Assembly: GCA_018829905.1 (NCBI GenBank)
Contig: JAHJST010000014.1
Span: forward strand, 1 to 48,430
Length of the DNA: 48,430 nucleotides
Direction: 5' to 3'
Origin: Patescibacteria group bacterium
Lineage (GTDB): Bacteria > Patescibacteriota > Minisyncoccia > RBG-13-40-8-A
In this document: piece by piece, positions 1-48,430 of the stretch
Layout: each line of letters opens with the position of its first letter
Numbering within the stretch: the stretch's first letter is position 1
The notes under the pieces: generated by a model
What the model was told of the DNA's origin: nothing
Database searches by the model: none
The model's input: the letters and a program-made list of their open reading frames with translations, nothing else
Position numbers and translations under genes: made by a program

Positions 1-142
1 AGATTAGAGTATATGTCCAAGAAAAGTTTGTTCAACAATTTAAGAAAATCATTAAAAATTAATACTTTCTGCTTCTAATTTATTCTTTCAGACGACATTG
101 CTATGAACGATTAGAGGCGACATTTATGTGATTGACAACAGC

Positions 143-180
143 TTATGATAAATTAACCATATGCATACCAGAAATAGCAA
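143..180. repeat. 38-nt intergenic repeat, copy A (second copy at 4482-4519)
   Basis: ttatgataaattaaccatatgcataccagaaatagcaa matches ttatgataaatcaaccatatgcatcccataaatagcaa with 3 mismatches in 38. Both copies lie directly next to the terminator of a large minus-strand gene. Confidence 0.8.
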
Positions 181-182
181 AA

Positions 183-215
183 CAAAAAGACCCAGTTAAA
201 AACAGGGTCTTTTTA
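183..215 (-). terminator. Rho-independent terminator after recA (bidirectional shape)
   Basis: The stem agaccc (188-193) pairs with gggtct (205-210). It is flanked by an A-run and a T-run and lies 15 nt past the recA stop. Confidence 0.75.
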
Positions 216-229
216 TATATATAAAATCT

Positions 230-1219
230 TTATTTCTCTTTAATCTTTTCCATTATTTCTTTAACAATCTCTTTTAAAATTTTATCATTCTCCTCTAAAA
301 ACAACTTTACTTTTTCTAATCCAACACCTAATCTTTCTTTTCCAAAGGAATAAGAAGCACCAGATTTTTTAACAACTCCATGTTTTAATCCTACAGTTAT
401 AACATCACCCTCATAAGAAATACCTTTATTAAACATAATATCAAATTCAGCAGTTTTAAATGGAGCAGCAACCTTATTCTTAACAATCTTTGCTTTTATC
501 CTACTACCAATTGATTCTTCTCCCTTTTTAACTTGAGCAATTCTACGCAAATCAATACGTACAGAAGAATAAAACTTTAAAGCCTTTCCACCAGGAGTTG
601 TTTCTGGATTGCCAAACATTATACCAATCTTCATACGTATTTGATTAACAAATATTACAATTGTATTTGTTTTAGAAATTTGTGAACCTAATTTTCTTAA
701 AGCCTGAGACATTAAACGAGCTTGTAAACCAATATGTGAATCCCCTATTTCTCCTTCAATTTCAGCACGAGGAGTTAAAGCAGCAACAGAATCAACAACA
801 ATTACATCTATTGATTCAGATTTAACCAAAGATTCAACTATTTGCAAAGCCTGTTCTCCAGAATCAGGTTGAGAAATTAATAAATCATTTATCTTTACAC
901 CTATTCTTTTGGCATATTCTGGGTCTAAGGCATGCTCAGCATCAACAAAAGCTGCTAAACCACCTTTTTTTTGTGCCTGAGCAACCATATGTAGAGCTAA
1001 TGTAGTTTTACCAGAGCTTTCTGGCCCATATACTTCAATAATTCTTCCTCTTGGCATACCACCGACACCAAGAGCCAAATCAAGAGAAAACGATCCAGTT
1101 GGGATAGTATCTACATCAACTTTTTTAACATCTCCCAATTTCATTATTGATCCTTCACCAAATTTTTGTTTAATTTCATCTAAAATGGCTTCTAATTTGT
1201 TTTCATTTTTATTTTTCAT
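230..1219 (-). CDS. recA: Recombinase RecA
   Basis: 329-aa ORF with Walker [10 protein letters not shown]. It contains [10 protein letters not shown] and the [11 protein letters not shown] loop region and is collinear with RecA over its full length. Confidence 0.97.
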
Positions 1220-1613
1220 AAATTATTCTTTTAATTATTTCATTAGTTTTACCAAATCTATTTTTGGCTTTAATTTTTATTAAATTAACACCAGCTACTA
1301 AATTTATCTGTGTTTCAAAATTACCATTTTTTTCAACAAGTATTTCTTTATCATTTACCACCAAATGAGCGCTTGAATCAGTTCTTCCTAAAACATTAAA
1401 TGATTCTTCTCTAACAATCATATCTTCAATATCAACATCTAAATTAGGAGCAGCAGTTAAAAATCTAATTTCTCTAGAAAAATACCAAGCAACTAAAATT
1501 AAAAATAAGACAAAAACAATTGAAGAAATTTTTCTAGGATTTATTGTGAAATTCCCTAACTTTTTTATTGGTTTAATTGGCTTATCTTTTAATTGTAACT
1601 TTGTTTTTTTCAT
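1209..1613 (-). CDS. Hypothetical membrane-anchored protein (N-terminal TM helix, beta-rich ectodomain)
   Basis: 134-aa ORF with one hydrophobic helix ([16 protein letters not shown]). It overlaps the recA start by 11 nt. A TGATATAAT box lies 7 nt upstream of its ATG. Confidence 0.6.
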
Positions 1614-1752
1614 TAATTAAATTATATCATAATTTAATTATCAATAATAAAAACATTTGACTCCTCTTTATTAACTTGCTAAGATTATAAATGAATAGAG
1701 CGTGTTCCAGGTCTGGGTGCCCGCTCTTTTTTCTTTCATTTTTTTTAAAACA

Positions 1753-3999
1753 CTAAAACTCTTCCTCATCAGAAGGCAAAGGAATATCAAGCTTTTCCTC
1801 TTCAGCTTCAATATCTACTCCCTCTTCTTCCATGCCACTACGAGAAGATTCTTCTAAATCAGAAAAAGACTCTTCAATGATTTCAGATTCAATAGGTCTT
1901 TTATAACCAGTTAATACTTCACGAGGCTTAGAACCCTCAGATGGACCAACAATTCCATTTTGTTCTAACATATCTAATAAACTAGCAGCGCGAGCATAAC
2001 CAATTCTAAATCTACGTTGCAAATACGAAGCAGATGCTTTACCGGTTTTAATAATTAAATCTTTTGCTTCTTCATATATTGGATCGTCAAAAACATTTCC
2101 GCCCTGTATATGCATTTCTTTTTCAGGAGCAGCAGTAATATCTTCTTCATATTCAATATCACCAGCTTGTTTTCTTAAAAACATAACAACATCCTTTATT
2201 TCTTTATCAGATATAAAAGAACCTTGAATACGTTTAGTTTTACCAACGTCACCAGCTAAAAATAGCATATCGCCATTACCTAATAATTTATCAGCTCCAG
2301 CAGTATCTAAAATTGTACGAGAATCAACTTGAGAAGCTACTTGTAAAGCAATTCTAGAAGTAATATTAGCTTTAATAAGACCAGTAATAACTTCTACTGA
2401 TGGTCTTTGAGTAGAAAGAATTAAATGAATACCAACAGCACGAGCCATTTGAGCCAAGCGAACAATAGCACCTTCTACTTCTTTTCCATATGCAACCATA
2501 ATATCAGCTAATTCATCAACAATAATTACAACATATGGCAATATTTCTTTTGCTTTTTCATTGTATGAAGCCAAATCTTTAGCAGCAGCATTAGATAGTA
2601 TTTTATACCTATCTTCCATTTCTTTAATAGCCCATTTAAATGCATTATTAACCTTATTAAAATCAACAATAACAGGAGTTAATAAATGAGGAATACCATT
2701 ATACAAAGGTAATTCTACTCTTTTAGGGTCGATTAAAATAAATTTTAATTCTTGAGGAGATTTTTGATAAAGCAAACTAAGAATTAAACTATGAATACAA
2801 ATGCTTTTACCAGAACCAGTTGATCCAGCAATTAATAAATGAGGCATTTTAACCAAATTAGCAAAAATCGCATGACCAGAAACATCACGACCTAATCCTA
2901 AATTTAAATGATGACCATTTTTCCTGTAATCAAAATCTTGTAATAAATCTCTTAATCTAACTAATGTAGCTTTTTTATTAGGTAATTCAATGCCAACCAA
3001 AGACCTGCCAGGAATAGGAGCTTCTATTCTAATTGGATGAGCAGCTAAAGCTAAAGATAAATCACGATTTAATCCAGTAATTTTAGAAAGCTTTATTCCA
3101 CTAGCAGGACGAAGAGTATATTGAGTAACAGTAGGACCAACATTTACCTCGCCCATTTCAACTGGAATGTTGAAATTATATAATGTTTTTTCAATAACAG
3201 ATAAATTTGATTTAATATCACCACTAGATGGTTGTCCTTTGTCTTGTTCTAATAAATCTAATGGAGGAAAAATATAGTCTTTTAAAATTGTAGGTGTTGT
3301 TTTTAATAATTCTTCTTGTTTTTCTTCTTCTTTCTCTTCTTGCATTTCTTTCATTTCAAATTTTGGTTTTAATATTGATTTAGTAAACTTCCCAAACCTA
3401 GTTTTTTCTGGAGTAAAACCAATCCCCTTGATTTCTTTAGACATTTTTTCTTTAATAACATCTTCTTCATCTTCTTGTTTTTTAATTCTTCGTAAAGGAA
3501 TATTAAAAGCAACAAGAACAGAAATTGCCAAAGCAGCCATAAAAACAACTAAAGAACCCCACAAACCAATCAATTTCATAAATGGCCAAGAAACCAAATA
3601 ACCCAACCAGCCTGCTTTTAATTCTCCATTAGAAATTAAAATATTTACTAGGCCTAAAAAACTTAAAACAAAAAGCAATATTCCAAGTAAAGTAGATAAA
3701 AGAACATTTTTGTGAATATCTCTAAAAGTTATTATCCCGCTAATAAAAAATGCCAAAGGAATTAACCAAAGACAAGATCCAAAAATTAGTTTAGAATATT
3801 TAAAAATATATTCACCTAATACACCACTAACACCTTGAAAAGAAAGAATAAAAAGCACAGCTATTGCAAAAAACACAATAACAATAATGCCTCTTTTTGT
3901 TTCTGGATGAATATTTAAACGAGGGGTTTTTTCTTTCTTTTTAATTTTTACACTAGACATCCTTTTTCTAGGACGCCCACGTTTCTTTTTTCTTGGCAT
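1753..3999 (-). CDS. ftsK: DNA translocase FtsK/SpoIIIE
   Basis: 748 aa with N-terminal TM helices, Walker A GSTGSGKS, Walker B VVIIVDELADIM and a C-terminal gamma-like wHTH (SYLQRRFRIGYARAASLLDMLE). Confidence 0.95.
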   Translation of the reverse strand: MPRKKKRGRPRKRMSSVKIKKKEKTPRLNIHPETKRGIIVIVFFAIAVLFILSFQGVSGVLGEYIFKYSKLIFGSCLWLIPLAFFISGIITFRDIHKNVLLSTLLGILLFVLSFLGLVNILISNGELKAGWLGYLVSWPFMKLIGLWGSLVVFMAALAISVLVAFNIPLRRIKKQEDEEDVIKEKMSKEIKGIGFTPEKTRFGKFTKSILKPKFEMKEMQEEKEEEKQEELLKTTPTILKDYIFPPLDLLEQDKGQPSSGDIKSNLSVIEKTLYNFNIPVEMGEVNVGPTVTQYTLRPASGIKLSKITGLNRDLSLALAAHPIRIEAPIPGRSLVGIELPNKKATLVRLRDLLQDFDYRKNGHHLNLGLGRDVSGHAIFANLVKMPHLLIAGSTGSGKSICIHSLILSLLYQKSPQELKFILIDPKRVELPLYNGIPHLLTPVIVDFNKVNNAFKWAIKEMEDRYKILSNAAAKDLASYNEKAKEILPYVVIIVDELADIMVAYGKEVEGAIVRLAQMARAVGIHLILSTQRPSVEVITGLIKANITSRIALQVASQVDSRTILDTAGADKLLGNGDMLFLAGDVGKTKRIQGSFISDKEIKDVVMFLRKQAGDIEYEEDITAAPEKEMHIQGGNVFDDPIYEEAKDLIIKTGKASASYLQRRFRIGYARAASLLDMLEQNGIVGPSEGSKPREVLTGYKRPIESEIIEESFSDLEESSRSGMEEEGVDIEAEEEKLDIPLPSDEEEF

Positions 4000-4005
4000 A
4001 TTTAA

Positions 4006-4014
4006 ATTATATCA
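4006..4014 (-). promoter_or_regulatory. Extended -10 promoter (TGATATAAT) with leaderless geometry for ftsK
   Basis: The minus strand reads TGATATAAT, then TTAAAT (6 nt), then the ATG at 3999. No SD is present. Confidence 0.6.
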
Positions 4015-4111
4015 TAAAATTAAAAAGCAAAAAACATAAATACATTTATTCTTACTACAAAACTCCGAAAAAGGTTTAAGGTTTGAAATAGTCGTGAGTG
4101 TATAAAAAAAG

Positions 4112-4150
4112 GAGGTCGTCAAAGATTTATTAGAATCTTTAAGCGACCTC
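4112..4150 (-). terminator. Rho-independent terminator after the 91-aa ORF
   Basis: Long hairpin in which gaggtcg...aaagatt pairs with aatcttt...cgacctc. On the minus strand it is followed by a T-run (CCTTTTTTTAT). Confidence 0.7.
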
Positions 4151-4157
4151 GTTAGAA

Positions 4158-4433
4158 TCATTTGATTTTTTTAAATCCCTCATTAACCAAAGATTCATAG
4201 CCCCAATGATGAACTTGTTCTCCTTCTCCATCCATTGTGAACCAAAGTGTTTTAGTCTTAATTCCACAGGGATTCACTGCCATGCCCACAATAGTGTATT
4301 TTTCACCATTCGGACTCAATACCTTGTCATTGTGCTTAAAGCCAAACTCCATGCACGCTTCGTCTGATATGTCAACCTCGAATTCTCTAAAAAAAGTCTC
4401 CACTTTAACAGTTTTAGATTTTGAATTTGTCAT
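4158..4433 (-). CDS. Hypothetical protein
   Basis: 91-aa ORF with a strong SD (GTAGGAGGTTTAC-ATG), an upstream TTGACA box and its own terminator. Confidence 0.65.
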   Translation of the reverse strand: MTNSKSKTVKVETFFREFEVDISDEACMEFGFKHNDKVLSPNGEKYTIVGMAVNPCGIKTKTLWFTMDGEGEQVHHWGYESLVNEGFKKIK

Positions 4434-4481
4434 GTAAACCTCCTACAAGCACTATGTCATACTGACAGAATCTGTCAAGGA

Positions 4482-4519
4482 TTTATGATAAATCAACCAT
4501 ATGCATCCCATAAATAGCA
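4482..4519. repeat. 38-nt intergenic repeat, copy B
   Basis: See copy A at 143-180. This copy sits between the rpoC terminator and the -35 box of the 91-aa gene. Confidence 0.8.
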
Positions 4520-4547
4520 ACAAAAAAACCACACAAAAACGTGTGGT
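4520..4547 (-). terminator. Rho-independent terminator after rpoC
   Basis: The stem accacac (4527-4533) pairs with gtgtggt (4540-4546). The minus-strand T-run corresponds to the A-run at 4520-4526. Confidence 0.8.
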
Positions 4548-4563
4548 TTCCAATAAAACACCC

Positions 4564-7500
4564 TTACTTCTCATCAAAACCAGTACCAGCAGGAATTAAC
4601 TTACCAAGAATAACATTTTCTTTTAATCCACGCAAAGGATCTACTTTGCCTTGAATAGCAGATTCAATTAATATTCTAACTGTTTCTTGAAAAGAAGCAG
4701 AAGATAAAAAGCTTTCAGTGCTTAAAGCAACCTTAGTAATTCCTAAAATCAAAGACTGTGCAGTAGCTTGTTTTTTACCAGCTTTTTTAGCTTTTTCATT
4801 TTCTCTTAAAAATATATCTTTTTCAGTAATAGCTCCTTCTAATAAACCAGTTTCTCCAACATCTTTTATTCTTACACGAGAAAGCATTTGACGAGTTATT
4901 ACCTCAATATGTTTGCCATTTAAACCACCACCTTGTGTGCTATAAACTTTTTGAACCTCTTTAAGAATATATCTTTGAACAACTTCTTGTCCAGCCAATC
5001 TAAATAATTCCTTTATATCAGCAGGACCTTCACATAATCTTTGACCAACAACAACTGAATCTCCTTTTTGAACATAAATACCAACCCTAGGAGCAATAAC
5101 ATATTCTTTAGAAATTTTCTTTCTTTTACTGCCAGCTTTAGTTGATTCTTGATATCCTTGAACAACAATAATTTTTTGTGATTTTTTTTCTTTAATTTCA
5201 GCTATAGTACCATTAAGTTCAGCAATTGAACATTTTCCTTTTGGAATGCGAGCTTCAAAAACTTCATCAACTCTAGGCAATCCTTGGGTAATATCTTCTT
5301 CACTAGCTACACCACCAACATGAAAAGTTCTTAATGTTAATTGAGTTGCTGGTTCACCAATTGCTTGAGCAGTAACAATACCAATTGCTTCCCCTATATC
5401 AATCAATCTATTTCTTCCTAAATCAAGACCATAACATTTTTGACATAAACCAAATCTGGTTTTACATGAAATAGGAGATCTAACTCTTAATTTAGTAATT
5501 TCAATATCTTTAATTTTTTCAATTTGTTCTTTATTAATTAAATCTCCTTTTTTAATAATGGGTTTTTTCTTAGAATCAAAAACCTCTTCTAAACTAACTC
5601 TTCCAACAATTCTAGAACCAAATTCAATTCCTAAATCATCTAAATCTTGTTTATAAACCATAATACCATCTTTATCATTACAATTATTTTCTTGAATTAT
5701 TACATCTTGAGAAACATCTACTAAACGACGAGTTAAATAACCAGCTTGAGCTGTTTTTAAAGCAGTATCAGCTAATCCCTTTCTACCACCGTGAGTAGAA
5801 ATAAAATACTCTAAAACATTAAATCCTTCTTTAAATGAACTAATAATTGGAAGCTCAATAACTTCTGAAGATGGATTAACAACCAATCCTTTCATACCCA
5901 TTAATTGATTGGCTTGACCCCAAGTACCACGAGCACCAGAAGAAAACATAATATTAACAGGACCATTGGGGTCAAGAACAGAAGGAACAAGCTTAGCAAT
6001 TTCTGCACCTGCTTTTGCCCAAATTTCAATTGATTTAGCTCTTCTTTCTGATCTAGTTAAAAGACCTTCTTGATATTGTTTTCTAATAACATCTACTTGT
6101 GTTCGAGATTTTTTAATAATTCCATCCTTTTCTTTTGGAACGTGTAAATCATCCATTCCCCAACTAATACCTGATTTAGTAGCATAATCAAATCCTAATT
6201 TTTTAATTCTATCAATATATTTTTCAGCATTTTCAGAACCAACAAATTCAATAACACTTTCAGTTAAAATTCTTAATTCTTTTTTATTCATTTCATGATT
6301 AATATATTCCATTTCCTCAGGAAGAATAGAATTTAAAATCAATCTTCCTGCAGATGTTTCAATAATAGATGAATTAATTAAAACTTTAATTTCTGCTTGT
6401 AAATCAATCATTCCCATTTCATAAGCCATAATTCCTTCTTTTACAGAAGAAAAGATTTTTCCATTACCCTTAGCTCCTTTAATCATTTTTGTTAAAAAGA
6501 AACAACCAAGAACAATATCTTGTGTTGGAACAGTAATAGCGTCACCAGTAGCTGGTTTAAATAAATTAACAGAAGAAAGCATTAATTCTTTAGCTTCTTT
6601 TTGAGCTTTTTCAGACAAAGGTAAATGAACAGCCATTTGATCACCATCAAAGTCAGCATTAAATGCCTGACAAACCAAAGGATGAATTTGAATAGCCAAA
6701 CCTTCAATTAATCTGGGTTTAAACGCTTGAACACTTAATCTATGCAATGTTGGAGCACGATTAAGAAGAACATAATAATTGTTTGTAATCTCTTCTAAAA
6801 TAGCCCAAACATCATCTACTCCTTCTTCTATTAGTCTTCTTGCTCCACGTATATTATATGCTAATTCTCTTTCAATTAATTTATTGATTACAAATGGTTT
6901 AAATAGTTCTAAAGCCATTGTTTTTGGAATACCACATTCATGTAATTTTAATTCAGGTCCAACAACAATAACAGAACGACCAGAATAATCAACACGCTTA
7001 CCTAAAAGATTTTGTCTAAATCTTCCTTGTTTTCCTCTTAACATATCAGCTAAAGATTTTAATTGTCGTCTTTGACCAGTGGTTGCCATAACAGCTTTTT
7101 GGCCACGACGAGCAGTATTATCAATTAATGCATCAATGGCTTCTTGAAGCATTCTTTTTTCATTACGACAAATAACTTCTGGAGCATTAAGTTCTAATAA
7201 TCTTTTTAAACGATTATTACGATTAATAACTCTACGATATAGATCATTAACATCAGAAGTAGCATATCTACCACCATCTAATTGAACCATTGGACGTAAA
7301 TCAGGTGGTTGTACTGGTAATATGGTTATAAACATCCACTCTGGTCTAATTCCAGCATTTCTTAATCCTTTAACTAATCTAATTCTAGATAAAACTTTTT
7401 TTCTTTGAACTGCTGAAGTTTTCTTTAATTCTTCTTCTAATTCTTTGCTTAATTTATCTAAATCTATTTTTTTAAGAATATCTCTTACTGCTTCAGCTCC

Positions 7501-8145
7501 AATACCAGCTTTAAATACTTCGCTAAATTTTTGAGAAAGTCTTCTGTAAACTATTTCTGATATAATTTCTAATTCTTTAATTTTATTTAATTCATCTTTT
7601 GCTCTGTCTCTGGCAATTTTTAAAGTTTTTTTATTATCTTTTCCTTTTGTAATTTTTAATTTAGATTGATATTCTTTTTCAATTTCTTTAAATGCTTTAG
7701 CCTTAGCATCCTTATTAACTTCAGTTATAATATACGCGCCAAAATAAATTACTTTTTCTAATTTTTGAACAGATGTATTAATCATTAGACCAATTCTAGA
7801 AGGAATTCCACGTAAAAACCAAATATGTGAAACAGGAACAGCTAATTTAATATGTCCCATTCTTTCTCTACGAACAATTGAACGAGTTACTTCAACTCCA
7901 CATCTATCACAAACAACCCCTTTATATCTTATTCTTCTATATTTACCACAATAACATTCCCAATCTTTTTCTGGACCAAAAATTCGTTCACAAAACAAAC
8001 CATCTTTTTCAGACCGTTGAGTACGATAATTTATAGTCTCTGGTTTTGTTATTTCACCATGAGACCAATCTAAGATATCTTCAGGACTAGCTAATTTAAT
8101 CTGAAGAGCATCAAAATCATCTAATTTTTTTATTTCATCTTGCAT
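4564..8145 (-). CDS. rpoC: DNA-directed RNA polymerase subunit beta'
   Basis: 1193 aa with a Zn-finger ([23 protein letters not shown]), the catalytic NADFDGDQM motif and bridge-helix/trigger-loop regions. Confidence 0.98.
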
Positions 8146-8149
8146 TGTA

Positions 8150-8178
8150 TTGACAAATTATTTTTACTATGCTATGTT
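8150..8178 (+). promoter_or_regulatory. Sigma70-type promoter for the small plus-strand gene
   Basis: TTGACA (8150-8155), a 17-nt spacer, then TATGTT (8173-8178). Confidence 0.55.
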
Positions 8179-8206
8179 TTATTTAAATCTAAATGTGGAG
8201 GTTCTT

Positions 8207-8374
8207 ATGTATAAATATGTTTTCTTGATAACCATTATGAGTGGTATTGCTTACTTAACCTATGGAAAAGATTTCCATAGCGGTATATTTCAATTAATAC
8301 TCGTAATTGGTTTCGGTATTGGATTTATTGTTCGTGCCCTAGAAAACATTGTAAGCGCAATAAGAGAAGGATAA
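8207..8374 (+). CDS. Small two-TM membrane protein (55 aa) embedded between rpoB and rpoC on the opposite strand
   Basis: I trimmed the start to the ATG at 8207, which lies 5 nt after a GGAGG SD (8197-8201). The protein has two hydrophobic segments, and the gene has its own promoter and a plus-strand terminator. Confidence 0.55.
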   Translation: MYKYVFLITIMSGIAYLTYGKDFHSGIFQLILVIGFGIGFIVRALENIVSAIREG

Positions 8375-8389
8375 TAACAATCTTTACTT

Positions 8390-8420
8390 CCCGGTCAGTT
8401 TACTGACCGGGGCCTTTTTA
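8390..8420 (+). terminator. Rho-independent terminator, effective only on the plus strand
   Basis: Perfect stem cccggtcag / ctgaccggg. A T-run follows only on the plus strand. It overlaps the rpoB stop codon. Confidence 0.7.
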
Positions 8421-11400
8421 TTTCTTAGTTTTTTTAATCTTTTCCTTTTCTTTACTAGCCTTTTTAATTTTTCTTTTTATAGCTTTTTCACTTTCTTTTT
8501 TCTCTGCTTTAACAATCTTTTTTCTAACAACTGTTTTTCTTTCTTTTTTCATTGGATTAATTGAAAAACCCAAAGATTTTAATTCACTTACTAAAACATT
8601 AAACGAAGATGGAATATTAGGATTATGAATAGGATTTCCTTTAATAATTGCGTCATATGCATTAGCTCTACCAACAACATCATCAGATTTAATTGTTAGC
8701 ATTTCTTGTAAAGAATAAGCTGAGCCATAACCTTCTAAAGCCCAAACTTCCATTTCTCCAAATCTTTGACCACCAAATTGAGCCTTACCACCTAATGGTT
8801 GTTGAGTAATTAAGGAATATGGTCCAATAGAACGCATATGAAGTTTATCTTCAACTAAATGATTTAATTTCATCATATAAATTTGACCAACAGTAATTGG
8901 GTGAGTAAATTCTTCTCCGCTTCTACCATCTTTAAGCTTAACCTTGCCAGTTTCAGGTAGGCCAGCTTTTTTTAATTCTTGTCTAATCTCATCTTCAGTA
9001 ACACCAGAAAAAGCAGGAGTATATGCCCTATAACCTAACTTACTTGCTGCCCATCCTAAATGAGTTTCAAGAATCTGACCAATATTCATACGAGAAGCAA
9101 CACCCAATGGATTTAAAATTATATCTACTGGTGTTCCATCTTCTAAATATGGCATGTCTTCTTCTGGAAGTATTTTTGAAATAACTCCTTTATTACCATG
9201 ACGACCAGCTAATTTATCACCAACAGATACTTTTCTAAATTGAGCAATTTCTACTTGAATAGCCTTAATAACTCCAGTATTTAATTTATCACCTTTTTCT
9301 CTAGAAAAGATTTTAATTCCAACAACTCTACCTGTTTTTCCATGAGACAATCTCATAGATGTATCTTTAATATCTCTAGCTTTATCGCCAAAAATTGCAC
9401 GCAATAATCTTTCTTCAGCAGTAAGATCAGTTTCTCCTTTTGGAGAAATTTTACCTACTAAAATATCATCTTGTCCTACTTCTGCCCCAATTCTAATTAT
9501 TCCTTCTTCGTCAAGATTTTTTAATCTATTTTCTCCAACATTAGGAATATCAGAAGTAGTTGTTTCTGTGCCTAATTTTGTATCTCTAACTTCACAAGTA
9601 GATTCTTCTATATGAATAGAAGAAAATCTATTGTCTTTAACTAAACGTTCAGAGATAATTATAGCATCTTCAAAATTAGCACCAGACCAAGTCATAAAAG
9701 CAACTAAAAGATTTTGACCCAATGCTAAAACACCACCATCAGTAGAAGAAGAGTCAGCTAATATGTCGCCTTTTTTAATTTTTTGTCCTTTTTCAACTAT
9801 TGGTTTTTGTGTTATACAAGTATAATCATTTGAACGAATAAAATTATTTAGTAAATATTCTTTTTTCTTTGATCCAGATACACAAACAATTCTAGAACCA
9901 TCTACTTCTTTAATAACACCATCTTCTTCTGCAACTAAAACTTGACCAGAATCTTTAGCTGCTCTTGGTTCAATTCCAGTTCCAACCAAAGGAGCTTGTG
10001 ATTTAACCAATGGAACAGCTTGTCTCTGCATGTTTGAACCCATTAATGCACGATTAGAATCATCATGCTCAACAAAAGGAATTAATCCAGTGGCAATACT
10101 AATACATTGATAAGGAGAAACATCCATAAAATCAATTTTTTCTTTAGCAACCATTCCTGGCTCGCCATGAACTCTTGCTTCAACTGATTTATCTTTTATC
10201 CTATTGCTATTATCAATTGAAACACCAGTGTGTGCAATATTATATTTCTCTTCTTCAAATGCATCAAGATAAACAATTTCATTTGTAATAACGCCTGATT
10301 TTACTTTTCTATATGGAGTTTCAATAAAACCATAATCACTAATACGAGCATAAGAAGCTAAATGGCCAACCAAACCAATATTAGGACCTTCAGGTGTTTC
10401 AATGGGACATATTCTACCATAATGACTAGCATGAACATCACGAACCTCAAAACCAGCTCTTTCTTTTGTTAAGCCACCAGGACCCATGGCTGATAATCTT
10501 CTTTTATGTTCTAACTCAGACAAAGGATTAATTTGATTCATAAATTGAGATAATTGAGAAGATGTAAAAAATTCTTTTACTGAAGCCATTAATGGTCTAG
10601 CATTAACTAATTGAGCTGGTGTTAAAGTATAAATATCTAAAGTACTCATTTTATCACGAATAATTCTTTCCATACGACTTAATCCAGTTCTAAATTTATT
10701 TTCTAATAATTCACCCAGAGCTCTAACTCTTCTATTGCCAAGGTGATCAATATCATCTCCAATTCTATCAGGATCATTATTTAATTTAATGATTTCTTTA
10801 ATTGTTAAAATTAAATCTTCTTTTCTTAATGTTCTGTGTTCTTTGTCTAATGGGGTTTTAATTCCTAAACGATGATTTAATTTATATCTACCAACCTCTG
10901 ATAAATCATATCTATCAAAATTATGAAACATATTATCAATTAAGTTTTTTGCATTATCAATTGCAGCTAAATCGCCTGGTCTTATTCGTTTATAAATTTC
11001 TAAATATGCATCTTCTTGATTCTTGGTTGAATCATGTTTTAATGTTTCTTTAATAAATTGAATCTCTCCTTTATCAACATCTTTAAATGCTTTTAATATA
11101 TCTTCTTCTTTTTCTAATCCAAATATTTTTAATAAAGTAGTAATTGGAGCTTTTCTTTTACGATCTATTCTAACAACAATACTTCCATTATATTCTGTAT
11201 CAAATTCTAACCAAGCTCCTCTATTAGGAATAATCTTTGCACCATGTAGTTTTTTTCCACGATTATATGAAGTAGTAAAAAAAACTCCAGCTGAACGAAT
11301 CAACTGGGATATAACTACACGCTCTACGCCGTTTAAAATAAAGGTTCCTCTTGGTGTAATTAAAGGTAAGTCTGTTAAAAAGACTTCTTGTTCTTTAGTT

Positions 11401-11690
11401 TCATTAGTTTTTTTATTAACTAATTTTAATTTGATTCTTAATGGAGCCTCATAAGATAAACCATCTCTTCTAGCTTTAATTTCATCACACTTGGGTTCAT
11501 CTAAATAATAGTCCTCAAAATACAAAAAAAGATCCTTGCCACCCCAATCGTGGATAGGAGATATTTCATTAAATAAATCCTTAAGATCTTTTTCTAAAAA
11601 TTTTTTATATGAATTTAATTGAATTTCTACTAAGTTTGGAAGCGGGTATAAATTTTTAGGATATTTTGAAAATGTTTTAACTTTAATCAT
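8418..11690 (-). CDS. rpoB: DNA-directed RNA polymerase subunit beta
   Basis: 1090 aa with conserved RpoB blocks ([46 protein letters not shown]) and a roughly 45-aa Lys-rich C-terminal tail. Confidence 0.98.
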
Positions 11691-11747
11691 TTGATAAAAA
11701 AATATAAAGATAATGTACCCTAAAACAGCCGTTTTTAGGGCCTTTCC

Positions 11748-11776
11748 ATATTAATCTATTTTTATTTTATAGTCAA
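11748..11776 (-). promoter_or_regulatory. Candidate rpoB promoter
   Basis: The minus strand reads TTGACT (11771-11776), a 17-nt spacer, then TAATAT (11748-11753). A hairpin ccctaaaa/ttttaggg (11718-11740) follows in the roughly 50-nt leader. Confidence 0.45.
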
Positions 11777-11782
11777 GTATTT

Positions 11783-12034
11783 TTAGAGATTAAAGCTAAG
11801 GGCTTTAATAATTGATTTGACTATCCTCTGAGAGGTAAGCCCTGCCTGTTTATTAATCTCTAATTTAATATCATTTACTGACTCTAACTTAATTCTATTC
11901 TTTTTTAATAAAAAGTCAAGTGTGGATAAAATTTTATCAGAATCTTTAGCTACTTTTTTATCTTTTCCCAAAATTAACTCGACTGAAGATCGGCCACTAT
12001 CCCCTGCTTTACCAACTTTAAATATTAGAATCAT
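11783..12034 (-). CDS. Hypothetical protein
   Basis: 83-aa ORF with no SD. A TAATAT box lies 6 nt upstream of the ATG. Confidence 0.5.
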   Translation of the reverse strand: MILIFKVGKAGDSGRSSVELILGKDKKVAKDSDKILSTLDFLLKKNRIKLESVNDIKLEINKQAGLTSQRIVKSIIKALSFNL

Positions 12035-12071
12035 AATTATATATTAACATTAAGAAAATTTCTTGTCTAAT

Positions 12072-12105
12072 AAAAATGGACCAGTTTAAAAAAATAAACT
12101 GGTCC
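12072..12105 (-). terminator. Rho-independent terminator after the 101-aa ORF
   Basis: The stem ggaccagttta pairs with taaactggtcc, followed by a T-run on the minus strand. Confidence 0.75.
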
Positions 12106-12112
12106 CTTGTTT

Positions 12113-12418
12113 TTATTTCTTTTCTAAAAACATTTCTATTCTTTTTTTAAGTTCTTCTTTATTCCAATATGTTTGTAATTGATCTGGGTTTGGTGGTTTA
12201 AGATGTTTTGGAAAAATAAAAAGACAATCTATATTTTGACACGACCAGCCTCTACCGCAATAAAAAGAAACCATACGAAAACCATTACAATTAGGACAAT
12301 CTATCCCATGATCACTGCTACAAGAAAGATTTGTTTCATGAATCTTTTTTTCCCTTTGTATCCATTCTTTTACAACTTTTTTAATTATATCTTCTGAAAC
12401 CTTTTTGTTTCTATTCAT
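12113..12418 (-). CDS. Hypothetical Cys-rich (zinc-ribbon-like) protein
   Basis: 101 aa with CPNCNG...CGRGWSCQNIDC and a strong SD (TAGGAGGTTTTAACAA-ATG). Confidence 0.65.
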   Translation of the reverse strand: MNRNKKVSEDIIKKVVKEWIQREKKIHETNLSCSSDHGIDCPNCNGFRMVSFYCGRGWSCQNIDCLFIFPKHLKPPNPDQLQTYWNKEELKKRIEMFLEKK

Positions 12419-12463
12419 TTGTTAAAACCTCCTAAAAACAATATATCACATCTATAAAAAATA

Positions 12464-13552
12464 TCAACCCCTTCTCATGGCAATACTCTGAATAATACCA
12501 ATTGTTATAAAAGAAATAACTAAATTACTACCACCATAAGAAACAAAAGGAAGAGAAATACCAGCAATAGGCAAAATACCAAGATTCATACCAATATTAA
12601 CAAATATTTGAAAAATAAAAACAGTTAGAGCGCCTATACAAAATAACCTGGCAAAATTATTAGAAGAATTTAAAGCAATCTTAATAATCCTATAAAACAA
12701 TAAAGTATAAAAAACAAACAAAAGAAAAACTCCAACAAAACCTAATTCTTCAGCAATAGAAGCAAAAATAAAATCTGTGTGTTGTTCTGGTAAAAAATTT
12801 AATTGTGATTGAGAACCATGTCCTAATCCCCTACCAAAAAACTCTCCAGCACCAATAGCAATAACAGATTGTATTCTATGATAACCACCACCCAAAGGAT
12901 CTAAATATGGATTAAAAAAACTAGTTATTCTTTGTTTTTGATATGGTTTTAACAAACCAAGCCATAAAATACCTAAAACAATAACACCAATTAAAAGTAA
13001 AACAATTAATTGTTTAATTTTAATTCCAGCAACAATCATACTTAATAACCATAAAAAAACTAAAACCATTGCTGAACCAAAATCTGGTTGAAAAAATACT
13101 AATATAACAGGAATACCAACATATATACCAGAAGCAATAATATGACGAATCCTATAAAGCTCAATATGACGTAAAGAAAAATATTGAGCTAAAATTAATA
13201 TCATTACTAATTTAGCTATTTCAACTGGCTCAAAATGAAATGAACCAATTCTAAACCAAGAAGATGCACCTCTAATATTGCTTCCAAAAAAAAGAACAAT
13301 AACTAAAAGCAAATTAATTAAAATATATAAAGCTAAAAGAAGACGAGGGTGATTTCTAAAAAATCTATAATCCAACAAACCAAAAATAAAAATTAAAAAA
13401 AAGCCAATAACTATAAAAGTCATTTGCTTAAAAAAGAAATTCTTATTTTGAGCAAAAGATGTAGAAAATATTGAAATTAAACCAGTAACACAAATAAGAA
13501 AGACAGAAATAATTAAAATCCAATCAAGTTTTTTAAGAAAATAAATAAACAT
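12464..13552 (-). CDS. ftsW: FtsW/RodA/SpoVE-family peptidoglycan glycosyltransferase
   Basis: 362 aa and polytopic. It has the SEDS-family blocks FQPDFGSAMV, LPEQHTDFIFASIAEELG and LPFVSYGGS. I cannot distinguish rodA from ftsW. Confidence 0.88.
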   Translation of the reverse strand: MFIYFLKKLDWILIISVFLICVTGLISIFSTSFAQNKNFFFKQMTFIVIGFFLIFIFGLLDYRFFRNHPRLLLALYILINLLLVIVLFFGSNIRGASSWFRIGSFHFEPVEIAKLVMILILAQYFSLRHIELYRIRHIIASGIYVGIPVILVFFQPDFGSAMVLVFLWLLSMIVAGIKIKQLIVLLLIGVIVLGILWLGLLKPYQKQRITSFFNPYLDPLGGGYHRIQSVIAIGAGEFFGRGLGHGSQSQLNFLPEQHTDFIFASIAEELGFVGVFLLFVFYTLLFYRIIKIALNSSNNFARLFCIGALTVFIFQIFVNIGMNLGILPIAGISLPFVSYGGSNLVISFITIGIIQSIAMRRG

Positions 13553-13564
13553 GACTTAATAATA

Positions 13565-13600
13565 ACAAAAAACAATGCATTTTAGAATGCATTGTTTTTA
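13565..13600 (-). terminator. Rho-independent terminator
   Basis: The stem aacaatgcat pairs with atgcattgtt and has T/A runs on both sides. Confidence 0.75.
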
Positions 13601-13607
13601 TAAATTA

Positions 13608-14219
13608 TTATTCTATCTGTTTTGCCCTTTCTTCTGGGTCATAAAATCTAATTAAAATTCCTTCTGCTTCTTCTACTATTCCATTACTTTCTCTGGTAAA
13701 AACAATTTCCATTCCGCTAATGTCGGTAGCATAAGACTTTTTTTCTCCCTTTTTTAATTTATCTAATTCTATTCTAGATAATTTCATATCAGAAGGAAGC
13801 TCAGCTTTTATTCTATAAAAATTTTGTAATACTTGATTCCTTGTCAGCCCATCATTTATGTTCATGTCTGAATTACCAGCAAGTTTCTGTCTTCCTAGAA
13901 GCTCTGAAGATGATTTGCCTTCTGGGTTATAATGATGCCTTTGTCTAGACCACAAACAAATACTATTTACTTGACCGGGAATATTTAAATTTTCTTTCAT
14001 ACCATCTTTTGTTACAAATATATCAAGATTTGCTTGATAAACCTTAAGTAGATGTTTTTCTTCGTCTGTTCTTTCTGCTTCTGTTTTTTTATTAATTCTT
14101 TCAAATTCACTACGTATTTCTTCGAATCTTCTTTTGCCAAATTCTTTTTTATTATTTTCTTCTTCTAAATATTTCTCTTTTTTTGTTTTTTCCCTTTCCA
14201 ATGGATTTCCTTCAAACAT
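13608..14219 (-). CDS. Hypothetical protein
   Basis: 203-aa charged ORF with no recognisable motif. Confidence 0.6.
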   Translation of the reverse strand: MFEGNPLEREKTKKEKYLEEENNKKEFGKRRFEEIRSEFERINKKTEAERTDEEKHLLKVYQANLDIFVTKDGMKENLNIPGQVNSICLWSRQRHHYNPEGKSSSELLGRQKLAGNSDMNINDGLTRNQVLQNFYRIKAELPSDMKLSRIELDKLKKGEKKSYATDISGMEIVFTRESNGIVEEAEGILIRFYDPEERAKQIE

Positions 14220-14321
14220 AATATTATATTTCTTTTTTAAATTTAAAATGCTATCAACATTAAAAATCTAAAAAAGTTAAATTAATTTTTATATCCTCCT
14301 TATATAAATAATATCACATAA

Positions 14322-15116
14322 TTAATATTCTTTAAATCTTTCAATTGTTCCATGTGTTTTAATAAAATTACTATTAAGGAACATGTTAGTATATGGTTTT
14401 AATTCAAAAGAATCAAATTCTATATTAGTTGGCCAATTAATTTCAAAATATCTATTTTCTTGCATTACAACAGTTCTAATATTTGTTTGCCCAGCAGAAA
14501 CAAGATTATTGTTTTTAAATAATAATCCAACTATTTCTATTTTATCTAAATCAAAACTACTATTATTATTAACAGTCCCAAATAATTTTATTCCATTAGT
14601 TAAATTATAACCAGAATTTTTTATCTTTAAATCAATTTCTTTAAAATCTTTTAATTTTATCCATTCAATATCTTTTAATTCAATATTTACTTTAATTAAA
14701 TTATCAACTGATAATTTTTGCTCAACAATATATCTATTTTGTTCTGGTAAAATATATGTTTTACCATCTTTAGAAGAAATTAATTCATTATTTGAATCAA
14801 GAAAATTTATAACATAAGTAACAGATTCTACTCCCCAATCTGAATTAGAGTTTTTAATTTCTAAAACTAAATCAAAATAATTATCAGTAGTAGGAATGAT
14901 TTGACTAGAAACAACAATTAATGGATCTCTAATATCTTCTGCGCATGGACCACAAGGACCACCACAATCTATTCCTGTTTCTCCTTGATTTTGAATTTGA
15001 TCAAAGCAAGTAGTTGACCCTGATTTTGTTAAAAGCCAAATACCACCAATAATAACTATAAGAATAGCAATAAATATTAATGCAATTTTAAATTGTTTTT
15101 TAGTATATTTATTCAT
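14322..15116 (-). CDS. Hypothetical membrane-anchored extracellular protein with a CGGPCGPC motif
   Basis: I trimmed the start to the ATG at 15116 (MNKYTKK...). This removes the overlap with the GNAT gene and places an ATTATA -10 box 7 nt upstream. The protein has one TM helix followed by TCFDQ...GIDCGGPCGPC. Confidence 0.65.
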   Translation of the reverse strand: MNKYTKKQFKIALIFIAILIVIIGGIWLLTKSGSTTCFDQIQNQGETGIDCGGPCGPCAEDIRDPLIVVSSQIIPTTDNYFDLVLEIKNSNSDWGVESVTYVINFLDSNNELISSKDGKTYILPEQNRYIVEQKLSVDNLIKVNIELKDIEWIKLKDFKEIDLKIKNSGYNLTNGIKLFGTVNNNSSFDLDKIEIVGLLFKNNNLVSAGQTNIRTVVMQENRYFEINWPTNIEFDSFELKPYTNMFLNSNFIKTHGTIERFKEY

Positions 15117-15174
15117 TAATTTAATTATATCATAAAAATAAACGGCTCGTATATTAAACAAGCCGTTTTTAAAA

Positions 15175-15732
15175 TTATTCTTCTTGATACTTTTTCCATA
15201 AAGGTAAAAAATCTTCTTTCCAAACAACAAGATGAATAAGATCAACATACTCACCATTAACAAAAATGTGCTTTTCAAATTTTCCACAAATTTTGTAACC
15301 ACACTTTTTATTATACCCAATACTTCTACCATTAAACGCTAATGCAGATGATAAAACCTTTCTAAGGTTTTCAGTATTAAAAGCATGATTTAATAAAATC
15401 ATTTTAGCATCTGTTCCATATCCTTTTCCCCAATAATCTTTTTCTCCAATTAAAGCACCAGTTTCTGCAAAACCATTACGATGATCAATTTTGTGTAATC
15501 CCATGGTTCCAATGCTTTTTCCATCTTTTGTTTCAATAACAACCAATCTTTCATTTTCTTTTTTTCTATCAAAAAATTCTTCTTCATCCTTTTTTGTAAG
15601 TGGAACAAAATTAGACACAAATGGTCTAATTTCTGGATCATTAATCCATTTTGTCACGTTCTCTAAATCCTTTTCCTTGTCTAATGGTCTAAGAATAACC
15701 ATTTTACCTTTTAGAAAAATAATCTTTTCCAT
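15175..15732 (-). CDS. GNAT-family N-acetyltransferase (RimJ/RimL-like)
   Basis: 185 aa with a GNAT core (IGEKDYWGKGYGTDA, LNHAF...L). The SD is TAGGAG. Confidence 0.8.
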   Translation of the reverse strand: MEKIIFLKGKMVILRPLDKEKDLENVTKWINDPEIRPFVSNFVPLTKKDEEEFFDRKKENERLVVIETKDGKSIGTMGLHKIDHRNGFAETGALIGEKDYWGKGYGTDAKMILLNHAFNTENLRKVLSSALAFNGRSIGYNKKCGYKICGKFEKHIFVNGEYVDLIHLVVWKEDFLPLWKKYQEE

Positions 15733-15749
15733 TTTAAAGTACTCCTAAA

Positions 15750-15780
15750 ATAAAATATCAGGCTAGGTTAGCCTGATATT
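15750..15780 (-). terminator. Terminator of the 23S-5S unit
   Basis: 11-bp stem in which atatcaggcta pairs with tagcctgatat, followed by a T-run on the minus strand. Confidence 0.7.
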
Positions 15781-15920
15781 GAATCTCAAATAAATAAAAC
15801 TTTAAAAAACTTTAGAACCAATATCAAACCAACCCTTTTGATTTCTACCATAAGAAGGGGTAACAAATTTAATTAAATTAATATGATATTGTTCCATATG
15901 TTTATAAAGTTATGATCATT

Positions 15921-16030
15921 ATAAGGGAACTACCTACTCTCGCGTAAAAACACTACCATCGGCCTTAAGAGGTTTCACTTCTGAGTTCGGAATGGGATCA
16001 GGTGGAGCCCTCTTGGTATGGTTCCCTTAT
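15921..16030 (-). rRNA. rrf: 5S rRNA
   Basis: The reverse complement contains CCCATTCCGAACTCAGAAGTGAAAC. Helix I is formed by AAGGGAAC and GTTCCCTT at the two ends. Length is about 110 nt. Confidence 0.88.
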
Positions 16031-16183
16031 AATAATCACAACTAAATAATGCACATAAATTGCCAGCTAAATCAAGGTAAATGATTTATTAGTACTTCTC
16101 GGCTAAACACATTGCTGTGCTTACACCTGAAGCCTATCAAGGTCGTAGTCTCCGACCAATCTATGATACTTAATCTTGAGATT

Positions 16184-16221
<38 letters not shown>

Positions 16222-16404
16222 CAACGTAGCTACCCAGCAATGCCCTTGGCAGGACAACTGGCACACCAGAGGTTAGTTCATTCCGGTCCTCTCGTACTAG
16301 GAACAAGTTCTCTCAAGTATCAACGCCTACGGCAGATAGGGTCCAACCTGTTTTACAACGGTCTAAACCCAGCTCGCGTACCCTTTTAATTGGCGAACAG
16401 CCAA

Positions 16405-17244
16405 CGTGTACACACTCCATAATTACTTATGGTACAGACTATAACTTTATTCTTATGATTTCTAAATAAGAATACCGACGTATTATAGAGGGTTATTTAC
16501 CTCTATCCCGCGCTCGATCTAATCGAGCAAACGAAGTCGTTACGGGGTTATACGACAATTTGTATCTCATTGATGGAATTATATACGGATATACAATTCC
16601 ACAAAATCTCTTTGCATCTTTGCTTGGGATATATAATCTATATCCATCTTGAATCCAGTGTAATCTAGAATCAAAAGAAAAATTTTTCTTAAGACATTTT
16701 TTTAATATCTCATTTTCTTCCTTTGTGAATGACAAAGTATTAAGAAATAGACCATAACAGTCATTTCTTCTACCACCATCATCCATAAACCATACTGCTA
16801 AACTTAATGAAGACTTTAATAATGAACAAATATTTTTTGGAATAACTTTCTTGCCTGTTTTTGAATAAAACTGCATGTGTAATTTTTCCAAAAAATCATT
16901 TGTTTTTGTCTTAAATCTCCACTGAGTATAAATCTTATCATATCTTTTATCAAAGATTTTAATACAATGTGGTTTTGAAGAAGTTAATTTTTGCAATTTT
17001 TTATACTTCCAGAATAAATATTTTTTCTGAGATTCTGAATGACCTATCTCTAATCGTACACTATTTTTAGTTTTTCCTAAATAAGCATCTCCTAATAAGG
17101 TGCCTATAATAATTGCATTTTCTTCTGACGAAATCTTGTATTGTCGCAAACTTCCCACGATATTACCCATTCTTTTATTTTAACATAAAAGAATTAGAGC
17201 TTCATCGTTATTAGTCGATTTTACAAGGGCTTGATTCTGTTCTT
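16405..17244 (-). mobile_element. Group I intron in 23S (A-loop region, approx. E. coli 2546) carrying a LAGLIDADG gene
   Basis: The exons join as CCCAAGGGT|TTGGCTGTTCGCC. The 5' exon ends in U. An internal guide GCCCTTG pairs with CAAGGGT. The conserved GTTATAGTC (J8/7-P7') element is present and the intron ends in G. Confidence 0.7.
16493..17170 (-). CDS. LAGLIDADG homing endonuclease (intron-encoded, two-motif)
   Basis: 225 aa with motifs LLGDAYL and WFMDDGG. It lies entirely inside the intron. Confidence 0.9.
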   Translation of the reverse strand: MGNIVGSLRQYKISSEENAIIIGTLLGDAYLGKTKNSVRLEIGHSESQKKYLFWKYKKLQKLTSSKPHCIKIFDKRYDKIYTQWRFKTKTNDFLEKLHMQFYSKTGKKVIPKNICSLLKSSLSLAVWFMDDGGRRNDCYGLFLNTLSFTKEENEILKKCLKKNFSFDSRLHWIQDGYRLYIPSKDAKRFCGIVYPYIIPSMRYKLSYNPVTTSFARLDRARDRGK

Positions 17245-17279
17245 ACCCTTGGGACCTGCTTCAGCCCCAGGATAGGATG

Positions 17280-18133
17280 CATATTACTCATGTATTACTA
17301 CACGTATAGACTATATCATCACCCTATTCTTTAAAAAAGAATGAGGGGTTCAACGTATTATAGTAGTTTAAATCCAGAATATCTGGTACCTACTATCTTG
17401 TCATATAGACTCAGTCGTTACGGGGTTAAAGAAATTTTATATCTCATTTGGGGAACAATATATTGATTAATTATTCCGCAAAATCTTTTAGACTCTCTAC
17501 TTGGAATATAAATATTCCAAAATTTTCCTTTTCTATGCAATTTGCTTTCTATCTTAAAATTATCTTTTAGACATTTTTGCAATAATTTCTGTTCTTTAAG
17601 AGAAAAAGATTCTGTGCTTATTCTAAAAGCATTGCAATCTGTTCTTTTGTGTCCATCGTCCATGAACCAAATTGCCAAGGACAAAGGAGATTTCAAGAAT
17701 TTGTGAATATCTAATGGAATAATTTTTCTATTACTTTTATAAAATTTATTTCTATAAAAGTTAAATAATTCTAAAGAAAAAGTAGAAAAATGCCATCTCT
17801 TATATTCTTTTTTCGTTCTTTTATCAGTTCTTTCAATTATTCTTGGCTTACTTGAAGCTAAATTATTAAATTCTAAATATTTCCACTTCAAATAAGTTTT
17901 CTGTTTTTCCGTATGATCAACCTTTAAACGAACATTTTTTCCATTTTGTTCTAAATGACCATCTCCTAAAATTATTCCTATTAAGATATCCTTTTGTCTA
18001 TTCGATAAATTCATAAATTTCTTTAACTTCCCACGATATTGCCTTATTATATCTGGGTTTCTTTTAATAAGGTTTCATCGTTATTAGTTAAATTTAGACA
18101 TTCTGATTTCTCAGAACGCGGCCAATCCTTTTT
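17280..18133 (-). mobile_element. Group I intron in 23S (PTC, approx. E. coli 2511) carrying a LAGLIDADG gene
   Basis: The exons join as CGATGTCGGCT|CATCCTATCCTGGGGCTG. The guide GGCCG pairs with CGGCT. A GATATAGTC element is present and the intron ends in G. Confidence 0.7.
17418..18014 (-). CDS. LAGLIDADG homing endonuclease (intron-encoded)
   Basis: 198 aa with motifs ILGDGHL and WFMDDGH. Confidence 0.9.
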   Translation of the reverse strand: MNLSNRQKDILIGIILGDGHLEQNGKNVRLKVDHTEKQKTYLKWKYLEFNNLASSKPRIIERTDKRTKKEYKRWHFSTFSLELFNFYRNKFYKSNRKIIPLDIHKFLKSPLSLAIWFMDDGHKRTDCNAFRISTESFSLKEQKLLQKCLKDNFKIESKLHRKGKFWNIYIPSRESKRFCGIINQYIVPQMRYKISLTP

Positions 18134-18144
18134 AGCCGACATCG

Positions 18145-18969
18145 CTTATCGGCATTTTCTCTTCTCACGAAGAGGTTCGGACTATATCTTCATCCTTTAT
18201 GATCTAATAAAGGAGTTGACGTATTATAGAAGCTATATTTTTTAAAACAACTTCTATCTGCTTTTTAAAGCAAGTCTCTACAGGGCTATAACTCAATTTT
18301 ATACTTCATAGATGAAACAATATTATCTTGTATAAGATTTATTAATTTTGGTATTGAATCTTTTAAAAATCTTAAACGATAATAATTTTTATCTTTATTC
18401 ATTCTTACATGCAATCCAATGTTTTTTAATAGAGATACCAAGATTTTTTGTTCTTTAACACTAAATTGTTGAGTATTTAAGTAAAAATCAGATTCTCTAC
18501 ATCTACTTCCATCGTCCATAAACCAAACAGATAAAATTACTGGATCTAATTTAATTTCTTTAGGAATTATTTTCTTACCATTTTTATAAAACAAATTATA
18601 AATTTCTGTCAATTCAGTGCTTTGTTTTGTGTTAAAACGATAAGAAATTCTATTTCCACTATTATTTCTTTTTTTGGGTGGAGAAATTGATATATTTTTT
18701 AATACAGAATATTTCCAATCAACATATTCTTTTTGTTTAAAAGAATGATTGATTTCTAAAAATGCATTCTTCCTTCCAGGAACAATTCTTAAATATCCAT
18801 CACCCAAAACAGATCCAATAATCATAGATCTCTGTAATTGAGTTAAGCTTCCCACGGTATCGACCATATATATTAATTATACTCTATTTTGGCCAGAACA
18901 TATATGGCTTTCACCGTTATAAGTCAAATTTTTTGTATAGCATTACTACTATAGCACCCCAATGTATTA
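18145..18969 (-). mobile_element. Group I intron in 23S (PTC, approx. E. coli 2500) carrying a LAGLIDADG gene
   Basis: The exons join as GTTCGGCACCT|CGATGTCGGCT. The guide GGGGTGC pairs with GCACCT. A GATATAGTC element is followed by the P9-like hairpin CTCTTCGTGAGAAGAG, and the intron ends in G. Confidence 0.72.
18286..18867 (-). CDS. LAGLIDADG homing endonuclease (intron-encoded)
   Basis: 193 aa with motifs VLGDGYL and WFMDDGS. Confidence 0.9.
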   Translation of the reverse strand: MVDTVGSLTQLQRSMIIGSVLGDGYLRIVPGRKNAFLEINHSFKQKEYVDWKYSVLKNISISPPKKRNNSGNRISYRFNTKQSTELTEIYNLFYKNGKKIIPKEIKLDPVILSVWFMDDGSRCRESDFYLNTQQFSVKEQKILVSLLKNIGLHVRMNKDKNYYRLRFLKDSIPKLINLIQDNIVSSMKYKIEL

Positions 18970-19020
18970 AGGTGCCGAACAGCGCCGTCGCTATGGACGC
19001 TCAGGCGCTACTAGCCTGTT

Positions 19021-19282
19021 CAATCTTAATTAGATTAGACTATATCTTCATCCTGATAAAAATCAGGAGGCGGCGTATTATGGTAGTTTAAATCCAGAAT
19101 ATCTGGTACCTACCATCTTGTCTTATAAGACTCAGTCGTTACAGGGTCAATCTATAAGAATAGATGACTTCCCACGGAATTATCTAATCAACCCCAATGA
19201 TAGATTAGATTTCTCCGTTATAAGCCGCATTTTTTACTTGCCATTACTGACAAGGGGGACAACAATCCTTATTTCAGGATCT
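19021..19282 (-). mobile_element. ORF-less group I intron in 23S (PTC, E. coli 2449 site)
   Basis: The exons join as CCCCGGGGAT|AACAGGCTAGTAGCGCC. The guide GTCCCC pairs with GGGGAT. A GATATAGTC element is present. Length is 262 nt with no ORF. Confidence 0.72.
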
Positions 19283-19805
19283 ATCCCCGGGGTAACTTTT
19301 ATCCGGTGTCTCCCCCATTTCTACAAATAAGGGTCGGTTCACTAAGTTCTGCTTTCGCAACTGCGCGACGTGTCAGTCTTGCAGTAAAGCTGGCTTATGC
19401 CTTTACACTATCACTCCGATTTCCATCCGGAGCTAGCCAACCTTTAAACATCTCCGCTACTCTTTAGGAGATGAGCGCCCCACTCAAACTACCCAGCACC
19501 CACTGTCCCTTAGATAAACTAAGGTTAGAATTATTATTTTAAAAGATGGGTATTTCACTGGTGACTCCACCCAATCCGAAAATCAGGCATCATAGTCTCC
19601 CCACTATGCTACGCATTCAAAACAATAACCCAATAGGAACTTATAGTAAAGCTCCCGGGGTCTTTCCGTCTTGCCGCAGGTAACCGGCATCTTTACCGGT
19701 ACTGCATTTTCACCGGGCTCCTCGTTGAGACAGTTCCCCAGTCGTTACGCCATTCCTGCAGGACATAAATTACATGCCAAGGAATTTCGGTACCTTAGGA
19801 CCGTT

Positions 19806-20066
19806 CGAACTGTGTTAGCTCATAGTCGCCTATGAGATCGGACTATATCATATCTTAATAAGTCAGTCGGCAGTTTTTCGACTTACAAGACTCTTGCGTA
19901 TAGTCTCTGGGGGTTCTTGTTAAAAAACAAGTCTTTCCTGCGGATTGTCCGCACTCAAACATTTTTAGGGTTCGCTATAATATCACTATTATAGTATCCT
20001 AGTTTGAGATTCTCGGAGTTTCCCGCATATAGCAAGATTTATTAACGTAACTACAACGATTAACTT
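19806..20066 (-). mobile_element. ORF-less group I intron in 23S helix 69 (E. coli 1917 site)
   Basis: The exons join as GGCCGTAACTAT|AACGGTCCTAAGGTA. The guide GTAGTTACG pairs with CGTAACTAT. A GATATAGTC element is present. Length is 261 nt. Confidence 0.75.
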
Positions 20067-21477
20067 ATAGTTACGGCCGACGTTTACCAGGGCTTCGGAC
20101 AGTGAGCATTCCAATAAATTGGAACACCCCCATCGTTAACCTTCTGGCACTGGTCAGGCGTCAGCCCCTATACATCTTCTTACGAATTAGCAGGGACCTA
20201 TGTTTTTAGTAAACAGTCGCCAGGGATCTTTAGCTGCGGCCTCGCAAAACGAGGCGGTCCTTATTGCAAACTTACGGACGCTGTTTTGCCGAGTTCCTTA
20301 ACGAGGTTTGACCCGTTCACCTTGGGCTACTCGCCCTACCCACCTGTGTCGGTTTGAGGTACGGATCCTTTATTCTTAGCTCTAGAGAATTTTCTTGGAA
20401 ACTTGCTCATTTAAATTGATCTATCCGTGGACAAACCTTTTGTCAATCCTTGGGCTATATCTACCGGATTTACCTGATAGACACCCTTAGACAAACAACG
20501 TGAATCCAATAACACGCTTAAATTACTAAGTTCCGTCATCCCATCGAAAAAATAAAGGAGGGCTGGAATATTAACCAGCTATCCATCGACTACCCCATTT
20601 GGGATTGCCTTAGGACCGCCTAACCCTTGGCTGATTTACATTGCCAAGGAAACCTTGGGTTTTCGGTGACGCGATATCTCATCGCATTTGTGGTTACTCA
20701 TTCCAACATTCTCTCTTCCTTGCGCTCCACCCTACCTCACAGTAGAACTTCACAGCACAAGAAATGCTCCTCTACCACGTATATTTTTAAAAAATATACA
20801 TCCGTATCTTCGGTATCAAGTTTAGCCCCGTTACATTTTCAGCGCGAAGTCTCTAGACTAGTGGGCTATTACGCACTCTTTAAAGGATGGCTGCTTCTAA
20901 GCCAACCTCCTAGCTGTTTGAGTGACTTCACTTCTTTTGCCACTTAACTTGATTTAGGGACCTTAGATTACGATCTGGGCTGTTTCCCTTTTGACCATGG
21001 AGCTTAGCCCCCACAGTCTAACTGCTGATTTATACAACATGGTATTCGGAGTTTGATTGGTTAGGTAGGCGTGAGCCACCCTAATCCATTCAGTGCTCTA
21101 CCCCCATGTCTTAAAAATCAACGCTAACCCTAAAGCTATTTCGAGGAGAACCAGCTATTACCAAGTTCGATTGGCTTTTCACCCCTAACCACAGCTCATC
21201 CCCTAGAATTGCCCGTCTAGTGGGTGCGGACCTCCCTCTGACTATTCATCAAAGTTCATCCTGGCCATGGTTAGCTCACTTGGCTTCGGGTCTCTTGCGT
21301 TTTCTAAAAACGCGCTATTAACACTCGGTTTCCCTATGCTTCCATTCTTACGAATTTAAACAAAGAAAACACAAGAAGTCGTTGGATCGTTCTGCAAAAA
21401 GCACGCCGTCACCCTAATGGGCTCCGACTCTTTGTAAGTATATGGTTTCAGGTACTATTTCACCGGGCTTACCGCCC

Positions 21478-21518
<41 letters not shown>

Positions 21519-22205
21519 GATATTGGGTATTTAGCCTTGACAGAATAGTGCTGCCAGATTCCGACAAGGTTGCTACCTCGCCGTACTCAAGAGTAATGAC
21601 TAGGAGTATAAAACCCTTTTCATTTACAGGGCTATTACCTTCTTTGGCAGGGCTTTCCAGCCACTTTCAACTAAGGAAGTTTTAATTTTTTTTACTCCTC
21701 AGGGGCAAACCCCTGACGTCACTATCTTACAACCCTCTTTTCCTACCATAAAATGATTAGAAAAAAGTTTGGGCTAATCCCGTTTCGCTCGCCGCTACTC
21801 AGGGAATAAAAGTTTTTTTCTTTTCCTCCAGCTACTGAGATGTTTCACTTCGCTGGGTTCGCTTCCTATGCAAGCATAGGATAACTTGGCTCATCACCAA
21901 GCTGGGTTTCCCCATTCGGAAATCTCCGGATCAAAGGTTGCTACACACCTCCCCGAAGCTTATCGCAGCTAAGCCACGTCCTTCATCGCCCCAATATCCC
22001 AAGGCATTCACCATATACCCTTATGAATAACCTATTATTAGCTGACAATTTATATGCATTAAATTGTCTATTCAATTTTTAAGGTGCTTAAAAGTTTTAA
22101 AAAAACCGCTTTAAAGCGGTTCAATTTGACTGGGTACATAAATACCCGGTTTTTCAACCGCTTGTATAAAATAATTGTAGTAAAACTTTTATCATAATTA
22201 ATATC

Positions 22206-22234
22206 AGTATATATCCGTTAAAATCGCTTGTCAA
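22206..22234 (-). promoter_or_regulatory. Promoter of the 23S-5S unit
   Basis: The minus strand reads TTGACA (22229-22234), a 17-nt spacer, then TATACT (22206-22211). The first 11 spacer nt (AGCGATTTTAA) nearly match those of the 16S promoter. Confidence 0.65.
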
Positions 22235-22276
22235 CCCCGTACCATGACAAGGCCATGGCACGGGATCAAATAAAAT

Positions 22277-22942
22277 CTATTTTTCAATATCTTGTCTTAA
22301 TCTTTCTAATATTAGTGTTGCATGATCTTTTCCACCCAAACCAAATGCTAATCCTCCTGCTAAAGCAACCATAGCAATCAATCCAATAACAACTGTTTGA
22401 ATTAATGTAGCTGCAATTCCTAGTTGAGTTAAAGCAATAACAAAACCAAAAACTAATATAGCCCATTTAACTATTCCTGCAACTGCACCAGCAGAAGCTA
22501 ATCCTGCAGTATCTGCAGCAGCTTTAACAAACTTCTTCATAAAATCTCCAACAACCACAGCTACTAAAAGAATTATTGCAGCAACAATTACATTTGGTAG
22601 ATAATAAAGAATTGTTTTTAAGAATAAAGCTACTTCTTGCAAACCAAGAATATCAACAGCTGTCATCAAGAAAACAATTATGAAAAACCACTTAACTAAT
22701 ACTTCAAAGAATTTTCCTGAATCTAACTTAAGTTTTGCTTTTGTTAAAGCTTTTTTAAAACCAAGCTTGTTTAACAAAATATCTAATTTAATTGTTTTAA
22801 CTATTTTATTAGCAACTCTTCCTAGAAAAATAGCAATTAACCAACCGATAATAAAAACAATTAATGCTGCCAAAAGGGTTGGCAAAAATCCTATAAAACT
22901 AAGCCAAACCTCTTGTAATGAGTCTAGTAATATTTCAAGCAT
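22277..22942 (-). CDS. Membrane protein with repeated TM-helix modules (small mechanosensitive-channel-like N-terminal repeat family)
   Basis: 221 aa with about 5 TM helices and Gly/Ala-rich repeats. It is followed by the hairpin cccgtaccatg/catggcacggg at 22236-22264. The functional call is weak. Confidence 0.7.
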   Translation of the reverse strand: MLEILLDSLQEVWLSFIGFLPTLLAALIVFIIGWLIAIFLGRVANKIVKTIKLDILLNKLGFKKALTKAKLKLDSGKFFEVLVKWFFIIVFLMTAVDILGLQEVALFLKTILYYLPNVIVAAIILLVAVVVGDFMKKFVKAAADTAGLASAGAVAGIVKWAILVFGFVIALTQLGIAATLIQTVVIGLIAMVALAGGLAFGLGGKDHATLILERLRQDIEK

Positions 22943-23091
22943 AATATTTAATTTTTAATTATTAATTATATTAATAAATCGACCTATATTAATTATATCA
23001 TAAAATCACGTTGTCAAGAAGATTTTTAATAAAAAAAGAGGAAAAGTTAACCCTTTTACCTCTTTTTGTTGAATTTATTAAAATTTTGGCT

Positions 23092-23547
23092 CTATTTCAT
23101 ATGTTCTTCATCATCATATATACAACTAATCACAAACTTAGTTTTATAGTCTTCATTCATTTTTTCTATAAAATCTTTAATACTTCTAAGTTGAATAATT
23201 CTCATAAAAGGACCAAGAACATCTTTTTGAATATCAATTAATCCACTAAAAAACAATATTTCAAAAAGCCTAAATTCTATATTTACCACTCTTAAAGAAC
23301 TGTTGTCTTTTATTTTCCAACCCCAAATTTCAAATAAATAATGTCTTTTCTTTTGCTTTAATATTAAACTAGACAACTTATCAATATCATTCTTAATGAT
23401 AAGATTTAATGTGTTATCTGCTAAAATAATTCTTTCTTTAATATTCTTAAGCAATTCTTTGGTTTCTAAAAATTCTTCAGCCAATTCCTTTTTTCTATTC
23501 AGCCTGTCTTTGAATCTTTTTGCGAAAGTCGATTTTACTTTTTCCAT
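23092..23547 (-). CDS. Hypothetical protein
   Basis: 151-aa ORF with a strong SD (AAGGAGGGAATA-ATG). Confidence 0.65.
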   Translation of the reverse strand: MEKVKSTFAKRFKDRLNRKKELAEEFLETKELLKNIKERIILADNTLNLIIKNDIDKLSSLILKQKKRHYLFEIWGWKIKDNSSLRVVNIEFRLFEILFFSGLIDIQKDVLGPFMRIIQLRSIKDFIEKMNEDYKTKFVISCIYDDEEHMK

Positions 23548-23761
23548 TATTCCCTCCTTAAATTTTAAATTTGCAGTGGACCCCAGTAGAAGACGTTCAA
23601 ACTTTTTATAAAGAAAATAACTTTAAAAGATGATCTTCAAATAAATTAATTAATCTATAAATTTAAAAAAAGAGTATTTGATTGAAAATATTTTTTCTAT
23701 TACTTGTAATTCTTTAATTGTAATACAATTAACCAAAATCCAAATTGGTTAAGCCATGATT

Positions 23762-23971
23762 CTATTTCTTAATTATTTTATCTACTCCAAATTTATGCCA
23801 CATTATTGCAGCCCCAATAATAAAAATTATTATTATTCCCAATTCTATTGGTTTATCCCAAACATATTTATAAAAACTAGGTCTTGAATAGGCATCTATA
23901 AATAAAACAAGTCCTGTTGCTATAACTAATAAAATTATTTTTAATTTTCTTTCCATTTTTTTCTTTTCCAT
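23762..23971 (-). CDS. Small two-TM membrane protein
   Basis: 69 aa with two hydrophobic helices. Confidence 0.5.
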   Translation of the reverse strand: MEKKKMERKLKIILLVIATGLVLFIDAYSRPSFYKYVWDKPIELGIIIIFIIGAAIMWHKFGVDKIIKK

Positions 23972-24073
23972 AAATTTATGTATTAGTTTTTAGAAAATAA
24001 GCTTACCAAAAAAAACAATTCTATCCTACATACTGCTCGGATGAAACGATTTTAGAGTCTTTATAGTCATAGA

Positions 24074-25054
24074 TTAATCGAAAGACTCTATGTTGCCTAT
24101 AATTTCAAAAATGGAATCATTGATTGGTTCATAAGAAATTTCATAAATGATAAAGATATCTTTATCTGAACTATCTAAATCTTCTTTAATCCTATAATAA
24201 AAAACATTTGTATCCTCTATTTTTAAAGGAATACCAGTTTCTTTTTCTATCCAGATTTTTACATTATCGCCATAAAGACCACCAAATTCTTCATATTTAA
24301 TAATAAATGTACTTTTGCCATTCACGCTTTCGCTTCCTAATAATACTGGATTTTCTTCAAGGGCCCTTATAACGTACTGAAATATGGTACCCTCTAATTT
24401 AGAACCACTATCAATCCTATTCCAATTATCATTTATAGGATCAAAATTTCTATAAAAATAATTATCTCTATAAATTATTTTTTGATTCATTTGAGGTGCT
24501 ATGAAATTAAAGGAATCTGTTCTAGCCATTTTGTCCCCAATCCAGATTTCCATATCCTCTACTTTTTCTTGTTTTTCTTCTCCATCGTAATTAATAGATA
24601 TATTTGTCCTTTCAACCTTACAACGAAAATCTGTTAAATTATTAAGTTTACTCAATGAATCAATTAGAACGCTCTTGGCATCTTTTAGCTCTTCTTTTTC
24701 TTCTTCTTGCTTTTTTGTTTCTTCTTCCGATAAAACAGAATTATTATCTTGATTTTTTTGCACTTCTTTGTTTTCAGATGGCTTAAGCTTTATATAATAA
24801 AATACACCACCACCAATTATAAGAAAAATAATAACCACAAGTGCAATCATTCCAAGCGTTTTTGATTCATTCTTTTTATTTGTATTAATAGTTAGCTCTT
24901 GTATTGATGATTTATTCAAAATTGGTTCTCTACTAAAAGCCTGATTAATATCTTCCTCTTTCCATCCGGCCTTTCTTAATTCTTGTTTTATCTGTTCGTC
25001 ACTAAAACCAGAATTTTTAGACTCTTTAATATAATTTTCTAATTCTTGATTCAT
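24074..25054 (-). CDS. Hypothetical single-pass membrane protein
   Basis: 326 aa. It has an N-terminal soluble helix-rich module (SGFSDEQIKQELRKAGWKEEDINQAF), one TM helix and a beta-rich C-terminal domain. Confidence 0.65.
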   Translation of the reverse strand: MNQELENYIKESKNSGFSDEQIKQELRKAGWKEEDINQAFSREPILNKSSIQELTINTNKKNESKTLGMIALVVIIFLIIGGGVFYYIKLKPSENKEVQKNQDNNSVLSEEETKKQEEEKEELKDAKSVLIDSLSKLNNLTDFRCKVERTNISINYDGEEKQEKVEDMEIWIGDKMARTDSFNFIAPQMNQKIIYRDNYFYRNFDPINDNWNRIDSGSKLEGTIFQYVIRALEENPVLLGSESVNGKSTFIIKYEEFGGLYGDNVKIWIEKETGIPLKIEDTNVFYYRIKEDLDSSDKDIFIIYEISYEPINDSIFEIIGNIESFD

Positions 25055-25241
25055 AAATTTAAATAATTAATAATTAATTAAAATCTTCTTAATGGTTCGA
25101 ACTTTTACTTTTAAGCACAATCTATCTTCAAAATGATGATTATTTAACAAATTATTTCTTTTTGCCTTACTCTAGAAGATTCGAAGCTCGAATCTTGAAA
25201 ACAAAACTAAATCAATTAAAAATCGATAAATTTCTTTTTTG

Positions 25242-25314
25242 TGGACCCGAGCGGATTCGAACCGCTGACCTCCTCATTGCAAATGAGATGCTCTACCAGC
25301 TGAGCTACGGGCCC
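25242..25314 (-). tRNA. tRNA-Ala (UGC)
   Basis: The reverse complement folds as a cloverleaf: GGGCCCG..GCTC AGCTGGTA GAGC..TCTCA TTTGCAA TGAGG..AGCGG TTCGAAT CCGCT CGGGTCC A. The G3:U70 Ala identity pair is present. No CCA is encoded. Confidence 0.95.
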
Positions 25315-25315
25315 A

Positions 25316-25389
25316 TGGGCGTACTTGGACTCGAACCAAGGACCTCATCTTTATCAGAGATGCGCTCTACCAGGCTGAGCTATACGCCC
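25316..25389 (-). tRNA. tRNA-Ile (GAU)
   Basis: The reverse complement folds as a cloverleaf with anticodon loop CTGATAA and T-loop TTCGAGT. It lies 1 nt from tRNA-Ala. Confidence 0.95.
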
Positions 25390-25450
25390 TAATTCAAAAT
25401 TAACCCCTAAATAAGGTTAATTTTGAATCAAATAAATCTATAAAAAGATC

Positions 25451-25615
25451 TTATGCTTTTCCCATTATTCTGAACATTCCAGTACCACAAGTAGGACAGC
25501 TACCCTTCATAGCTCTTCTCTTGCCACCCTTTCCTTTTATGGTAACTTCCTTTGGATCATTCATCTCAACATCTTTTTTGCGACATTTGACGCAATAACC
25601 TGTTATCTTGTCCAT
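25451..25615 (-). CDS. Small zinc-ribbon protein (54 aa, DUF5679-like) between 16S and tRNA-Ile
   Basis: This ORF is absent from the ORF track because it is shorter than 60 aa. It translates as MDKITGYCVKCRKKDVEMNDPKEVTIKGKGGKRRAMKGSCPTCGTGMFRIMGKA, with paired CxxC motifs. The family assignment is from memory. Confidence 0.6.
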   Translation of the reverse strand: MDKITGYCVKCRKKDVEMNDPKEVTIKGKGGKRRAMKGSCPTCGTGMFRIMGKA

Positions 25616-25887
25616 GTATATCTACGCCTTCATTCAATGGCTAGTTAAATGAAAACGATATATTAATTATTATCAAATTCCATTATATCTTTAAATAAAT
25701 AAAAAAACAAGCAAAAAGTCAAGCCCTTAGCCTGTGGATAAATTGAATTCTGTGTAGTTGCCCTGAAAAAACGATCTTCCTATAAGATACAAAGATCAAC
25801 ATCTCTTAAAATAAGATCAACCTAATTACTTAAAAAAGTAACTAAAAATATTGTTCCATCCACAGCTTCCGCTACGGATGCCTTGTT

Positions 25888-26104
25888 CATGAGGTTCCCT
25901 ATGTCGCCATAAGGCATGGACTATATCTTCACCCTTTATAAAGGGGTCCGGCGTGTAGTCTCTGAGGGGTCAATTACGACTTCCCTGCTGATTGTCTGCA
26001 CTAATACATTGTCACTTAATATAAGTAGTATTAGATACACAGAGTTTCCAGCATACAGCCAGATTTTTCTAAAAAGATTACTCTTTTTAGGTCACAACAA
26101 ATTT
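25888..26104 (-). mobile_element. ORF-less group I intron in 16S (approx. E. coli 1498, 3' of h44)
   Basis: The exons join as GACTAAGTCAT|AACAAGGCATCCGTAGCGGAAG. The guide GTGAC pairs with GTCAT. A GATATAGTC element is present and the intron ends in G. Length is 217 nt. Confidence 0.65.
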
Positions 26105-26191
26105 ATGACTTAGTCCTGGTCACCGAACTCACCTTAGGCCCCATTAAATGGGGACGTCGGGTGCTCCCGGCTTCCCTGACTTGACAGGCGG

Positions 26192-26616
26192 AATTCAATA
26201 GTAGAAAACTTACTTTGAGTTCCCACTTAGCATGCGGATTTCCCGCACTAAGCGAGTTCCTTTTCGAAATTCGAAAAAGATTTTGTCCTTCCTAAGTCTT
26301 TAGAAAAACTTAGTACTATGACGCAGCTGACTTCTCACGGTATCTATTGTTTTCAACAACCATGAGATCTCCTCGGGTTATTTATAGAACGATTCCTTAC
26401 ATCCCAAATTAAGGTTTTGCACTAAAGACCTTCTCCATAACCCACCGCTACATGGATCAATCACCTTTTAATAATTTGGGCTATAATTTGCCTTCAGATC
26501 CTTCAGCTTAAGCCTCGCGGCTTTAAGCCTATCCTTTGGCTACGCTTCTAGTCAAATCATCTAGAAAGGTTGGATTTTAACCAACTAGTTTTATAAACTG
26601 CCGAGCGCATTTATTT
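26192..26616 (-). other. Unclassified 425-nt insertion in the 16S decoding-centre region (approx. E. coli 1398/1399)
   Basis: The exons read ...CTTGTACTCA and CCGCCTGTCAAG..., matching UUGUACACA|CCGCCCGUCA. The insert has no ORF, no GATATAGTC element and no obvious internal guide. It contains long hairpins capped by GCGA (near 26515) and GAAA (near 26240). Boundaries are good to a few nt. Confidence 0.6.
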
Positions 26617-26944
26617 TGAGTACAAGATTTGAGAACGTATTCACCGCGGCGTAGCTGATCCGCGATTACTAACGATTCCAGCTTCATGAGGTCGAATTTC
26701 AGACCTCAATCCGAACTGAGACCAACTTTGATGGGATTGGCTCCACCTTACGGCTTAGCAACCCATTGTATTGGCCATTGTAGCGCCTGTGTTGCCCAGG
26801 GTATCAGAGGGCCATGCTGACTTGGCGTCATCCTTTCCTTCCTCCTCATATAATGAGGCAGTCTTCTGTGACACTTATAACACAGAACAAGGGTTGCGCT
26901 TGTTACCCGACTTAACGGAGCAACTCACGCCACAAGCTGACGAC

Positions 26945-27193
26945 CATATTCATCCATAATTACTTATGGTATGGACTATACCATCCTCCAGACTGGAGGC
27001 CAGCGTTTAATGATGGGTTATAACCACCATTAAGCTTTTCTGCCCAGAAAAGCTTAGTCTCTACGGGGTCTTTTTAAAAAAAGACTTCCCACGATATTGC
27101 CCATTCTTTAATAAAAGAATTTGGGTTTCATCGTTATGAGCTGGTTTTTCAATCCCGATTGCTCGGGAAAGGGCCGTGTATCTAAAAGATACC
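26945..27193 (-). mobile_element. ORF-less group I intron in 16S helix 34 region (approx. E. coli 1060)
   Basis: The exons join as GCTGCATGGCT|GTCGTCAGCTTGTG. The guide GGCC pairs with GGCT. A GGTATAGTC element is present, and the 3' hairpin CCATAAGTAATTATGG is shared with the 23S intron at 16405-17244. Length is 249 nt. Confidence 0.68.
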
Positions 27194-27739
27194 AGCCATG
27201 CAGCACCTGTCCTAATGTCCTTGTAGAAATCTCTTGTTTCCAAGAGGGTTCATTAGGATTTCAAACCCTGGTAAGGTTCTTCGCGTAGTATCGAATTAAA
27301 CCAGACGCTCCACCGTTTGTGCAAATCCCCGTCTATTCCTTTGAGTTTTAGTCTTGCGACCGTACTTCCCAGGCGGGATACTTAACGCGTTAGCTTCGCC
27401 ACTTGAAGGGTCGATACTTCAAACAGCTAGTATCCATCGTTTACAGCGTGGATTACTGGGGTATCTAATCCCATTCACTCCCCACGCTTTCGTCTCTCAG
27501 GGTCAGGAATGCGCCAGCTAAATGCCTTCGCCTTTGGTGTTCCTTAAGGTATCAACGGATTTCACCCCTACTCCTTAAGTTCCATTAGCCTCTCACATCC
27601 TCTAGTTTAGCCGTATCTTTTGCAGACTTGATGTTGAGCATCAAGATTTAACAAAAGACGCACTAAACCCCCTACAGACGCTTTACGCCCAATAATTCCG
27701 GACAACGCTTGGGGCACTCGTATTACCGCTCCTGCTGGC

Positions 27740-28641
27740 CGTTGACAATTTTACAATTGCGTTGGACTATATCACCACCCAGTATTAATATACTGGGGCT
27801 CAGCGTATTATGTCAGTTTATTTTCCTGATTATCAGGTACCTGACATCTTTCTAGTTTAATTCTAGAAAAGTCTCTGAGGGGTTGTCTGTATTGTGGTAA
27901 TTTATACTTAAAACAATTTAAAATATATGGTGAAATAATTTTAATAAACTTATTTCTTCCTTTTGAACCTATATATATTCTAGGATATCTTTTTCCTCTA
28001 ATCAGATTATTGTAGACATTAGATTCAATGCCAAAGTTTTTCATTAATATATCTCTTAATTTTTCAACTTCTTTAACAGAAAAACAATGTGTTGATAAAT
28101 AAAAGCTACAATGATCGTTTGGTCTATAGTCTATACTACCATCATCCATATACCAAATTGCTAAAGACAAAGGAGATACTAATAATTGTTCTATGTTTTT
28201 TGGAATAATTTTTTTCTTATTAGAATAAAACATTTCTCTAAACACATTTAAGTCTTTAATAGACTTGGTTAAGAAATACCATTGCTGATTATCTTTTCTT
28301 TGTTTTGGTTCTGAACGACAAATGTTTTTAAACTTATTATATAGCCAAAAAACATATTCTTTGCTTTCTTGCTTTTGTTTAAAACCAAAAGAAGTAGAGA
28401 CATAAGGTCTGATTAAAAAACCATCACCCAATAAATTCCCAATTAGTATATCAATTTGTCTTTGAGTTAAAATATTTTTGACAAAATCTATCATATATAT
28501 TATTTTATCATAATTTTAACCTACAAACAACTTCCCTGCGGATTGCCACATAAAATGGTTTCCCGCATATAAGCTAAGTTTTTCCATATTGCATTACTGC
28601 AATAGGTCGCGCCACCCTTTACGAGCAAAGGATGTACTTTC
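27740..28641 (-). mobile_element. Group I intron in the 16S 530 loop (E. coli 516 site) carrying a LAGLIDADG gene
   Basis: The exons join as CTAAACTCGT|GCCAGCAGGAGCGGTAATAC. A GATATAGTC element is present and the intron ends in G. Length is 902 nt. Confidence 0.72.
27808..28494 (-). CDS. LAGLIDADG homing endonuclease (intron-encoded)
   Basis: 228 aa with motifs LLGDGFL and WYMDDGS. Confidence 0.9.
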   Translation of the reverse strand: MIDFVKNILTQRQIDILIGNLLGDGFLIRPYVSTSFGFKQKQESKEYVFWLYNKFKNICRSEPKQRKDNQQWYFLTKSIKDLNVFREMFYSNKKKIIPKNIEQLLVSPLSLAIWYMDDGSIDYRPNDHCSFYLSTHCFSVKEVEKLRDILMKNFGIESNVYNNLIRGKRYPRIYIGSKGRNKFIKIISPYILNCFKYKLPQYRQPLRDFSRIKLERCQVPDNQENKLT

Positions 28642-29331
28642 ACGAGTTTAGGAGCCCCTTATTCCTAGGGTGATCTCAAAAATTGTTCCCCTAGAAAAGA
28701 ACTTTACACCCCGAAGGGCTTCTTCATTCACGCGGCGTCGCTCCATCAGACTTTCGTCCATTGTGGAAGATTCTCGACTGCTGCCTCCCGTAGGAGTGAG
28801 GCCCGTATCTCAGTGCCCCTGTTGGGGATCGCGCTCTCACGCCCCCTACCCGTCATAGCCTTGGTAAGCCATTACCTTACCAACAAGCTGATAGGCCGCA
28901 GGCCACTCTCTAACCAATAAATCTTTACCCAAAAGGGATTATCGGGAATTATTCCGGATTTCTCCGGGTTATGCCCGAGTTAGAGGTATGTACCTACGTG
29001 TTACTAACCCGTCTGCCATGGGCCTAAACCCATTCGACTTGCATGCCTTATCCACGCCGCCAGCGTTCGTCCTGAGCCAGGATCAAACTCTCAATATAAG
29101 AATCATCACAAAATTCAGCACAAATAAGTAAACTTATACGTGCCTTATTTGTAATGATCAATAGATCAGGACAACTACACAAAATTCAATAGTTGTCTAT
29201 TCAGTTATTAAAGAACAACTTAAAACAGAGTTTAAACTTTTTTAAACAAAAAAACCTAAACTCTGTTTTAAACGTACTGGTAAATTGTGAGTTAATTTCA
29301 CATAAAATTAATATTAATACTTGTATTATCA

Positions 29332-29359
29332 ATTTTACTTATTTAAATTCGCTTGTCAA
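29332..29359 (-). promoter_or_regulatory. Candidate 16S promoter (inside the 3' end of trmD)
   Basis: The minus strand reads TTGACA (29354-29359), a 16-nt spacer, then TAAAAT (29332-29337). The spacer starts AGCGAATTTAA, as in the 23S promoter. A boxA-like GTTCTTTAATAA lies at 29205-29217 in the leader. Confidence 0.5.
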
Positions 29360-29987
29360 GCCTCCACTGTTTTATCTTTTTATGATTTCCAGAAAGCAAT
29401 ACTTTTGGAACCTTTAAATTATTAAAATTTTCTGGTCTTGTATATTGTGGATATTCATATTTAGCATGTTTTAATTCTTTTTCTAAAGAAAAACTTTCTT
29501 CTTTTAATGATTCTATTGCTATTACTCCTGGAATTAATCTAGTAACAGCATCAACAACTATCATTGCAGGAATCTCTCCACCAGTTAAAACATAATCTCC
29601 TATAGAAACTTCTTCATCTACAAATTTTTTTACTCTTTCATCTACTCCTTCGTATCTACCACAAACCATAATTAAATTATCTAATTTAGAATATCTATTA
29701 GCCATTTTTTGATCAAAAGTTTTTCCTTTTGGAGAAAATAAAATTACTTTTGCTTTTCCTTTTTTAATCTTTTTTATAGCTTTATAAATTGGCTCAACCA
29801 TCATTACCATACCAGGACCACCACCATAAGGTTTATCATCAACAGATCTGTGTTTATCTTTTGTATAATCTCTTAAATTATGAATATTTATTTTTATTTT
29901 CTTTTTATCTTGTGCGCGTTTAATAATAGACTCATTAAAATATGAGTCAAAGATTTCTGGAAAAATTGTAATTATATTAAATTTCAT
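29343..29987 (-). CDS. trmD: tRNA (guanine37-N1)-methyltransferase TrmD
   Basis: 214 aa with [22 protein letters not shown] and [10 protein letters not shown]...[11 protein letters not shown]. Confidence 0.95.
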
Positions 29988-30714
29988 TTTTTTCTTTATC
30001 GTAAATATTTTTTAAATGATCAATCATTTTTTTAACATCTCTTCTTGCTTTTAAAAATTCTTCTCTATCGAATTCTTCATCTGTTTTTTCTGTTCTTTTT
30101 GAAAAAGGATTTAATGTCGCAACCTCTTTTTTTACCCCAACCATTTTTTTCATACCCCAAAAAAACATATGAAAACTACCTAAAAAAACTTCCTCGCCTA
30201 TTTCTTCTTTTATTTTTCTTTCGACTTCCCCTAAAGTATTCGTTAGCTCCTCTGATGGATCACAACCCAAAATAGCGAAATCATGAGAAATGTTATTATT
30301 TTTTAAAATTTCACAAAAATCCTTAACAGAATTACCATCAAAAATTATCTCTGAAATAAGCAGTGCATTTAAATTATTATTCTTGTGTCTATTAGCTATT
30401 TTCTTTAAGGTTTCGTCAATTTCTTCGCTTCTAAGCGGAAGGCCGGATCCACCTATGAAAAAATTAATCATTGGCGCCTCTATGCTGTTTTCTTTGTATA
30501 TTTTTTTTAACAATCCATGAAAAACTAATGTTGGAATTCTTCCACTAGTATCATCTCCTATAATTAAATTATATTTATGAGATTTTATATTTGGAACTAA
30601 TTTTTTTAACAACACCTCAAAGCCCTCTTTAGAATTCTCAAATTCTTTTAATTCAAATTCTGGCTCATTAATTTCAGCTTTTTCTTGTGTTTCAATTTTT
30701 TCAAAATTTTTCAT
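29977..30714 (-). CDS. Hypothetical protein (possible phosphoribosyltransferase-like fold) in the slot normally held by rimM
   Basis: I trimmed the start to the ATG at 30714. The strings [14 protein letters not shown] and [14 protein letters not shown] resemble PRTase loops. This is a weak call. Confidence 0.55.
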
Positions 30715-30769
30715 ATATAACAAAAACCGTACCTAAATAGTAGCACGGCCTTTGTATGATCTACAAGTT

Positions 30770-31102
30770 TTATAATTTTAAGTCTTCGACTACCTTGTCA
30801 ACATCCTTTTTACCAGCATCATCTCTTTCAACTGGTTTTCTGGTACTTCCTTCTGGTTCCTCAATCTTTAGATTAACGCGAGCATTATTTCTAAGACCTA
30901 TGATTCTAGTTAGACCTCTAAGAGCTCTAGCTGTAGAACCAGCACGTCCAATTAATGCACCCATGTCTTCTGCGTTAACTCTAACAGTTAAAAGAACACC
31001 CATTTCGTCAACCTTACGGTCAACTTTGACATCATTAGGATTGTTAACAATGCTCTTGACTACGAATTCTACGAATTCTTGATCTTGTGGTTTTGCAGCC
31101 AT
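30770..31102 (-). CDS. KH-domain RNA-binding protein (YlqC/UPF0109 family)
   Basis: 110 aa with a GxxG-type loop (LIGRAGSTARALR). It sits in the conserved position after rpsP. Confidence 0.85.
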   Translation of the reverse strand: MAAKPQDQEFVEFVVKSIVNNPNDVKVDRKVDEMGVLLTVRVNAEDMGALIGRAGSTARALRGLTRIIGLRNNARVNLKIEEPEGSTRKPVERDDAGKKDVDKVVEDLKL

Positions 31103-31213
31103 AATATTATAACATCATTAATTAATTCTGATTTATAGATAACGACCTTTTTCAGTGTTTCTGACTAACAGAAACGTACTACTAACTATATTTAAATTAT
31201 ATTCTATTTTAAA

Positions 31214-31762
31214 TTATTTGTCAACAATTTCTTCTTTTAATTCCTCTTTAACTTCTTGAGCTTCTTGTTTTACTTGTTCTGCTACTTGTTCTGGCTTAGT
31301 TTTTTCTTCAACAAGTTCTTGTTTTTCTTCTTTTGGAGTTTCTTCTGGTTTAATTTCATTTGGTTTTTCTTCAGCTGGCTTCTGTTCTTCTTCTGGCTTG
31401 ACTTCTTCCTTTATTTCTTCTGGCTTAACTTCTTCTGAAGGAGTTTCTTCTGTGGTAACTCCTAGTTTTTTAGCAGGCTTTTCTTCTTTTGTTTTTTTCT
31501 TTGGTCTCCATGCTTTTACTTTTTCTCCTTCAATAATTTTATCAGTAATTAATAAATTATGAACAGTAGGAGAAACTTTAGCGCCCATAGAAATCCAATG
31601 TTTGATTCTATCAGCTTTAAATGCTCTTTCTTTTAATCTAGGATTATATGATCCAAGTATTTCAATAAACTTCCCTTTTGGCTTAGAAGTGTGTTCAGCT
31701 AAAACAACCCTATAACTAGGGGCGTTTTTTTTACCTACCTTTTGCAAACGTATTTTTAACAT
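31214..31762 (-). CDS. rpsP: 30S ribosomal protein S16 with a long Glu/Lys/Pro-rich C-terminal extension
   Basis: The N-terminal 85 aa (MLKIRLQKVGKKNAPSYRVV...) are S16. A low-complexity tail of about 95 aa (EEVKPEE repeats) follows. Confidence 0.93.
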   Translation of the reverse strand: MLKIRLQKVGKKNAPSYRVVLAEHTSKPKGKFIEILGSYNPRLKERAFKADRIKHWISMGAKVSPTVHNLLITDKIIEGEKVKAWRPKKKTKEEKPAKKLGVTTEETPSEEVKPEEIKEEVKPEEEQKPAEEKPNEIKPEETPKEEKQELVEEKTKPEQVAEQVKQEAQEVKEELKEEIVDK

Positions 31763-31769
31763 ATTAATA

Positions 31770-31798
31770 AATGTAGCAGATAATAAAATTTAATGCAA
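31770..31798 (-). promoter_or_regulatory. rpsP promoter with leaderless geometry
   Basis: TTGCAT (31793-31798), a 17-nt spacer, TACATT (31770-31775), then 7 nt to the ATG at 31762. No SD is present. Confidence 0.55.
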
Positions 31799-31830
31799 GA
31801 AAAGGGGTTGGGAATAAAATTCCCAACCCA
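31795..31830 (-). terminator. Rho-independent terminator
   Basis: The stem gggttgggaat pairs with attcccaaccc, followed by a T-run on the minus strand. Confidence 0.8.
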
Positions 31831-31840
31831 GTTGCGCTCT

Positions 31841-32224
31841 TTAGTTATTATTAGTTATGGATTTTATCAATTCTTCTTTGTCTGTCTTTTCTGCTTTTTC
31901 AATTGCTGCATTTATTTCTTCTTTTATTTTTCTCATTAATTTTCTTGGAATAAAAAAGCTTGTTGAATTAATACGTATTTCTTTATTATTACCATAAGGA
32001 TTAATAATAATTTTCGTATTATGCATTTTAAAACCACATGCCCAGCTTGAAAGTACAAATTTTCTAAAATCATCTTTATAGCTTCTTATAAACTCAATAA
32101 TTTCTTCGACAATCAAAATTATTTCTCTCTTTTCTTTTTCTTTTTTCTTAATTCTTTCTCCTTTTTTCTTTTTGTTTCCAAGATGCCAACTAACAATATT
32201 GTTAATAATTTTTTCTAAACCCAT
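31841..32224 (-). CDS. Hypothetical protein
   Basis: I trimmed the start to the ATG at 32224, which follows an AAAGGAGG SD. A TTGACT-16-TATAAT promoter lies upstream, with its -10 near 32243. Confidence 0.65.
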   Translation of the reverse strand: MGLEKIINNIVSWHLGNKKKKGERIKKKEKEKREIILIVEEIIEFIRSYKDDFRKFVLSSWACGFKMHNTKIIINPYGNNKEIRINSTSFFIPRKLMRKIKEEINAAIEKAEKTDKEELIKSITNNN

Positions 32225-32321
32225 AATTACCTCCTTTGTTGTATTATACACAAATACATAAAAAAGTCAACCCCAAAATACAAAAAACCGCATATACTAA
32301 TATATACAATTTTCTAAAATC

Positions 32322-33008
32322 TTAATTCCAACTTTTTTTATCTAAAGCTTTTTTAGCAGCATTTTCTTGAGCTGCTTGTTTAGATGGTCCTTGTCCTTTA
32401 GCAATTAATTCATCTTCTAAATAAACACCTACTTGAAATTCTTTATCATGATCAGGCCCATCTTCTTTAATTAATTCATAATTAGGAGTTATTCCTAATT
32501 TAGATTGAGATTGTTCTTGAAAATGTGATTTAGGATCAATGTATAATTTTTCATCTAAAACTCTTTTTAATTCAGATAATATATTATTATCAATAAATTC
32601 TTTTACTTTGTCATATCCTTGATCTAAATAAATAGCACCAATTACTGCTTCTATTATATTGGCTAAAATAAATTGTCTTGCTCTTCCTTGTTCTGCTTGT
32701 TCTCCTTTTGATAATAGCAAATAATCATTAAATCCTAATTTATTAGATATTTCTGATAACATTCTACTATTTACCAAAGCAGCTCTCCAACAAGTTAATT
32801 CTCCTTCTGGATTTGGGTAATTATTAAAAAGATGCTCTGTTATTATTAATTCCAACACAGCATCACCTAAAAATTCTAATCGTTCGTTATGATTTAATTT
32901 TAATCCAGGATTCTCATTAATATATGAACGATGAATAAAAGCTTGTTTTATTAAATCTTTATTCTTAAATTCTAAATTAAGCTTTTTTTCTAATTTTTCT
33001 ATTTCCAT
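32322..33008 (-). CDS. rnc: Ribonuclease III
   Basis: Contains the signature NERLEFLGDAVL and a C-terminal dsRBD (GPDHDKEF...GQGPSKQAAQENAAKKAL). I chose the ATG at 33008 as the start; the ORF-track start is a TTG. Confidence 0.94.
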   Translation of the reverse strand: MEIEKLEKKLNLEFKNKDLIKQAFIHRSYINENPGLKLNHNERLEFLGDAVLELIITEHLFNNYPNPEGELTCWRAALVNSRMLSEISNKLGFNDYLLLSKGEQAEQGRARQFILANIIEAVIGAIYLDQGYDKVKEFIDNNILSELKRVLDEKLYIDPKSHFQEQSQSKLGITPNYELIKEDGPDHDKEFQVGVYLEDELIAKGQGPSKQAAQENAAKKALDKKSWN

Positions 33009-33036
33009 ATTTTTAAAAAAACACAAGCTTCAAATG

Positions 33037-33489
33037 TTAATCCTTTTTAACACCTGAATCTTTAGTTTTTTCTAGTTCTCGATAAATAGTTCCTAATACT
33101 CCGTTAATAAATCTACCAGAAGATTCTCCTCCATAGCTTTTAGCTAATTCAATTGCTTCGTTTATAGCTACCTTTGGAGGAACTTCTTTTTCATCTCCGA
33201 ATAACAATTCAAAGATTCCTATTCTTAAAACATTTCTATCAATAATAGTTATTTGTTCTAATGGCCATTCAGGAGCAGACTTTTCAATTATTTTATCTAT
33301 TTTTTCTCTATGTTTTAAAACTCCTTCAGAAAGAGATTTAATAAAATCTTTTTCATCTTCAGCTCCTTTTCCGAATTCTTCCATATTTTTTTTAATAATA
33401 AGATCTATTTCAAGATTTTTCTTTTTATTAAAATCCCACTCATAAAGAGATTGAAGAACAATTGAACGAGCTATATGACGTGAAGACAT
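33037..33489 (-). CDS. nusB: Transcription antitermination factor NusB
   Basis: 150 aa with [17 protein letters not shown] at the N-terminus and [25 protein letters not shown]. Confidence 0.9.
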
Positions 33490-33492
33490 AAT

Positions 33493-33780
33493 TTATTGTT
33501 TTTTAGATAATTCTTTTAAATCTAATGGTTTATCTTGTTTTTGCTCTTTTTCTTGTGATTCTAATTCTTTTGCTTTTAATTTCTTTTCTTTTTTCTCTAA
33601 TTTAGCTAATACATCAATAACCATTCTACCTTTGTATGTACCACAATTATTACAAGCATGATGTGATAAAATAGGCTCTCCACATTTTGGACATGAAGAG
33701 AGATTTTTTTTCTTTAAAGCCAAATGGCTTCTTCTTCTATTTCTTCTTGATTTTGTGTGTCTTTTCTTTGGAACTGCCAT
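33493..33780 (-). CDS. rpmF: 50S ribosomal protein L32 with a Lys/Glu-rich C-terminal extension
   Basis: MAVPKKRHTKSRRNRRRSH...CPKCGEP...CNNCG, followed by a charged tail of about 35 aa. Confidence 0.9.
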   Translation of the reverse strand: MAVPKKRHTKSRRNRRRSHLALKKKNLSSCPKCGEPILSHHACNNCGTYKGRMVIDVLAKLEKKEKKLKAKELESQEKEQKQDKPLDLKELSKKQ

Positions 33781-33881
33781 AATATATTTAATATATCAGA
33801 TAATTAAAATTTGTGCAAATTTTGTTATTTAATAAATTCATTATTATCTTACAACTAATAAAACAATCAAGTCAAAAAAAC

Positions 33882-34024
33882 TTGCATTAAGATTTAAATG
33901 AGATATAATTAATATATAGGTCCTCCCGGCTTGCTCTTTTGTTCTCTCCCTTTTTAAGGCACAGGCAAGGCACCTTGTCGGCACGACCTAAACAAAAATC
34001 CTCGATTTTACTCGAGGTTTTTTG
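33882..34024 (+). ncRNA. Candidate small RNA (about 108 nt) with its own promoter and terminator
   Basis: TTGCAT (33882-33887), a 16-nt spacer, then TATAAT (33904-33909). The predicted TSS is near 33916. The body is AGGTCCTCCCGGC...GTCGGCACGACCT, whose ends pair with G-U pairs that only work on the plus strand. The terminator is cctcga/tcgagg (34000-34017) plus a T-run. Local GC is above background. Confidence 0.5.
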
Positions 34025-34050
34025 TTACAAGGATTTTATTTAACAAATGC

Positions 34051-34227
34051 TTATTTCTTTTCTTTTTTTCTTCTCAATGATCCACCAGAAGTTCCCACTT
34101 CGAACGAAACCGAACCCTTCGGCCAAATCCTTGCTAAGTCTTCTTTGGAAATCGCTGTCCCGTCCTTTATCGACTGCTCGTTCAACTTCCTTACTCTCTC
34201 GTGTAATTTCTCTAATTCTGTTGTCAT
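34051..34227 (-). CDS. Possible 58-aa ORF downstream of the SAM riboswitch
   Basis: This ORF is absent from the ORF track because it is shorter than 60 aa. It translates as MTTELEKLHERVRKLNEQSIKDGTAISKEDLARIWPKGSVSFEVGTSGGSLRRKKEKK. It has no SD. Its coding status is uncertain. Confidence 0.35.
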   Translation of the reverse strand: MTTELEKLHERVRKLNEQSIKDGTAISKEDLARIWPKGSVSFEVGTSGGSLRRKKEKK

Positions 34228-34250
34228 AATTTTCTTTTATAATTAATAAT

Positions 34251-34279
34251 TAAAAAACTCTTTCCGCGAGGAAAGAGTA
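34251..34279 (-). terminator. Expression-platform terminator of the SAM riboswitch
   Basis: The minus strand reads ACTCTTTCC-TCGC-GGAAAGAGT followed by TTTTTT. The upstream aptamer 3' segment GGGGAAAGAT can alternatively pair with CTCTTTCC. Confidence 0.7.
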
Positions 34280-34289
34280 ATAAAAAAAT

Positions 34290-34402
34290 CGACCTTTATC
34301 TTTCCCCTTATGGGGCTGGAGTTAGCACCTTCTTTAAAAAATCACCTTAAAGGGTTGCTGACGGGTCGTAGAGCCAGAACTCTCACCGCACTCTTGATAA
34401 TT
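34290..34402 (-). promoter_or_regulatory. SAM-I (S-box) riboswitch aptamer
   Basis: The minus strand reads TTATCAAGAG-TGCGGTGAGAGTTCTGGCTCTACGACCCGTCAGCAACC-(P3)-AAGGTGCTAACTCCAGCCCCATAAGGGGAAAGATAA. This matches the conserved S-box strings AUCAAGAG, CUGGC, GCAACC, GGUGCUAAxUCC and AAAGAUxA, and P1 is TTATC/GATAA. A TTGACA-17-TAAACT promoter lies at about 34425-34452. Confidence 0.75.
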
Positions 34403-34466
34403 ATTATTTAATTGTATGTATTTAGTTTAATTTATAATAAATGGTTTGTCAAATTTTTAATTAATT

Positions 34467-35330
34467 TTATTTTTTTAATAAGAATTTTTTAGAAAATTCA
34501 ATAATATCTTTTTTTTGATAAATAATATCTGGTTCTATTTTTGTTTTTTCAATAGGTCTTTTTCTTCCTTTAAGATAAAATCTCCACCTTGGTATTCTGG
34601 CATTATAATTCTTATTATCAAATTCAACATTTATGCTTATAGGATTAGCGCTACCACCTCTTGTTCTTTCTCCTATTGAGGCTGCTCTTTTACTTATTTT
34701 AAATGGAGCAATAAACAATTCATTAGAACTAAAACATAGATTATTAATAAGAATAACGATTGGAATATCTATATAAATCTTTTTATTTTTCTCAAGAACA
34801 TATGGTCTCTTTTTTATTTTATTTCCTTGTTTTCCTGCTAAATAACCAAATGTTACATCTTTATTAAAAAAAATACCAGAAAAATCATGAGCAATTCTAG
34901 AATTTCCACCTTGATTGTTTCTTACGTCTATAATAATCCCCTTATATCTTTTAATCTCTTTTTCACATAATTTAATTAAATCTTTGGCAAATTTTAAACC
35001 ATCATCTAATTTTGTAGTAGTCCAAGAAGGAATTTTTAGATATAGGATATTATTATCAATGCTATATTCAAAATATTTTTTAGGACTCTTTTTTTTAAAA
35101 GAACCTTCAATAACATTGGCATGAGGATTATTTAAATTTTTCATTAATCGTTTAAGTGTTTTTATTGGATCATTAATAAAAAAAGATTTATTATTAATAA
35201 TCTTTTCTGATTTTTTTTCAAATGCTTTTTTCTCTAAACTATTTAAAAAAGGATAAATCTGTAGAATCTCCTTATAAATTTCTTTAAATTTTTTCCAATT
35301 AAGGATTTTATTTTCTTTTTTGTTTAACAT
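34467..35330 (-). CDS. S41-family (C-terminal processing/tail-specific) peptidase-like protein
   Basis: 287 aa. IIIDVRNNQGGNS and ILINNLCFSSNELF resemble the S41 catalytic Ser/Lys regions. Confidence 0.55.
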   Translation of the reverse strand: MLNKKENKILNWKKFKEIYKEILQIYPFLNSLEKKAFEKKSEKIINNKSFFINDPIKTLKRLMKNLNNPHANVIEGSFKKKSPKKYFEYSIDNNILYLKIPSWTTTKLDDGLKFAKDLIKLCEKEIKRYKGIIIDVRNNQGGNSRIAHDFSGIFFNKDVTFGYLAGKQGNKIKKRPYVLEKNKKIYIDIPIVILINNLCFSSNELFIAPFKISKRAASIGERTRGGSANPISINVEFDNKNYNARIPRWRFYLKGRKRPIEKTKIEPDIIYQKKDIIEFSKKFLLKK

Positions 35331-35406
35331 ATATTATTGTTTTTAAATAATCGATTAACATCATCCTCCGCGGATGGGACGATTTTTAAACTTTTGTGGT
35401 CATGAA

Positions 35407-36099
35407 TTATTTACCAATAGTTTCCCATGGTGCTTCGTGACATTTTTCTGATTTCTCTAATCTCACTAATTCTGGTTTTGACACCCTTCTACTATAAAGC
35501 ACATCAGGTTTTCCAGATTTTTTAAATAAATCAATTGCTTCTCCAATATTCACATTAATTTTTTTAATTTTAGGATTAATAATGACTACCCTTGCTATAG
35601 TATCAGGGCGTCTTTGAGTTTCTTGTATCGTCCAAACAGGAAAGGGAATTTCATTTTTATTTAAATAGTCTCTTATTAATTTATATTCACTTTCAACATT
35701 TAGTCCTATGCCTATATTTACTGCTAAAATATATTCTTCAGACAAAGTATTAATATTCGGCTTAACTTTGGTTCTCTTAAGCTGTTCAAGTAATGATTCT
35801 TTCGGTTCTCCAATATATGAAGTAATTTCTACAAGATAAAGAAGATTTGTCCCCTTGGGCTCTATAAAAGGCTGCATAAGTATGACATCGGGAGGGTCTG
35901 GTTTGTAAAGCTGAAGATAAGTTGGTTCTCCTGTTCTCTGAAAAAGTATTGATGCCATAACAAATCCCACATTTGCTTCTCTTACATTTTGATATTCAGT
36001 TTTTTTATCAACGACATCATAACCTATTTTCTTGATAAGTTTTTGTATGTGCCAATAGGTATTCACCGGCGAGTGCCAAGTTTTACTAGTATTTATCAT
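35407..36099 (-). CDS. Hypothetical protein, last gene of the methylase-helicase operon (possible PD-(D/E)xK-like fold)
   Basis: 230 aa. KPDPPDVIL...LYLVEITSY is loosely nuclease-like. It starts 31 nt after the preceding gene. Confidence 0.6.
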   Translation of the reverse strand: MINTSKTWHSPVNTYWHIQKLIKKIGYDVVDKKTEYQNVREANVGFVMASILFQRTGEPTYLQLYKPDPPDVILMQPFIEPKGTNLLYLVEITSYIGEPKESLLEQLKRTKVKPNINTLSEEYILAVNIGIGLNVESEYKLIRDYLNKNEIPFPVWTIQETQRRPDTIARVVIINPKIKKINVNIGEAIDLFKKSGKPDVLYSRRVSKPELVRLEKSEKCHEAPWETIGK

Positions 36100-36130
36100 A
36101 TTTTACATTTGTTATATTAATTCACTAATT

Positions 36131-37003
36131 CTATTTATTATTTTTTGTCTTATTGTCTAATTCTTTTTGTTTTAAAAACGCCTCTAAAGAATGTGATTGT
36201 TCTACTCTTAAAATATTTTTTAAAAAATCTTCTTCTATTTTGTTAACTTGTCTTTCGGAAATATTTTTGAATACATCTGAAACTTCTTGTGCTCTATCTA
36301 GAATAAACCTTCCAAAAAGACCATCCTTAACTAATTGTTTGGTTTTTACCCTTCCTGACTTTTTAATCTTTGTTCCTTTCCATAATCTATTTTTCGGAGG
36401 AGATATAAAAGAAACAATAATAATTTTGCATAATTTGTTATAAATAAATATTATTTTATTATTTTGTGAATGAACCAACGTTCCATCTGTTGCTCTTCCT
36501 AAATACCATTGAATTTTTTCTGGAATAATTTCAGTATTAACATTATATGCATAATCAATAAAAAAAATATGGTGCTGATAAGGTTTTGTATTTTTTATTC
36601 TTCCATTTAAAAATGCTCTGTATGTAGCCTCTGCATTTATAACCCACTCTAACTCCTTATATTTATCAAAATGATTAATCAATGTTCTCCAAGATAAAGA
36701 AACAGCAAACTTAAGTAATTCATTTTTATAATTAGATGTCACCTTTTTCCTATTATGATAGGGATAAAAAATATTTTTTGAAAACCAAGTTTCATGTTTT
36801 GAAAAGGAAACCTCGCAATCTATGCATAAAAGAAACTTTTTTTCGGCATCTTGAATCCTTTTATTTGGAGCTATGGCTGATCTAAGTCTTTTTGTTATAG
36901 AGCTTTCTTTTAAATATTTTATAACGAAAGCTGGAATTATATGACTTCTCTTTAATGGTTTGGTAAAACCACAAAGAAAACATTTTCTATTATTGTTTTT
37001 CAT
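36131..37003 (-). CDS. Hypothetical protein with an N-terminal HNH-like/zinc-finger motif
   Basis: 290 aa with CFLCG-x8-SHIIP ... LLCIDCEVSFSKHE (two CxxC pairs flanking an H-I-I-P). Its start overlaps the methylase stop by 14 nt. Confidence 0.65.
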   Translation of the reverse strand: MKNNNRKCFLCGFTKPLKRSHIIPAFVIKYLKESSITKRLRSAIAPNKRIQDAEKKFLLCIDCEVSFSKHETWFSKNIFYPYHNRKKVTSNYKNELLKFAVSLSWRTLINHFDKYKELEWVINAEATYRAFLNGRIKNTKPYQHHIFFIDYAYNVNTEIIPEKIQWYLGRATDGTLVHSQNNKIIFIYNKLCKIIIVSFISPPKNRLWKGTKIKKSGRVKTKQLVKDGLFGRFILDRAQEVSDVFKNISERQVNKIEEDFLKNILRVEQSHSLEAFLKQKELDNKTKNNK

Positions 37004-40000
37004 TTAGCTCAACTGTTTTAATTTCCTCTTTTTTTAATCCATATAATTTATAAACTAATTGATCAATTTGTTTTTCGTATTCATGAACTTTATCTTGCTT
37101 TCTTGGATTATTCATATAATCGTTTTCATGAGTGATGACGAGAATTTGCCGGACAAGATTCGATATTTTTATTTGTTCAGCTTTGCTTGCAATTACAAGA
37201 GGGAGTTTTTTTACATGAGTTAGTTTAACTTGAGGGAAGACTCTACCAGCTTCCTTTACTAAAACATTATACTCTCTCTCAATATAATGTGAATTTACTA
37301 CACCTAAGATATAATATATATCTAGCTTTGATTTATAATCCTCTTTTATGAATGCACACTGAATCGTATTTCTGAACCAACGGCTACTTGTATCTAGTGT
37401 AGCTCGAAGGCAGGACGCGGTTTGTCTCCACAGTATCTTTGGAGACATAGTAAAGACCTCTCGGGTAAAACTTACACTCTCATTACTTTTTAGTATATCA
37501 CGATAATCTAAGTTAAAATATTCGTCTGTTTGTGATGCAATGCGCCACTTATCTATTAATCTACCGTACCATACTGGAATGCTATTATTAAATTGTTTTG
37601 GGTTACTATTAAATAATCGTTCGTAAAGATCATTCCCACCTTTGTTTTTTAAACCTATGCCCGATCGATGGTATTGTATGCCTGCGTCTCTAATCTCAAG
37701 TGTATCTGAAAATAAAACTTCATTCTCACGTAACGATCTTCCCCAAAATAAGCTCATATCCTTTGCTGCAAAAACTTGTTGCAAAAGAATTTCTTGAAAG
37801 GCGACATTATCAAGACTTCCTGCAAACTTACTTCCTTCACTCATGTCAGCAAAAAGATAAGTATTACATGGTTGCGATCGCACAATAAACGATAATGCCG
37901 TAGGAACAATAATATTCTCAAAGACTTCTTCACCCAAATTTACAATTTTGAGAATCCGAAATTGTAAAATAACACTGCGTATATCTTTGTATCTTGGCTG
38001 GGCAAGGAACGTGTTGGGAGTAATAAAGGCTTGAATTCCATTATTTCTTAATTTCCGAAGTCCTAATTGTATAAACATTTTGTAAACGTCGGCATAATTC
38101 TTAATCGCATCTTGGTAGAGAGGTCGTAGCACGGGCAAGATCTCATCAATATTTGCCCCATATGGTGGATTCGCAATCATTACATCAAATCCACCCTTCT
38201 CGTGAAAAACTTCTGAGAAATATACCTCATAATCAAAATCCTTGAGGCCATTGGTGATCTTGCTGATAAGTTCGTCAATTTGCTCTTTGTATGCCTGTTT
38301 TCTACTCACGCTGGTTTCGTTGAAATAAAGCGGCTTGAGTTTTTCGAGCCGGTTGAATAGCTCCTGGTTAAACAAGGTTTTCTCAATACTCAAAAGTGAA
38401 TCACCATGCACGATTTTGTAATTAAGGTTCGGTAATGGTTGAATTGTTTTTCTGTCTTCCTCATCTACTACAAGTGAAAGCCATAATCGAAGCTTGGCAA
38501 TTTCTACAGCTCCTTGATCAATATCTACTCCATAGAGACAGTTTTGTATGGCGTGACGCTTAAAATTGTATGGATTTCTTTCACCATCCTTGCCGATGTA
38601 AGGCGTTAAAACATTTCGGGTTCTGATAATTTCCTTCATCATGCCAACTGGAAAAGCACCTGAACCTACAGCGGGATCGCACACACGGATTGACTTCAAC
38701 TTTTCATCAATTAGCTTGGCGTGTTTGCGTATATTCTCGGAAAGACTAAAACTGTAGCGATCAGTTTCGCGTCCCTCATTTACTACTCGGCTTTCATACT
38801 CAATAACGGCCTCGCCGTATTTAATCATCGTTTCGATATCTTCCTTACTAACTTTGCCTTCAAGTTCAGTCACCAAATAATAAGTTAAACTTTCTCGACA
38901 CATATAGTGGACAACTTCTCTGGGTGTATAGTAAGTTCCTCTTGATTTTCTGTCTTTAACCTCTAAAAGATTTTCAAATACTTTTCCAAGCATTTCTGGA
39001 TCTACGGCAACTTCTTTTTCTAATGGTTCATCTTCTTTAACTGTAAAATTATATCGATCGAAAACATCTAGAATACCAGTACCAATATCGCCTTGTTTTG
39101 TTTTTTCATTATTTGAAAACAATTCATTTAATAATTCTATATCTGTATCTTGCCAATCATAATCATTTAATGGATCAAAAAGCCCACCATTTAGAAATGG
39201 TATCCGACATTTAAACTGAGCATAATAATCTTTAGGTCTTTCTAGTCGAAGCACCTCATAAAAAAGTGGTTCTAAAACATCATTAAAAAAATTCTTATAA
39301 TCAGCATGCTTTTTTTCAAAAAGTTGACGCAAAAAATCCTTTGGCCCGGTTCCCCAATTTTCATTACGCCCAACGCCAAACCAACCCTTTTTTTGCAAAA
39401 AATATAAAAATACAATTTGACCCAAAAGCTTTTTTGCAAAATCAACAGAATCAACTTTTTTTTGCACAAAATCTTTCTTAATTGCAGAATCTTTTTTAAT
39501 AATCTCATCAAGCCCTTCTTTAAGTCCCCAAAAAAGATCACGATACCTTTCAAAAAATTCCTTTGTGACTTTTTCAACACTGAATGCTTCTTCTAATTCT
39601 TTAAGCGTTGGATCATTAGAATCATCTTGCAAAATTGGCGCTAATCTACTTTGAGCAGTATGACTATTTTCATTTTCACCAACCAAAAAAGAAAATCGCC
39701 TAGCAGGCGTTAGCTCTTGCTTAACCCTCACCCTTTCTCCAGAAGTATCAATTTTATAATCCATTTTAACCAAAGAAAATCGCCAATCTTCTGAATCAGG
39801 TGAAACAAAGGCAACCAGGGCTGCATCCTTTAAAATATCTCCCCTACTACCATTTAAATACCAAGCAATAAAATTTCTTTGCATTGTACGAGCTCGCTCA
39901 AGAGATGTTTCTTTTTTAAGTTGGACAATCAATATATCAATCTTATTGTCATCTACATCTTCATATTTTCCAATTCTTTCTAGGGTTTGTATATATGGCT

Positions 40001-40151
40001 TATATGCATCTGGAATATAATTACCTCGATAAACAAAAGATTTTTCTTCAATATGATTAAATAAATTTTTAATAAAACCAATAAAACGTCCTTTGTCGAA
40101 AGGATTTTCAAAAACTTCTTTAATTTGTTGAATGGCAAAATTTTTATCCAT
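36990..40151 (-). CDS. Large N6-adenine DNA methyltransferase, Eco57I/PglX/DrmMI-like (MTase plus C-terminal specificity region)
   Basis: 1053 aa with the SAM motif VCDPAVGSGAFP and catalytic motif IANPPYGA. It has the helical FLYFLQKKGWFG region typical of this family and a long C-terminal region. Confidence 0.88.
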   Translation of the reverse strand: MDKNFAIQQIKEVFENPFDKGRFIGFIKNLFNHIEEKSFVYRGNYIPDAYKPYIQTLERIGKYEDVDDNKIDILIVQLKKETSLERARTMQRNFIAWYLNGSRGDILKDAALVAFVSPDSEDWRFSLVKMDYKIDTSGERVRVKQELTPARRFSFLVGENENSHTAQSRLAPILQDDSNDPTLKELEEAFSVEKVTKEFFERYRDLFWGLKEGLDEIIKKDSAIKKDFVQKKVDSVDFAKKLLGQIVFLYFLQKKGWFGVGRNENWGTGPKDFLRQLFEKKHADYKNFFNDVLEPLFYEVLRLERPKDYYAQFKCRIPFLNGGLFDPLNDYDWQDTDIELLNELFSNNEKTKQGDIGTGILDVFDRYNFTVKEDEPLEKEVAVDPEMLGKVFENLLEVKDRKSRGTYYTPREVVHYMCRESLTYYLVTELEGKVSKEDIETMIKYGEAVIEYESRVVNEGRETDRYSFSLSENIRKHAKLIDEKLKSIRVCDPAVGSGAFPVGMMKEIIRTRNVLTPYIGKDGERNPYNFKRHAIQNCLYGVDIDQGAVEIAKLRLWLSLVVDEEDRKTIQPLPNLNYKIVHGDSLLSIEKTLFNQELFNRLEKLKPLYFNETSVSRKQAYKEQIDELISKITNGLKDFDYEVYFSEVFHEKGGFDVMIANPPYGANIDEILPVLRPLYQDAIKNYADVYKMFIQLGLRKLRNNGIQAFITPNTFLAQPRYKDIRSVILQFRILKIVNLGEEVFENIIVPTALSFIVRSQPCNTYLFADMSEGSKFAGSLDNVAFQEILLQQVFAAKDMSLFWGRSLRENEVLFSDTLEIRDAGIQYHRSGIGLKNKGGNDLYERLFNSNPKQFNNSIPVWYGRLIDKWRIASQTDEYFNLDYRDILKSNESVSFTREVFTMSPKILWRQTASCLRATLDTSSRWFRNTIQCAFIKEDYKSKLDIYYILGVVNSHYIEREYNVLVKEAGRVFPQVKLTHVKKLPLVIASKAEQIKISNLVRQILVITHENDYMNNPRKQDKVHEYEKQIDQLVYKLYGLKKEEIKTVELNEKQ

Positions 40152-40152
40152 A

Positions 40153-43100
40153 TTAATTACTTAAAAAATATTCAGACAAGATAACTTCTCTTGGTCCAAA
40201 AGTCTGAGCAGCGCTCTCAGAAACGTGTTCCTTTAAAAGTTCATTTGGAATGTTTTTCTGTAAAACAGCTATAATCTTTAAAGGGTTTATACCATCTTTT
40301 AAAACTAGATCTAATTCTTTAAGTGTTCTTTTGGTTGTTTGCTTGGGAAATCCTCCCTCTATAAGTTGTCTCATAATCTGTCCAAGATAGGCTTCTTGGT
40401 CTTCTGTAAGTCTTCTGAAGTCTTTTATGGCCTTTAGACGCATCAAAACCTGAGTAGCAGTATCTCTGCCTCCTTTCATTTTTAAATCTGGCATTTCTTC
40501 GGTTGTAACAAAAAGAAATTCTTGTTTATTTATATCTAACAATTTATAAAAATTTTTATCTAATTTCTTTTTCTTTAAATCAATAGTCACCTCTAATAAA
40601 TCTGCAGCAGAAATAAAGTCTAATTCTTGAGATTTTTTAATATTAGCTAAAAAGAATTTTTGAAGCTTACCTTTTCGAAAATAAGTTAAAAGACTATTTG
40701 CATTATTTTTTTCAACCCTAGCAGTACGTGATTTTTTAGGCAATTGTTTAATTTTAGAAAATAAATCTGGATTATCATCACGAATTTTTTTAATAATCTG
40801 AAGATACTTAAGCTCGCTTTTTTCTTTTTCATCTTCGCCTGTAATTGTTTTTTTAGAAATCAAGCGATTAAATAATTCATGAGAACCAATTAGTTCACCA
40901 TCTGTTAAAAGTCTAGCATCTGATCCCAAAAGACTTATAAAAGCATGTATCTTGGCTTCAGCTGTTTCTCTAAGCTTTATTTGACTGTTTGATTGTATGG
41001 TTGGAAAAAAATTAAAAGCATAGATTTTAGAAAAATTAGTATCAACTCTATTGATACGACCAACTCTTTGCATAAGTCTTGTTGGATTCCACGGAATGTC
41101 ATAATTAATAACAACATTTGAACGATGAAGATTAACACCCTCTGATAATACTTCTGTAGTAACAAGTATTCGATAATCGTTTTTTGGAAAACGTGCTCCT
41201 GCATCAAAATTTTCAATTACCTTTTCTCTTGTTGATACGCTAGAGTCACCAGAAAAAGATATGGCTTGTTTTGGAAATTTTTTATCCAAATTTTTAGCAA
41301 GATAATTAGCTGTTTCTTTTGATTCTGTAAAAACAATTAATTTATTATTTTTTAAAACAGCTCGCGAAAAAAGAATGTTTATAAATTTAAGCAATTTAGG
41401 ATCGCGATTAACATCGCGCCACAATTTTTTAATTTCTTTTAATATATTCAGATCATTTTCTAAATCTTCTTTAAATTTTTTCTTAAAATTCTTAGAAGAA
41501 TATTTCTGTGCTTTGTCTTCATCTACTAAAGATTGAATTCTTTTTTCATCATCATTTTCAAGAAATTCAAAAATTTTATTAATATATTTTTTACTAGTAT
41601 AAACATTGCCTTTATTAAATTCTTCTAAGAACTTTTCATATGAATGAATAAATCTATCTATTGAGTTTCTAAAAGCAAAAAAACTACTTTCTAATCTTTT
41701 AATTAAAAGTATCTTCATAAATTTACCCATATTTTCCTGAGACAATTTTTCTGGCTGGGAAACTGAACCATTATAATACTTTGGAAGCAAGGGAGTATAA
41801 CGAGCGTATTTAAATCTTCTCACTATAAGATCTATTGTTTTATTAAAAACATTATCTTCTTCTTTATTAAGCTCATAAAATACAGCCTCTGGATCAGACA
41901 CTTCTGGAAATTTAAGTCCTTGTTTTTTTAAATCATCCTTAAAATAATTTTCAATTTCAGACCTTGTTCTTCTAACCATTAAATATTTAAGTACTTTTTC
42001 TCTAATTTCTTTGGCGTTTTCTTTTGAAATCTCAATATATTTTTCTCTGTTTGTTTGTTTGTTTAATTTTTTAACTCTTTGATCAAGCTTAGAAAAAAAC
42101 GATTCTAAGTTGGGTAAACCAGGAATTGTACTTTTTTTAACTTTTTGAAAAAGTTTAATTTGGCTTAAAATGTCTTTTGGATGATTATTGTATGGTGTGG
42201 CTGTTACAAGAATAACTCTTTTACCACGACAAATTCGAGATAATTTTTCATAAGTTATATTTGTTTCTGTTCTAAATCTGTGAGCCTCATCAATAAACAC
42301 ATTCTTGTATTTATCAATCCCAGATTTTAATAATTTATCTAATTTACCGATAGATTCAAAATTAGTTTGTCTAACCTGAAAATCTTCAAATACATTTGGC
42401 CAAGATCCTGGATTGTCTTTTTCTAAAAGCATTGGGGGTGCTATAACCAAATTTCTACCATCAAGTTGATTTGCAAGCATGGCTGAAATATATGTTTTAC
42501 CAAGCCCAACAACATCAGAAATAAAAACACCACCATATTCTTCAAGAATTTTTTTTGCATTTAGAACAGCTTGTTCCTGATATTCTAATTTCTTAAATCT
42601 GGCTGGTGTGTATTTATATAAAACTTCTTCTGATTGTTTTAATTCGTCCTTAAAATATTCATATAAAAATTTTAAATAAAGCTCATATGGCGTAATATTA
42701 TTGTTAAACCAAGTTTTAGTCTGTATAGTCTCAATATATTCTTTGCTTACATCTATTGAATCCTTCCAAAGCTCATTAAATTTTTGTAAAGCAAATTCAT
42801 AATCATTTTTATTTTTAAGCTCTACATTAAACTCTAAATTATCTACCAGTCCTGCTTTAGTAAAATTACTTGAACCGACAATAACTCTATTGGTAGTCCC
42901 TGTTTTCATAGATGTCATAATATAAAGTTTTGCATGAATGTTTGCAGCAGGATATGCTTTTATTTCTAATTTTCCACTCTTTAACCATTCTAAAAATTTA
43001 CTTATCCCTTCTTCTACTTGTCTATTGTCTTTAGATTCTCTTATTTCATTTATAATTGCTTCTGAAAATTGTTCTTTCGTCTCTGCATTAGAAAATCTGA

Positions 43101-43344
43101 ATGATTGTTGTTTTTCTCGATCATTTTGCTGAATAAGATCTACGGTTTCTTTATTGGTACTAATTCCTATAAGTATTCTGATCTTTTCTGTTTTTTCTAA
43201 AGACTTGTAAATCTCATAAAAGCCACTTGTATAAAAATAACCAACCATAACATCAAAAAATCCAGTATCTTTAATAAGTACCTTGAATCTTTCTAAAAGA
43301 TTACTGTCTTTTTCGTTTATAATAAATGTTGTATTTTTATCCAT
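40153..43344 (-). CDS. Fusion protein: N-terminal PLD-family (HKD) nuclease domain plus SNF2-family helicase
   Basis: 1063 aa. The HKD motif is NIHAKLYIMT...VIVGSSNFTKAG. Helicase motifs are I DVVGLGKT, II FIDEAHRFR, III LVTATPYNN, V LSEGVNLH and VI QRVGRINR. Confidence 0.88.
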   Translation of the reverse strand: MDKNTTFIINEKDSNLLERFKVLIKDTGFFDVMVGYFYTSGFYEIYKSLEKTEKIRILIGISTNKETVDLIQQNDREKQQSFRFSNAETKEQFSEAIINEIRESKDNRQVEEGISKFLEWLKSGKLEIKAYPAANIHAKLYIMTSMKTGTTNRVIVGSSNFTKAGLVDNLEFNVELKNKNDYEFALQKFNELWKDSIDVSKEYIETIQTKTWFNNNITPYELYLKFLYEYFKDELKQSEEVLYKYTPARFKKLEYQEQAVLNAKKILEEYGGVFISDVVGLGKTYISAMLANQLDGRNLVIAPPMLLEKDNPGSWPNVFEDFQVRQTNFESIGKLDKLLKSGIDKYKNVFIDEAHRFRTETNITYEKLSRICRGKRVILVTATPYNNHPKDILSQIKLFQKVKKSTIPGLPNLESFFSKLDQRVKKLNKQTNREKYIEISKENAKEIREKVLKYLMVRRTRSEIENYFKDDLKKQGLKFPEVSDPEAVFYELNKEEDNVFNKTIDLIVRRFKYARYTPLLPKYYNGSVSQPEKLSQENMGKFMKILLIKRLESSFFAFRNSIDRFIHSYEKFLEEFNKGNVYTSKKYINKIFEFLENDDEKRIQSLVDEDKAQKYSSKNFKKKFKEDLENDLNILKEIKKLWRDVNRDPKLLKFINILFSRAVLKNNKLIVFTESKETANYLAKNLDKKFPKQAISFSGDSSVSTREKVIENFDAGARFPKNDYRILVTTEVLSEGVNLHRSNVVINYDIPWNPTRLMQRVGRINRVDTNFSKIYAFNFFPTIQSNSQIKLRETAEAKIHAFISLLGSDARLLTDGELIGSHELFNRLISKKTITGEDEKEKSELKYLQIIKKIRDDNPDLFSKIKQLPKKSRTARVEKNNANSLLTYFRKGKLQKFFLANIKKSQELDFISAADLLEVTIDLKKKKLDKNFYKLLDINKQEFLFVTTEEMPDLKMKGGRDTATQVLMRLKAIKDFRRLTEDQEAYLGQIMRQLIEGGFPKQTTKRTLKELDLVLKDGINPLKIIAVLQKNIPNELLKEHVSESAAQTFGPREVILSEYFLSN

Positions 43345-43405
43345 AAGCTTATTTTGATACTCAAATTATTACACCCTAATTCTACCCCGTCACGACCAAA
43401 AAAAC

Positions 43406-43424
43406 AACCCTGCTTAGCAGGGTT
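43406..43424 (-). terminator. Terminator after the NUDIX gene remnant
   Basis: The stem aaccctgc pairs with gcagggtt, followed by a T-run on the minus strand. It overlaps the stop of the second reading-frame segment. Confidence 0.65.
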
Positions 43425-43948
43425 ATTCTATTTTTTCAACAAAATCAATTTTATGTTCAACCACCTTATCATTTTCATCAAAAAAGAAAGTACCTATGAA
43501 TCTTCTATTATCCAAAACATGAGGCAACCAATATTTATCATCATCCCACATCTCGTTATAAATAAGGAATAGATTCTACTAAAAACCATTCGGGCTTCAT
43601 TTCCTCTGTTTCTTCTGGTTCTCCATCCCATTCATTAAATACAAAGATATGTACTTGCTGATCATTTTTCTTTTTATCTCCTGGAAAATAAAAATCGATT
43701 ATAGCAACTTTTTCTAAATTTTTAGGTACAATACAAGCTTCTTCTTGAGATTCCCTAATAGCTGAATCAAAAACATCTTTATCTCCTTTTTCTAGATCTA
43801 TTTTACCTCCTAATCCATTCCATCTGTTTGCACCAAAACCTCTTTTTTTCATTGCCAGAAGAATCTCTGTTATTAATCCTCTATTCTCTCTTATTCCCAA
43901 ACAAAGTGAAACTTGTCTCATAATTTTTTTCTCCTTTAAATATATCAT
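43423..43948 (-). pseudogene. MTH1/MutT-like NUDIX hydrolase interrupted by a frameshift near 43556-43562
   Basis: Frame 1 carries the Nudix box GGKIDLEKGDKDVFDSAIRESQEEACI and stops at ...ESIPYL*. The next frame continues as YNEMWDDDKYWLPHVLDNRRFIGTFFFDENDKVVEHKIDFVEKIE*. This is collinear with the C-terminus of MTH1-type enzymes (IPFKDMWPDDSYWFP...). Confidence 0.7.
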
Positions 43949-43990
43949 ACCCCTTTAAAAGAATTTTTTCAAATAATCAAATAAAATAAA

Positions 43991-44019
43991 TTGACGAAAT
44001 CTAGTTTCAGTGATACAAT
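43991..44019 (+). promoter_or_regulatory. Promoter of the plus-strand membrane-protein gene
   Basis: TTGACG (43991-43996), a 17-nt spacer ending in TG, then TACAAT (44014-44019). Confidence 0.6.
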
Positions 44020-44047
44020 GATAAAAAGTTTTTAAAAGGAGAAAACG

Positions 44048-44758
44048 ATGTATGAACGAATGAATATGCCAGTTCGTAAGCCAATGCCCTATCTTTGTAT
44101 GGGACTTTCCAGACTTTTTGGCGGTATTGCTTTTCTCGTTGTTAGTTTTGGAATGTTTAATAAGCTTAATGATAAATGGGATCTCGGTATTAAGCATATG
44201 ATGGACATTTCATCTACGGGCGGAAAAGCATATGGTGCTCTTGTTCTTTCAATGTTTGTTGGATTAATTGCTCTGGTGATTGGACAAATAATCGGCGCAA
44301 GCATACGAGTAAAAAACGAAGATTTAGCTTGCCACATTACTATCACTTGGCACTATGTAGCCATTACTTCACTTATCTGGCTTTTCATGGCTCCAATTCC
44401 CATAGCGATAACCCTGGGAAAGGTTCAATCAAAAATATTTTTTGAATCCTTTGGAGATGCTTTTTTCATTATGGCCTTTATTGTTGCAGCAGTCGGCGGC
44501 ATGTTGATTTCCCTAGCTATGACTATTTCAGGCAAAGTCGGGCTCAAAATAGATCGAGGTTTAGGCAATCTACTTTCTAGAATGCTACCAATTACTATTG
44601 GTATTGCAATGGGTATCTTTCAACTTTCAAGTATTGGTTTTCCCATTATTGGTGGTGTGATTATAGGTTTCATGCTTCCATATCTTCTTATCCCAATAGC
44701 TTCTATTATGTGGCGAAGAGATATGGCCAGACGAAATCCAGCCTACATTCATCTTTAA
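44048..44758 (+). CDS. Polytopic membrane protein of unknown function
   Basis: 236 aa with 6-7 hydrophobic helices. It has an AAGGAG SD and a downstream terminator. Confidence 0.75.
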   Translation: MYERMNMPVRKPMPYLCMGLSRLFGGIAFLVVSFGMFNKLNDKWDLGIKHMMDISSTGGKAYGALVLSMFVGLIALVIGQIIGASIRVKNEDLACHITITWHYVAITSLIWLFMAPIPIAITLGKVQSKIFFESFGDAFFIMAFIVAAVGGMLISLAMTISGKVGLKIDRGLGNLLSRMLPITIGIAMGIFQLSSIGFPIIGGVIIGFMLPYLLIPIASIMWRRDMARRNPAYIHL

Positions 44759-44762
44759 AAGC

Positions 44763-44793
44763 AAAAAGGACTGTTCGGAACAGTCCTTTTTTT
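44763..44793 (+). terminator. Rho-independent terminator
   Basis: The stem ggactg pairs with cagtcc, followed by TTTTTTT. Confidence 0.8.
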
Positions 44794-44857
44794 GTATAAA
44801 AATTTTAATCTCTGCCAATTATTTTTCTTTAAAACTTAATATTTTTTCAAATAAAAA

Positions 44858-45316
44858 CTATTCTAATTTTTTCATCAAAACCCAATCAGTTCCATCAAAA
44901 GATAAAACAAAACCAGGATTCTCTATTTTATAATACTTAACATCAACTTCTTCTCCTGATGTTCCTTCTTTTACTTCTTTAATAATCTCAGGATTCATAT
45001 AATCAAATCCTATTTCCTCAAAAGCTTTTTTCAAAAGAATCTTTTGAGCATTTTCTTTATCTTTTTCATCTATTCCTTCTTCATAAGCAAAATAATCTAT
45101 ATCAATAGGAATCCCAGAGTCTTCTTCTGGTAATTCGTCTGTTGATTCTTTATCTTCTTCGTCAACTTCTTCCCATATAAGCGTTATTCCATCAAGTAAA
45201 AATTCAAGATTCTCATATTTTTTAAAAAGCTCTTTTTTAGTTTCTTCATCAACTTCAATATCAACAATTAATTCTTTTTTATCTTCTAGTGTTTTAAATT
45301 TTTCAAATTTATTCAT
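44858..45316 (-). CDS. Hypothetical acidic protein
   Basis: 152-aa, Glu/Asp-rich ORF. Confidence 0.6.
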   Translation of the reverse strand: MNKFEKFKTLEDKKELIVDIEVDEETKKELFKKYENLEFLLDGITLIWEEVDEEDKESTDELPEEDSGIPIDIDYFAYEEGIDEKDKENAQKILLKKAFEEIGFDYMNPEIIKEVKEGTSGEEVDVKYYKIENPGFVLSFDGTDWVLMKKLE

Positions 45317-45354
45317 TTTATTTTAAAATTTCTTTTAAAGTATTATTAAAAATC
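45317..45354. repeat. 38-nt direct repeat, copy 1 (identical copy at 46849-46886)
   Basis: tttattttaaaatttcttttaaagtattattaaaaatc is present identically at both sites. Copy 1 is non-coding. Copy 2 encodes the last 11 codons and the stop of the 100-aa ORF. Confidence 0.85.
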
Positions 45355-45363
45355 ATTCAATCC

Positions 45364-45999
45364 TTATTTCTTAATCACTTTATTTTGATAATTTTTAACT
45401 TGTTTTATTAAATATTCTTTAATTTCATCTTCTGAATATTTTTCCTTAATAAAGGAAATATCAAACCTTCTCAAATCTTTAAAATATGTTAATTGCTCTA
45501 AAAAAAGCTTAGAATTAAATTCTTTTTTGAATTTCTTTTCAGCAAATTTAATAATGTCACCAATAGAAAGTTTTTTTAATAAAAAAAACATATCAACATA
45601 ATCTCTCCAAACTCCTCTTTTACCAATAGTAAAGGCTTTATCAGCAGCAATATCTTTAATATTAACAAGAGACAAAGAATCAGTCTTTACTAATGAAAAA
45701 ATTGGATTATATAAATAATAGCACAATGTTATTTTAATATCATCTTTAGTAATAACATCTAATTGCTCTGATGTATTCAAATCTGTTCTTTTTATTTTAA
45801 AATATTTTCTTAAAAGAGCATGGTCTTTTCTAAGAATTTCTCTATTTAAAAAGATATCAAAATCAAAAGAATGACGATGACCAATTTGCAAAAACAAAGC
45901 TGTGCCACCAACCAAATATCCTCTATCTTTAAAAGATTTTAATTTTAAAAAAACATTTCTTCTTTTTTCATCTAGTAATTCTAGGTGTATTGATGACAT
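45364..45999 (-). CDS. Nucleotidyltransferase AbiEii/AbiGii-family toxin-like protein
   Basis: 211 aa with YLVGGTALFLQIGHRHSFDFDIF, matching the GGTAL...HR.S.D.D signature of the family. Confidence 0.7.
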   Translation of the reverse strand: MSSIHLELLDEKRRNVFLKLKSFKDRGYLVGGTALFLQIGHRHSFDFDIFLNREILRKDHALLRKYFKIKRTDLNTSEQLDVITKDDIKITLCYYLYNPIFSLVKTDSLSLVNIKDIAADKAFTIGKRGVWRDYVDMFFLLKKLSIGDIIKFAEKKFKKEFNSKLFLEQLTYFKDLRRFDISFIKEKYSEDEIKEYLIKQVKNYQNKVIKK

Positions 46000-46285
46000 A
46001 TCTATTTATATTAAGATTTTTGTTTTCTAATCCCAAAAGAACATTTTTTACCCAATTAAAGGTTGATGCACGATAAATTTTAACAGGAGTATTAGTAAAA
46101 AATCTCTTAATTGTTATTTCACCATAAAAACCAAAAAGCCACTTAATGGCTTTTAAGTCGCCAAAACAAAGAATTTGATGAATGATATATTCTTTGTCTT
46201 TATTTATGTTAAGCTTCTTAAAATCAACAGACCAAAAATATGATTTAAGAAATATTGGTAATTGATTTTTTATTTGTTTATTCAT
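45968..46285 (-). CDS. Putative partner/antitoxin of the AbiEii-like protein
   Basis: 105-aa ORF that overlaps the toxin-like gene by 32 nt. I see no recognisable wHTH, so the role is inferred from position only. Confidence 0.45.
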   Translation of the reverse strand: MNKQIKNQLPIFLKSYFWSVDFKKLNINKDKEYIIHQILCFGDLKAIKWLFGFYGEITIKRFFTNTPVKIYRASTFNWVKNVLLGLENKNLNINRYVINTPRITR

Positions 46286-46375
46286 ATTGAATAAAATAAT
46301 TCTTATAAATATCTTTTTAAATACTTTATTAAGACTATATTATGTGTTAATTATACCAAATAAAAAATGATTTGT

Positions 46376-46846
46376 CTAATTATTTTTAATGTCTAATCTC
46401 TCAATAATTTCTAATTTATCAATCCCATATTCTTCAAATTCTTTCGAATATTTATCTTCTAATTCTCCACATTTTAAATAACGCTCTGCCACATCCATAT
46501 TTATAATTTCTTCTTCAGAATAAGTATTAAAAAACTCTTTTTCTGCTAATTTTGTTGCTAATCCATCCCAAAAAATATAATCATCATATTCATATAAATC
46601 ATCTAATATGTAATCAATGTATTTTTCTGATGCAACATTTTCACCTTCAAAATTTTCTATAATATTTTCAACTCCAAATTCTTTTGCAAATCTTAAAATA
46701 TATTTTCCAATATTTTCTTTTTCTGTTAATTTTTTGTCATATTTTCCCATATCAACCATGTCTCTTAAAACAGCATAAACTATTTCTGCTGTTTCTATAG
46801 AATGAACCAATTCTTTATATTGTTTTTTATTTAATTCTATTTTCAT
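46376..46846 (-). CDS. Hypothetical acidic protein
   Basis: 156-aa acidic ORF. Confidence 0.6.
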   Translation of the reverse strand: MKIELNKKQYKELVHSIETAEIVYAVLRDMVDMGKYDKKLTEKENIGKYILRFAKEFGVENIIENFEGENVASEKYIDYILDDLYEYDDYIFWDGLATKLAEKEFFNTYSEEEIINMDVAERYLKCGELEDKYSKEFEEYGIDKLEIIERLDIKNN

Positions 46847-46848
46847 TT

Positions 46849-46886
46849 TTTTATTTTAAAATTTCTTTTAAAGTATTATTAAAAAT
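46849..46886. repeat. 38-nt direct repeat, copy 2
   Basis: See copy 1 at 45317-45354. Confidence 0.85.
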
Positions 46887-47153
46887 CTTTTGATTGAATT
46901 TTTTAATATTTACAATAATATCTAAAATACCATCTTCTGCTTTTTTAAAATAAATATCTTTTTTAGAAAAATCTAAATCATTTAAATTTAATCCTACAAA
47001 TTCTTTAAAATAATCTTTTTCTTTTTTAGCTTCATTCAATGTCCATAAAGTAGCAACAACTTTTCTTGTTTTTTTATTAACAACATCATGAAAATTTCCC
47101 CAATATAATTCAACCTTGACTAAGTCTTTTATTTTCATAATTTTAATCTTCAA
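46851..47153 (-). CDS. Hypothetical protein
   Basis: 100-aa ORF that overlaps the upstream ORF by 11 nt. Confidence 0.55.
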   Translation of the reverse strand: MKIKIMKIKDLVKVELYWGNFHDVVNKKTRKVVATLWTLNEAKKEKDYFKEFVGLNLNDLDFSKKDIYFKKAEDGILDIIVNIKKFNQKIFNNTLKEILK

Positions 47154-47424
47154 GCCTATTTCTTATACCTTTTGTTAAATAATCTATTTCCTCTTGCGTT
47201 AATGATCTTCCAATTTTATCAAATAAATATTTTTTTAATTTTTCTAATTCTTCTTCAACAAAATCTGGATTTTTCCTTTTTTTATAATCAACATTAAGAT
47301 TTTCAACAATTAAATCTATTTCTTTATCGCTAAATCCACCATCTTGCAATGATTTAATCCAATTATCTACATCCTCATCTGGAATTCTATCTCCTTCAAT
47401 TTTTAGTTTTTCAAATTGATTCAT
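47143..47424 (-). CDS. Hypothetical acidic protein
   Basis: 93-aa ORF. Confidence 0.55.
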   Translation of the reverse strand: MNQFEKLKIEGDRIPDEDVDNWIKSLQDGGFSDKEIDLIVENLNVDYKKRKNPDFVEEELEKLKKYLFDKIGRSLTQEEIDYLTKGIRNRLED

Positions 47425-47427
47425 ATT

Positions 47428-47916
47428 TTATTCAAACAAGACAAATACTTCAAAAGAATCATCATATTCTGGAAGACCAGAAGGATTGTCTTTTCTAAAA
47501 ATTAAAAATCCATTTTTTCCATAATCTGGTTTTTCAAAATCAATAGATACTTCAAATTCTACAAAATCTTCTGTCATCCAATTTTCTTTTGTAGAAGCAA
47601 TACCTTGTCCAATAATTAAACCATCCCAATTAACAAGAACAACAGGAAAATCTGCTTCAAAAAACCATGTTCCTCTTGCCCTTCCTTTAACGATTAACGG
47701 GCTTGTTATAACTTGATTCTCTTCTAAATATACAACAATATCTTGTTCTTGCTTATTTTCTCCACAAGGATCAGTTGGTTGAGGTGCTTTGGGATTACCA
47801 TGTTTTACCCACTCATTATTCTCGCAAATCCAAGTATCCTCACTACCTCTTAGGATAAATAAGGCACCAATTAGAACAATAATTATGATTATAATAATAA
47901 TTAACCTCTTCTTCAT
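47428..47916 (-). CDS. Membrane-anchored Gmad2-type immunoglobulin-like domain protein
   Basis: 162 aa with an N-terminal TM helix. The segment SPLIVKGRARGTWFFEADFPVVLVNWDG...FEVSIDF resembles the Gmad2 domain. Confidence 0.6.
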   Translation of the reverse strand: MKKRLIIIIIIIIVLIGALFILRGSEDTWICENNEWVKHGNPKAPQPTDPCGENKQEQDIVVYLEENQVITSPLIVKGRARGTWFFEADFPVVLVNWDGLIIGQGIASTKENWMTEDFVEFEVSIDFEKPDYGKNGFLIFRKDNPSGLPEYDDSFEVFVLFE

Positions 47917-47955
47917 ATATTTTAATTGTACTCCTGAAAAATGCTTTTTTCAAAT

Positions 47956-48255
47956 AAAAAACCCCCAAATGCAACTAGCTGAGTATACAATGGGGGTCGG
48001 CAATTGACCAATGCGTTTCATCTTCTTTTTTCTCAATAAAGTGACTTTAATTAAGGTCGGTTGGCTCGGATCTCTAGAAGACCCTACTGTTTTCAAAAGA
48101 CCTTTCCTTCTACCTAAGTAGCACTGGCTGCTATTTTTTCTTTCCGGATTCATGACCCGGACACTACTGGTTTTGCCGTTTACCAGAAAATAGCGTTTCG
48201 ACTTGGTAGGAGCTGCTCGAAGGAGACTTCTTTCTCCAACATTCAACCGATACTA
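47956..48255 (-). ncRNA. Unclassified structured ncRNA candidate (about 300 nt)
   Basis: The promoter is TTGACA-16-TATACT (-10 at about 48262-48267, -35 at 48284-48289). The closing stem CGGTTG (about 48244-48249) pairs with CAACCG (about 48058-48063). Internal stems include CTACCAAGT/ACTTAGGTAG, GCTATTTTCT/AGAAAAAATAGC, CTGGT/ACCAG and TCCGG/CCGGA. The terminator is CCCCCA...TGGGGG plus a T-run (47956-47997). GC is visibly above the local background. The 98-aa ORF here looks non-coding. Confidence 0.55.
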
Positions 48256-48281
48256 CCAGTATATCACACCTACAGAATTTG

Positions 48282-48428
48282 TCAAGCTTTTGTACAAGAT
48301 GACCACATAGGTAACACTTTTGATACTTCTATAGGTGTTTCATAGTTCAAGGTTTCATGAGGTCTAACAAAGTTGTATTCTATCAACCATTCAGTAAGAT
48401 TCTTGTTAAATGTATCAATGTCAGTAGT
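48282..48428 (-). CDS. C-terminal fragment of an rve-type (DDE) integrase/transposase, truncated by the window edge
   Basis: It translates as TTDIDTFNKNLTEWLIEYNFVRPHETLNYETPIEVSKVLPMWSSCTKA*. The YN..RPH..L...TP string is typical of the integrase-core C-terminus. Confidence 0.6.
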   Translation of the reverse strand, partial: TTDIDTFNKNLTEWLIEYNFVRPHETLNYETPIEVSKVLPMWSSCTKA

Positions 48429-48430
48429 AA

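Follow-up and report, generated by a model that had tools for sequence, protein, structure and literature searches.

How can the catalytic centre of a 23S ribosomal RNA be put together from a gene in which four introns, I1 to I4, stand so close that the exons separating them measure 51, 11 (CGATGTCGGCT) and 35 nt? The question is posed by the 23S gene on the minus strand of a 48,430-nt stretch of metagenomic DNA, analysed as a whole and called the window below. The gene occupies positions 16069-22032, 5964 nt that include five introns (3042 nt), and its spliced length would be ~2922 nt. An initial annotation had proposed that four of these are group I introns crowded around an 11-nt micro-exon, which it regarded as an unusual substrate for P1 and P10 formation. 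In our assessment it is very likely that four mobile, IA-like group I introns interrupt the 23S gene of an uncultured groundwater bacterium at sites equivalent to E. coli 2449, 2500, 2511 and 2546, and that they are spliced in the manner set out below.

Judged by its sequence, the host is probably a member of the Patescibacteria (CPR) from a groundwater metagenome. Most of the closest relatives of the homing endonuclease genes (HEGs) and of the 23S gene bear the label Parcubacteria, Paceibacterota or Patescibacteria, the nearest 23S exons being only moderately similar. A chloroplast or mitochondrial origin was ruled out by the flanking genes for RecA, FtsK, RpoB/C, FtsW, TrmD and RNase III; a nearby SAM riboswitch and restriction-modification system also speak against it.

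Exon map and intron anatomy

Exons were mapped against E. coli 23S (L001:454-3357) by blastn, and a second time with a custom spliced aligner. The gene matches Rfam RF02541 in two segments, 19143-22032 (1985 bits) and 16069-16574 (245 bits). By blastn, E. coli 1918-2450 corresponds to window positions 19805-19282, 2450-2500 to 19020-18970, 2512-2547 to 17279-17244 and 2548-2887 to 16403-16085, and the spliced aligner placed all five exon pieces, the 11-mer included (E. coli 2501-2511 at 18144-18134). Read along the minus strand, the pieces are an exon equivalent to E. coli 1918-2449 that ends in ...CCCCGGGGAU (19283-19805), the 51-nt exon (2450-2500; 18970-19020), which RNA contigs match with 0 mismatches, the micro-exon CGAUGUCGGCU (2501-2511; 18134-18144), placed by pairing scores as well as by the spliced aligner, the 35-nt exon (2512-2546; 17245-17279) and a 3′ exon that begins at 2547 and takes in the rest of the 23S (16069-16404), supported by Rfam and both alignments. 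Four group I introns thereby fall within 97 nt of the 23S catalytic centre, and the interval 16405-19282 runs exactly from the last base of I4 to the first base of I1. The base 5′ of each intron is T (19283, 18970, 18134, 17245) and the final base of each intron is G (19021, 18145, 17280, 16405). The initial annotation had thus given the exon lengths and coordinates correctly to the base; the four E. coli sites it named agree with blastn and the spliced aligner, and the U at each 5′ splice site and the terminal G that it described can be read directly from the sequence.

I1 (site L2449; 19021-19282, minus strand) is 262 nt long and has no ORF. The other three, on the same strand, are I2 (L2500; 18145-18969, 825 nt), I3 (L2511; 17280-18133, 854 nt) and I4 (L2546; 16405-17244, 840 nt). 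All four contain an internal guide sequence complementary to the exon bases on both sides of their own junction: UUGUU/GUCCCC in I1 (19255-19265) to GGGGAU/AACAG (P1/P10 score 11), ACAUUG/GGGUGCU in I2 (18953-18965) to GCACCU/CGAUGU (score 13), AGGAU(U)/GGCCG in I3 (18119-18129) to CGGCU/(C)AUCCU (score 10) and GAACAGaaUCAA/GCCCUUG in I4 (17224-17242) to CAAGGGU/UUGGCUGUUC (score 11). P1 comprises 5-7 bp in every case, with U.G at the 5′ splice site, and starts 11-23 nt into the intron; P10 comprises 4-6 bp, or for I4 10 bp with a 2-nt bulge when paired by hand. Combined P1 and P10 scores are 10-13 at an intron's own junction as against 4-7 at the other three, with a single exception of 11.

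These introns are one IA-like group I family with P7.1/P7.2 hairpins, in which the ORF, if there is one, lies in L6. Ordered P-Q-R-S core motifs form four quartets within the 23S gene, and each of the four introns has a GATATAGTC-type element, which takes the form GTTATAGTC in I4; this is the J8/7-P7′ element that the initial annotation had recognised. In an alignment of 20 family members that includes the four window introns (A2), 87.4% of cells are paired; shuffling lowers this to 73.0%, with 0 of 500 shuffles as high as the alignment itself, and sliding to 33-48%. P2 has compensatory changes at 7/7 pairs, P3 at 4/5 and P4 at 2/4; the outer pair of P7 is AU in 12 cases and GC in 7, and the P3/P7 pseudoknot is covered by compensatory changes, among them those in the P7 pair across the bulge. 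The count omitted P5, P6a, P7.1, P7.2 and P9 because MFFT-type alignment of variable hairpins is unreliable, and P8 is only 64% paired in A2 for the same reason. For I1, the minimum free energy fold recovers P2-P9 (z = -4.26). Core covariation, guide pairing, the U.G pair and the terminal G together bear out the assignment of all four to group I, and P1/P10 scoring confirmed the guide sequence that had been suggested for each.

A scan with the Rfam group I model RF00028 (gathering threshold 50 bits), put forward earlier as a check, gave a mixed picture, in that all four introns of the window stay below the gathering score: I1 (41.3 bits, E 4e-8) and I2 (32.1 bits, a partial match at 18158-18268) were detected at lower scores, and I3 and I4 had no Rfam match at all. 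The missing matches are probably due to the 0.6-kb ORF in L6 together with the IA-type periphery; ORF-less orthologues exceed the gathering score, both at L2511 (L016, 54.1 bits) and at L2500 (L066, 50.4 bits). The fifth intron of the gene, at L1917 (19806-20066, minus strand, 261 nt, no ORF), is of a group I type unlike I1-I4; it scores 70.4 bits against RF00028, above the gathering score, and its guide sequence GUAGUUAC pairs with the exon sequence GUAACUAU. One intron of the 16S gene carries a partial set of core motifs (P, Q and R only).

Genes of the I-SceI-type LAGLIDADG family occupy L6 of I2 (193 aa; 18286-18867), I3 (198 aa; 17418-18014) and I4 (225 aa; 16493-17170), all on the minus strand, and the first codons of the HEG overlap the P4′/P6 core in I2 and in I4. 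Their products match Pfam LAGLIDADG_2 (PF03161) at 146-163 bits, the cut-off being 25, with E values of 2.7e-43, 7.8e-48 and 1e-42, respectively. Neither ..LGDG/A.. nor ..WFMDDG.. varies in the protein alignment A1, and the two motifs align with LGDA and WFMDDG of I-SceI, respectively; we take these motifs to hold the catalytic aspartates. A search of the PDB, run with the I3 product, aligned that protein over its full length and both motifs with I-SceI (1r7m; E 1e-19, residues 6-195 against 32-225). The three double-motif genes noted initially are therefore present, and I-SceI-type enzymes at the new rDNA sites 2500, 2511 and 2546 are candidate meganucleases with new specificities.

The micro-exon and a model for splicing

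The 11-mer has one exact occurrence in the window, at 18134-18144; of the 23S loci fetched, 61 carry it unchanged, E. coli being one of them. Its first six bases (CGAUGU) form P10 with I2 and bases 7-11 (CGGCU) form P1 with I3, with zero overlap between the two. The micro-exon consequently does not make the unusual substrate for P1 and P10 that had been envisaged, since its 11 nt are divided cleanly between the two introns, and this partition also means that the sequence imposes no fixed order of splicing.

We propose that the 23S gene and its introns would be transcribed as a single precursor, in which every intron would fold its own ribozyme core and select its splice sites by its own guide sequence. 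The guide would form P1, with U.G at the point of cleavage, by pairing to the final 5-7 bases of the exon upstream, and P10 by pairing to the initial 4-10 bases of the exon downstream, and the two usual transesterifications would then remove each intron and restore the universal sequence of the peptidyl-transferase centre. Because the six bases of P10 and the five of P1 are separate, I2 and I3 should be able to hold the 11-nt exon simultaneously, and either may splice first; exon skipping and cross-reaction would be disfavoured because the four guide sequences differ. At the DNA level, the I-SceI-type endonucleases of I2-I4 would spread their introns into empty alleles, I1 presumably having lost its endonuclease gene. 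The anatomy, the family membership, the guide complementarity, the allele boundaries and the RNA joins with scarcely any intron sequence are observations; self-splicing, the order of removal and endonuclease activity are inferred.

Exons of this size are found elsewhere. An 11-nt exon between L2500 and L2511 introns is also present in two more public genomes (L015, L021), and a 9-nt exon separates L2584 and L2593 introns in at least three further genomes. Apparent exons of 6-9 nt at E. coli 2253/2255-2261/2262 (L072, L042, L010) probably result from the aligner splitting one intron of ~0.95 kb and were not counted. We would suggest, tentatively and with more doubt than conviction, that an exon between tandem group I introns cannot physically be shorter than 9-11 nt, the sum of an upstream P10 and a downstream P1, and that I2 and I3 form a linked unit. 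The targets of homing endonucleases typically span 14-40 bp, so those of introns 11 bp apart must overlap the neighbour's insertion site. If the suggestion holds, I2 and I3 would either be co-converted together or each would block the homing of the other, their ribozymes may need coordinated folding or splicing, and the pair would offer a natural system in which to study cooperative splicing and endonuclease-target interference.

Alleles, transcripts and alternative explanations

Near-identical strains possess exact empty sites for I1 and I4. For I1, DNA contigs lack exactly those 262 nt, joining 19019 to 19282 at depths of 74 and 29. For I4, the empty site is exact in a sister contig (L003) whose identity over 5756 nt is 99.84%. 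In X4, both I2 and I3 are missing from one loose end. This co-existence of empty and occupied alleles with exact boundaries bears indirectly on whether the encoded enzymes would cleave the intron-less target. More widely, >570 related loci, mostly from Patescibacteria, have introns at the same sites; L2511 introns occur in ~20 of the related loci fetched, and L2546 introns in L010, L016, L019 and L024.

This variation bears on the alternative that survives best, although we consider it improbable, namely that the introns are real but the contig has been stitched together from a mixture of strains, each allele carrying a subset of the four. Presence and absence variants do co-exist: the allele lacking I1 is deeper than the I1-bearing allele in X1 and X2, and the sister contig has, in place of I4, introns at L2593 and L2656. 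De Bruijn contigs break off within the exons of 51 and 35 nt, and Logan contigs (k = 31) cannot bridge the 35-nt exon, which leaves the link between I3 and I4 to the k141 MEGAHIT contig alone. However, the 3′ part of I1, the 51-nt exon, I2, the micro-exon and I3 follow one another on L003 and on L004, an independent Logan contig of 1749 nt with 99.94% identity, and I2, the micro-exon and I3 lie together on a 1587-nt contig in X4, so that the micro-exon and both flanking introns are found on single contigs in all three. Moreover, a k141 contig such as the window implies that the reads should include 141-mers that cover the 35-nt exon and reach into the introns on both sides. Doubt is limited at most to the linkage of I3 and I4, and the micro-exon is secure.

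RNA runs were compared with the stretches 16395-19330 and 16340-19330. An 89-nt RNA contig (X10) reads from exon 1 through the 51-nt exon and CGATGTCGGCT into CATCCTATCC with 0 mismatches, 47-nt RNA contigs (X10, X12) join CCAAGGGT to position 16404, and CCAAGGGU is likewise joined in RNA directly to 16404, the start of the 3′ exon; exons are ligated in RNA contigs at all four junctions. RNA depth is 0-3 in intron bins and 11-180 or more for exon contigs specific to the window. The public RNA runs searched contained essentially no intron sequence, intron words appearing in one run only (4% of sampled words). In X14, an RNA contig of exon 2 runs on into the sequence of a relative (CATCG..). Because the DNA of the same communities holds intron-free alleles, a possible source of these transcripts in related samples, the ligated contigs cannot be assigned to the intron-bearing cell, and as regards splicing they are consistent with exon ligation.

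A quite different account, to which we give very little credence, is that the operon is decaying and non-functional, a sink for selfish introns in a cell whose ribosomes are made from a second, intact operon. Such decay would fit an operon that carries nine to ten insertions, five of them in the 23S and four or five in the 16S, and whose 16S lacks the CCUCC anti-Shine-Dalgarno at its 3′ end. Against this, the exons are intact and, after intron removal, match the 23S and 16S models (1985 + 245 bits and 1067 bits, respectively), RNA contigs identical to the variable exon 2 of the window were found, nothing is abnormal about the 5S gene or the tRNA-Ile/Ala pair, and a single rRNA copy is usual in CPR genomes according to one survey (PMC11270868). 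Least credible of all is removal without ligation, as in RNase III-processed intervening sequences, leaving a fragmented 23S with the 11-mer held in the ribosome: fragmented 23S and intervening sequences are known in bacteria and suspected at other CPR sites (PMC11270868), and the RNA data here are short assembled contigs. Against this reading, each insertion has a full group I core whose guide pairs with the exons on either side, RNA contigs read through all four junctions, and a functioning peptidyl-transferase centre would be difficult to square with an unattached 11-mer at A2503/G2505/U2506.

Comparison with known systems

The intron-crowded 23S gene is a real and tidy example of a phenomenon already described in the CPR, and is nothing new in kind. 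The arrangement is less out of the ordinary than first supposed, in view of the 11-nt and 9-nt exons that recur in public CPR genomes and of the published clusters at the peptidyl-transferase centre; multiple group I introns around this centre are said to be common in CPR 23S genes (PMC11270868). The known CPR rRNA introns (Brown et al., 2015, via PMC9698310; Tsurumaki et al., 2024, PMC11270868) resemble those of the window in their groundwater and, for the window probably, CPR-type host, in the presence of several introns per rRNA gene, in the 3′ bias of the 23S group I introns and their clustering at the peptidyl-transferase centre, in intron-borne LAGLIDADG genes, and in two 16S insertions, one group II-like at ~1400 and one group I intron at 1498; metatranscriptome support for the removal of CPR insertions is reported there. 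Insertions in that survey were placed by comparison with E. coli, with boundaries stated not to be exact splice sites, whereas those given here are exact to the base. Its text, in the sections available, does not name sites 2511 and 2546 or discuss micro-exons and P1/P10, and CPR LAGLIDADG proteins are single-domain in its description; that of I3, in contrast, has two motifs like the monomeric I-SceI, and both of its 23S paralogues share them. Natural tandem group I introns evidently tolerate exons of 9-11 nt, below the 23-34 nt of the reference cases (PMC10136302). The finding leaves our understanding of how group I introns work unchanged. It does supply base-exact splice sites, guides and a covariation-backed core for a CPR intron family listed until now chiefly as insertions by comparison with E. 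coli, and it lays out how two ribozymes may share an exon. Genes of this kind also disrupt rRNA annotation, Rfam glocal matches mis-ending both the 16S and the 23S here, and thwart primer-based surveys.

I1 shares its insertion site, L2449, with the yeast mitochondrial omega intron (Sc.LSU), whose endonuclease I-SceI belongs to the same family as the enzymes of I2-I4 (for the I3 protein, over its full length). The yeast intron holds its ORF in a loop other than L6, whereas in the window the L2449 intron has no ORF and the I-SceI-like genes reside in L6 of introns at other sites. Tandem introns of Coxiella offer a further parallel, one of them being an IA3 intron with a LAGLIDADG gene. Like the window, Coxiella (2007, cited in PMC11270868 and PMC10136302) and phage Twort orf142, in which 23 nt separate two IA2 introns, have a very short exon between group I introns, and exon skipping has been observed in tandem introns of this type. 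Here, however, four introns stand in 97 nt, the shortest exon is 11 nt as against 23-34 nt, and the sites lie in the ring of the peptidyl-transferase centre and not in helices 69-71. The mini-exons of fungal and plant mitochondria, of under ~four codons between organellar group I or group II introns, are alike in size, and those under ~12 nt are reported as a regular feature of intron-rich mitochondrial genes (PMC10352661); they are found mostly in protein genes of organelles, such as cox1, whereas the micro-exon described here lies in the catalytic centre of a bacterial rRNA.

Exons and introns of the 23S gene

The window is a segment of a bacterial chromosome, assembled as the 48.4-kb MEGAHIT contig k141_156046 from a groundwater metagenome (ENA ERZ27247117) and also present in several groundwater DNA runs. 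Its single rRNA operon (16S, tRNA-Ile/Ala, 23S, 5S; minus strand) is flanked by RecA, FtsK, RpoC, RpoB, FtsW, TrmD, RNase III, a SAM riboswitch and a restriction-modification pair. The riboswitch (SAM-I, 34293-34403, minus strand, 67 bits) lies upstream of the 33037-33489 region. At 36990-43344 (minus strand) an Eco57I/MmeI-like methyltransferase-specificity protein (1053 aa) adjoins a PLD-nuclease/SNF2-helicase protein (1063 aa), probably as a restriction or defence pair, and a zinc-ribbon-like ORF of ~54 aa with two CxxC pairs occupies the operon spacer between the 16S 3′ end and tRNA-Ile (25451-25616, minus strand).

Rfam splits the 23S gene into two blocks and leaves 16.4-19.1 kb unaccounted for. 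By blastn, E. coli 23S positions 1918-2450, 2450-2500, 2512-2547 and 2548-2887 correspond to 19805-19282, 19020-18970, 17279-17244 and 16403-16085, all on the minus strand; an 11-mer too short for BLAST required spliced dynamic-programming alignment. In the spliced alignment the four gaps fall after E. coli 2449, 2500, 2511 and 2546, confirming the sites at which the initial annotation had placed four introns, and base-by-base reading found its coordinates and exon strings exact. In order along the minus strand these are I1 (19282-19021, 262 nt), a 51-nt exon (19020-18970), I2 (18969-18145, 825 nt), the 11-nt micro-exon CGATGTCGGCT (18144-18134, E. coli 2501-2511), I3 (18133-17280, 854 nt), a 35-nt exon (17279-17245) and I4 (17244-16405, 840 nt). 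The same reading bore out that U precedes and G terminates every intron. CGATGTCGGCT occurs once in the window and is unchanged across 61 fetched 23S genes, including that of E. coli. A fifth intron, at L1917 (20066-19806, minus strand, 261 nt, no ORF, Rfam 70 bits), has an 8-bp P1 pairing GUAGUUAC with GUAACUAU and is of a group I type other than that of the four introns in the peptidyl-transferase centre (PTC).

The 16S gene (25852-29098, minus strand) is also mosaic, and reaches ~25852, beyond the end of its Rfam match at 26603. Its insertions, on the same strand, lie at ~E. coli 452-515 (~0.9 kb, with a fourth LAGLIDADG_2 ORF at 27808-28494), 1060 (27193-26945, 249 nt, group I at 42 bits, core motifs as in the 23S introns), ~1398-1400 (26616-26192, 425 nt, group II D1-D4 model matches, no ORF) and 1498 (~26096-25888, group I at 88 bits). 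The 16S 3′ end (25852-25900, minus strand) reads ...GTAGCGGAAGCTGTGGATGGAACAATATTTTT; the CCUCC anti-Shine-Dalgarno is missing from it, and GGATCACCTCCT, allowing one mismatch, has no match in the window.

Group I identity and intron-encoded proteins

A scan with the Rfam Intron_gpI model, suggested earlier as a check, gave matches below threshold for I1, at 41.3 bits (E 4e-8), and for I2, in its 3′ part, at 32.1 bits; I3 and I4 gave none. The window copies probably score low mainly because of a 0.6-kb ORF in L6 and an IA periphery, and ORF-less orthologues in relatives exceed the gathering score (locus L016 at L2511, 54.1 bits; L066 at L2500, 50.4 bits). Four core blocks recur in the same order in every one of the four introns: AUAACGR(N)GAA (P4), AYCGUGGGAAG (P4′/P6), GUARMGACU (P7) and GAUAUAGUC, the last being the J8/7-P7′ element that had been claimed for each. 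The 23S gene contains four such quartets, and one 16S intron carries a partial set (P4, P4′/P6 and P7 blocks only).

We aligned I1-I4, with long L6 loops trimmed, to 16 ORF-less relatives from other genomes and counted pairing on a hand-derived structure (P2, P3, P4, proximal P6, P7 as pseudoknot, P8). Paired cells amounted to 87.4%, against 73.0 ± 1.1% in shuffled alignments (0/500 shuffles reached the observed value) and 33–48% with the partner slid. Compensatory changes affect four of the five P3 pairs and two of the four P4 pairs, and the outer P7 pair across the bulged base alternates between A-U (12) and G-C (7) with zero mismatches. In the window's own introns P3 reads GCGGC/GCCGC, UUGAC/GUCAA, UUAAC/GUUGA and UCGAC/GUCGG, and P4 reads ACGG/CCGU twice and ACGA/UCGU twice. 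The minimum free energy fold of I1 (P2, P3, P4, P5, P6/6a, P7.1, P7.2, P8, P9; z = −4.26) independently puts two hairpins, P7.1 and P7.2, between P7 and P3′, and such hairpins are the mark of subgroup IA. We conclude that I1-I4 are group I introns, as the initial annotation held, and belong to a single IA-like family. I1 (19074-19150) and I3 (17354-17429; both minus strand) share a 77-nt stretch spanning P7-P7.1-P7.2 at ~91–92% identity, far above that of the remaining intron sequence, which suggests that introns at separate sites in this gene have recently exchanged sequence.

I2, I3 and I4 each hold one ORF of 193–225 aa in L6, all matching Pfam LAGLIDADG_2 (E 1e-42 to 8e-48) and 34–46% identical to one another, the range also seen against the fourth copy in the 16S intron. 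Along its entire length the I3 protein matches I-SceI (1r7m; E 1e-19), with LGDGHL opposite LGDAYI and WFMDDGHK opposite WFMDDGGK, and in the endonuclease alignment both motifs are also present in the I2 and I4 ORFs. Double-motif genes in three of the four introns are thereby upheld, and since I3 aligns with I-SceI and the motifs are common to all three, the proteins are most likely monomeric two-motif enzymes. In PMC11270868, LAGLIDADG proteins of Patescibacteria (CPR) are termed 'single-domain', whereas these carry two motifs. The I2 and I4 ORFs start upstream of the P4′/P6 block and read through it (...D/N-T/I-V-G-S...), so that the protein N-terminus overlaps the ribozyme core. Their starts lie at 18845-18867 and 17148-17170 (minus strand; MVDTVGS.., MGNIVGS..); in I3 a stop codon closes that frame, and the start of the ORF lies 23 nt farther downstream. 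In I1 a short P6a hairpin alone stands at the place of the gene, which appears to have been lost.

Guide sequences and the micro-exon

The first 70 nt of each intron were searched, with G·U allowed and a G required opposite the splice-site U, for a segment pairing with the 5′ exon end (P1) and, just upstream in the guide, with the first bases of the 3′ exon (P10). The plausible guides postulated at each junction were recovered: uuguu/GUCCCC in I1 (P1 + P10 = 6 + 5), acauug/GGGUGCU in I2 (7 + 6), aggau(u)/GGCCG in I3 (5 + 5) and ucaa/GCCCUUG in I4 (7 + 4), the last P10 being longer by eye (GAACAGaaUCAA / UUGGCUGUUC, 10 bp around a 2-nt bulge). Paired with the three junctions that are not its own, a guide scores 4–7, with a single exception of 11, mostly wobble pairs. 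These own-junction pairings use the 11-nt exon fully and divide it cleanly: CGAUGU is the P10 partner of I2 and CGGCU the P1 partner of I3, with zero bases shared. On sequence grounds, the I2 and I3 ribozymes could grip the exon simultaneously and splicing order would be unconstrained, which argues against the earlier view of the exon as an unusual substrate for P1/P10 formation and ordered splicing. Docking both at once would have to fit two cores of ~250 nt each one helical turn apart. Engineered tandem Tetrahymena introns need distinct guides to prevent skipping of a short exon (PMC10136302).

Strain variation, transcripts and relatives

Near-identical strains differ in intron content, exactly at the predicted boundaries, as three cases in the DNA demonstrate. 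In Logan contigs of four groundwater DNA runs (X1-X4), the joint 19019→19282 omits exactly 262 nt and is an empty L2449 site (depth 74 and 29, against 27 and 18 for the I1-bearing form). L003 (ENA ERZ27247124 k141_165089), a sister contig from another assembly of the project and 99.84% identical over 5756 nt, lacks I4, reading ...CCCAAGGGT directly into TTGGCTG..., and has extra introns at L2593 (245 nt, window 16358/16357) and L2656 (301 nt, ~16295). A loose end in X4 joins exon 2 to CGATGTCGGCTCATCCT, without I2 and I3. The L2593-bearing form appears in X1-X3 as loose ends at 16357/16358. Among intron-bearing contigs, one of 900 nt spans I4 and both exon flanks and one of 1587 nt extends from I3 across the micro-exon and the whole of I2 into exon 2; an independent 1749-nt Logan contig (L004, 99.94%) confirms the order I1 (3′ part)-I2-micro-exon-I3, and the k141 contig is the sole basis for I3-I4 linkage. 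Low-depth DNA contigs also join the base after exon ...GGGGAT (19282) to 16404, 17430 or 18934 (23S 3′ exon, post-ORF part of I3, P3 region of I2), omitting 2877, 1851 and 347 nt with a short side of 19–23 nt; possible explanations are further L2449 intron variants with core blocks in common, or chimeric reads.

In metatranscriptome contigs the exons are covered and the introns are not. An 89-nt contig from run X10 joins AAAGTTACCCCGGGGAT, the 51-nt exon (0 mismatches), CGATGTCGGCT and CATCCTATCC, and 47-nt contigs from X10 and X12 join CCAAGGGT to TTGGCTGTTCGCC... (16404 downward). Intron bins have depth 0, except for 2–3 over a 151-nt piece of the I4 ORF (X14) and two I2 ORF pieces at 95% likeness, and among public RNA runs just one contained any intron words, 4% of the words sampled. 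Covered exons with near-absent intron RNA are what splicing predicts. As intron-free alleles exist and the X14 exon-2 contig runs on into a relative's sequence, the ligated RNA is not assignable to an intron-bearing cell. Given intact ribozyme features and the need for an uninterrupted PTC, splicing of I1-I4 from the precursor is nevertheless very likely.

Scanning the endonuclease alignment against one genome per species (GTDB set) gave >570 loci, of which 80 were kept, mostly from Patescibacteria/CPR MAGs with some from Thermoflexus, Armatimonadota, Aquificae and Pyrinomonas. By spliced alignment, family sites in their 23S genes are L1931/1951, ~L2255-2262, L2449, L2500, L2504, L2511, L2532, L2546, L2575, L2584, L2593, L2603 and L2656, with a mean of 3.1 and a maximum of 6 introns per 3′ half; L2511 introns occur in ~20 loci and L2546 introns in four. 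L015 (Microgenomates GW2011_GWC1_46_15) and L021 have the identical 11-nt exon, again flanked by L2500 and L2511 introns. A still shorter 9-nt exon, TCAGACCGT (E. coli 2585-2593), lies between L2584 and L2593 group I introns in L061, L062 and L072; closely similar versions of it occur in L048 and L081. L016 (L2511, L2546 and L2575 introns) has exons of 35 and 29 nt. Although selection by endonuclease biases this sample, micro-exons are clearly recurrent. Several L2500 introns among those of L021, L025, L034, L066, L073 and L077 apparently end ...TA/CGATG, with A rather than G as last base, recalling the Coxiella intron reported to lack the canonical omega-G.

Our analysis adds exact splice sites and guide sequences, the split of the micro-exon between P10 and P1, and the presence or absence of single introns at strain level. 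According to PMC11270868, 82% of CPR 23S genes carry insertions, with as many as 16 in one gene, at boundaries that it states to be approximate, and the original 2015 report, as summarised in PMC9698310, gave metatranscriptome support for insertion removal. Short exons cited for tandem group I introns, in PMC10136302, are 23 nt (Twort orf142) and 34 nt (Coxiella 23S), and mitochondrial mini-exons below ~12 nt are called regular (PMC10352661). The window is a well-resolved, somewhat extreme case of a known phenomenon.

Follow-up and report, generated by a model that had tools for sequence, protein, structure and literature searches.

Strong Shine-Dalgarno motifs in a groundwater Paceibacteria genome with a 16S rRNA tail that lacks the anti-Shine-Dalgarno sequence

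The split 16S rRNA gene and its 3′ tail

The stretch of DNA analysed here (the window, 48,430 nt) belongs to a 641 kb draft genome of 27 contigs (G000; 28% GC, 96% complete). The host is a groundwater member of the Paceibacteria (Parcubacteria, CPR), a placement which is indirect and which fits the 641 kb genome size, the presence of rRNA introns and the failure to find ribosomal protein uL1. The window contains a 16S rRNA gene interrupted by four insertions, for which the exons were mapped by blastn against the intron-free 16S gene of a genome of the same family (G004). The features at this locus are:

25842-29098, minus strand: 16S rRNA gene with four insertions (Rfam SSU_rRNA_bacteria, 1067 bits, and blastn exon map)
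about 29098-28641, 27739-27193, 26944-26617, 26191-26105 and 25887-25842, minus strand: 16S exons (blastn, with aligned segments 29096-28641, 27739-27193, 26944-26617, 26191-26103 and 25892-25840)
29166-29189, minus strand: 5′ arm of the pre-16S processing stem, in the leader, pairing with 25766-25743
26192-26616, minus strand: insertion of 425 nt at the helix 44 base (exon map; matches group II D1-D4 models weakly)
25888-26104, minus strand: group I intron (Rfam Intron_gpI RF00028, 87.9 bits over the full model; exon map)
25858-25879, minus strand: helix 45, an 8-bp stem including two G-U pairs with a CGGAAG loop, read directly and aligning with helix 45 of 16 relatives
25842-25857, minus strand: 16S 3′ tail GGAACAAUAUUUUUAG without anti-Shine-Dalgarno (anti-SD) sequence, standing where GGAUCACCUCCUUUCUAG is expected
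25743-25766, minus strand: 3′ arm of the pre-16S processing stem, matching 29189-29166 with full complementarity over 24 nt

The group I intron is located at the equivalent of E. coli position 1506, where U is the last base of the 5′ exon and G that of the intron; the exact splice sites were placed by this U/G rule, and the resulting exon junction GTCAT/AACAAGG (in full GTCAT/...CATG/AACAAGG) restores the conserved universal linker. A metatranscriptome contig (X10 record 1) joins 26191 to 26617 with zero mismatches, the 425-nt insertion being absent from that RNA. The same 26191/26617 joint, with short sides, was also detected in DNA runs, where it probably derives from relatives that do not have the 425-nt insertion. 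LAGLIDADG_2 homing endonucleases are encoded by four ORFs within rRNA insertions, of which three belong to the 23S and one to the 16S rRNA gene (16493-18867 and 27808-28494, minus strand). A 54-aa zinc-ribbon ORF (DUF5679, E = 2e-9; 25451-25615, minus strand) is found between the 16S trailer and tRNA-Ile, and protein genes at 22277-25054 (minus strand) separate tRNA-Ala from the 23S rRNA gene, which gives a 16S-23S distance of about 3.2 kb. These proteins include an MscS-type TM-helix protein, and the product of a gene that carries a Shine-Dalgarno (SD) motif and has neither a Pfam family nor a real homologue in 40 relatives.

A first-pass annotation of this DNA had described a last exon with an intact helix 45 after the last intron, and this exon (about 25887-25842) was indeed recovered behind the group I intron. 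Helix 45 reads ATCCGTAG-CGGAAG-CTGTGGAT (25879-25858, minus strand), directly followed by the tail GGAACAATATTTTTAG (25857-25842, minus strand), of which the 14 nt at 25857-25844 are exactly as previously written. Most bacteria have GGATCACCTCCTTTCTAG at this position. The tail has retained its length and is now A/U-rich in composition, and its predicted duplex with AAAGGAGGUAAUU reaches -2.3 kcal/mol, versus -13.1 kcal/mol for the canonical tail. The annotation had also reported a processing stem, with its 3′ arm at 25742-25766, and no CCTCC between helix 45 and that arm. Both observations hold: 25766-25743 pairs with 29189-29166 in the leader with no mismatch, and the lack of CCTCC extends from 25857 to tRNA-Ile at 25389. 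There is likewise no CCUCC in the spliced 16S rRNA, and the sole CCTCC of the whole pre-rRNA is located at 26999, inside the second insertion and outside the exons. The earlier suggestion that the tail might differ after processing is not supported, as trimming cannot expose a CCUCC that the precursor does not contain anywhere from helix 45 to the processing stem and on to tRNA-Ile.

Alternatively, an anti-SD could be present but missed, either in a second rrs gene or detached 3′ fragment within the unassembled 4% of the genome, or because the tail was mis-assembled. Some room for this is left by the draft state of the genome, with 27 contigs, and by the frequently poor assembly of rRNA genes, but only one SSU match was found in the 96% complete genome, and the tail is contiguous with the spacer in two independent assemblies. 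These are contigs of DNA runs X2 and X3, from two other groundwater metagenomes belonging to different studies from the one that probably yielded this genome, which span 25400-25884 and reproduce the tail, with two SNPs relative to the window that are both outside it. A second rrs copy supplying the anti-SD, as proposed in the first-pass annotation, is further contradicted by a relative of the same family with a complete one-contig genome (G005), which has a single SSU match with the same tail. Orphan 16S 3′ fragments were rejected as well, since every TCACCTCC or CACCTCCT word of the genome is the reverse complement of an SD, part of a coding sequence or part of a tRNA, with none in an rRNA context. 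An overlooked anti-SD is thus extremely improbable, and we confirmed that the anti-SD is truly missing, and is not lost through a slip of assembly or annotation. DNA contigs from X2 and X3 with loose ends reading TCACCTCCTTTCTA at 25855 were assigned to co-occurring relatives that keep the anti-SD, and not to this organism. The bin containing the last exon is covered by RNA contigs, with none located further on; contigs cannot show ends, so these are no evidence of the 3′ end.

Comparison with close relatives, which the first-pass annotation had put forward as a check, gave the same result throughout the family. Each of the seven genomes of the family in which the 3′ end could be read, G005 among them, has the A/U-rich tail, in the form GGA[AC]AAUAUUUUUAC, and its carriers form a clade with 100% support on the 16S tree. 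[quoted passage not shown] Elsewhere in the class, GGATCACCTCCTTTCT is kept in five genomes, and five other 16S copies have different degenerate tails (in G038, G018, G039 and G023, and in one of the two copies in the G010 bin). This G010 copy groups on the tree with G018, from another family, which suggests bin contamination (4% reported; L015, G010:C52). The best 16S tree contains four changes of anti-SD state, of which well-supported branches force only one, and this would be compatible with a single loss in the class without deciding for it. Ribosomal protein uL1 (PF00687) was not found in the 96% complete G000, which places it in the uL1-lacking group; among 41 genomes of the class it was found in only two and not found in 39 (controls 14/14). 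A search for bS21 (PF01165) in G000 was also negative.

Shine-Dalgarno motifs and translation initiation

The relation of SD motifs to gene starts was investigated using a crude set of gene calls, consisting of 609 longest ORFs with the first ATG as start, for which no SD information was used. Genome-wide, GGAGG and AGGAG start positions peak at -11 to -9, and AGGAGG is the most enriched hexamer at -18 to -4, with 22 occurrences observed versus 1.5 expected. A strong motif is present at -11 to -9 before 39 of the 609 genes (6.4%), compared to 11 in a control window. The comparison of GGAGG frequency with background envisaged in the first-pass annotation thus gave a sharp enrichment at canonical spacing. 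The motifs often extend to AAGGAGGT, which would form a duplex of -13.1 kcal/mol with a canonical tail and of -2.3 kcal/mol with the tail found here. The motifs in the window are:

4439-4444, minus strand: AGGAGG, spaced 5 nt from the ATG of a 91-aa gene (4158-4433) with no Pfam family and a GC3 of 0.36
8197-8201, plus strand: GGAGG, 5 nt before a 55-aa ORF (8207-8374) in the rpoB-rpoC spacer
12428-12433, minus strand: AGGAGG, spaced 9 nt from the ATG of a 101-aa gene (12113-12418) with no Pfam family and a patchy distribution
23553-23558, minus strand: AGGAGG, spaced 5 nt from the ATG of a 151-aa gene (23092-23547) with no Pfam family, inside the split rRNA locus
32230-32235, minus strand: AGGAGG, spaced 5 nt from the ATG of a 127-aa gene (31841-32224) with no Pfam family
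44034-44758, plus strand: AAGGAG followed by a 236-aa gene (44048-44758), among the very few long plus-strand ORFs in the window

Four of five SD examples given in the first-pass annotation are placed correctly (AGGAGG exactly at 4439-4444, 12428-12433 and 32230-32235, and GGAGG at 8197-8201 on the plus strand), and the fifth, given as 23551-23556, is really at 23553-23558, 2 nt away. The lack of an SD upstream of rpoC was as described there. None of the five SD genes in the window has a Pfam family. Neither the 23092-23547 gene (no real homologue) nor the 31841-32224 gene (no homologue) has a counterpart in the 40 relatives searched, and the best homologue of the 12113-12418 gene is in G026, from another family, where it is also preceded by AGGAGG. 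The 44048-44758 gene has a GC content of 38.5% versus 28% for the genome, and only three relatives among 5.8 billion proteins. The ORF at 8207-8374 (plus strand) is hydrophobic and is on the strand opposite to rpoB and rpoC.

There is no G peak before the start codons of G000, with A reaching 56-57% at -6 to -4 and T 59% at -1, and the regions upstream of core genes are A-rich and G-poor. Duplexes with a canonical anti-SD have an equal mean energy for -22 to -3 and for a control region, and by this measure and their low rate of SD motifs the native genes do not use SDs. A replacement SD of A/U-rich sequence was considered and rejected, as RNAduplex pairing of the new tail with -22 to -3 is weaker than with the control (-2.39 versus -2.80 kcal/mol); scrambled tails behave alike. 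Initiation in this organism is most probably SD-independent. TATAAT-like hexamers have start positions peaking at -14 to -12 from the ATG in G000 (24, 21 and 42 genes, versus a background of about 8), and this -10 peak, with the box at -12 to -7, is likewise present in G005 and in G025, a relative that kept the anti-SD, and so occurs with the anti-SD present or not. With the -10 box ending 6 nt upstream of the ATG, transcription would start at about the start codon, which suggests that many first genes are leaderless and that this is widespread in the class. G000 also has a bS1-like protein with four S1 domains.

These observations can be combined into a probable course of events for the ribosome. 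The 16S rRNA has lost its CCUCC, the tail having kept its length and become A/U-rich across the family, and initiation would proceed without SD pairing, with a sizeable share of genes starting 6 nt past a TATAAT-like -10 box. The four-domain bS1-like protein may serve the A/U-rich leaders. The AGGAGG motifs at canonical spacing on about 6% of genes would then not be read by this ribosome.

Composition and distribution of the SD genes

The SD genes differ from the other genes in both composition and distribution. Next to the genes listed above, they include about twenty hypotheticals, three radical SAM enzymes, glycan enzymes, a permease, a pilin-like protein, a MurD-like ligase and YidC. Their median GC3 is 0.221 versus 0.135 for the others (p = 6e-12), and the top GC3 quintile accounts for 25 of the 39, the bottom two quintiles together for two. 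The link with GC3 is not a side effect of local G+C content, because the control window showed no such trend. A homologue in G005, a genome of the same family, was found for 7 of the 39 SD genes versus 407 of the 570 others (Fisher p = 4e-11), leaving 82% and 29%, respectively, without a homologue in that genome; length-matched sampling gave 0/2000. None of the seven shared SD genes has the motif in its G005 counterpart. Among shared genes of native composition the motif is present in 1.3%, equal to background, and among unshared genes in the top GC3 quintile it reaches 29% (24/84).

The apparent SD of yidC is made up of Gly-Gly codons at the end of yidD (..KGGYDP; G000 C15:16141-16929, L065-L069) that are replaced by synonymous codons in five relatives, and is an example of a look-alike created by coding sequence. 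Two SD genes were searched against 5.8 billion proteins and were near-ORFans, and no donor was identified in the searches with these two genes. Prophage origin of the SD genes was rejected, since PHROGs matches were limited to radical SAM enzymes, glycosyltransferases and similar proteins, with no phage hallmark or structural genes among the SD genes.

Two whole relatives were tiled for the same comparison of SD motifs, GC3 and homologues, being G005 (no anti-SD, 36% GC) and G025 (anti-SD kept). G005 repeats every point of the G000 pattern: the motif is present on 4.9% of genes, with a GC3 of 0.443 for SD genes and 0.306 for others, the top GC3 quintile accounts for 22 of its 30 SD genes, and a homologue in G000 was found for 8 of the 30 versus 399 of the 580 other genes. 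In G025, 7.9% of genes have an SD, and these are again mostly accessory, with 48/56 lacking a homologue in G000; their GC3 is native (0.433 versus 0.456). Core genes of this class do not use SDs, whether the anti-SD is present or absent, which would relax selection on the tail.

The most probable explanation is that the SD motifs are passengers on recently acquired foreign genes, in a cell where the ribosome has no anti-SD and starts translation SD-independently. This is the best supported of the explanations, and it was absent from those listed in the first-pass annotation. Judged by composition and patchy distribution, a horizontal origin of the SD genes is most likely, and we infer that the motifs are functionless in this organism. 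They may have arrived together with accessory genes from SD-using donors, and would decay after the acquired genes settle in. Passenger motifs lead to the expectation that SD-led accessory genes persist where the anti-SD survives, and that elsewhere only recent, foreign-looking genes carry the motif. AGGAGG-N4-9-ATG counts per genome are of the same order across the 41 genomes, with the rate in anti-SD-less genomes about as high as in most anti-SD-bearing relatives. This similarity is not fully explained by passenger motifs, as one might expect a purely decaying relic to be rarer.

The SD genes could instead be native, fast-evolving accessory genes, with their SDs being relics of an SD-using ancestor rather than imports. 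The core/accessory difference in SD use is also present in the anti-SD-bearing G025, so that in the ancestor SD use may have persisted longest in accessory genes. The age of the family-wide loss argues against such relics, and by our reasoning a functionless G-rich hexamer should not survive genus-level divergence at 28% GC. Furthermore, the SD genes are GC3 outliers and have not been ameliorated, and among accessory genes the motif is far rarer at native GC3 than in the top GC3 quintile (8/111 versus 24/84). We therefore regard an ancestral origin of the motifs as unlikely.

The first-pass annotation also raised the possibility that the motifs act by another route. One form of this would have them function through a protein or a C-rich RNA, for instance the candidate at 33918-34026, and control a set of accessory genes, which fits the sharpness of the positional SD peak and the similar motif frequency in anti-SD-less and anti-SD-bearing genomes. 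A promoter-to-terminator unit is located at 33882-34026 on the plus strand, predicted to produce a G+C-rich RNA of about 100 nt (33918-34026) with CCUCCC and CUCUCCC motifs and no Rfam family, and the existence of such a unit with C-rich motifs that folds well (z = -4.25) also speaks for another reader. Against this, the motif is kept in none of the seven shared genes, nor in the yidC orthologues, and native genes have it at background rate. The CCUCCC of the small RNA falls in a predicted stem region, and its body has no detectable counterpart in 40 relatives, where the terminator alone gives matches; it was hence rejected as SD partner and remains a candidate only. Control of accessory genes by another reader is accordingly very unlikely. 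The wider claim that AGGAGG serves as a functional signal on accessory genes of anti-SD-less Paceibacteria, with a C-rich small RNA or a protein as its reader, is very doubtful indeed. The route proposed in the first-pass annotation is not supported, given that orthologues do not keep the motifs, that shared native genes are at background rate, and that the motifs are concentrated on compositionally foreign, patchily distributed genes. If such a reader did exist, it would give the cell a separate handle on foreign and accessory genes.

Relation to other lineages without SD-led initiation

Loss of the anti-SD is in itself already known for Parcubacteria, and the window adds a well-documented case. 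Tsurumaki, Saito, Tomita and Kanai (2022, RNA 28:1041; PMC9297842) reported that about half of Parcubacteria lack the anti-SD motif (detection rate 48%), in a group overlapping with that lacking uL1. With its intact bacterial 16S rRNA and a tail without CCUCC(U), G000 is one of the anti-SD-less Parcubacteria, and it resembles that group in being a CPR/Parcubacteria member with a small genome, no CCUCCU at the 16S 3′ end, no uL1 and rRNA insertions. Residual SD motifs, their restriction to foreign-like genes and the leaderless signature, in contrast, are not described there.

Decay of the anti-SD by C-to-U/A changes, with no residual SD signal, has been described in reduced genomes (Lim, Furuta, Kobayashi 2012, MBE 29:2937, PMC3457768; Nikolaeva 2021, PMC7782861). 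Insect endosymbionts, haemotropic mycoplasmas and some Flavobacteria share with G000 the decay of CCUCC, a small A+T-rich genome, the lack of a general G-rich signal and the loss of ribosomal proteins, but have no SD signal, unlike the sharp residual peak on about 6% of genes detected here. Such a residual peak fits a lineage that is still taking up foreign genes. In Bacteroidia with SD-blind ribosomes, the anti-SD is sequestered by bS21, bS18 and bS6, and the SD of rpsU is a conserved autoregulatory site (PMC9976891, PMC13000453). Core genes there also start without an SD and rely on upstream adenines, with strong SDs on few genes; however, the anti-SD is retained in Bacteroidia and is gone in G000, where bS21 was not found and the SDs are not conserved, so that the mechanism of the Bacteroidia type does not apply here. 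Finally, the -10 box at a fixed short distance from the start codon of many genes is a likeness to the genome classes with leaderless mRNAs distinguished by GeneMarkS-2 (PMC6028130), the difference being that the signature here, read from sequence alone, occurs alongside complete loss of the anti-SD.

What is new here is modest: both anti-SD-less genomes have their strong SDs on genes that are foreign in composition and specific to the lineage, and not on native genes, in contrast to the anti-SD-bearing relative, in which the SD genes are compositionally native. If this is true of many genomes, recent gene imports into a lineage without anti-SD could be recognised cheaply by their strong SDs, and it would mean that gene exchange between these episymbionts and SD-using neighbours is continuing. 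In anti-SD-less genomes, start codons will be misplaced by gene finders that rely on SD motifs.

Follow-up and report, generated by a model that had tools for sequence, protein, structure and literature searches.

A widespread restriction-modification-like gene pair and two passenger genes in a Patescibacteria contig

Introduction

Among the described systems closest to the locus analyzed here is MANTIS (BR type-2, Gao_RL; MtsABCD), described in preprint 10.64898/2026.09.23.753747; Type-2 BR systems are treated in PMC12839542. According to the preprint, the MANTIS effector MtsD resembles SauUSI and forms an HKD-SF2 dimer, with the target-recognition domain (TRD) of the methylase determining its specificity, and restriction by an effector of this type has so far not been reconstituted in vitro. 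A two-gene arrangement, in which Cj0031-like enzymes are accompanied by an adjacent PLD+SNF gene, is listed in PMC9881135. In the literature such a pair is mentioned in passing, and we found neither a name nor a functional test for it.

Here, we describe four genes from a window of 48,430 nucleotides of a Patescibacteria group bacterium (contig JAHJST010000014.1). The original prediction, made from the sequence alone, presented them as a candidate undescribed defence system. The word "undescribed" is too strong for the first two genes, since both the arrangement in PMC9881135 and a PADLOC candidate model, 'HKD+Snf2', precede it.

Results

An ORF check bore out the four predicted minus-strand genes (Table 1) and their spacing: 1 nt lies between genes 1 and 2, genes 2 and 3 overlap by 14 nt, and a 31-nt gap separates genes 3 and 4. 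The gene 1 transcription unit is delimited upstream by an intrinsic terminator with a AACCCTGC-TAA-GCAGGGTT stem followed by GTTTTTTT. The GC-rich hairpin downstream of gene 4 lacks a T-run on the minus strand and is thus weak evidence for a 3′ boundary. At the present locus genes 3 and 4 are co-transcribed with genes 1 and 2. The surroundings had been described as an accessory stretch flanked by a decayed NUDIX gene and, further on, transposase genes. The NUDIX gene is indeed frameshifted; in the flanks scanned, no transposase gene was confirmed. Encoded there are L32, NusB, RNase III, an S41 peptidase and one DUF6922 protein, and the accessory stretch therefore amounts to little more than genes 1–4. 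A CPR-like host is supported by rRNA genes interrupted by introns and by best hits in Patescibacteria.

Table 1. Coordinates of genes, protein domains and transcription signals in the window.
Feature	Position	Strand	Basis or role
Terminator after frameshifted NUDIX gene	43398-43424	minus	5′ boundary of gene 1 transcription unit
Gene 1	40153-43344	minus	ORF, 1063 aa
Gene 1 HKD nuclease domain, residues ~53-193	42766-43188	minus	invariant residues and profile
Gene 1 SNF2/SF2 ATPase core, residues ~253-785	40990-42588	minus	motifs and Pfam
Gene 1 conserved C-terminal domain, residues ~786-1063	40156-40989	minus	conservation
Gene 2	36990-40151	minus	ORF, 1053 aa
Gene 2 conserved N-terminal domain, residues 1-380	39012-40151	minus	conservation
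Gene 2 methyltransferase core	37812-39011	minus	motif X GTYYTPR, motif I DPAVGSGAF, motif IV NPPY
Gene 2 hypervariable target-recognition region and C-terminal helix	36993-37811	minus	column identity, TaqI_C
Gene 3	36131-37003	minus	ORF, 290 aa
Gene 4	35407-36099	minus	ORF, 230 aa
GC-rich hairpin, 30 nt past gene 4 stop codon	35361-35377		possible 3′ boundary

The product of gene 1 carries one nuclease-type HKD motif fused to an intact SNF2-type ATPase. A Pfam search returned the PLDc_2, SNF2-type (SNF2-rel_dom), ResIII and Helicase_C domains that had been expected, and every motif quoted for genes 1 and 2 was present in the translations (for gene 1, HAKLYI/GSSNFT, GLGKT, DEAH, TATPYNN and QRVGRINR). 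The 'HKD+Snf2' model matched gene 1 at 1.1e-47. More than 7,600 homologues were found, with identities of 66–75% across phyla. Residue conservation was assessed in 70 homologues of gene 1 and 44 of gene 2, and the catalytic residues are kept in both sets. Within the HKD domain, H137, K139 and G157-S-S-N160 are invariant (70/70). The top match of the HKD profile was SauUSI (PDB 7CLG, E 1.5e-11), with Zucchini/MitoPLD and BfiI next. Since a single HKD motif is present, a dimer would be required for one active site. Motifs GLGKT280-284, DEAH352-355, TATP and QRxGRxNR759-766 of the ATPase core are conserved. The C-terminal domain is also conserved (52–76% per 50-aa window); it has no Pfam match and no sequence relative in PDB. 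No modified-base reader is recognisable in gene 1.

Gene 2 encodes a gamma-class N6-adenine DNA methyltransferase with a hypervariable C-terminal TRD. Pfam analysis revealed the anticipated Eco57I and N6_Mtase domains together with TaqI_C, and the translation contains DPAVGSGAF and NPPYG. The annotated class of gene 2 is Type IIG. Column identity in the target-recognition region, which holds the TaqI_C match, is 17–36%, compared to 53–83% in the N-terminal 600 aa. The earlier designation "PglX/DrmMI-like" was an understatement, as the PADLOC REase_MTase_IIG model matches gene 2 over its full length with 885 bits (1.6e-266), while PglX and DrmMI reach 86–87 bits. Judging by the label of the Type IIG model, the gene 2 product could itself cleave DNA. 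Its N-terminal domain is conserved (53–83% per window) and gave no Pfam match, no PDB relative by profile and no HSDR_N match; no conserved D..(D/E)xK triad was seen in its alignment. The domain was found in 2,831 cluster representatives. Among the 150 representatives listed it is always N-terminal, with full-length proteins of 1000–1300 aa. It is a candidate for the part of gene 2 that couples to gene 1.

In bacteria and archaea alike, genes 1 and 2 are nearly always inherited together. Of 80 genomic loci with a gene 1 homologue, 66 have a gene 2 homologue immediately downstream in the same orientation; 13 of the other 14 are truncated contigs, which leaves one true exception (L024). The pair occurs in many bacterial phyla and in three archaeal lineages (Nanoarchaeota, Promethearchaeota and Thermoplasmatales) with a spacing of 1–20 nt, and a plasmid version that is 31% identical also keeps both genes. 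Neighbours of the pair in the 80 loci are almost all singletons. No third component recurs among them, and no DUF499 protein was present among the large neighbours scanned. The slot downstream of the pair varies from genome to genome, and those of its genes that were identified are diverse defence cargo such as Schlafen, OLD, SIR2, ApeA and SMODS, among others. No named system fits the locus (no DrmA/DrmB of DISARM, no PglZ/BrxC of BREX, no DUF499/DUF3780 of BR type-2 or MANTIS). The pair falls outside DISARM, BREX, Type I and Type ISP, as originally argued, and the DISARM core (DrmA and DrmB/DUF1998) is indeed missing. We conclude that genes 1 and 2 make up a pair that resembles restriction-modification systems and is both conserved and widespread.

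Near-obligate co-occurrence at such short spacing across domains of life makes it unlikely that genes 1 and 2 are two independent neighbours, i.e., that gene 2 acts by itself as a Type IIG enzyme, cutting with an N-terminal nuclease of its own, and gene 1 is a separate SauUSI-like Type IV (modification-dependent) enzyme. The full-length Type IIG match of gene 2 and the proximity of the gene 1 HKD domain to SauUSI are consistent with such an arrangement, and Cj0031-like IIG enzymes are also found alone. However, the gene 2 N-terminal domain offers neither a conserved PD-(D/E)xK triad nor a nuclease-family match, gene 1 lacks both a recognisable modified-base reader and a Pfam or PDB match for its C-terminal domain, and a Type IV enzyme next to an adenine methylase would risk self-restriction.

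Genes 3 and 4 had been said to resemble nothing recognised, and neither gave a significant match in Pfam, PADLOC, NCBIfam or PDB sequences. The AF2 model of gene 3 is confident (pLDDT 90.8, pTM 0.90), and that of gene 4 has a pLDDT of 90.3. A fold search with the gene 3 model found no match in PDB or BFVD; for gene 4 only weak, non-significant matches were obtained, some of them to PD-(D/E)xK proteins. The gene 3 N-terminus contains a Cys4/His zinc-finger, HNH-like motif, with C8, C11, H21, P24, C60 and E64 invariant and C63 and N47 near-invariant in the alignment. Sub-threshold matches to HNH_5/HNH_2 were detected in 6 of 18 family members. Gene 3 probably encodes an HNH-like nuclease that combines a zinc finger with a new body domain. 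Gene 4 is a 230-aa alpha/beta protein with an invariant DPPD...ExT...K pattern, and some of its homologues are fused to an HTH_17 domain. Its core may be PD-(D/E)xK-like.

The original prediction joined all four genes into one system and named beforehand, as one way to refute it, a lack of linkage of genes 3 and 4 to the pair in other genomes. Genes 3 and 4 proved essentially unlinked to the helicase/methylase pair elsewhere. No homologue of either was found in the 80 loci carrying the pair, no relative of gene 1 or gene 2 in 19 further loci with a gene 3 or gene 4 homologue, and in these 19 loci genes 3 and 4 never occur together. Some of their homologues stand alone, as the majority of gene 3 homologues do, and others neighbour Type I or Type II R-M systems, a RelA/SpoT protein, TA genes or integrases. 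Of 96 gene 3 loci, one (L127) has an HKD-SNF2 gene close by, at 0.7 kb; this gene is only distantly related (27% identical), and the locus has no methylase. An integrated system in which genes 3 and 4 are novel dedicated parts (e.g., sensor, loader or second nuclease), comparable to MtsA and MtsB of MANTIS, is very improbable on these grounds. The operon-like packing and the L127 gene would suit it, and in MANTIS an HKD-SF2 and methylase pair can require two additional proteins. Yet the pair is highly conserved without genes 3 and 4, which show no P-loop and no DUF499/DUF3780 signature.

Methylation-based self/non-self discrimination coupled to a helicase/nuclease, as first proposed, is supported for genes 1 and 2 only. 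Genes 3 and 4 are unrelated, independently mobile passengers, not components of the module, and here fill the variable cargo slot of the pair. Each probably serves in defence or addiction, either on its own or as a backup. Both families recur beside R-M systems of other types and also follow Type I and Type II R-M operons; given this recurrence and the close local coupling that the 14-nt overlap of genes 2 and 3 indicates, a tie of genes 3 and 4 to restriction-modification in general is conceivable.

Discussion

We consider it fairly likely that the region consists of a two-gene, ATP-dependent restriction-modification-like module and two unrelated passenger genes. The pair most likely functions as an R-M system driven by ATP, with gene 1 as its predicted motor nuclease. 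If it follows the pattern of Type III/ISP enzymes and of MtsC/MtsD of MANTIS, gene 2 would methylate a short, probably asymmetric host motif as a self mark. On unmethylated invading DNA, gene 2 would recruit or license gene 1, a step in which its conserved N-terminal 380 aa would probably be the mediator. Two gene 1 protomers would then communicate along the DNA by ATP hydrolysis and dimerise, and the two half HKD sites would form one active site to cut both strands.

It is also doubtful in the extreme that the pair descends from a larger named system (class 1 DISARM, or BR type-2/MANTIS/Hma) whose core genes disappeared in a reduced CPR genome, leaving a degenerate remnant or a minimal derivative. 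Partial matches to DrmD, DrmMI, HmaA and PglX models exist, and the logic of HKD-SNF2 plus N6-MTase is common to the pair and Type-2 BR systems. However, in 66 loci, from genomes both large and small, the two genes regularly form a unit that lacks DrmA/DrmB and DUF499/DUF3780, the scores are far under the family cut-offs (DrmD 134 vs 610, PglX 86 vs 500), and MtsC is alpha-class while gene 2 is gamma-class. A non-defence role, with an orphan methylase as epigenetic regulator next to a DNA-remodelling or repair helicase-nuclease, is hardly credible: related IIG-like methylases do phase-vary and alter gene expression (Anjum et al., cited in PMC9881135), but the gene 2 TRD is hypervariable, the spread across phyla is patchy, as horizontal transfer predicts, defence cargo is consistently embedded beside the pair, and the nuclease motif is intact.

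The two-gene module can be compared with several known systems. The MANTIS effector, like gene 1, is a SauUSI-related fusion of an N-terminal HKD/PLD nuclease to an SF2 ATPase. In contrast to MANTIS, the DUF499 AAA+ ATPase (MtsA) and the DUF3780 protein (MtsB) are absent here and in the 80 related loci, and gene 2 is gamma-class, 1053 aa long and equipped with the conserved N-terminal domain, whereas MtsC belongs to the alpha class and has its TRD in the centre. With the NCBIfam PLD anti-phage equivalog model NF042964 (cut-off 1100), a model that may not represent MtsD, gene 1 reaches 140 bits. Class 1 DISARM (DrmA, DrmB, DrmC, DrmD and DrmMI) shares the activity trio of SNF2 helicase, large N6-adenine methylase and PLD nuclease. 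PADLOC demands all five components, and DrmA and DrmB/DUF1998 are missing here; the PLD nuclease is fused to the helicase, whereas DISARM has a separate DrmC; the DrmD score stays under its cut-off (134 vs 610 bits); and the top DrmMI stretch spans only residues 483-592 (87 bits overall).

Type IIG enzymes (Cj0031/CjeFV-like, Eco57I-like) resemble gene 2 in its full-length profile match (885 bits) and in the single-chain layout of MTase and TRD with Eco57I and TaqI_C domains. They differ in that no nuclease motif or family was found in the gene 2 N-terminal domain; moreover, gene 2 nearly always comes with a separate HKD-SNF2 partner, whereas classical IIG enzymes can do without one. With Type III and Type ISP enzymes the pair would share the proposed mode of action, in which a methylase-TRD unit loads or licenses an SF2 ATPase-nuclease and cleavage follows ATP-dependent communication along DNA. 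The gene 1 nuclease, however, is N-terminal and HKD, not PD-(D/E)xK, the motor is SNF2-like, gene 2 is gamma-class and IIG-sized, and the pair is made of two polypeptides, unlike the single chain of ISP enzymes. SauUSI (Type IV), the closest solved relative of the gene 1 HKD domain, has the same order of PLD nuclease and SF2 ATPase; it is autonomous and reads modified cytosine by its own C-terminal TRD, whereas gene 1 has a C-terminal domain of another kind and is paired with a methylase. Finally, although neither sequence nor fold relates them to a known passenger family, genes 3 and 4 occupy the variable slot of an R-M operon, as do restriction-linked passengers such as those of PrrC type in Type I loci and the 'auxiliary and backup effectors' of PMC12839542.

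Organization of the locus

Inspection of the minus strand revealed four ORFs packed as originally predicted, the 1-nt gap, 14-nt overlap and 31-nt gap between them all being exact. Every quoted motif was found in the translations. In Pfam, gene 1 matches PLDc_2, SNF2-rel_dom, Helicase_C and, at just 25 bits inside its helicase core, ResIII; gene 2 matches Eco57I, N6_Mtase and TaqI_C. Genes 3 and 4 indeed had no significant match in Pfam, PADLOC, NCBIfam or PDB sequences. Coordinates of these and other features are collected in the table.

Coordinates of features in the window and in related loci (L-numbers, loci fetched from other genomes)
Feature	Source	Position (strand)	Remark
Gene 1	window	40153-43344 (-)	1063 aa, HKD nuclease-SNF2 ATPase fusion
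Gene 2	window	36990-40151 (-)	1053 aa, N6-adenine methylase
Gene 3	window	36131-37003 (-)	290 aa
Gene 4	window	35407-36099 (-)	230 aa
NUDIX gene	window	43424-43948 (-)	frameshift near 43556
Intrinsic terminator	window	43398-43424	between NUDIX gene and gene 1
GC-richer patch	window	37400-38900	MTase core and TRD of gene 2; GC 35-41% vs ~27-30% around
Sigma-70-like match	window	37266-37293 (-)	TTCACA-16-TATAAT, 11/12; inside gene 2 3' end, ~260 nt upstream of gene 3
SAM riboswitch	window	34257-34403 (-)	66.8 bits; terminator-like hairpin directly after
58-aa ORF	window	34051-34227	
L32 gene	window	33493-33780	
rRNA operon	window	15921-29098	heavily interrupted
Group I intron	window	19819-20131	in 23S gene
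23S 3' fragment	window	16082-16323	separate, ~2.8 kb off main body, ORFs between
Group I intron	window	25897-26116	rRNA region
Group II D1-D4 match	window	26285-26367	rRNA region
Schlafen gene	L127	516-2240	upstream of helicase
Schlafen gene	L187	5436-6980	upstream of helicase
RelA_SpoT gene and gene 4 homologue	L007	6986-10687	
RelA_SpoT gene and gene 4 homologue	L008	705-4451	
Methyltransferase fusion	L007	4992-6830	DNA methyltransferase with LexA_DNA_bind and Peptidase_S24
Methyltransferase fusion	L117	3002-4504	DNA methyltransferase with LexA_DNA_bind and Peptidase_S24

The upstream NUDIX gene is decayed, as proposed: the frameshift splits it, and its C-terminal part (...YNEMWDDDKYWLPHV...) continues in another frame up to the clean terminator that precedes gene 1. 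The remaining scanned flanks are housekeeping (S41 peptidase, L32, NusB, RNase III). Intron elements of groups I and II break up the rRNA operon of the window, GC content is ~30%, and Patescibacteria supply the best homologues, which makes a CPR-like host a reasonable assignment. Within the rRNA region, the 16S gene extends over 2.5 kb and contains a 228-aa ORF. Between the SAM riboswitch and the L32 gene there is no substantial ORF, just the 58-aa one, and the riboswitch may be orphaned or control a gene of very small size.

A scan for sigma-70-like promoters returned 37 sites compared to 47.8 in shuffled sequences, fewer than expected, and was therefore not used as evidence. Since the overall count is below the shuffle expectation, the promoter-like match within gene 2 may be due to chance.

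The conserved unit consists of two genes

The four genes had been proposed to form one undescribed defence system. A scan that took a single genome for each species turned up at least 587 gene 1 relatives, and 80 loci were fetched with flanks. In 66 of these, tblastn detected a gene 2 homologue directly downstream of the gene 1 homologue and in the same orientation. Among the 14 loci with no methylase, 11 lie on contigs that end within ~500 nt of the helicase and 2 more on contigs that stop 1.4-1.8 kb away, in a recurrent inserted gene; L024 is the sole locus truly devoid of it. Pair-bearing loci include archaeal ones (Nanoarchaeota, Promethearchaeota, Thermoplasmatales). A Parabacteroides plasmid copy, 31% identical, retains the pair and is annotated merely as 'SNF2-related protein' and 'N-6 DNA methylase'; the plasmid collection yielded only distant gene 1 relatives (≤36% identical).

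No conserved third gene was found around the pair in the 80 loci, and gene 3 and gene 4 relatives are missing from all of them, contrary to the expectation that these would be linked to the pair elsewhere. The idea that genes 3 and 4 are joint components fared no better: 19 further loci showed no co-occurrence of the two with each other or with genes 1 and 2. The four-gene interpretation is thus partly supported, in that genes 1 and 2 stay together, and the conserved unit is two genes, not four. For genome scans the lesson is that operon-like packing, even with overlapping start and stop codons, does not by itself define a single system.

In ~22 of the 80 loci a gene is inserted between helicase and methylase, coding for a Schlafen/AlbA_2+HATPase_c_4 protein (nine loci), Bro-N (four loci) or, in others, TumE, RhuM or Fic. 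Downstream of the methylase lie, among others, AAA_13, OLD-family ATPase, UvrD, HTH+Peptidase_M78, HKD nuclease, HIT, SIR2_2, ApeA, SMODS, DUF3800 and DUF4365 genes. The site around the pair is a variable defence-cargo slot, filled in this genome by genes 3 and 4, which are uncharacterised passengers.

Of the extra genes that accompany HKD-SNF2 genes, the Schlafen/AlbA_2+HATPase_c_4 gene is the commonest. As an insert it occurs in L030, L031, L038, L050, L056, L061, L065, L071 and L080, and two distant versions have it upstream of the helicase: L187, which retains the pair, and L127.

Gene 1 codes for an HKD-SNF2 motor nuclease

The gene 1 product joins an N-terminal HKD nuclease to an SF2/SNF2 ATPase, a feature of BR type-2/MANTIS/Hma effectors. 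At E ≤ 1e-30 its family exceeds 7,695 proteins. Identity is 53-75% across bacterial phyla and archaea, the best matches (66-75%) being spread over Elusimicrobia, Planctomycetes, Deltaproteobacteria, Zixibacteria and Patescibacteria. H137, K139, GSSN157-160, Walker A, DEAH, motif III and motif VI are conserved in 70 homologues. Each chain has a single HKD motif, and one active site therefore requires a dimer. A search of the PDB with the HKD profile returned SauUSI (7CLG, E 1.5e-11), followed by Zucchini/MitoPLD and BfiI.

Gene 2 codes for a IIG-like methylase with a conserved N-terminal domain

Gene 2 had been described as PglX/DrmMI-like. This falls short: its scores against DrmMI (87 bits) and PglX (73-86 bits) are far exceeded by the 885 bits of its best match by far, the PADLOC model REase_MTase_IIG (PDLC03596, E 1.6e-266), which matches over the full length. 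The protein is a single chain made of a gamma-class MTase and a TRD, with the gamma-class motif order (motif X at ~405, motif I at 492, motif IV at 661, C-terminal TRD). Among 44 homologues, the first 600 aa are 53-83% conserved per 50-aa window, and conservation drops to 17-36% in the TRD region (750-1000). A methylase-TRD protein and an intact HKD-SNF2 protein are co-inherited, with hypervariable specificity. No long inverted repeats or duplicated TRD cassettes indicative of phase variation were found. The GC-richer patch over the MTase core and TRD fits a recombined or recently acquired specificity segment.

The first 380 aa contain no conserved D..(D/E)xK triad. Over residues 1-320, the isolated N-terminal domain had no Pfam match, no PDB relative by profile and no similarity to the HSDR_N nuclease domain (hhalign against an HSDR_N fusion enzyme), and exhaustive HMMER search gave no assignment. 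The domain is present in 2,831 cluster representatives; it is N-terminal in all 150 listed, and full-length proteins among these are 1000-1300 aa long.

Genes 3 and 4 belong to separate families

Eighteen gene 3 sequences share the pattern C8-x2-C11...H21-I-I-P24...N47...C60-x2-C63-E64, with C63 and N47 near-invariant and the rest invariant. Comparison of the family with HNH profiles gave sub-threshold matches, to HNH_5 in 5 of the 18 members (best E 0.074) and to HNH_2 in one. It is reasonable to infer that the N-terminal part carries a putative zinc-finger HNH-like nuclease motif. The predicted model is confident (pLDDT 90.8, pTM 0.90), and a fold search of PDB and BFVD returned nothing below E 0.05. 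A confident prediction with no recognisable fold makes gene 3 worth some attention by itself.

Gene 3 homologues were found after a Type I hsdM-hsdS-hsdR operon (L001), ahead of a HinfI-type Type II R-M pair (L003/L004), 1.7 kb from an HSDR_N+N6_Mtase enzyme (L092), by a PIN toxin-antitoxin pair (L093), in an integrase element (L094) and alone (L005, L006). A metagenome scan added 116 relatives; seven were found by a viral scan, on contigs of viral or prophage origin. Across 96 gene 3 loci, 64 of them informative, R-M probes matched within 3 kb in at least 10, and the largest neighbour cluster comprised four loci. At L127 a 27%-identical HKD-SNF2 gene lies 0.7 kb upstream of the gene 3 homologue, with no methylase visible, in an island with Schlafen and AbiEi genes beside a terminase. 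L117, a metagenome contig with a gene 3 homologue, also carries one of the methyltransferase fusions listed in the table.

DPPD68-71, E91, T93 and K111 are invariant in gene 4. Its predicted model is a confident alpha/beta fold whose strand order is compatible with the alpha-beta-beta-beta-alpha-beta core of PD-(D/E)xK nucleases. Foldseek gave non-significant matches to SPARDA, Hjc and a cap-snatching nuclease (E 0.015-0.18, TM below 0.3) and a weak one to the acetyl-CoA carboxylase central domain. In L007 and L008 the gene 4 homologue starts 4 nt after a gene for a RelA_SpoT-domain protein of ~1000 aa (1003-1018 aa), and the two may form a separate two-gene module. Other homologues reside in integrase or resolvase elements (L009/L010, L098/L099), among housekeeping genes (L011) and, within a mobile element, at the tail of a Type I operon (L095-L097); some have an N-terminal HTH_17 domain. 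No gene 4 relatives were found on viral contigs. L007 also has a serine recombinase and the second methyltransferase fusion.

Several assignments were tried and rejected. Gene 3 was suspected to be DUF4238 (Rst_DUF4238) from its 'SHIIPAF..LK' string, and none of the 18 members matched in Pfam or PADLOC even at E up to 10. Neither gene 3 nor gene 4, nor their families, had a Pfam match at that level that would make them MtsB/DUF3780 analogues. The two genes are not paralogues (hhalign probability 0.1%).

Possible mode of action

In the mechanism that we favour, the gene 2 methylase would mark self DNA. At unmethylated sites, gene 2 would license gene 1, possibly via its conserved N-terminal domain; ATP-driven communication would then join two HKD halves and the DNA would be cut. 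In the main rival explanation, gene 2 would be a IIG enzyme acting autonomously, as its profile match and its single-chain gamma-class MTase/TRD layout would have it, and gene 1 would be an independent Type IV-like enzyme, sharing PLD nuclease and SF2 ATPase with SauUSI. This explanation is disfavoured because linkage of genes 1 and 2 is near-obligate and no nuclease signature was found in gene 2.

Licensing of gene 1 by gene 2 can be extended to a broader proposal, which we consider improbable as a whole: the pair would be a distinct, widespread, uncharacterised class of two-component ATP-dependent R-M; the 380-aa N-terminal domain of gene 2 would be no nuclease but a new domain for coupling or licensing; and genes 3 and 4 would act as new 'R-M guard' effectors, triggered once a phage inactivates the restriction system beside them, with gene 3 uniting a zinc-finger HNH-like motif and a new fold. 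A guard role, if true, would explain why homologues trail R-M operons of several unrelated types. 

As candidate new defence genes, genes 3 and 4 represent two uncharacterised, structurally confident families among defence-island passengers, gene 3 being the one with no fold match. The pair exposes a gap in catalogues, being present in at least 587 species-representative genomes, with more than 7,600 homologues to which annotators give generic names only. It could also serve as a model system for how a methylase licenses an HKD-SF2 effector.

Comparison with known systems

As predicted, the locus lacks the hallmarks of DISARM, BREX and Type I R-M. PADLOC requires all five of DrmA, DrmB, DrmC, DrmD and DrmMI for class 1 DISARM, and the core, DrmA helicase and DrmB (DUF1998), is absent from the four genes and flanks; gene 1 scores 134 bits against NCBIfam DISARM_DrmD (cut-off 610), and the best stretch of gene 2 against PADLOC DrmMI covers only residues 483-592. 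BREX needs PglZ and BrxC/PglY, whose domains were not found at the locus, and gene 2 reaches 86 bits against NCBIfam BREX-1 PglX (cut-off 500). Type I enzymes have separate HsdS and HsdR subunits; Methylase_S, HSDR_N and EcoEI_R_C are absent here. Type III Res, which is accompanied by a Mod subunit, has a C-terminal PD-(D/E)xK nuclease, in contrast to the N-terminal HKD of gene 1. SauUSI (Type IV) is autonomous and has a C-terminal modified-base recognition domain, whereas gene 1 is near-obligately paired with a methylase and its C-terminal ~280 aa, conserved across homologues, have no match in Pfam and no PDB relative.

BR systems (also Hma) are defined by a DUF499 ATPase; Type-2 BR adds DUF3780 and an HKD-SNF2 effector, the small DUF3780 protein MtsB being present in 98% of its loci (PMC12839542). 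Type-2 BR is MANTIS, in which MtsD, a SauUSI-like HKD-SF2 dimer, is directed by the TRD of MtsC (10.64898/2026.09.23.753747). Gene 1 shares this effector type. The pair has neither MtsA nor MtsB: DUF499 (MtsA/HmaC) is absent from the genes of the window, and none was found in ten neighbouring ORFs (nine of ~720-1090 aa) at seven related loci. MtsC is alpha-class with a central TRD (motif I at 241, motif IV at 621), unlike the gamma-class gene 2 with its C-terminal TRD.

To call the pair undescribed goes too far. A PADLOC candidate model, 'HKD+Snf2', matches gene 1 residues 8-801, so the arrangement has been seen before; a literature search found no name for and no functional study of the pair. 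The pair, noticed in passing before (PMC9881135), is most likely an ATP-dependent R-M system with BREX-related logic. Combining a SauUSI/MtsD-type motor nuclease with a gamma-class methylase and no AAA+ loader, it could be a simpler model than MANTIS or DISARM.
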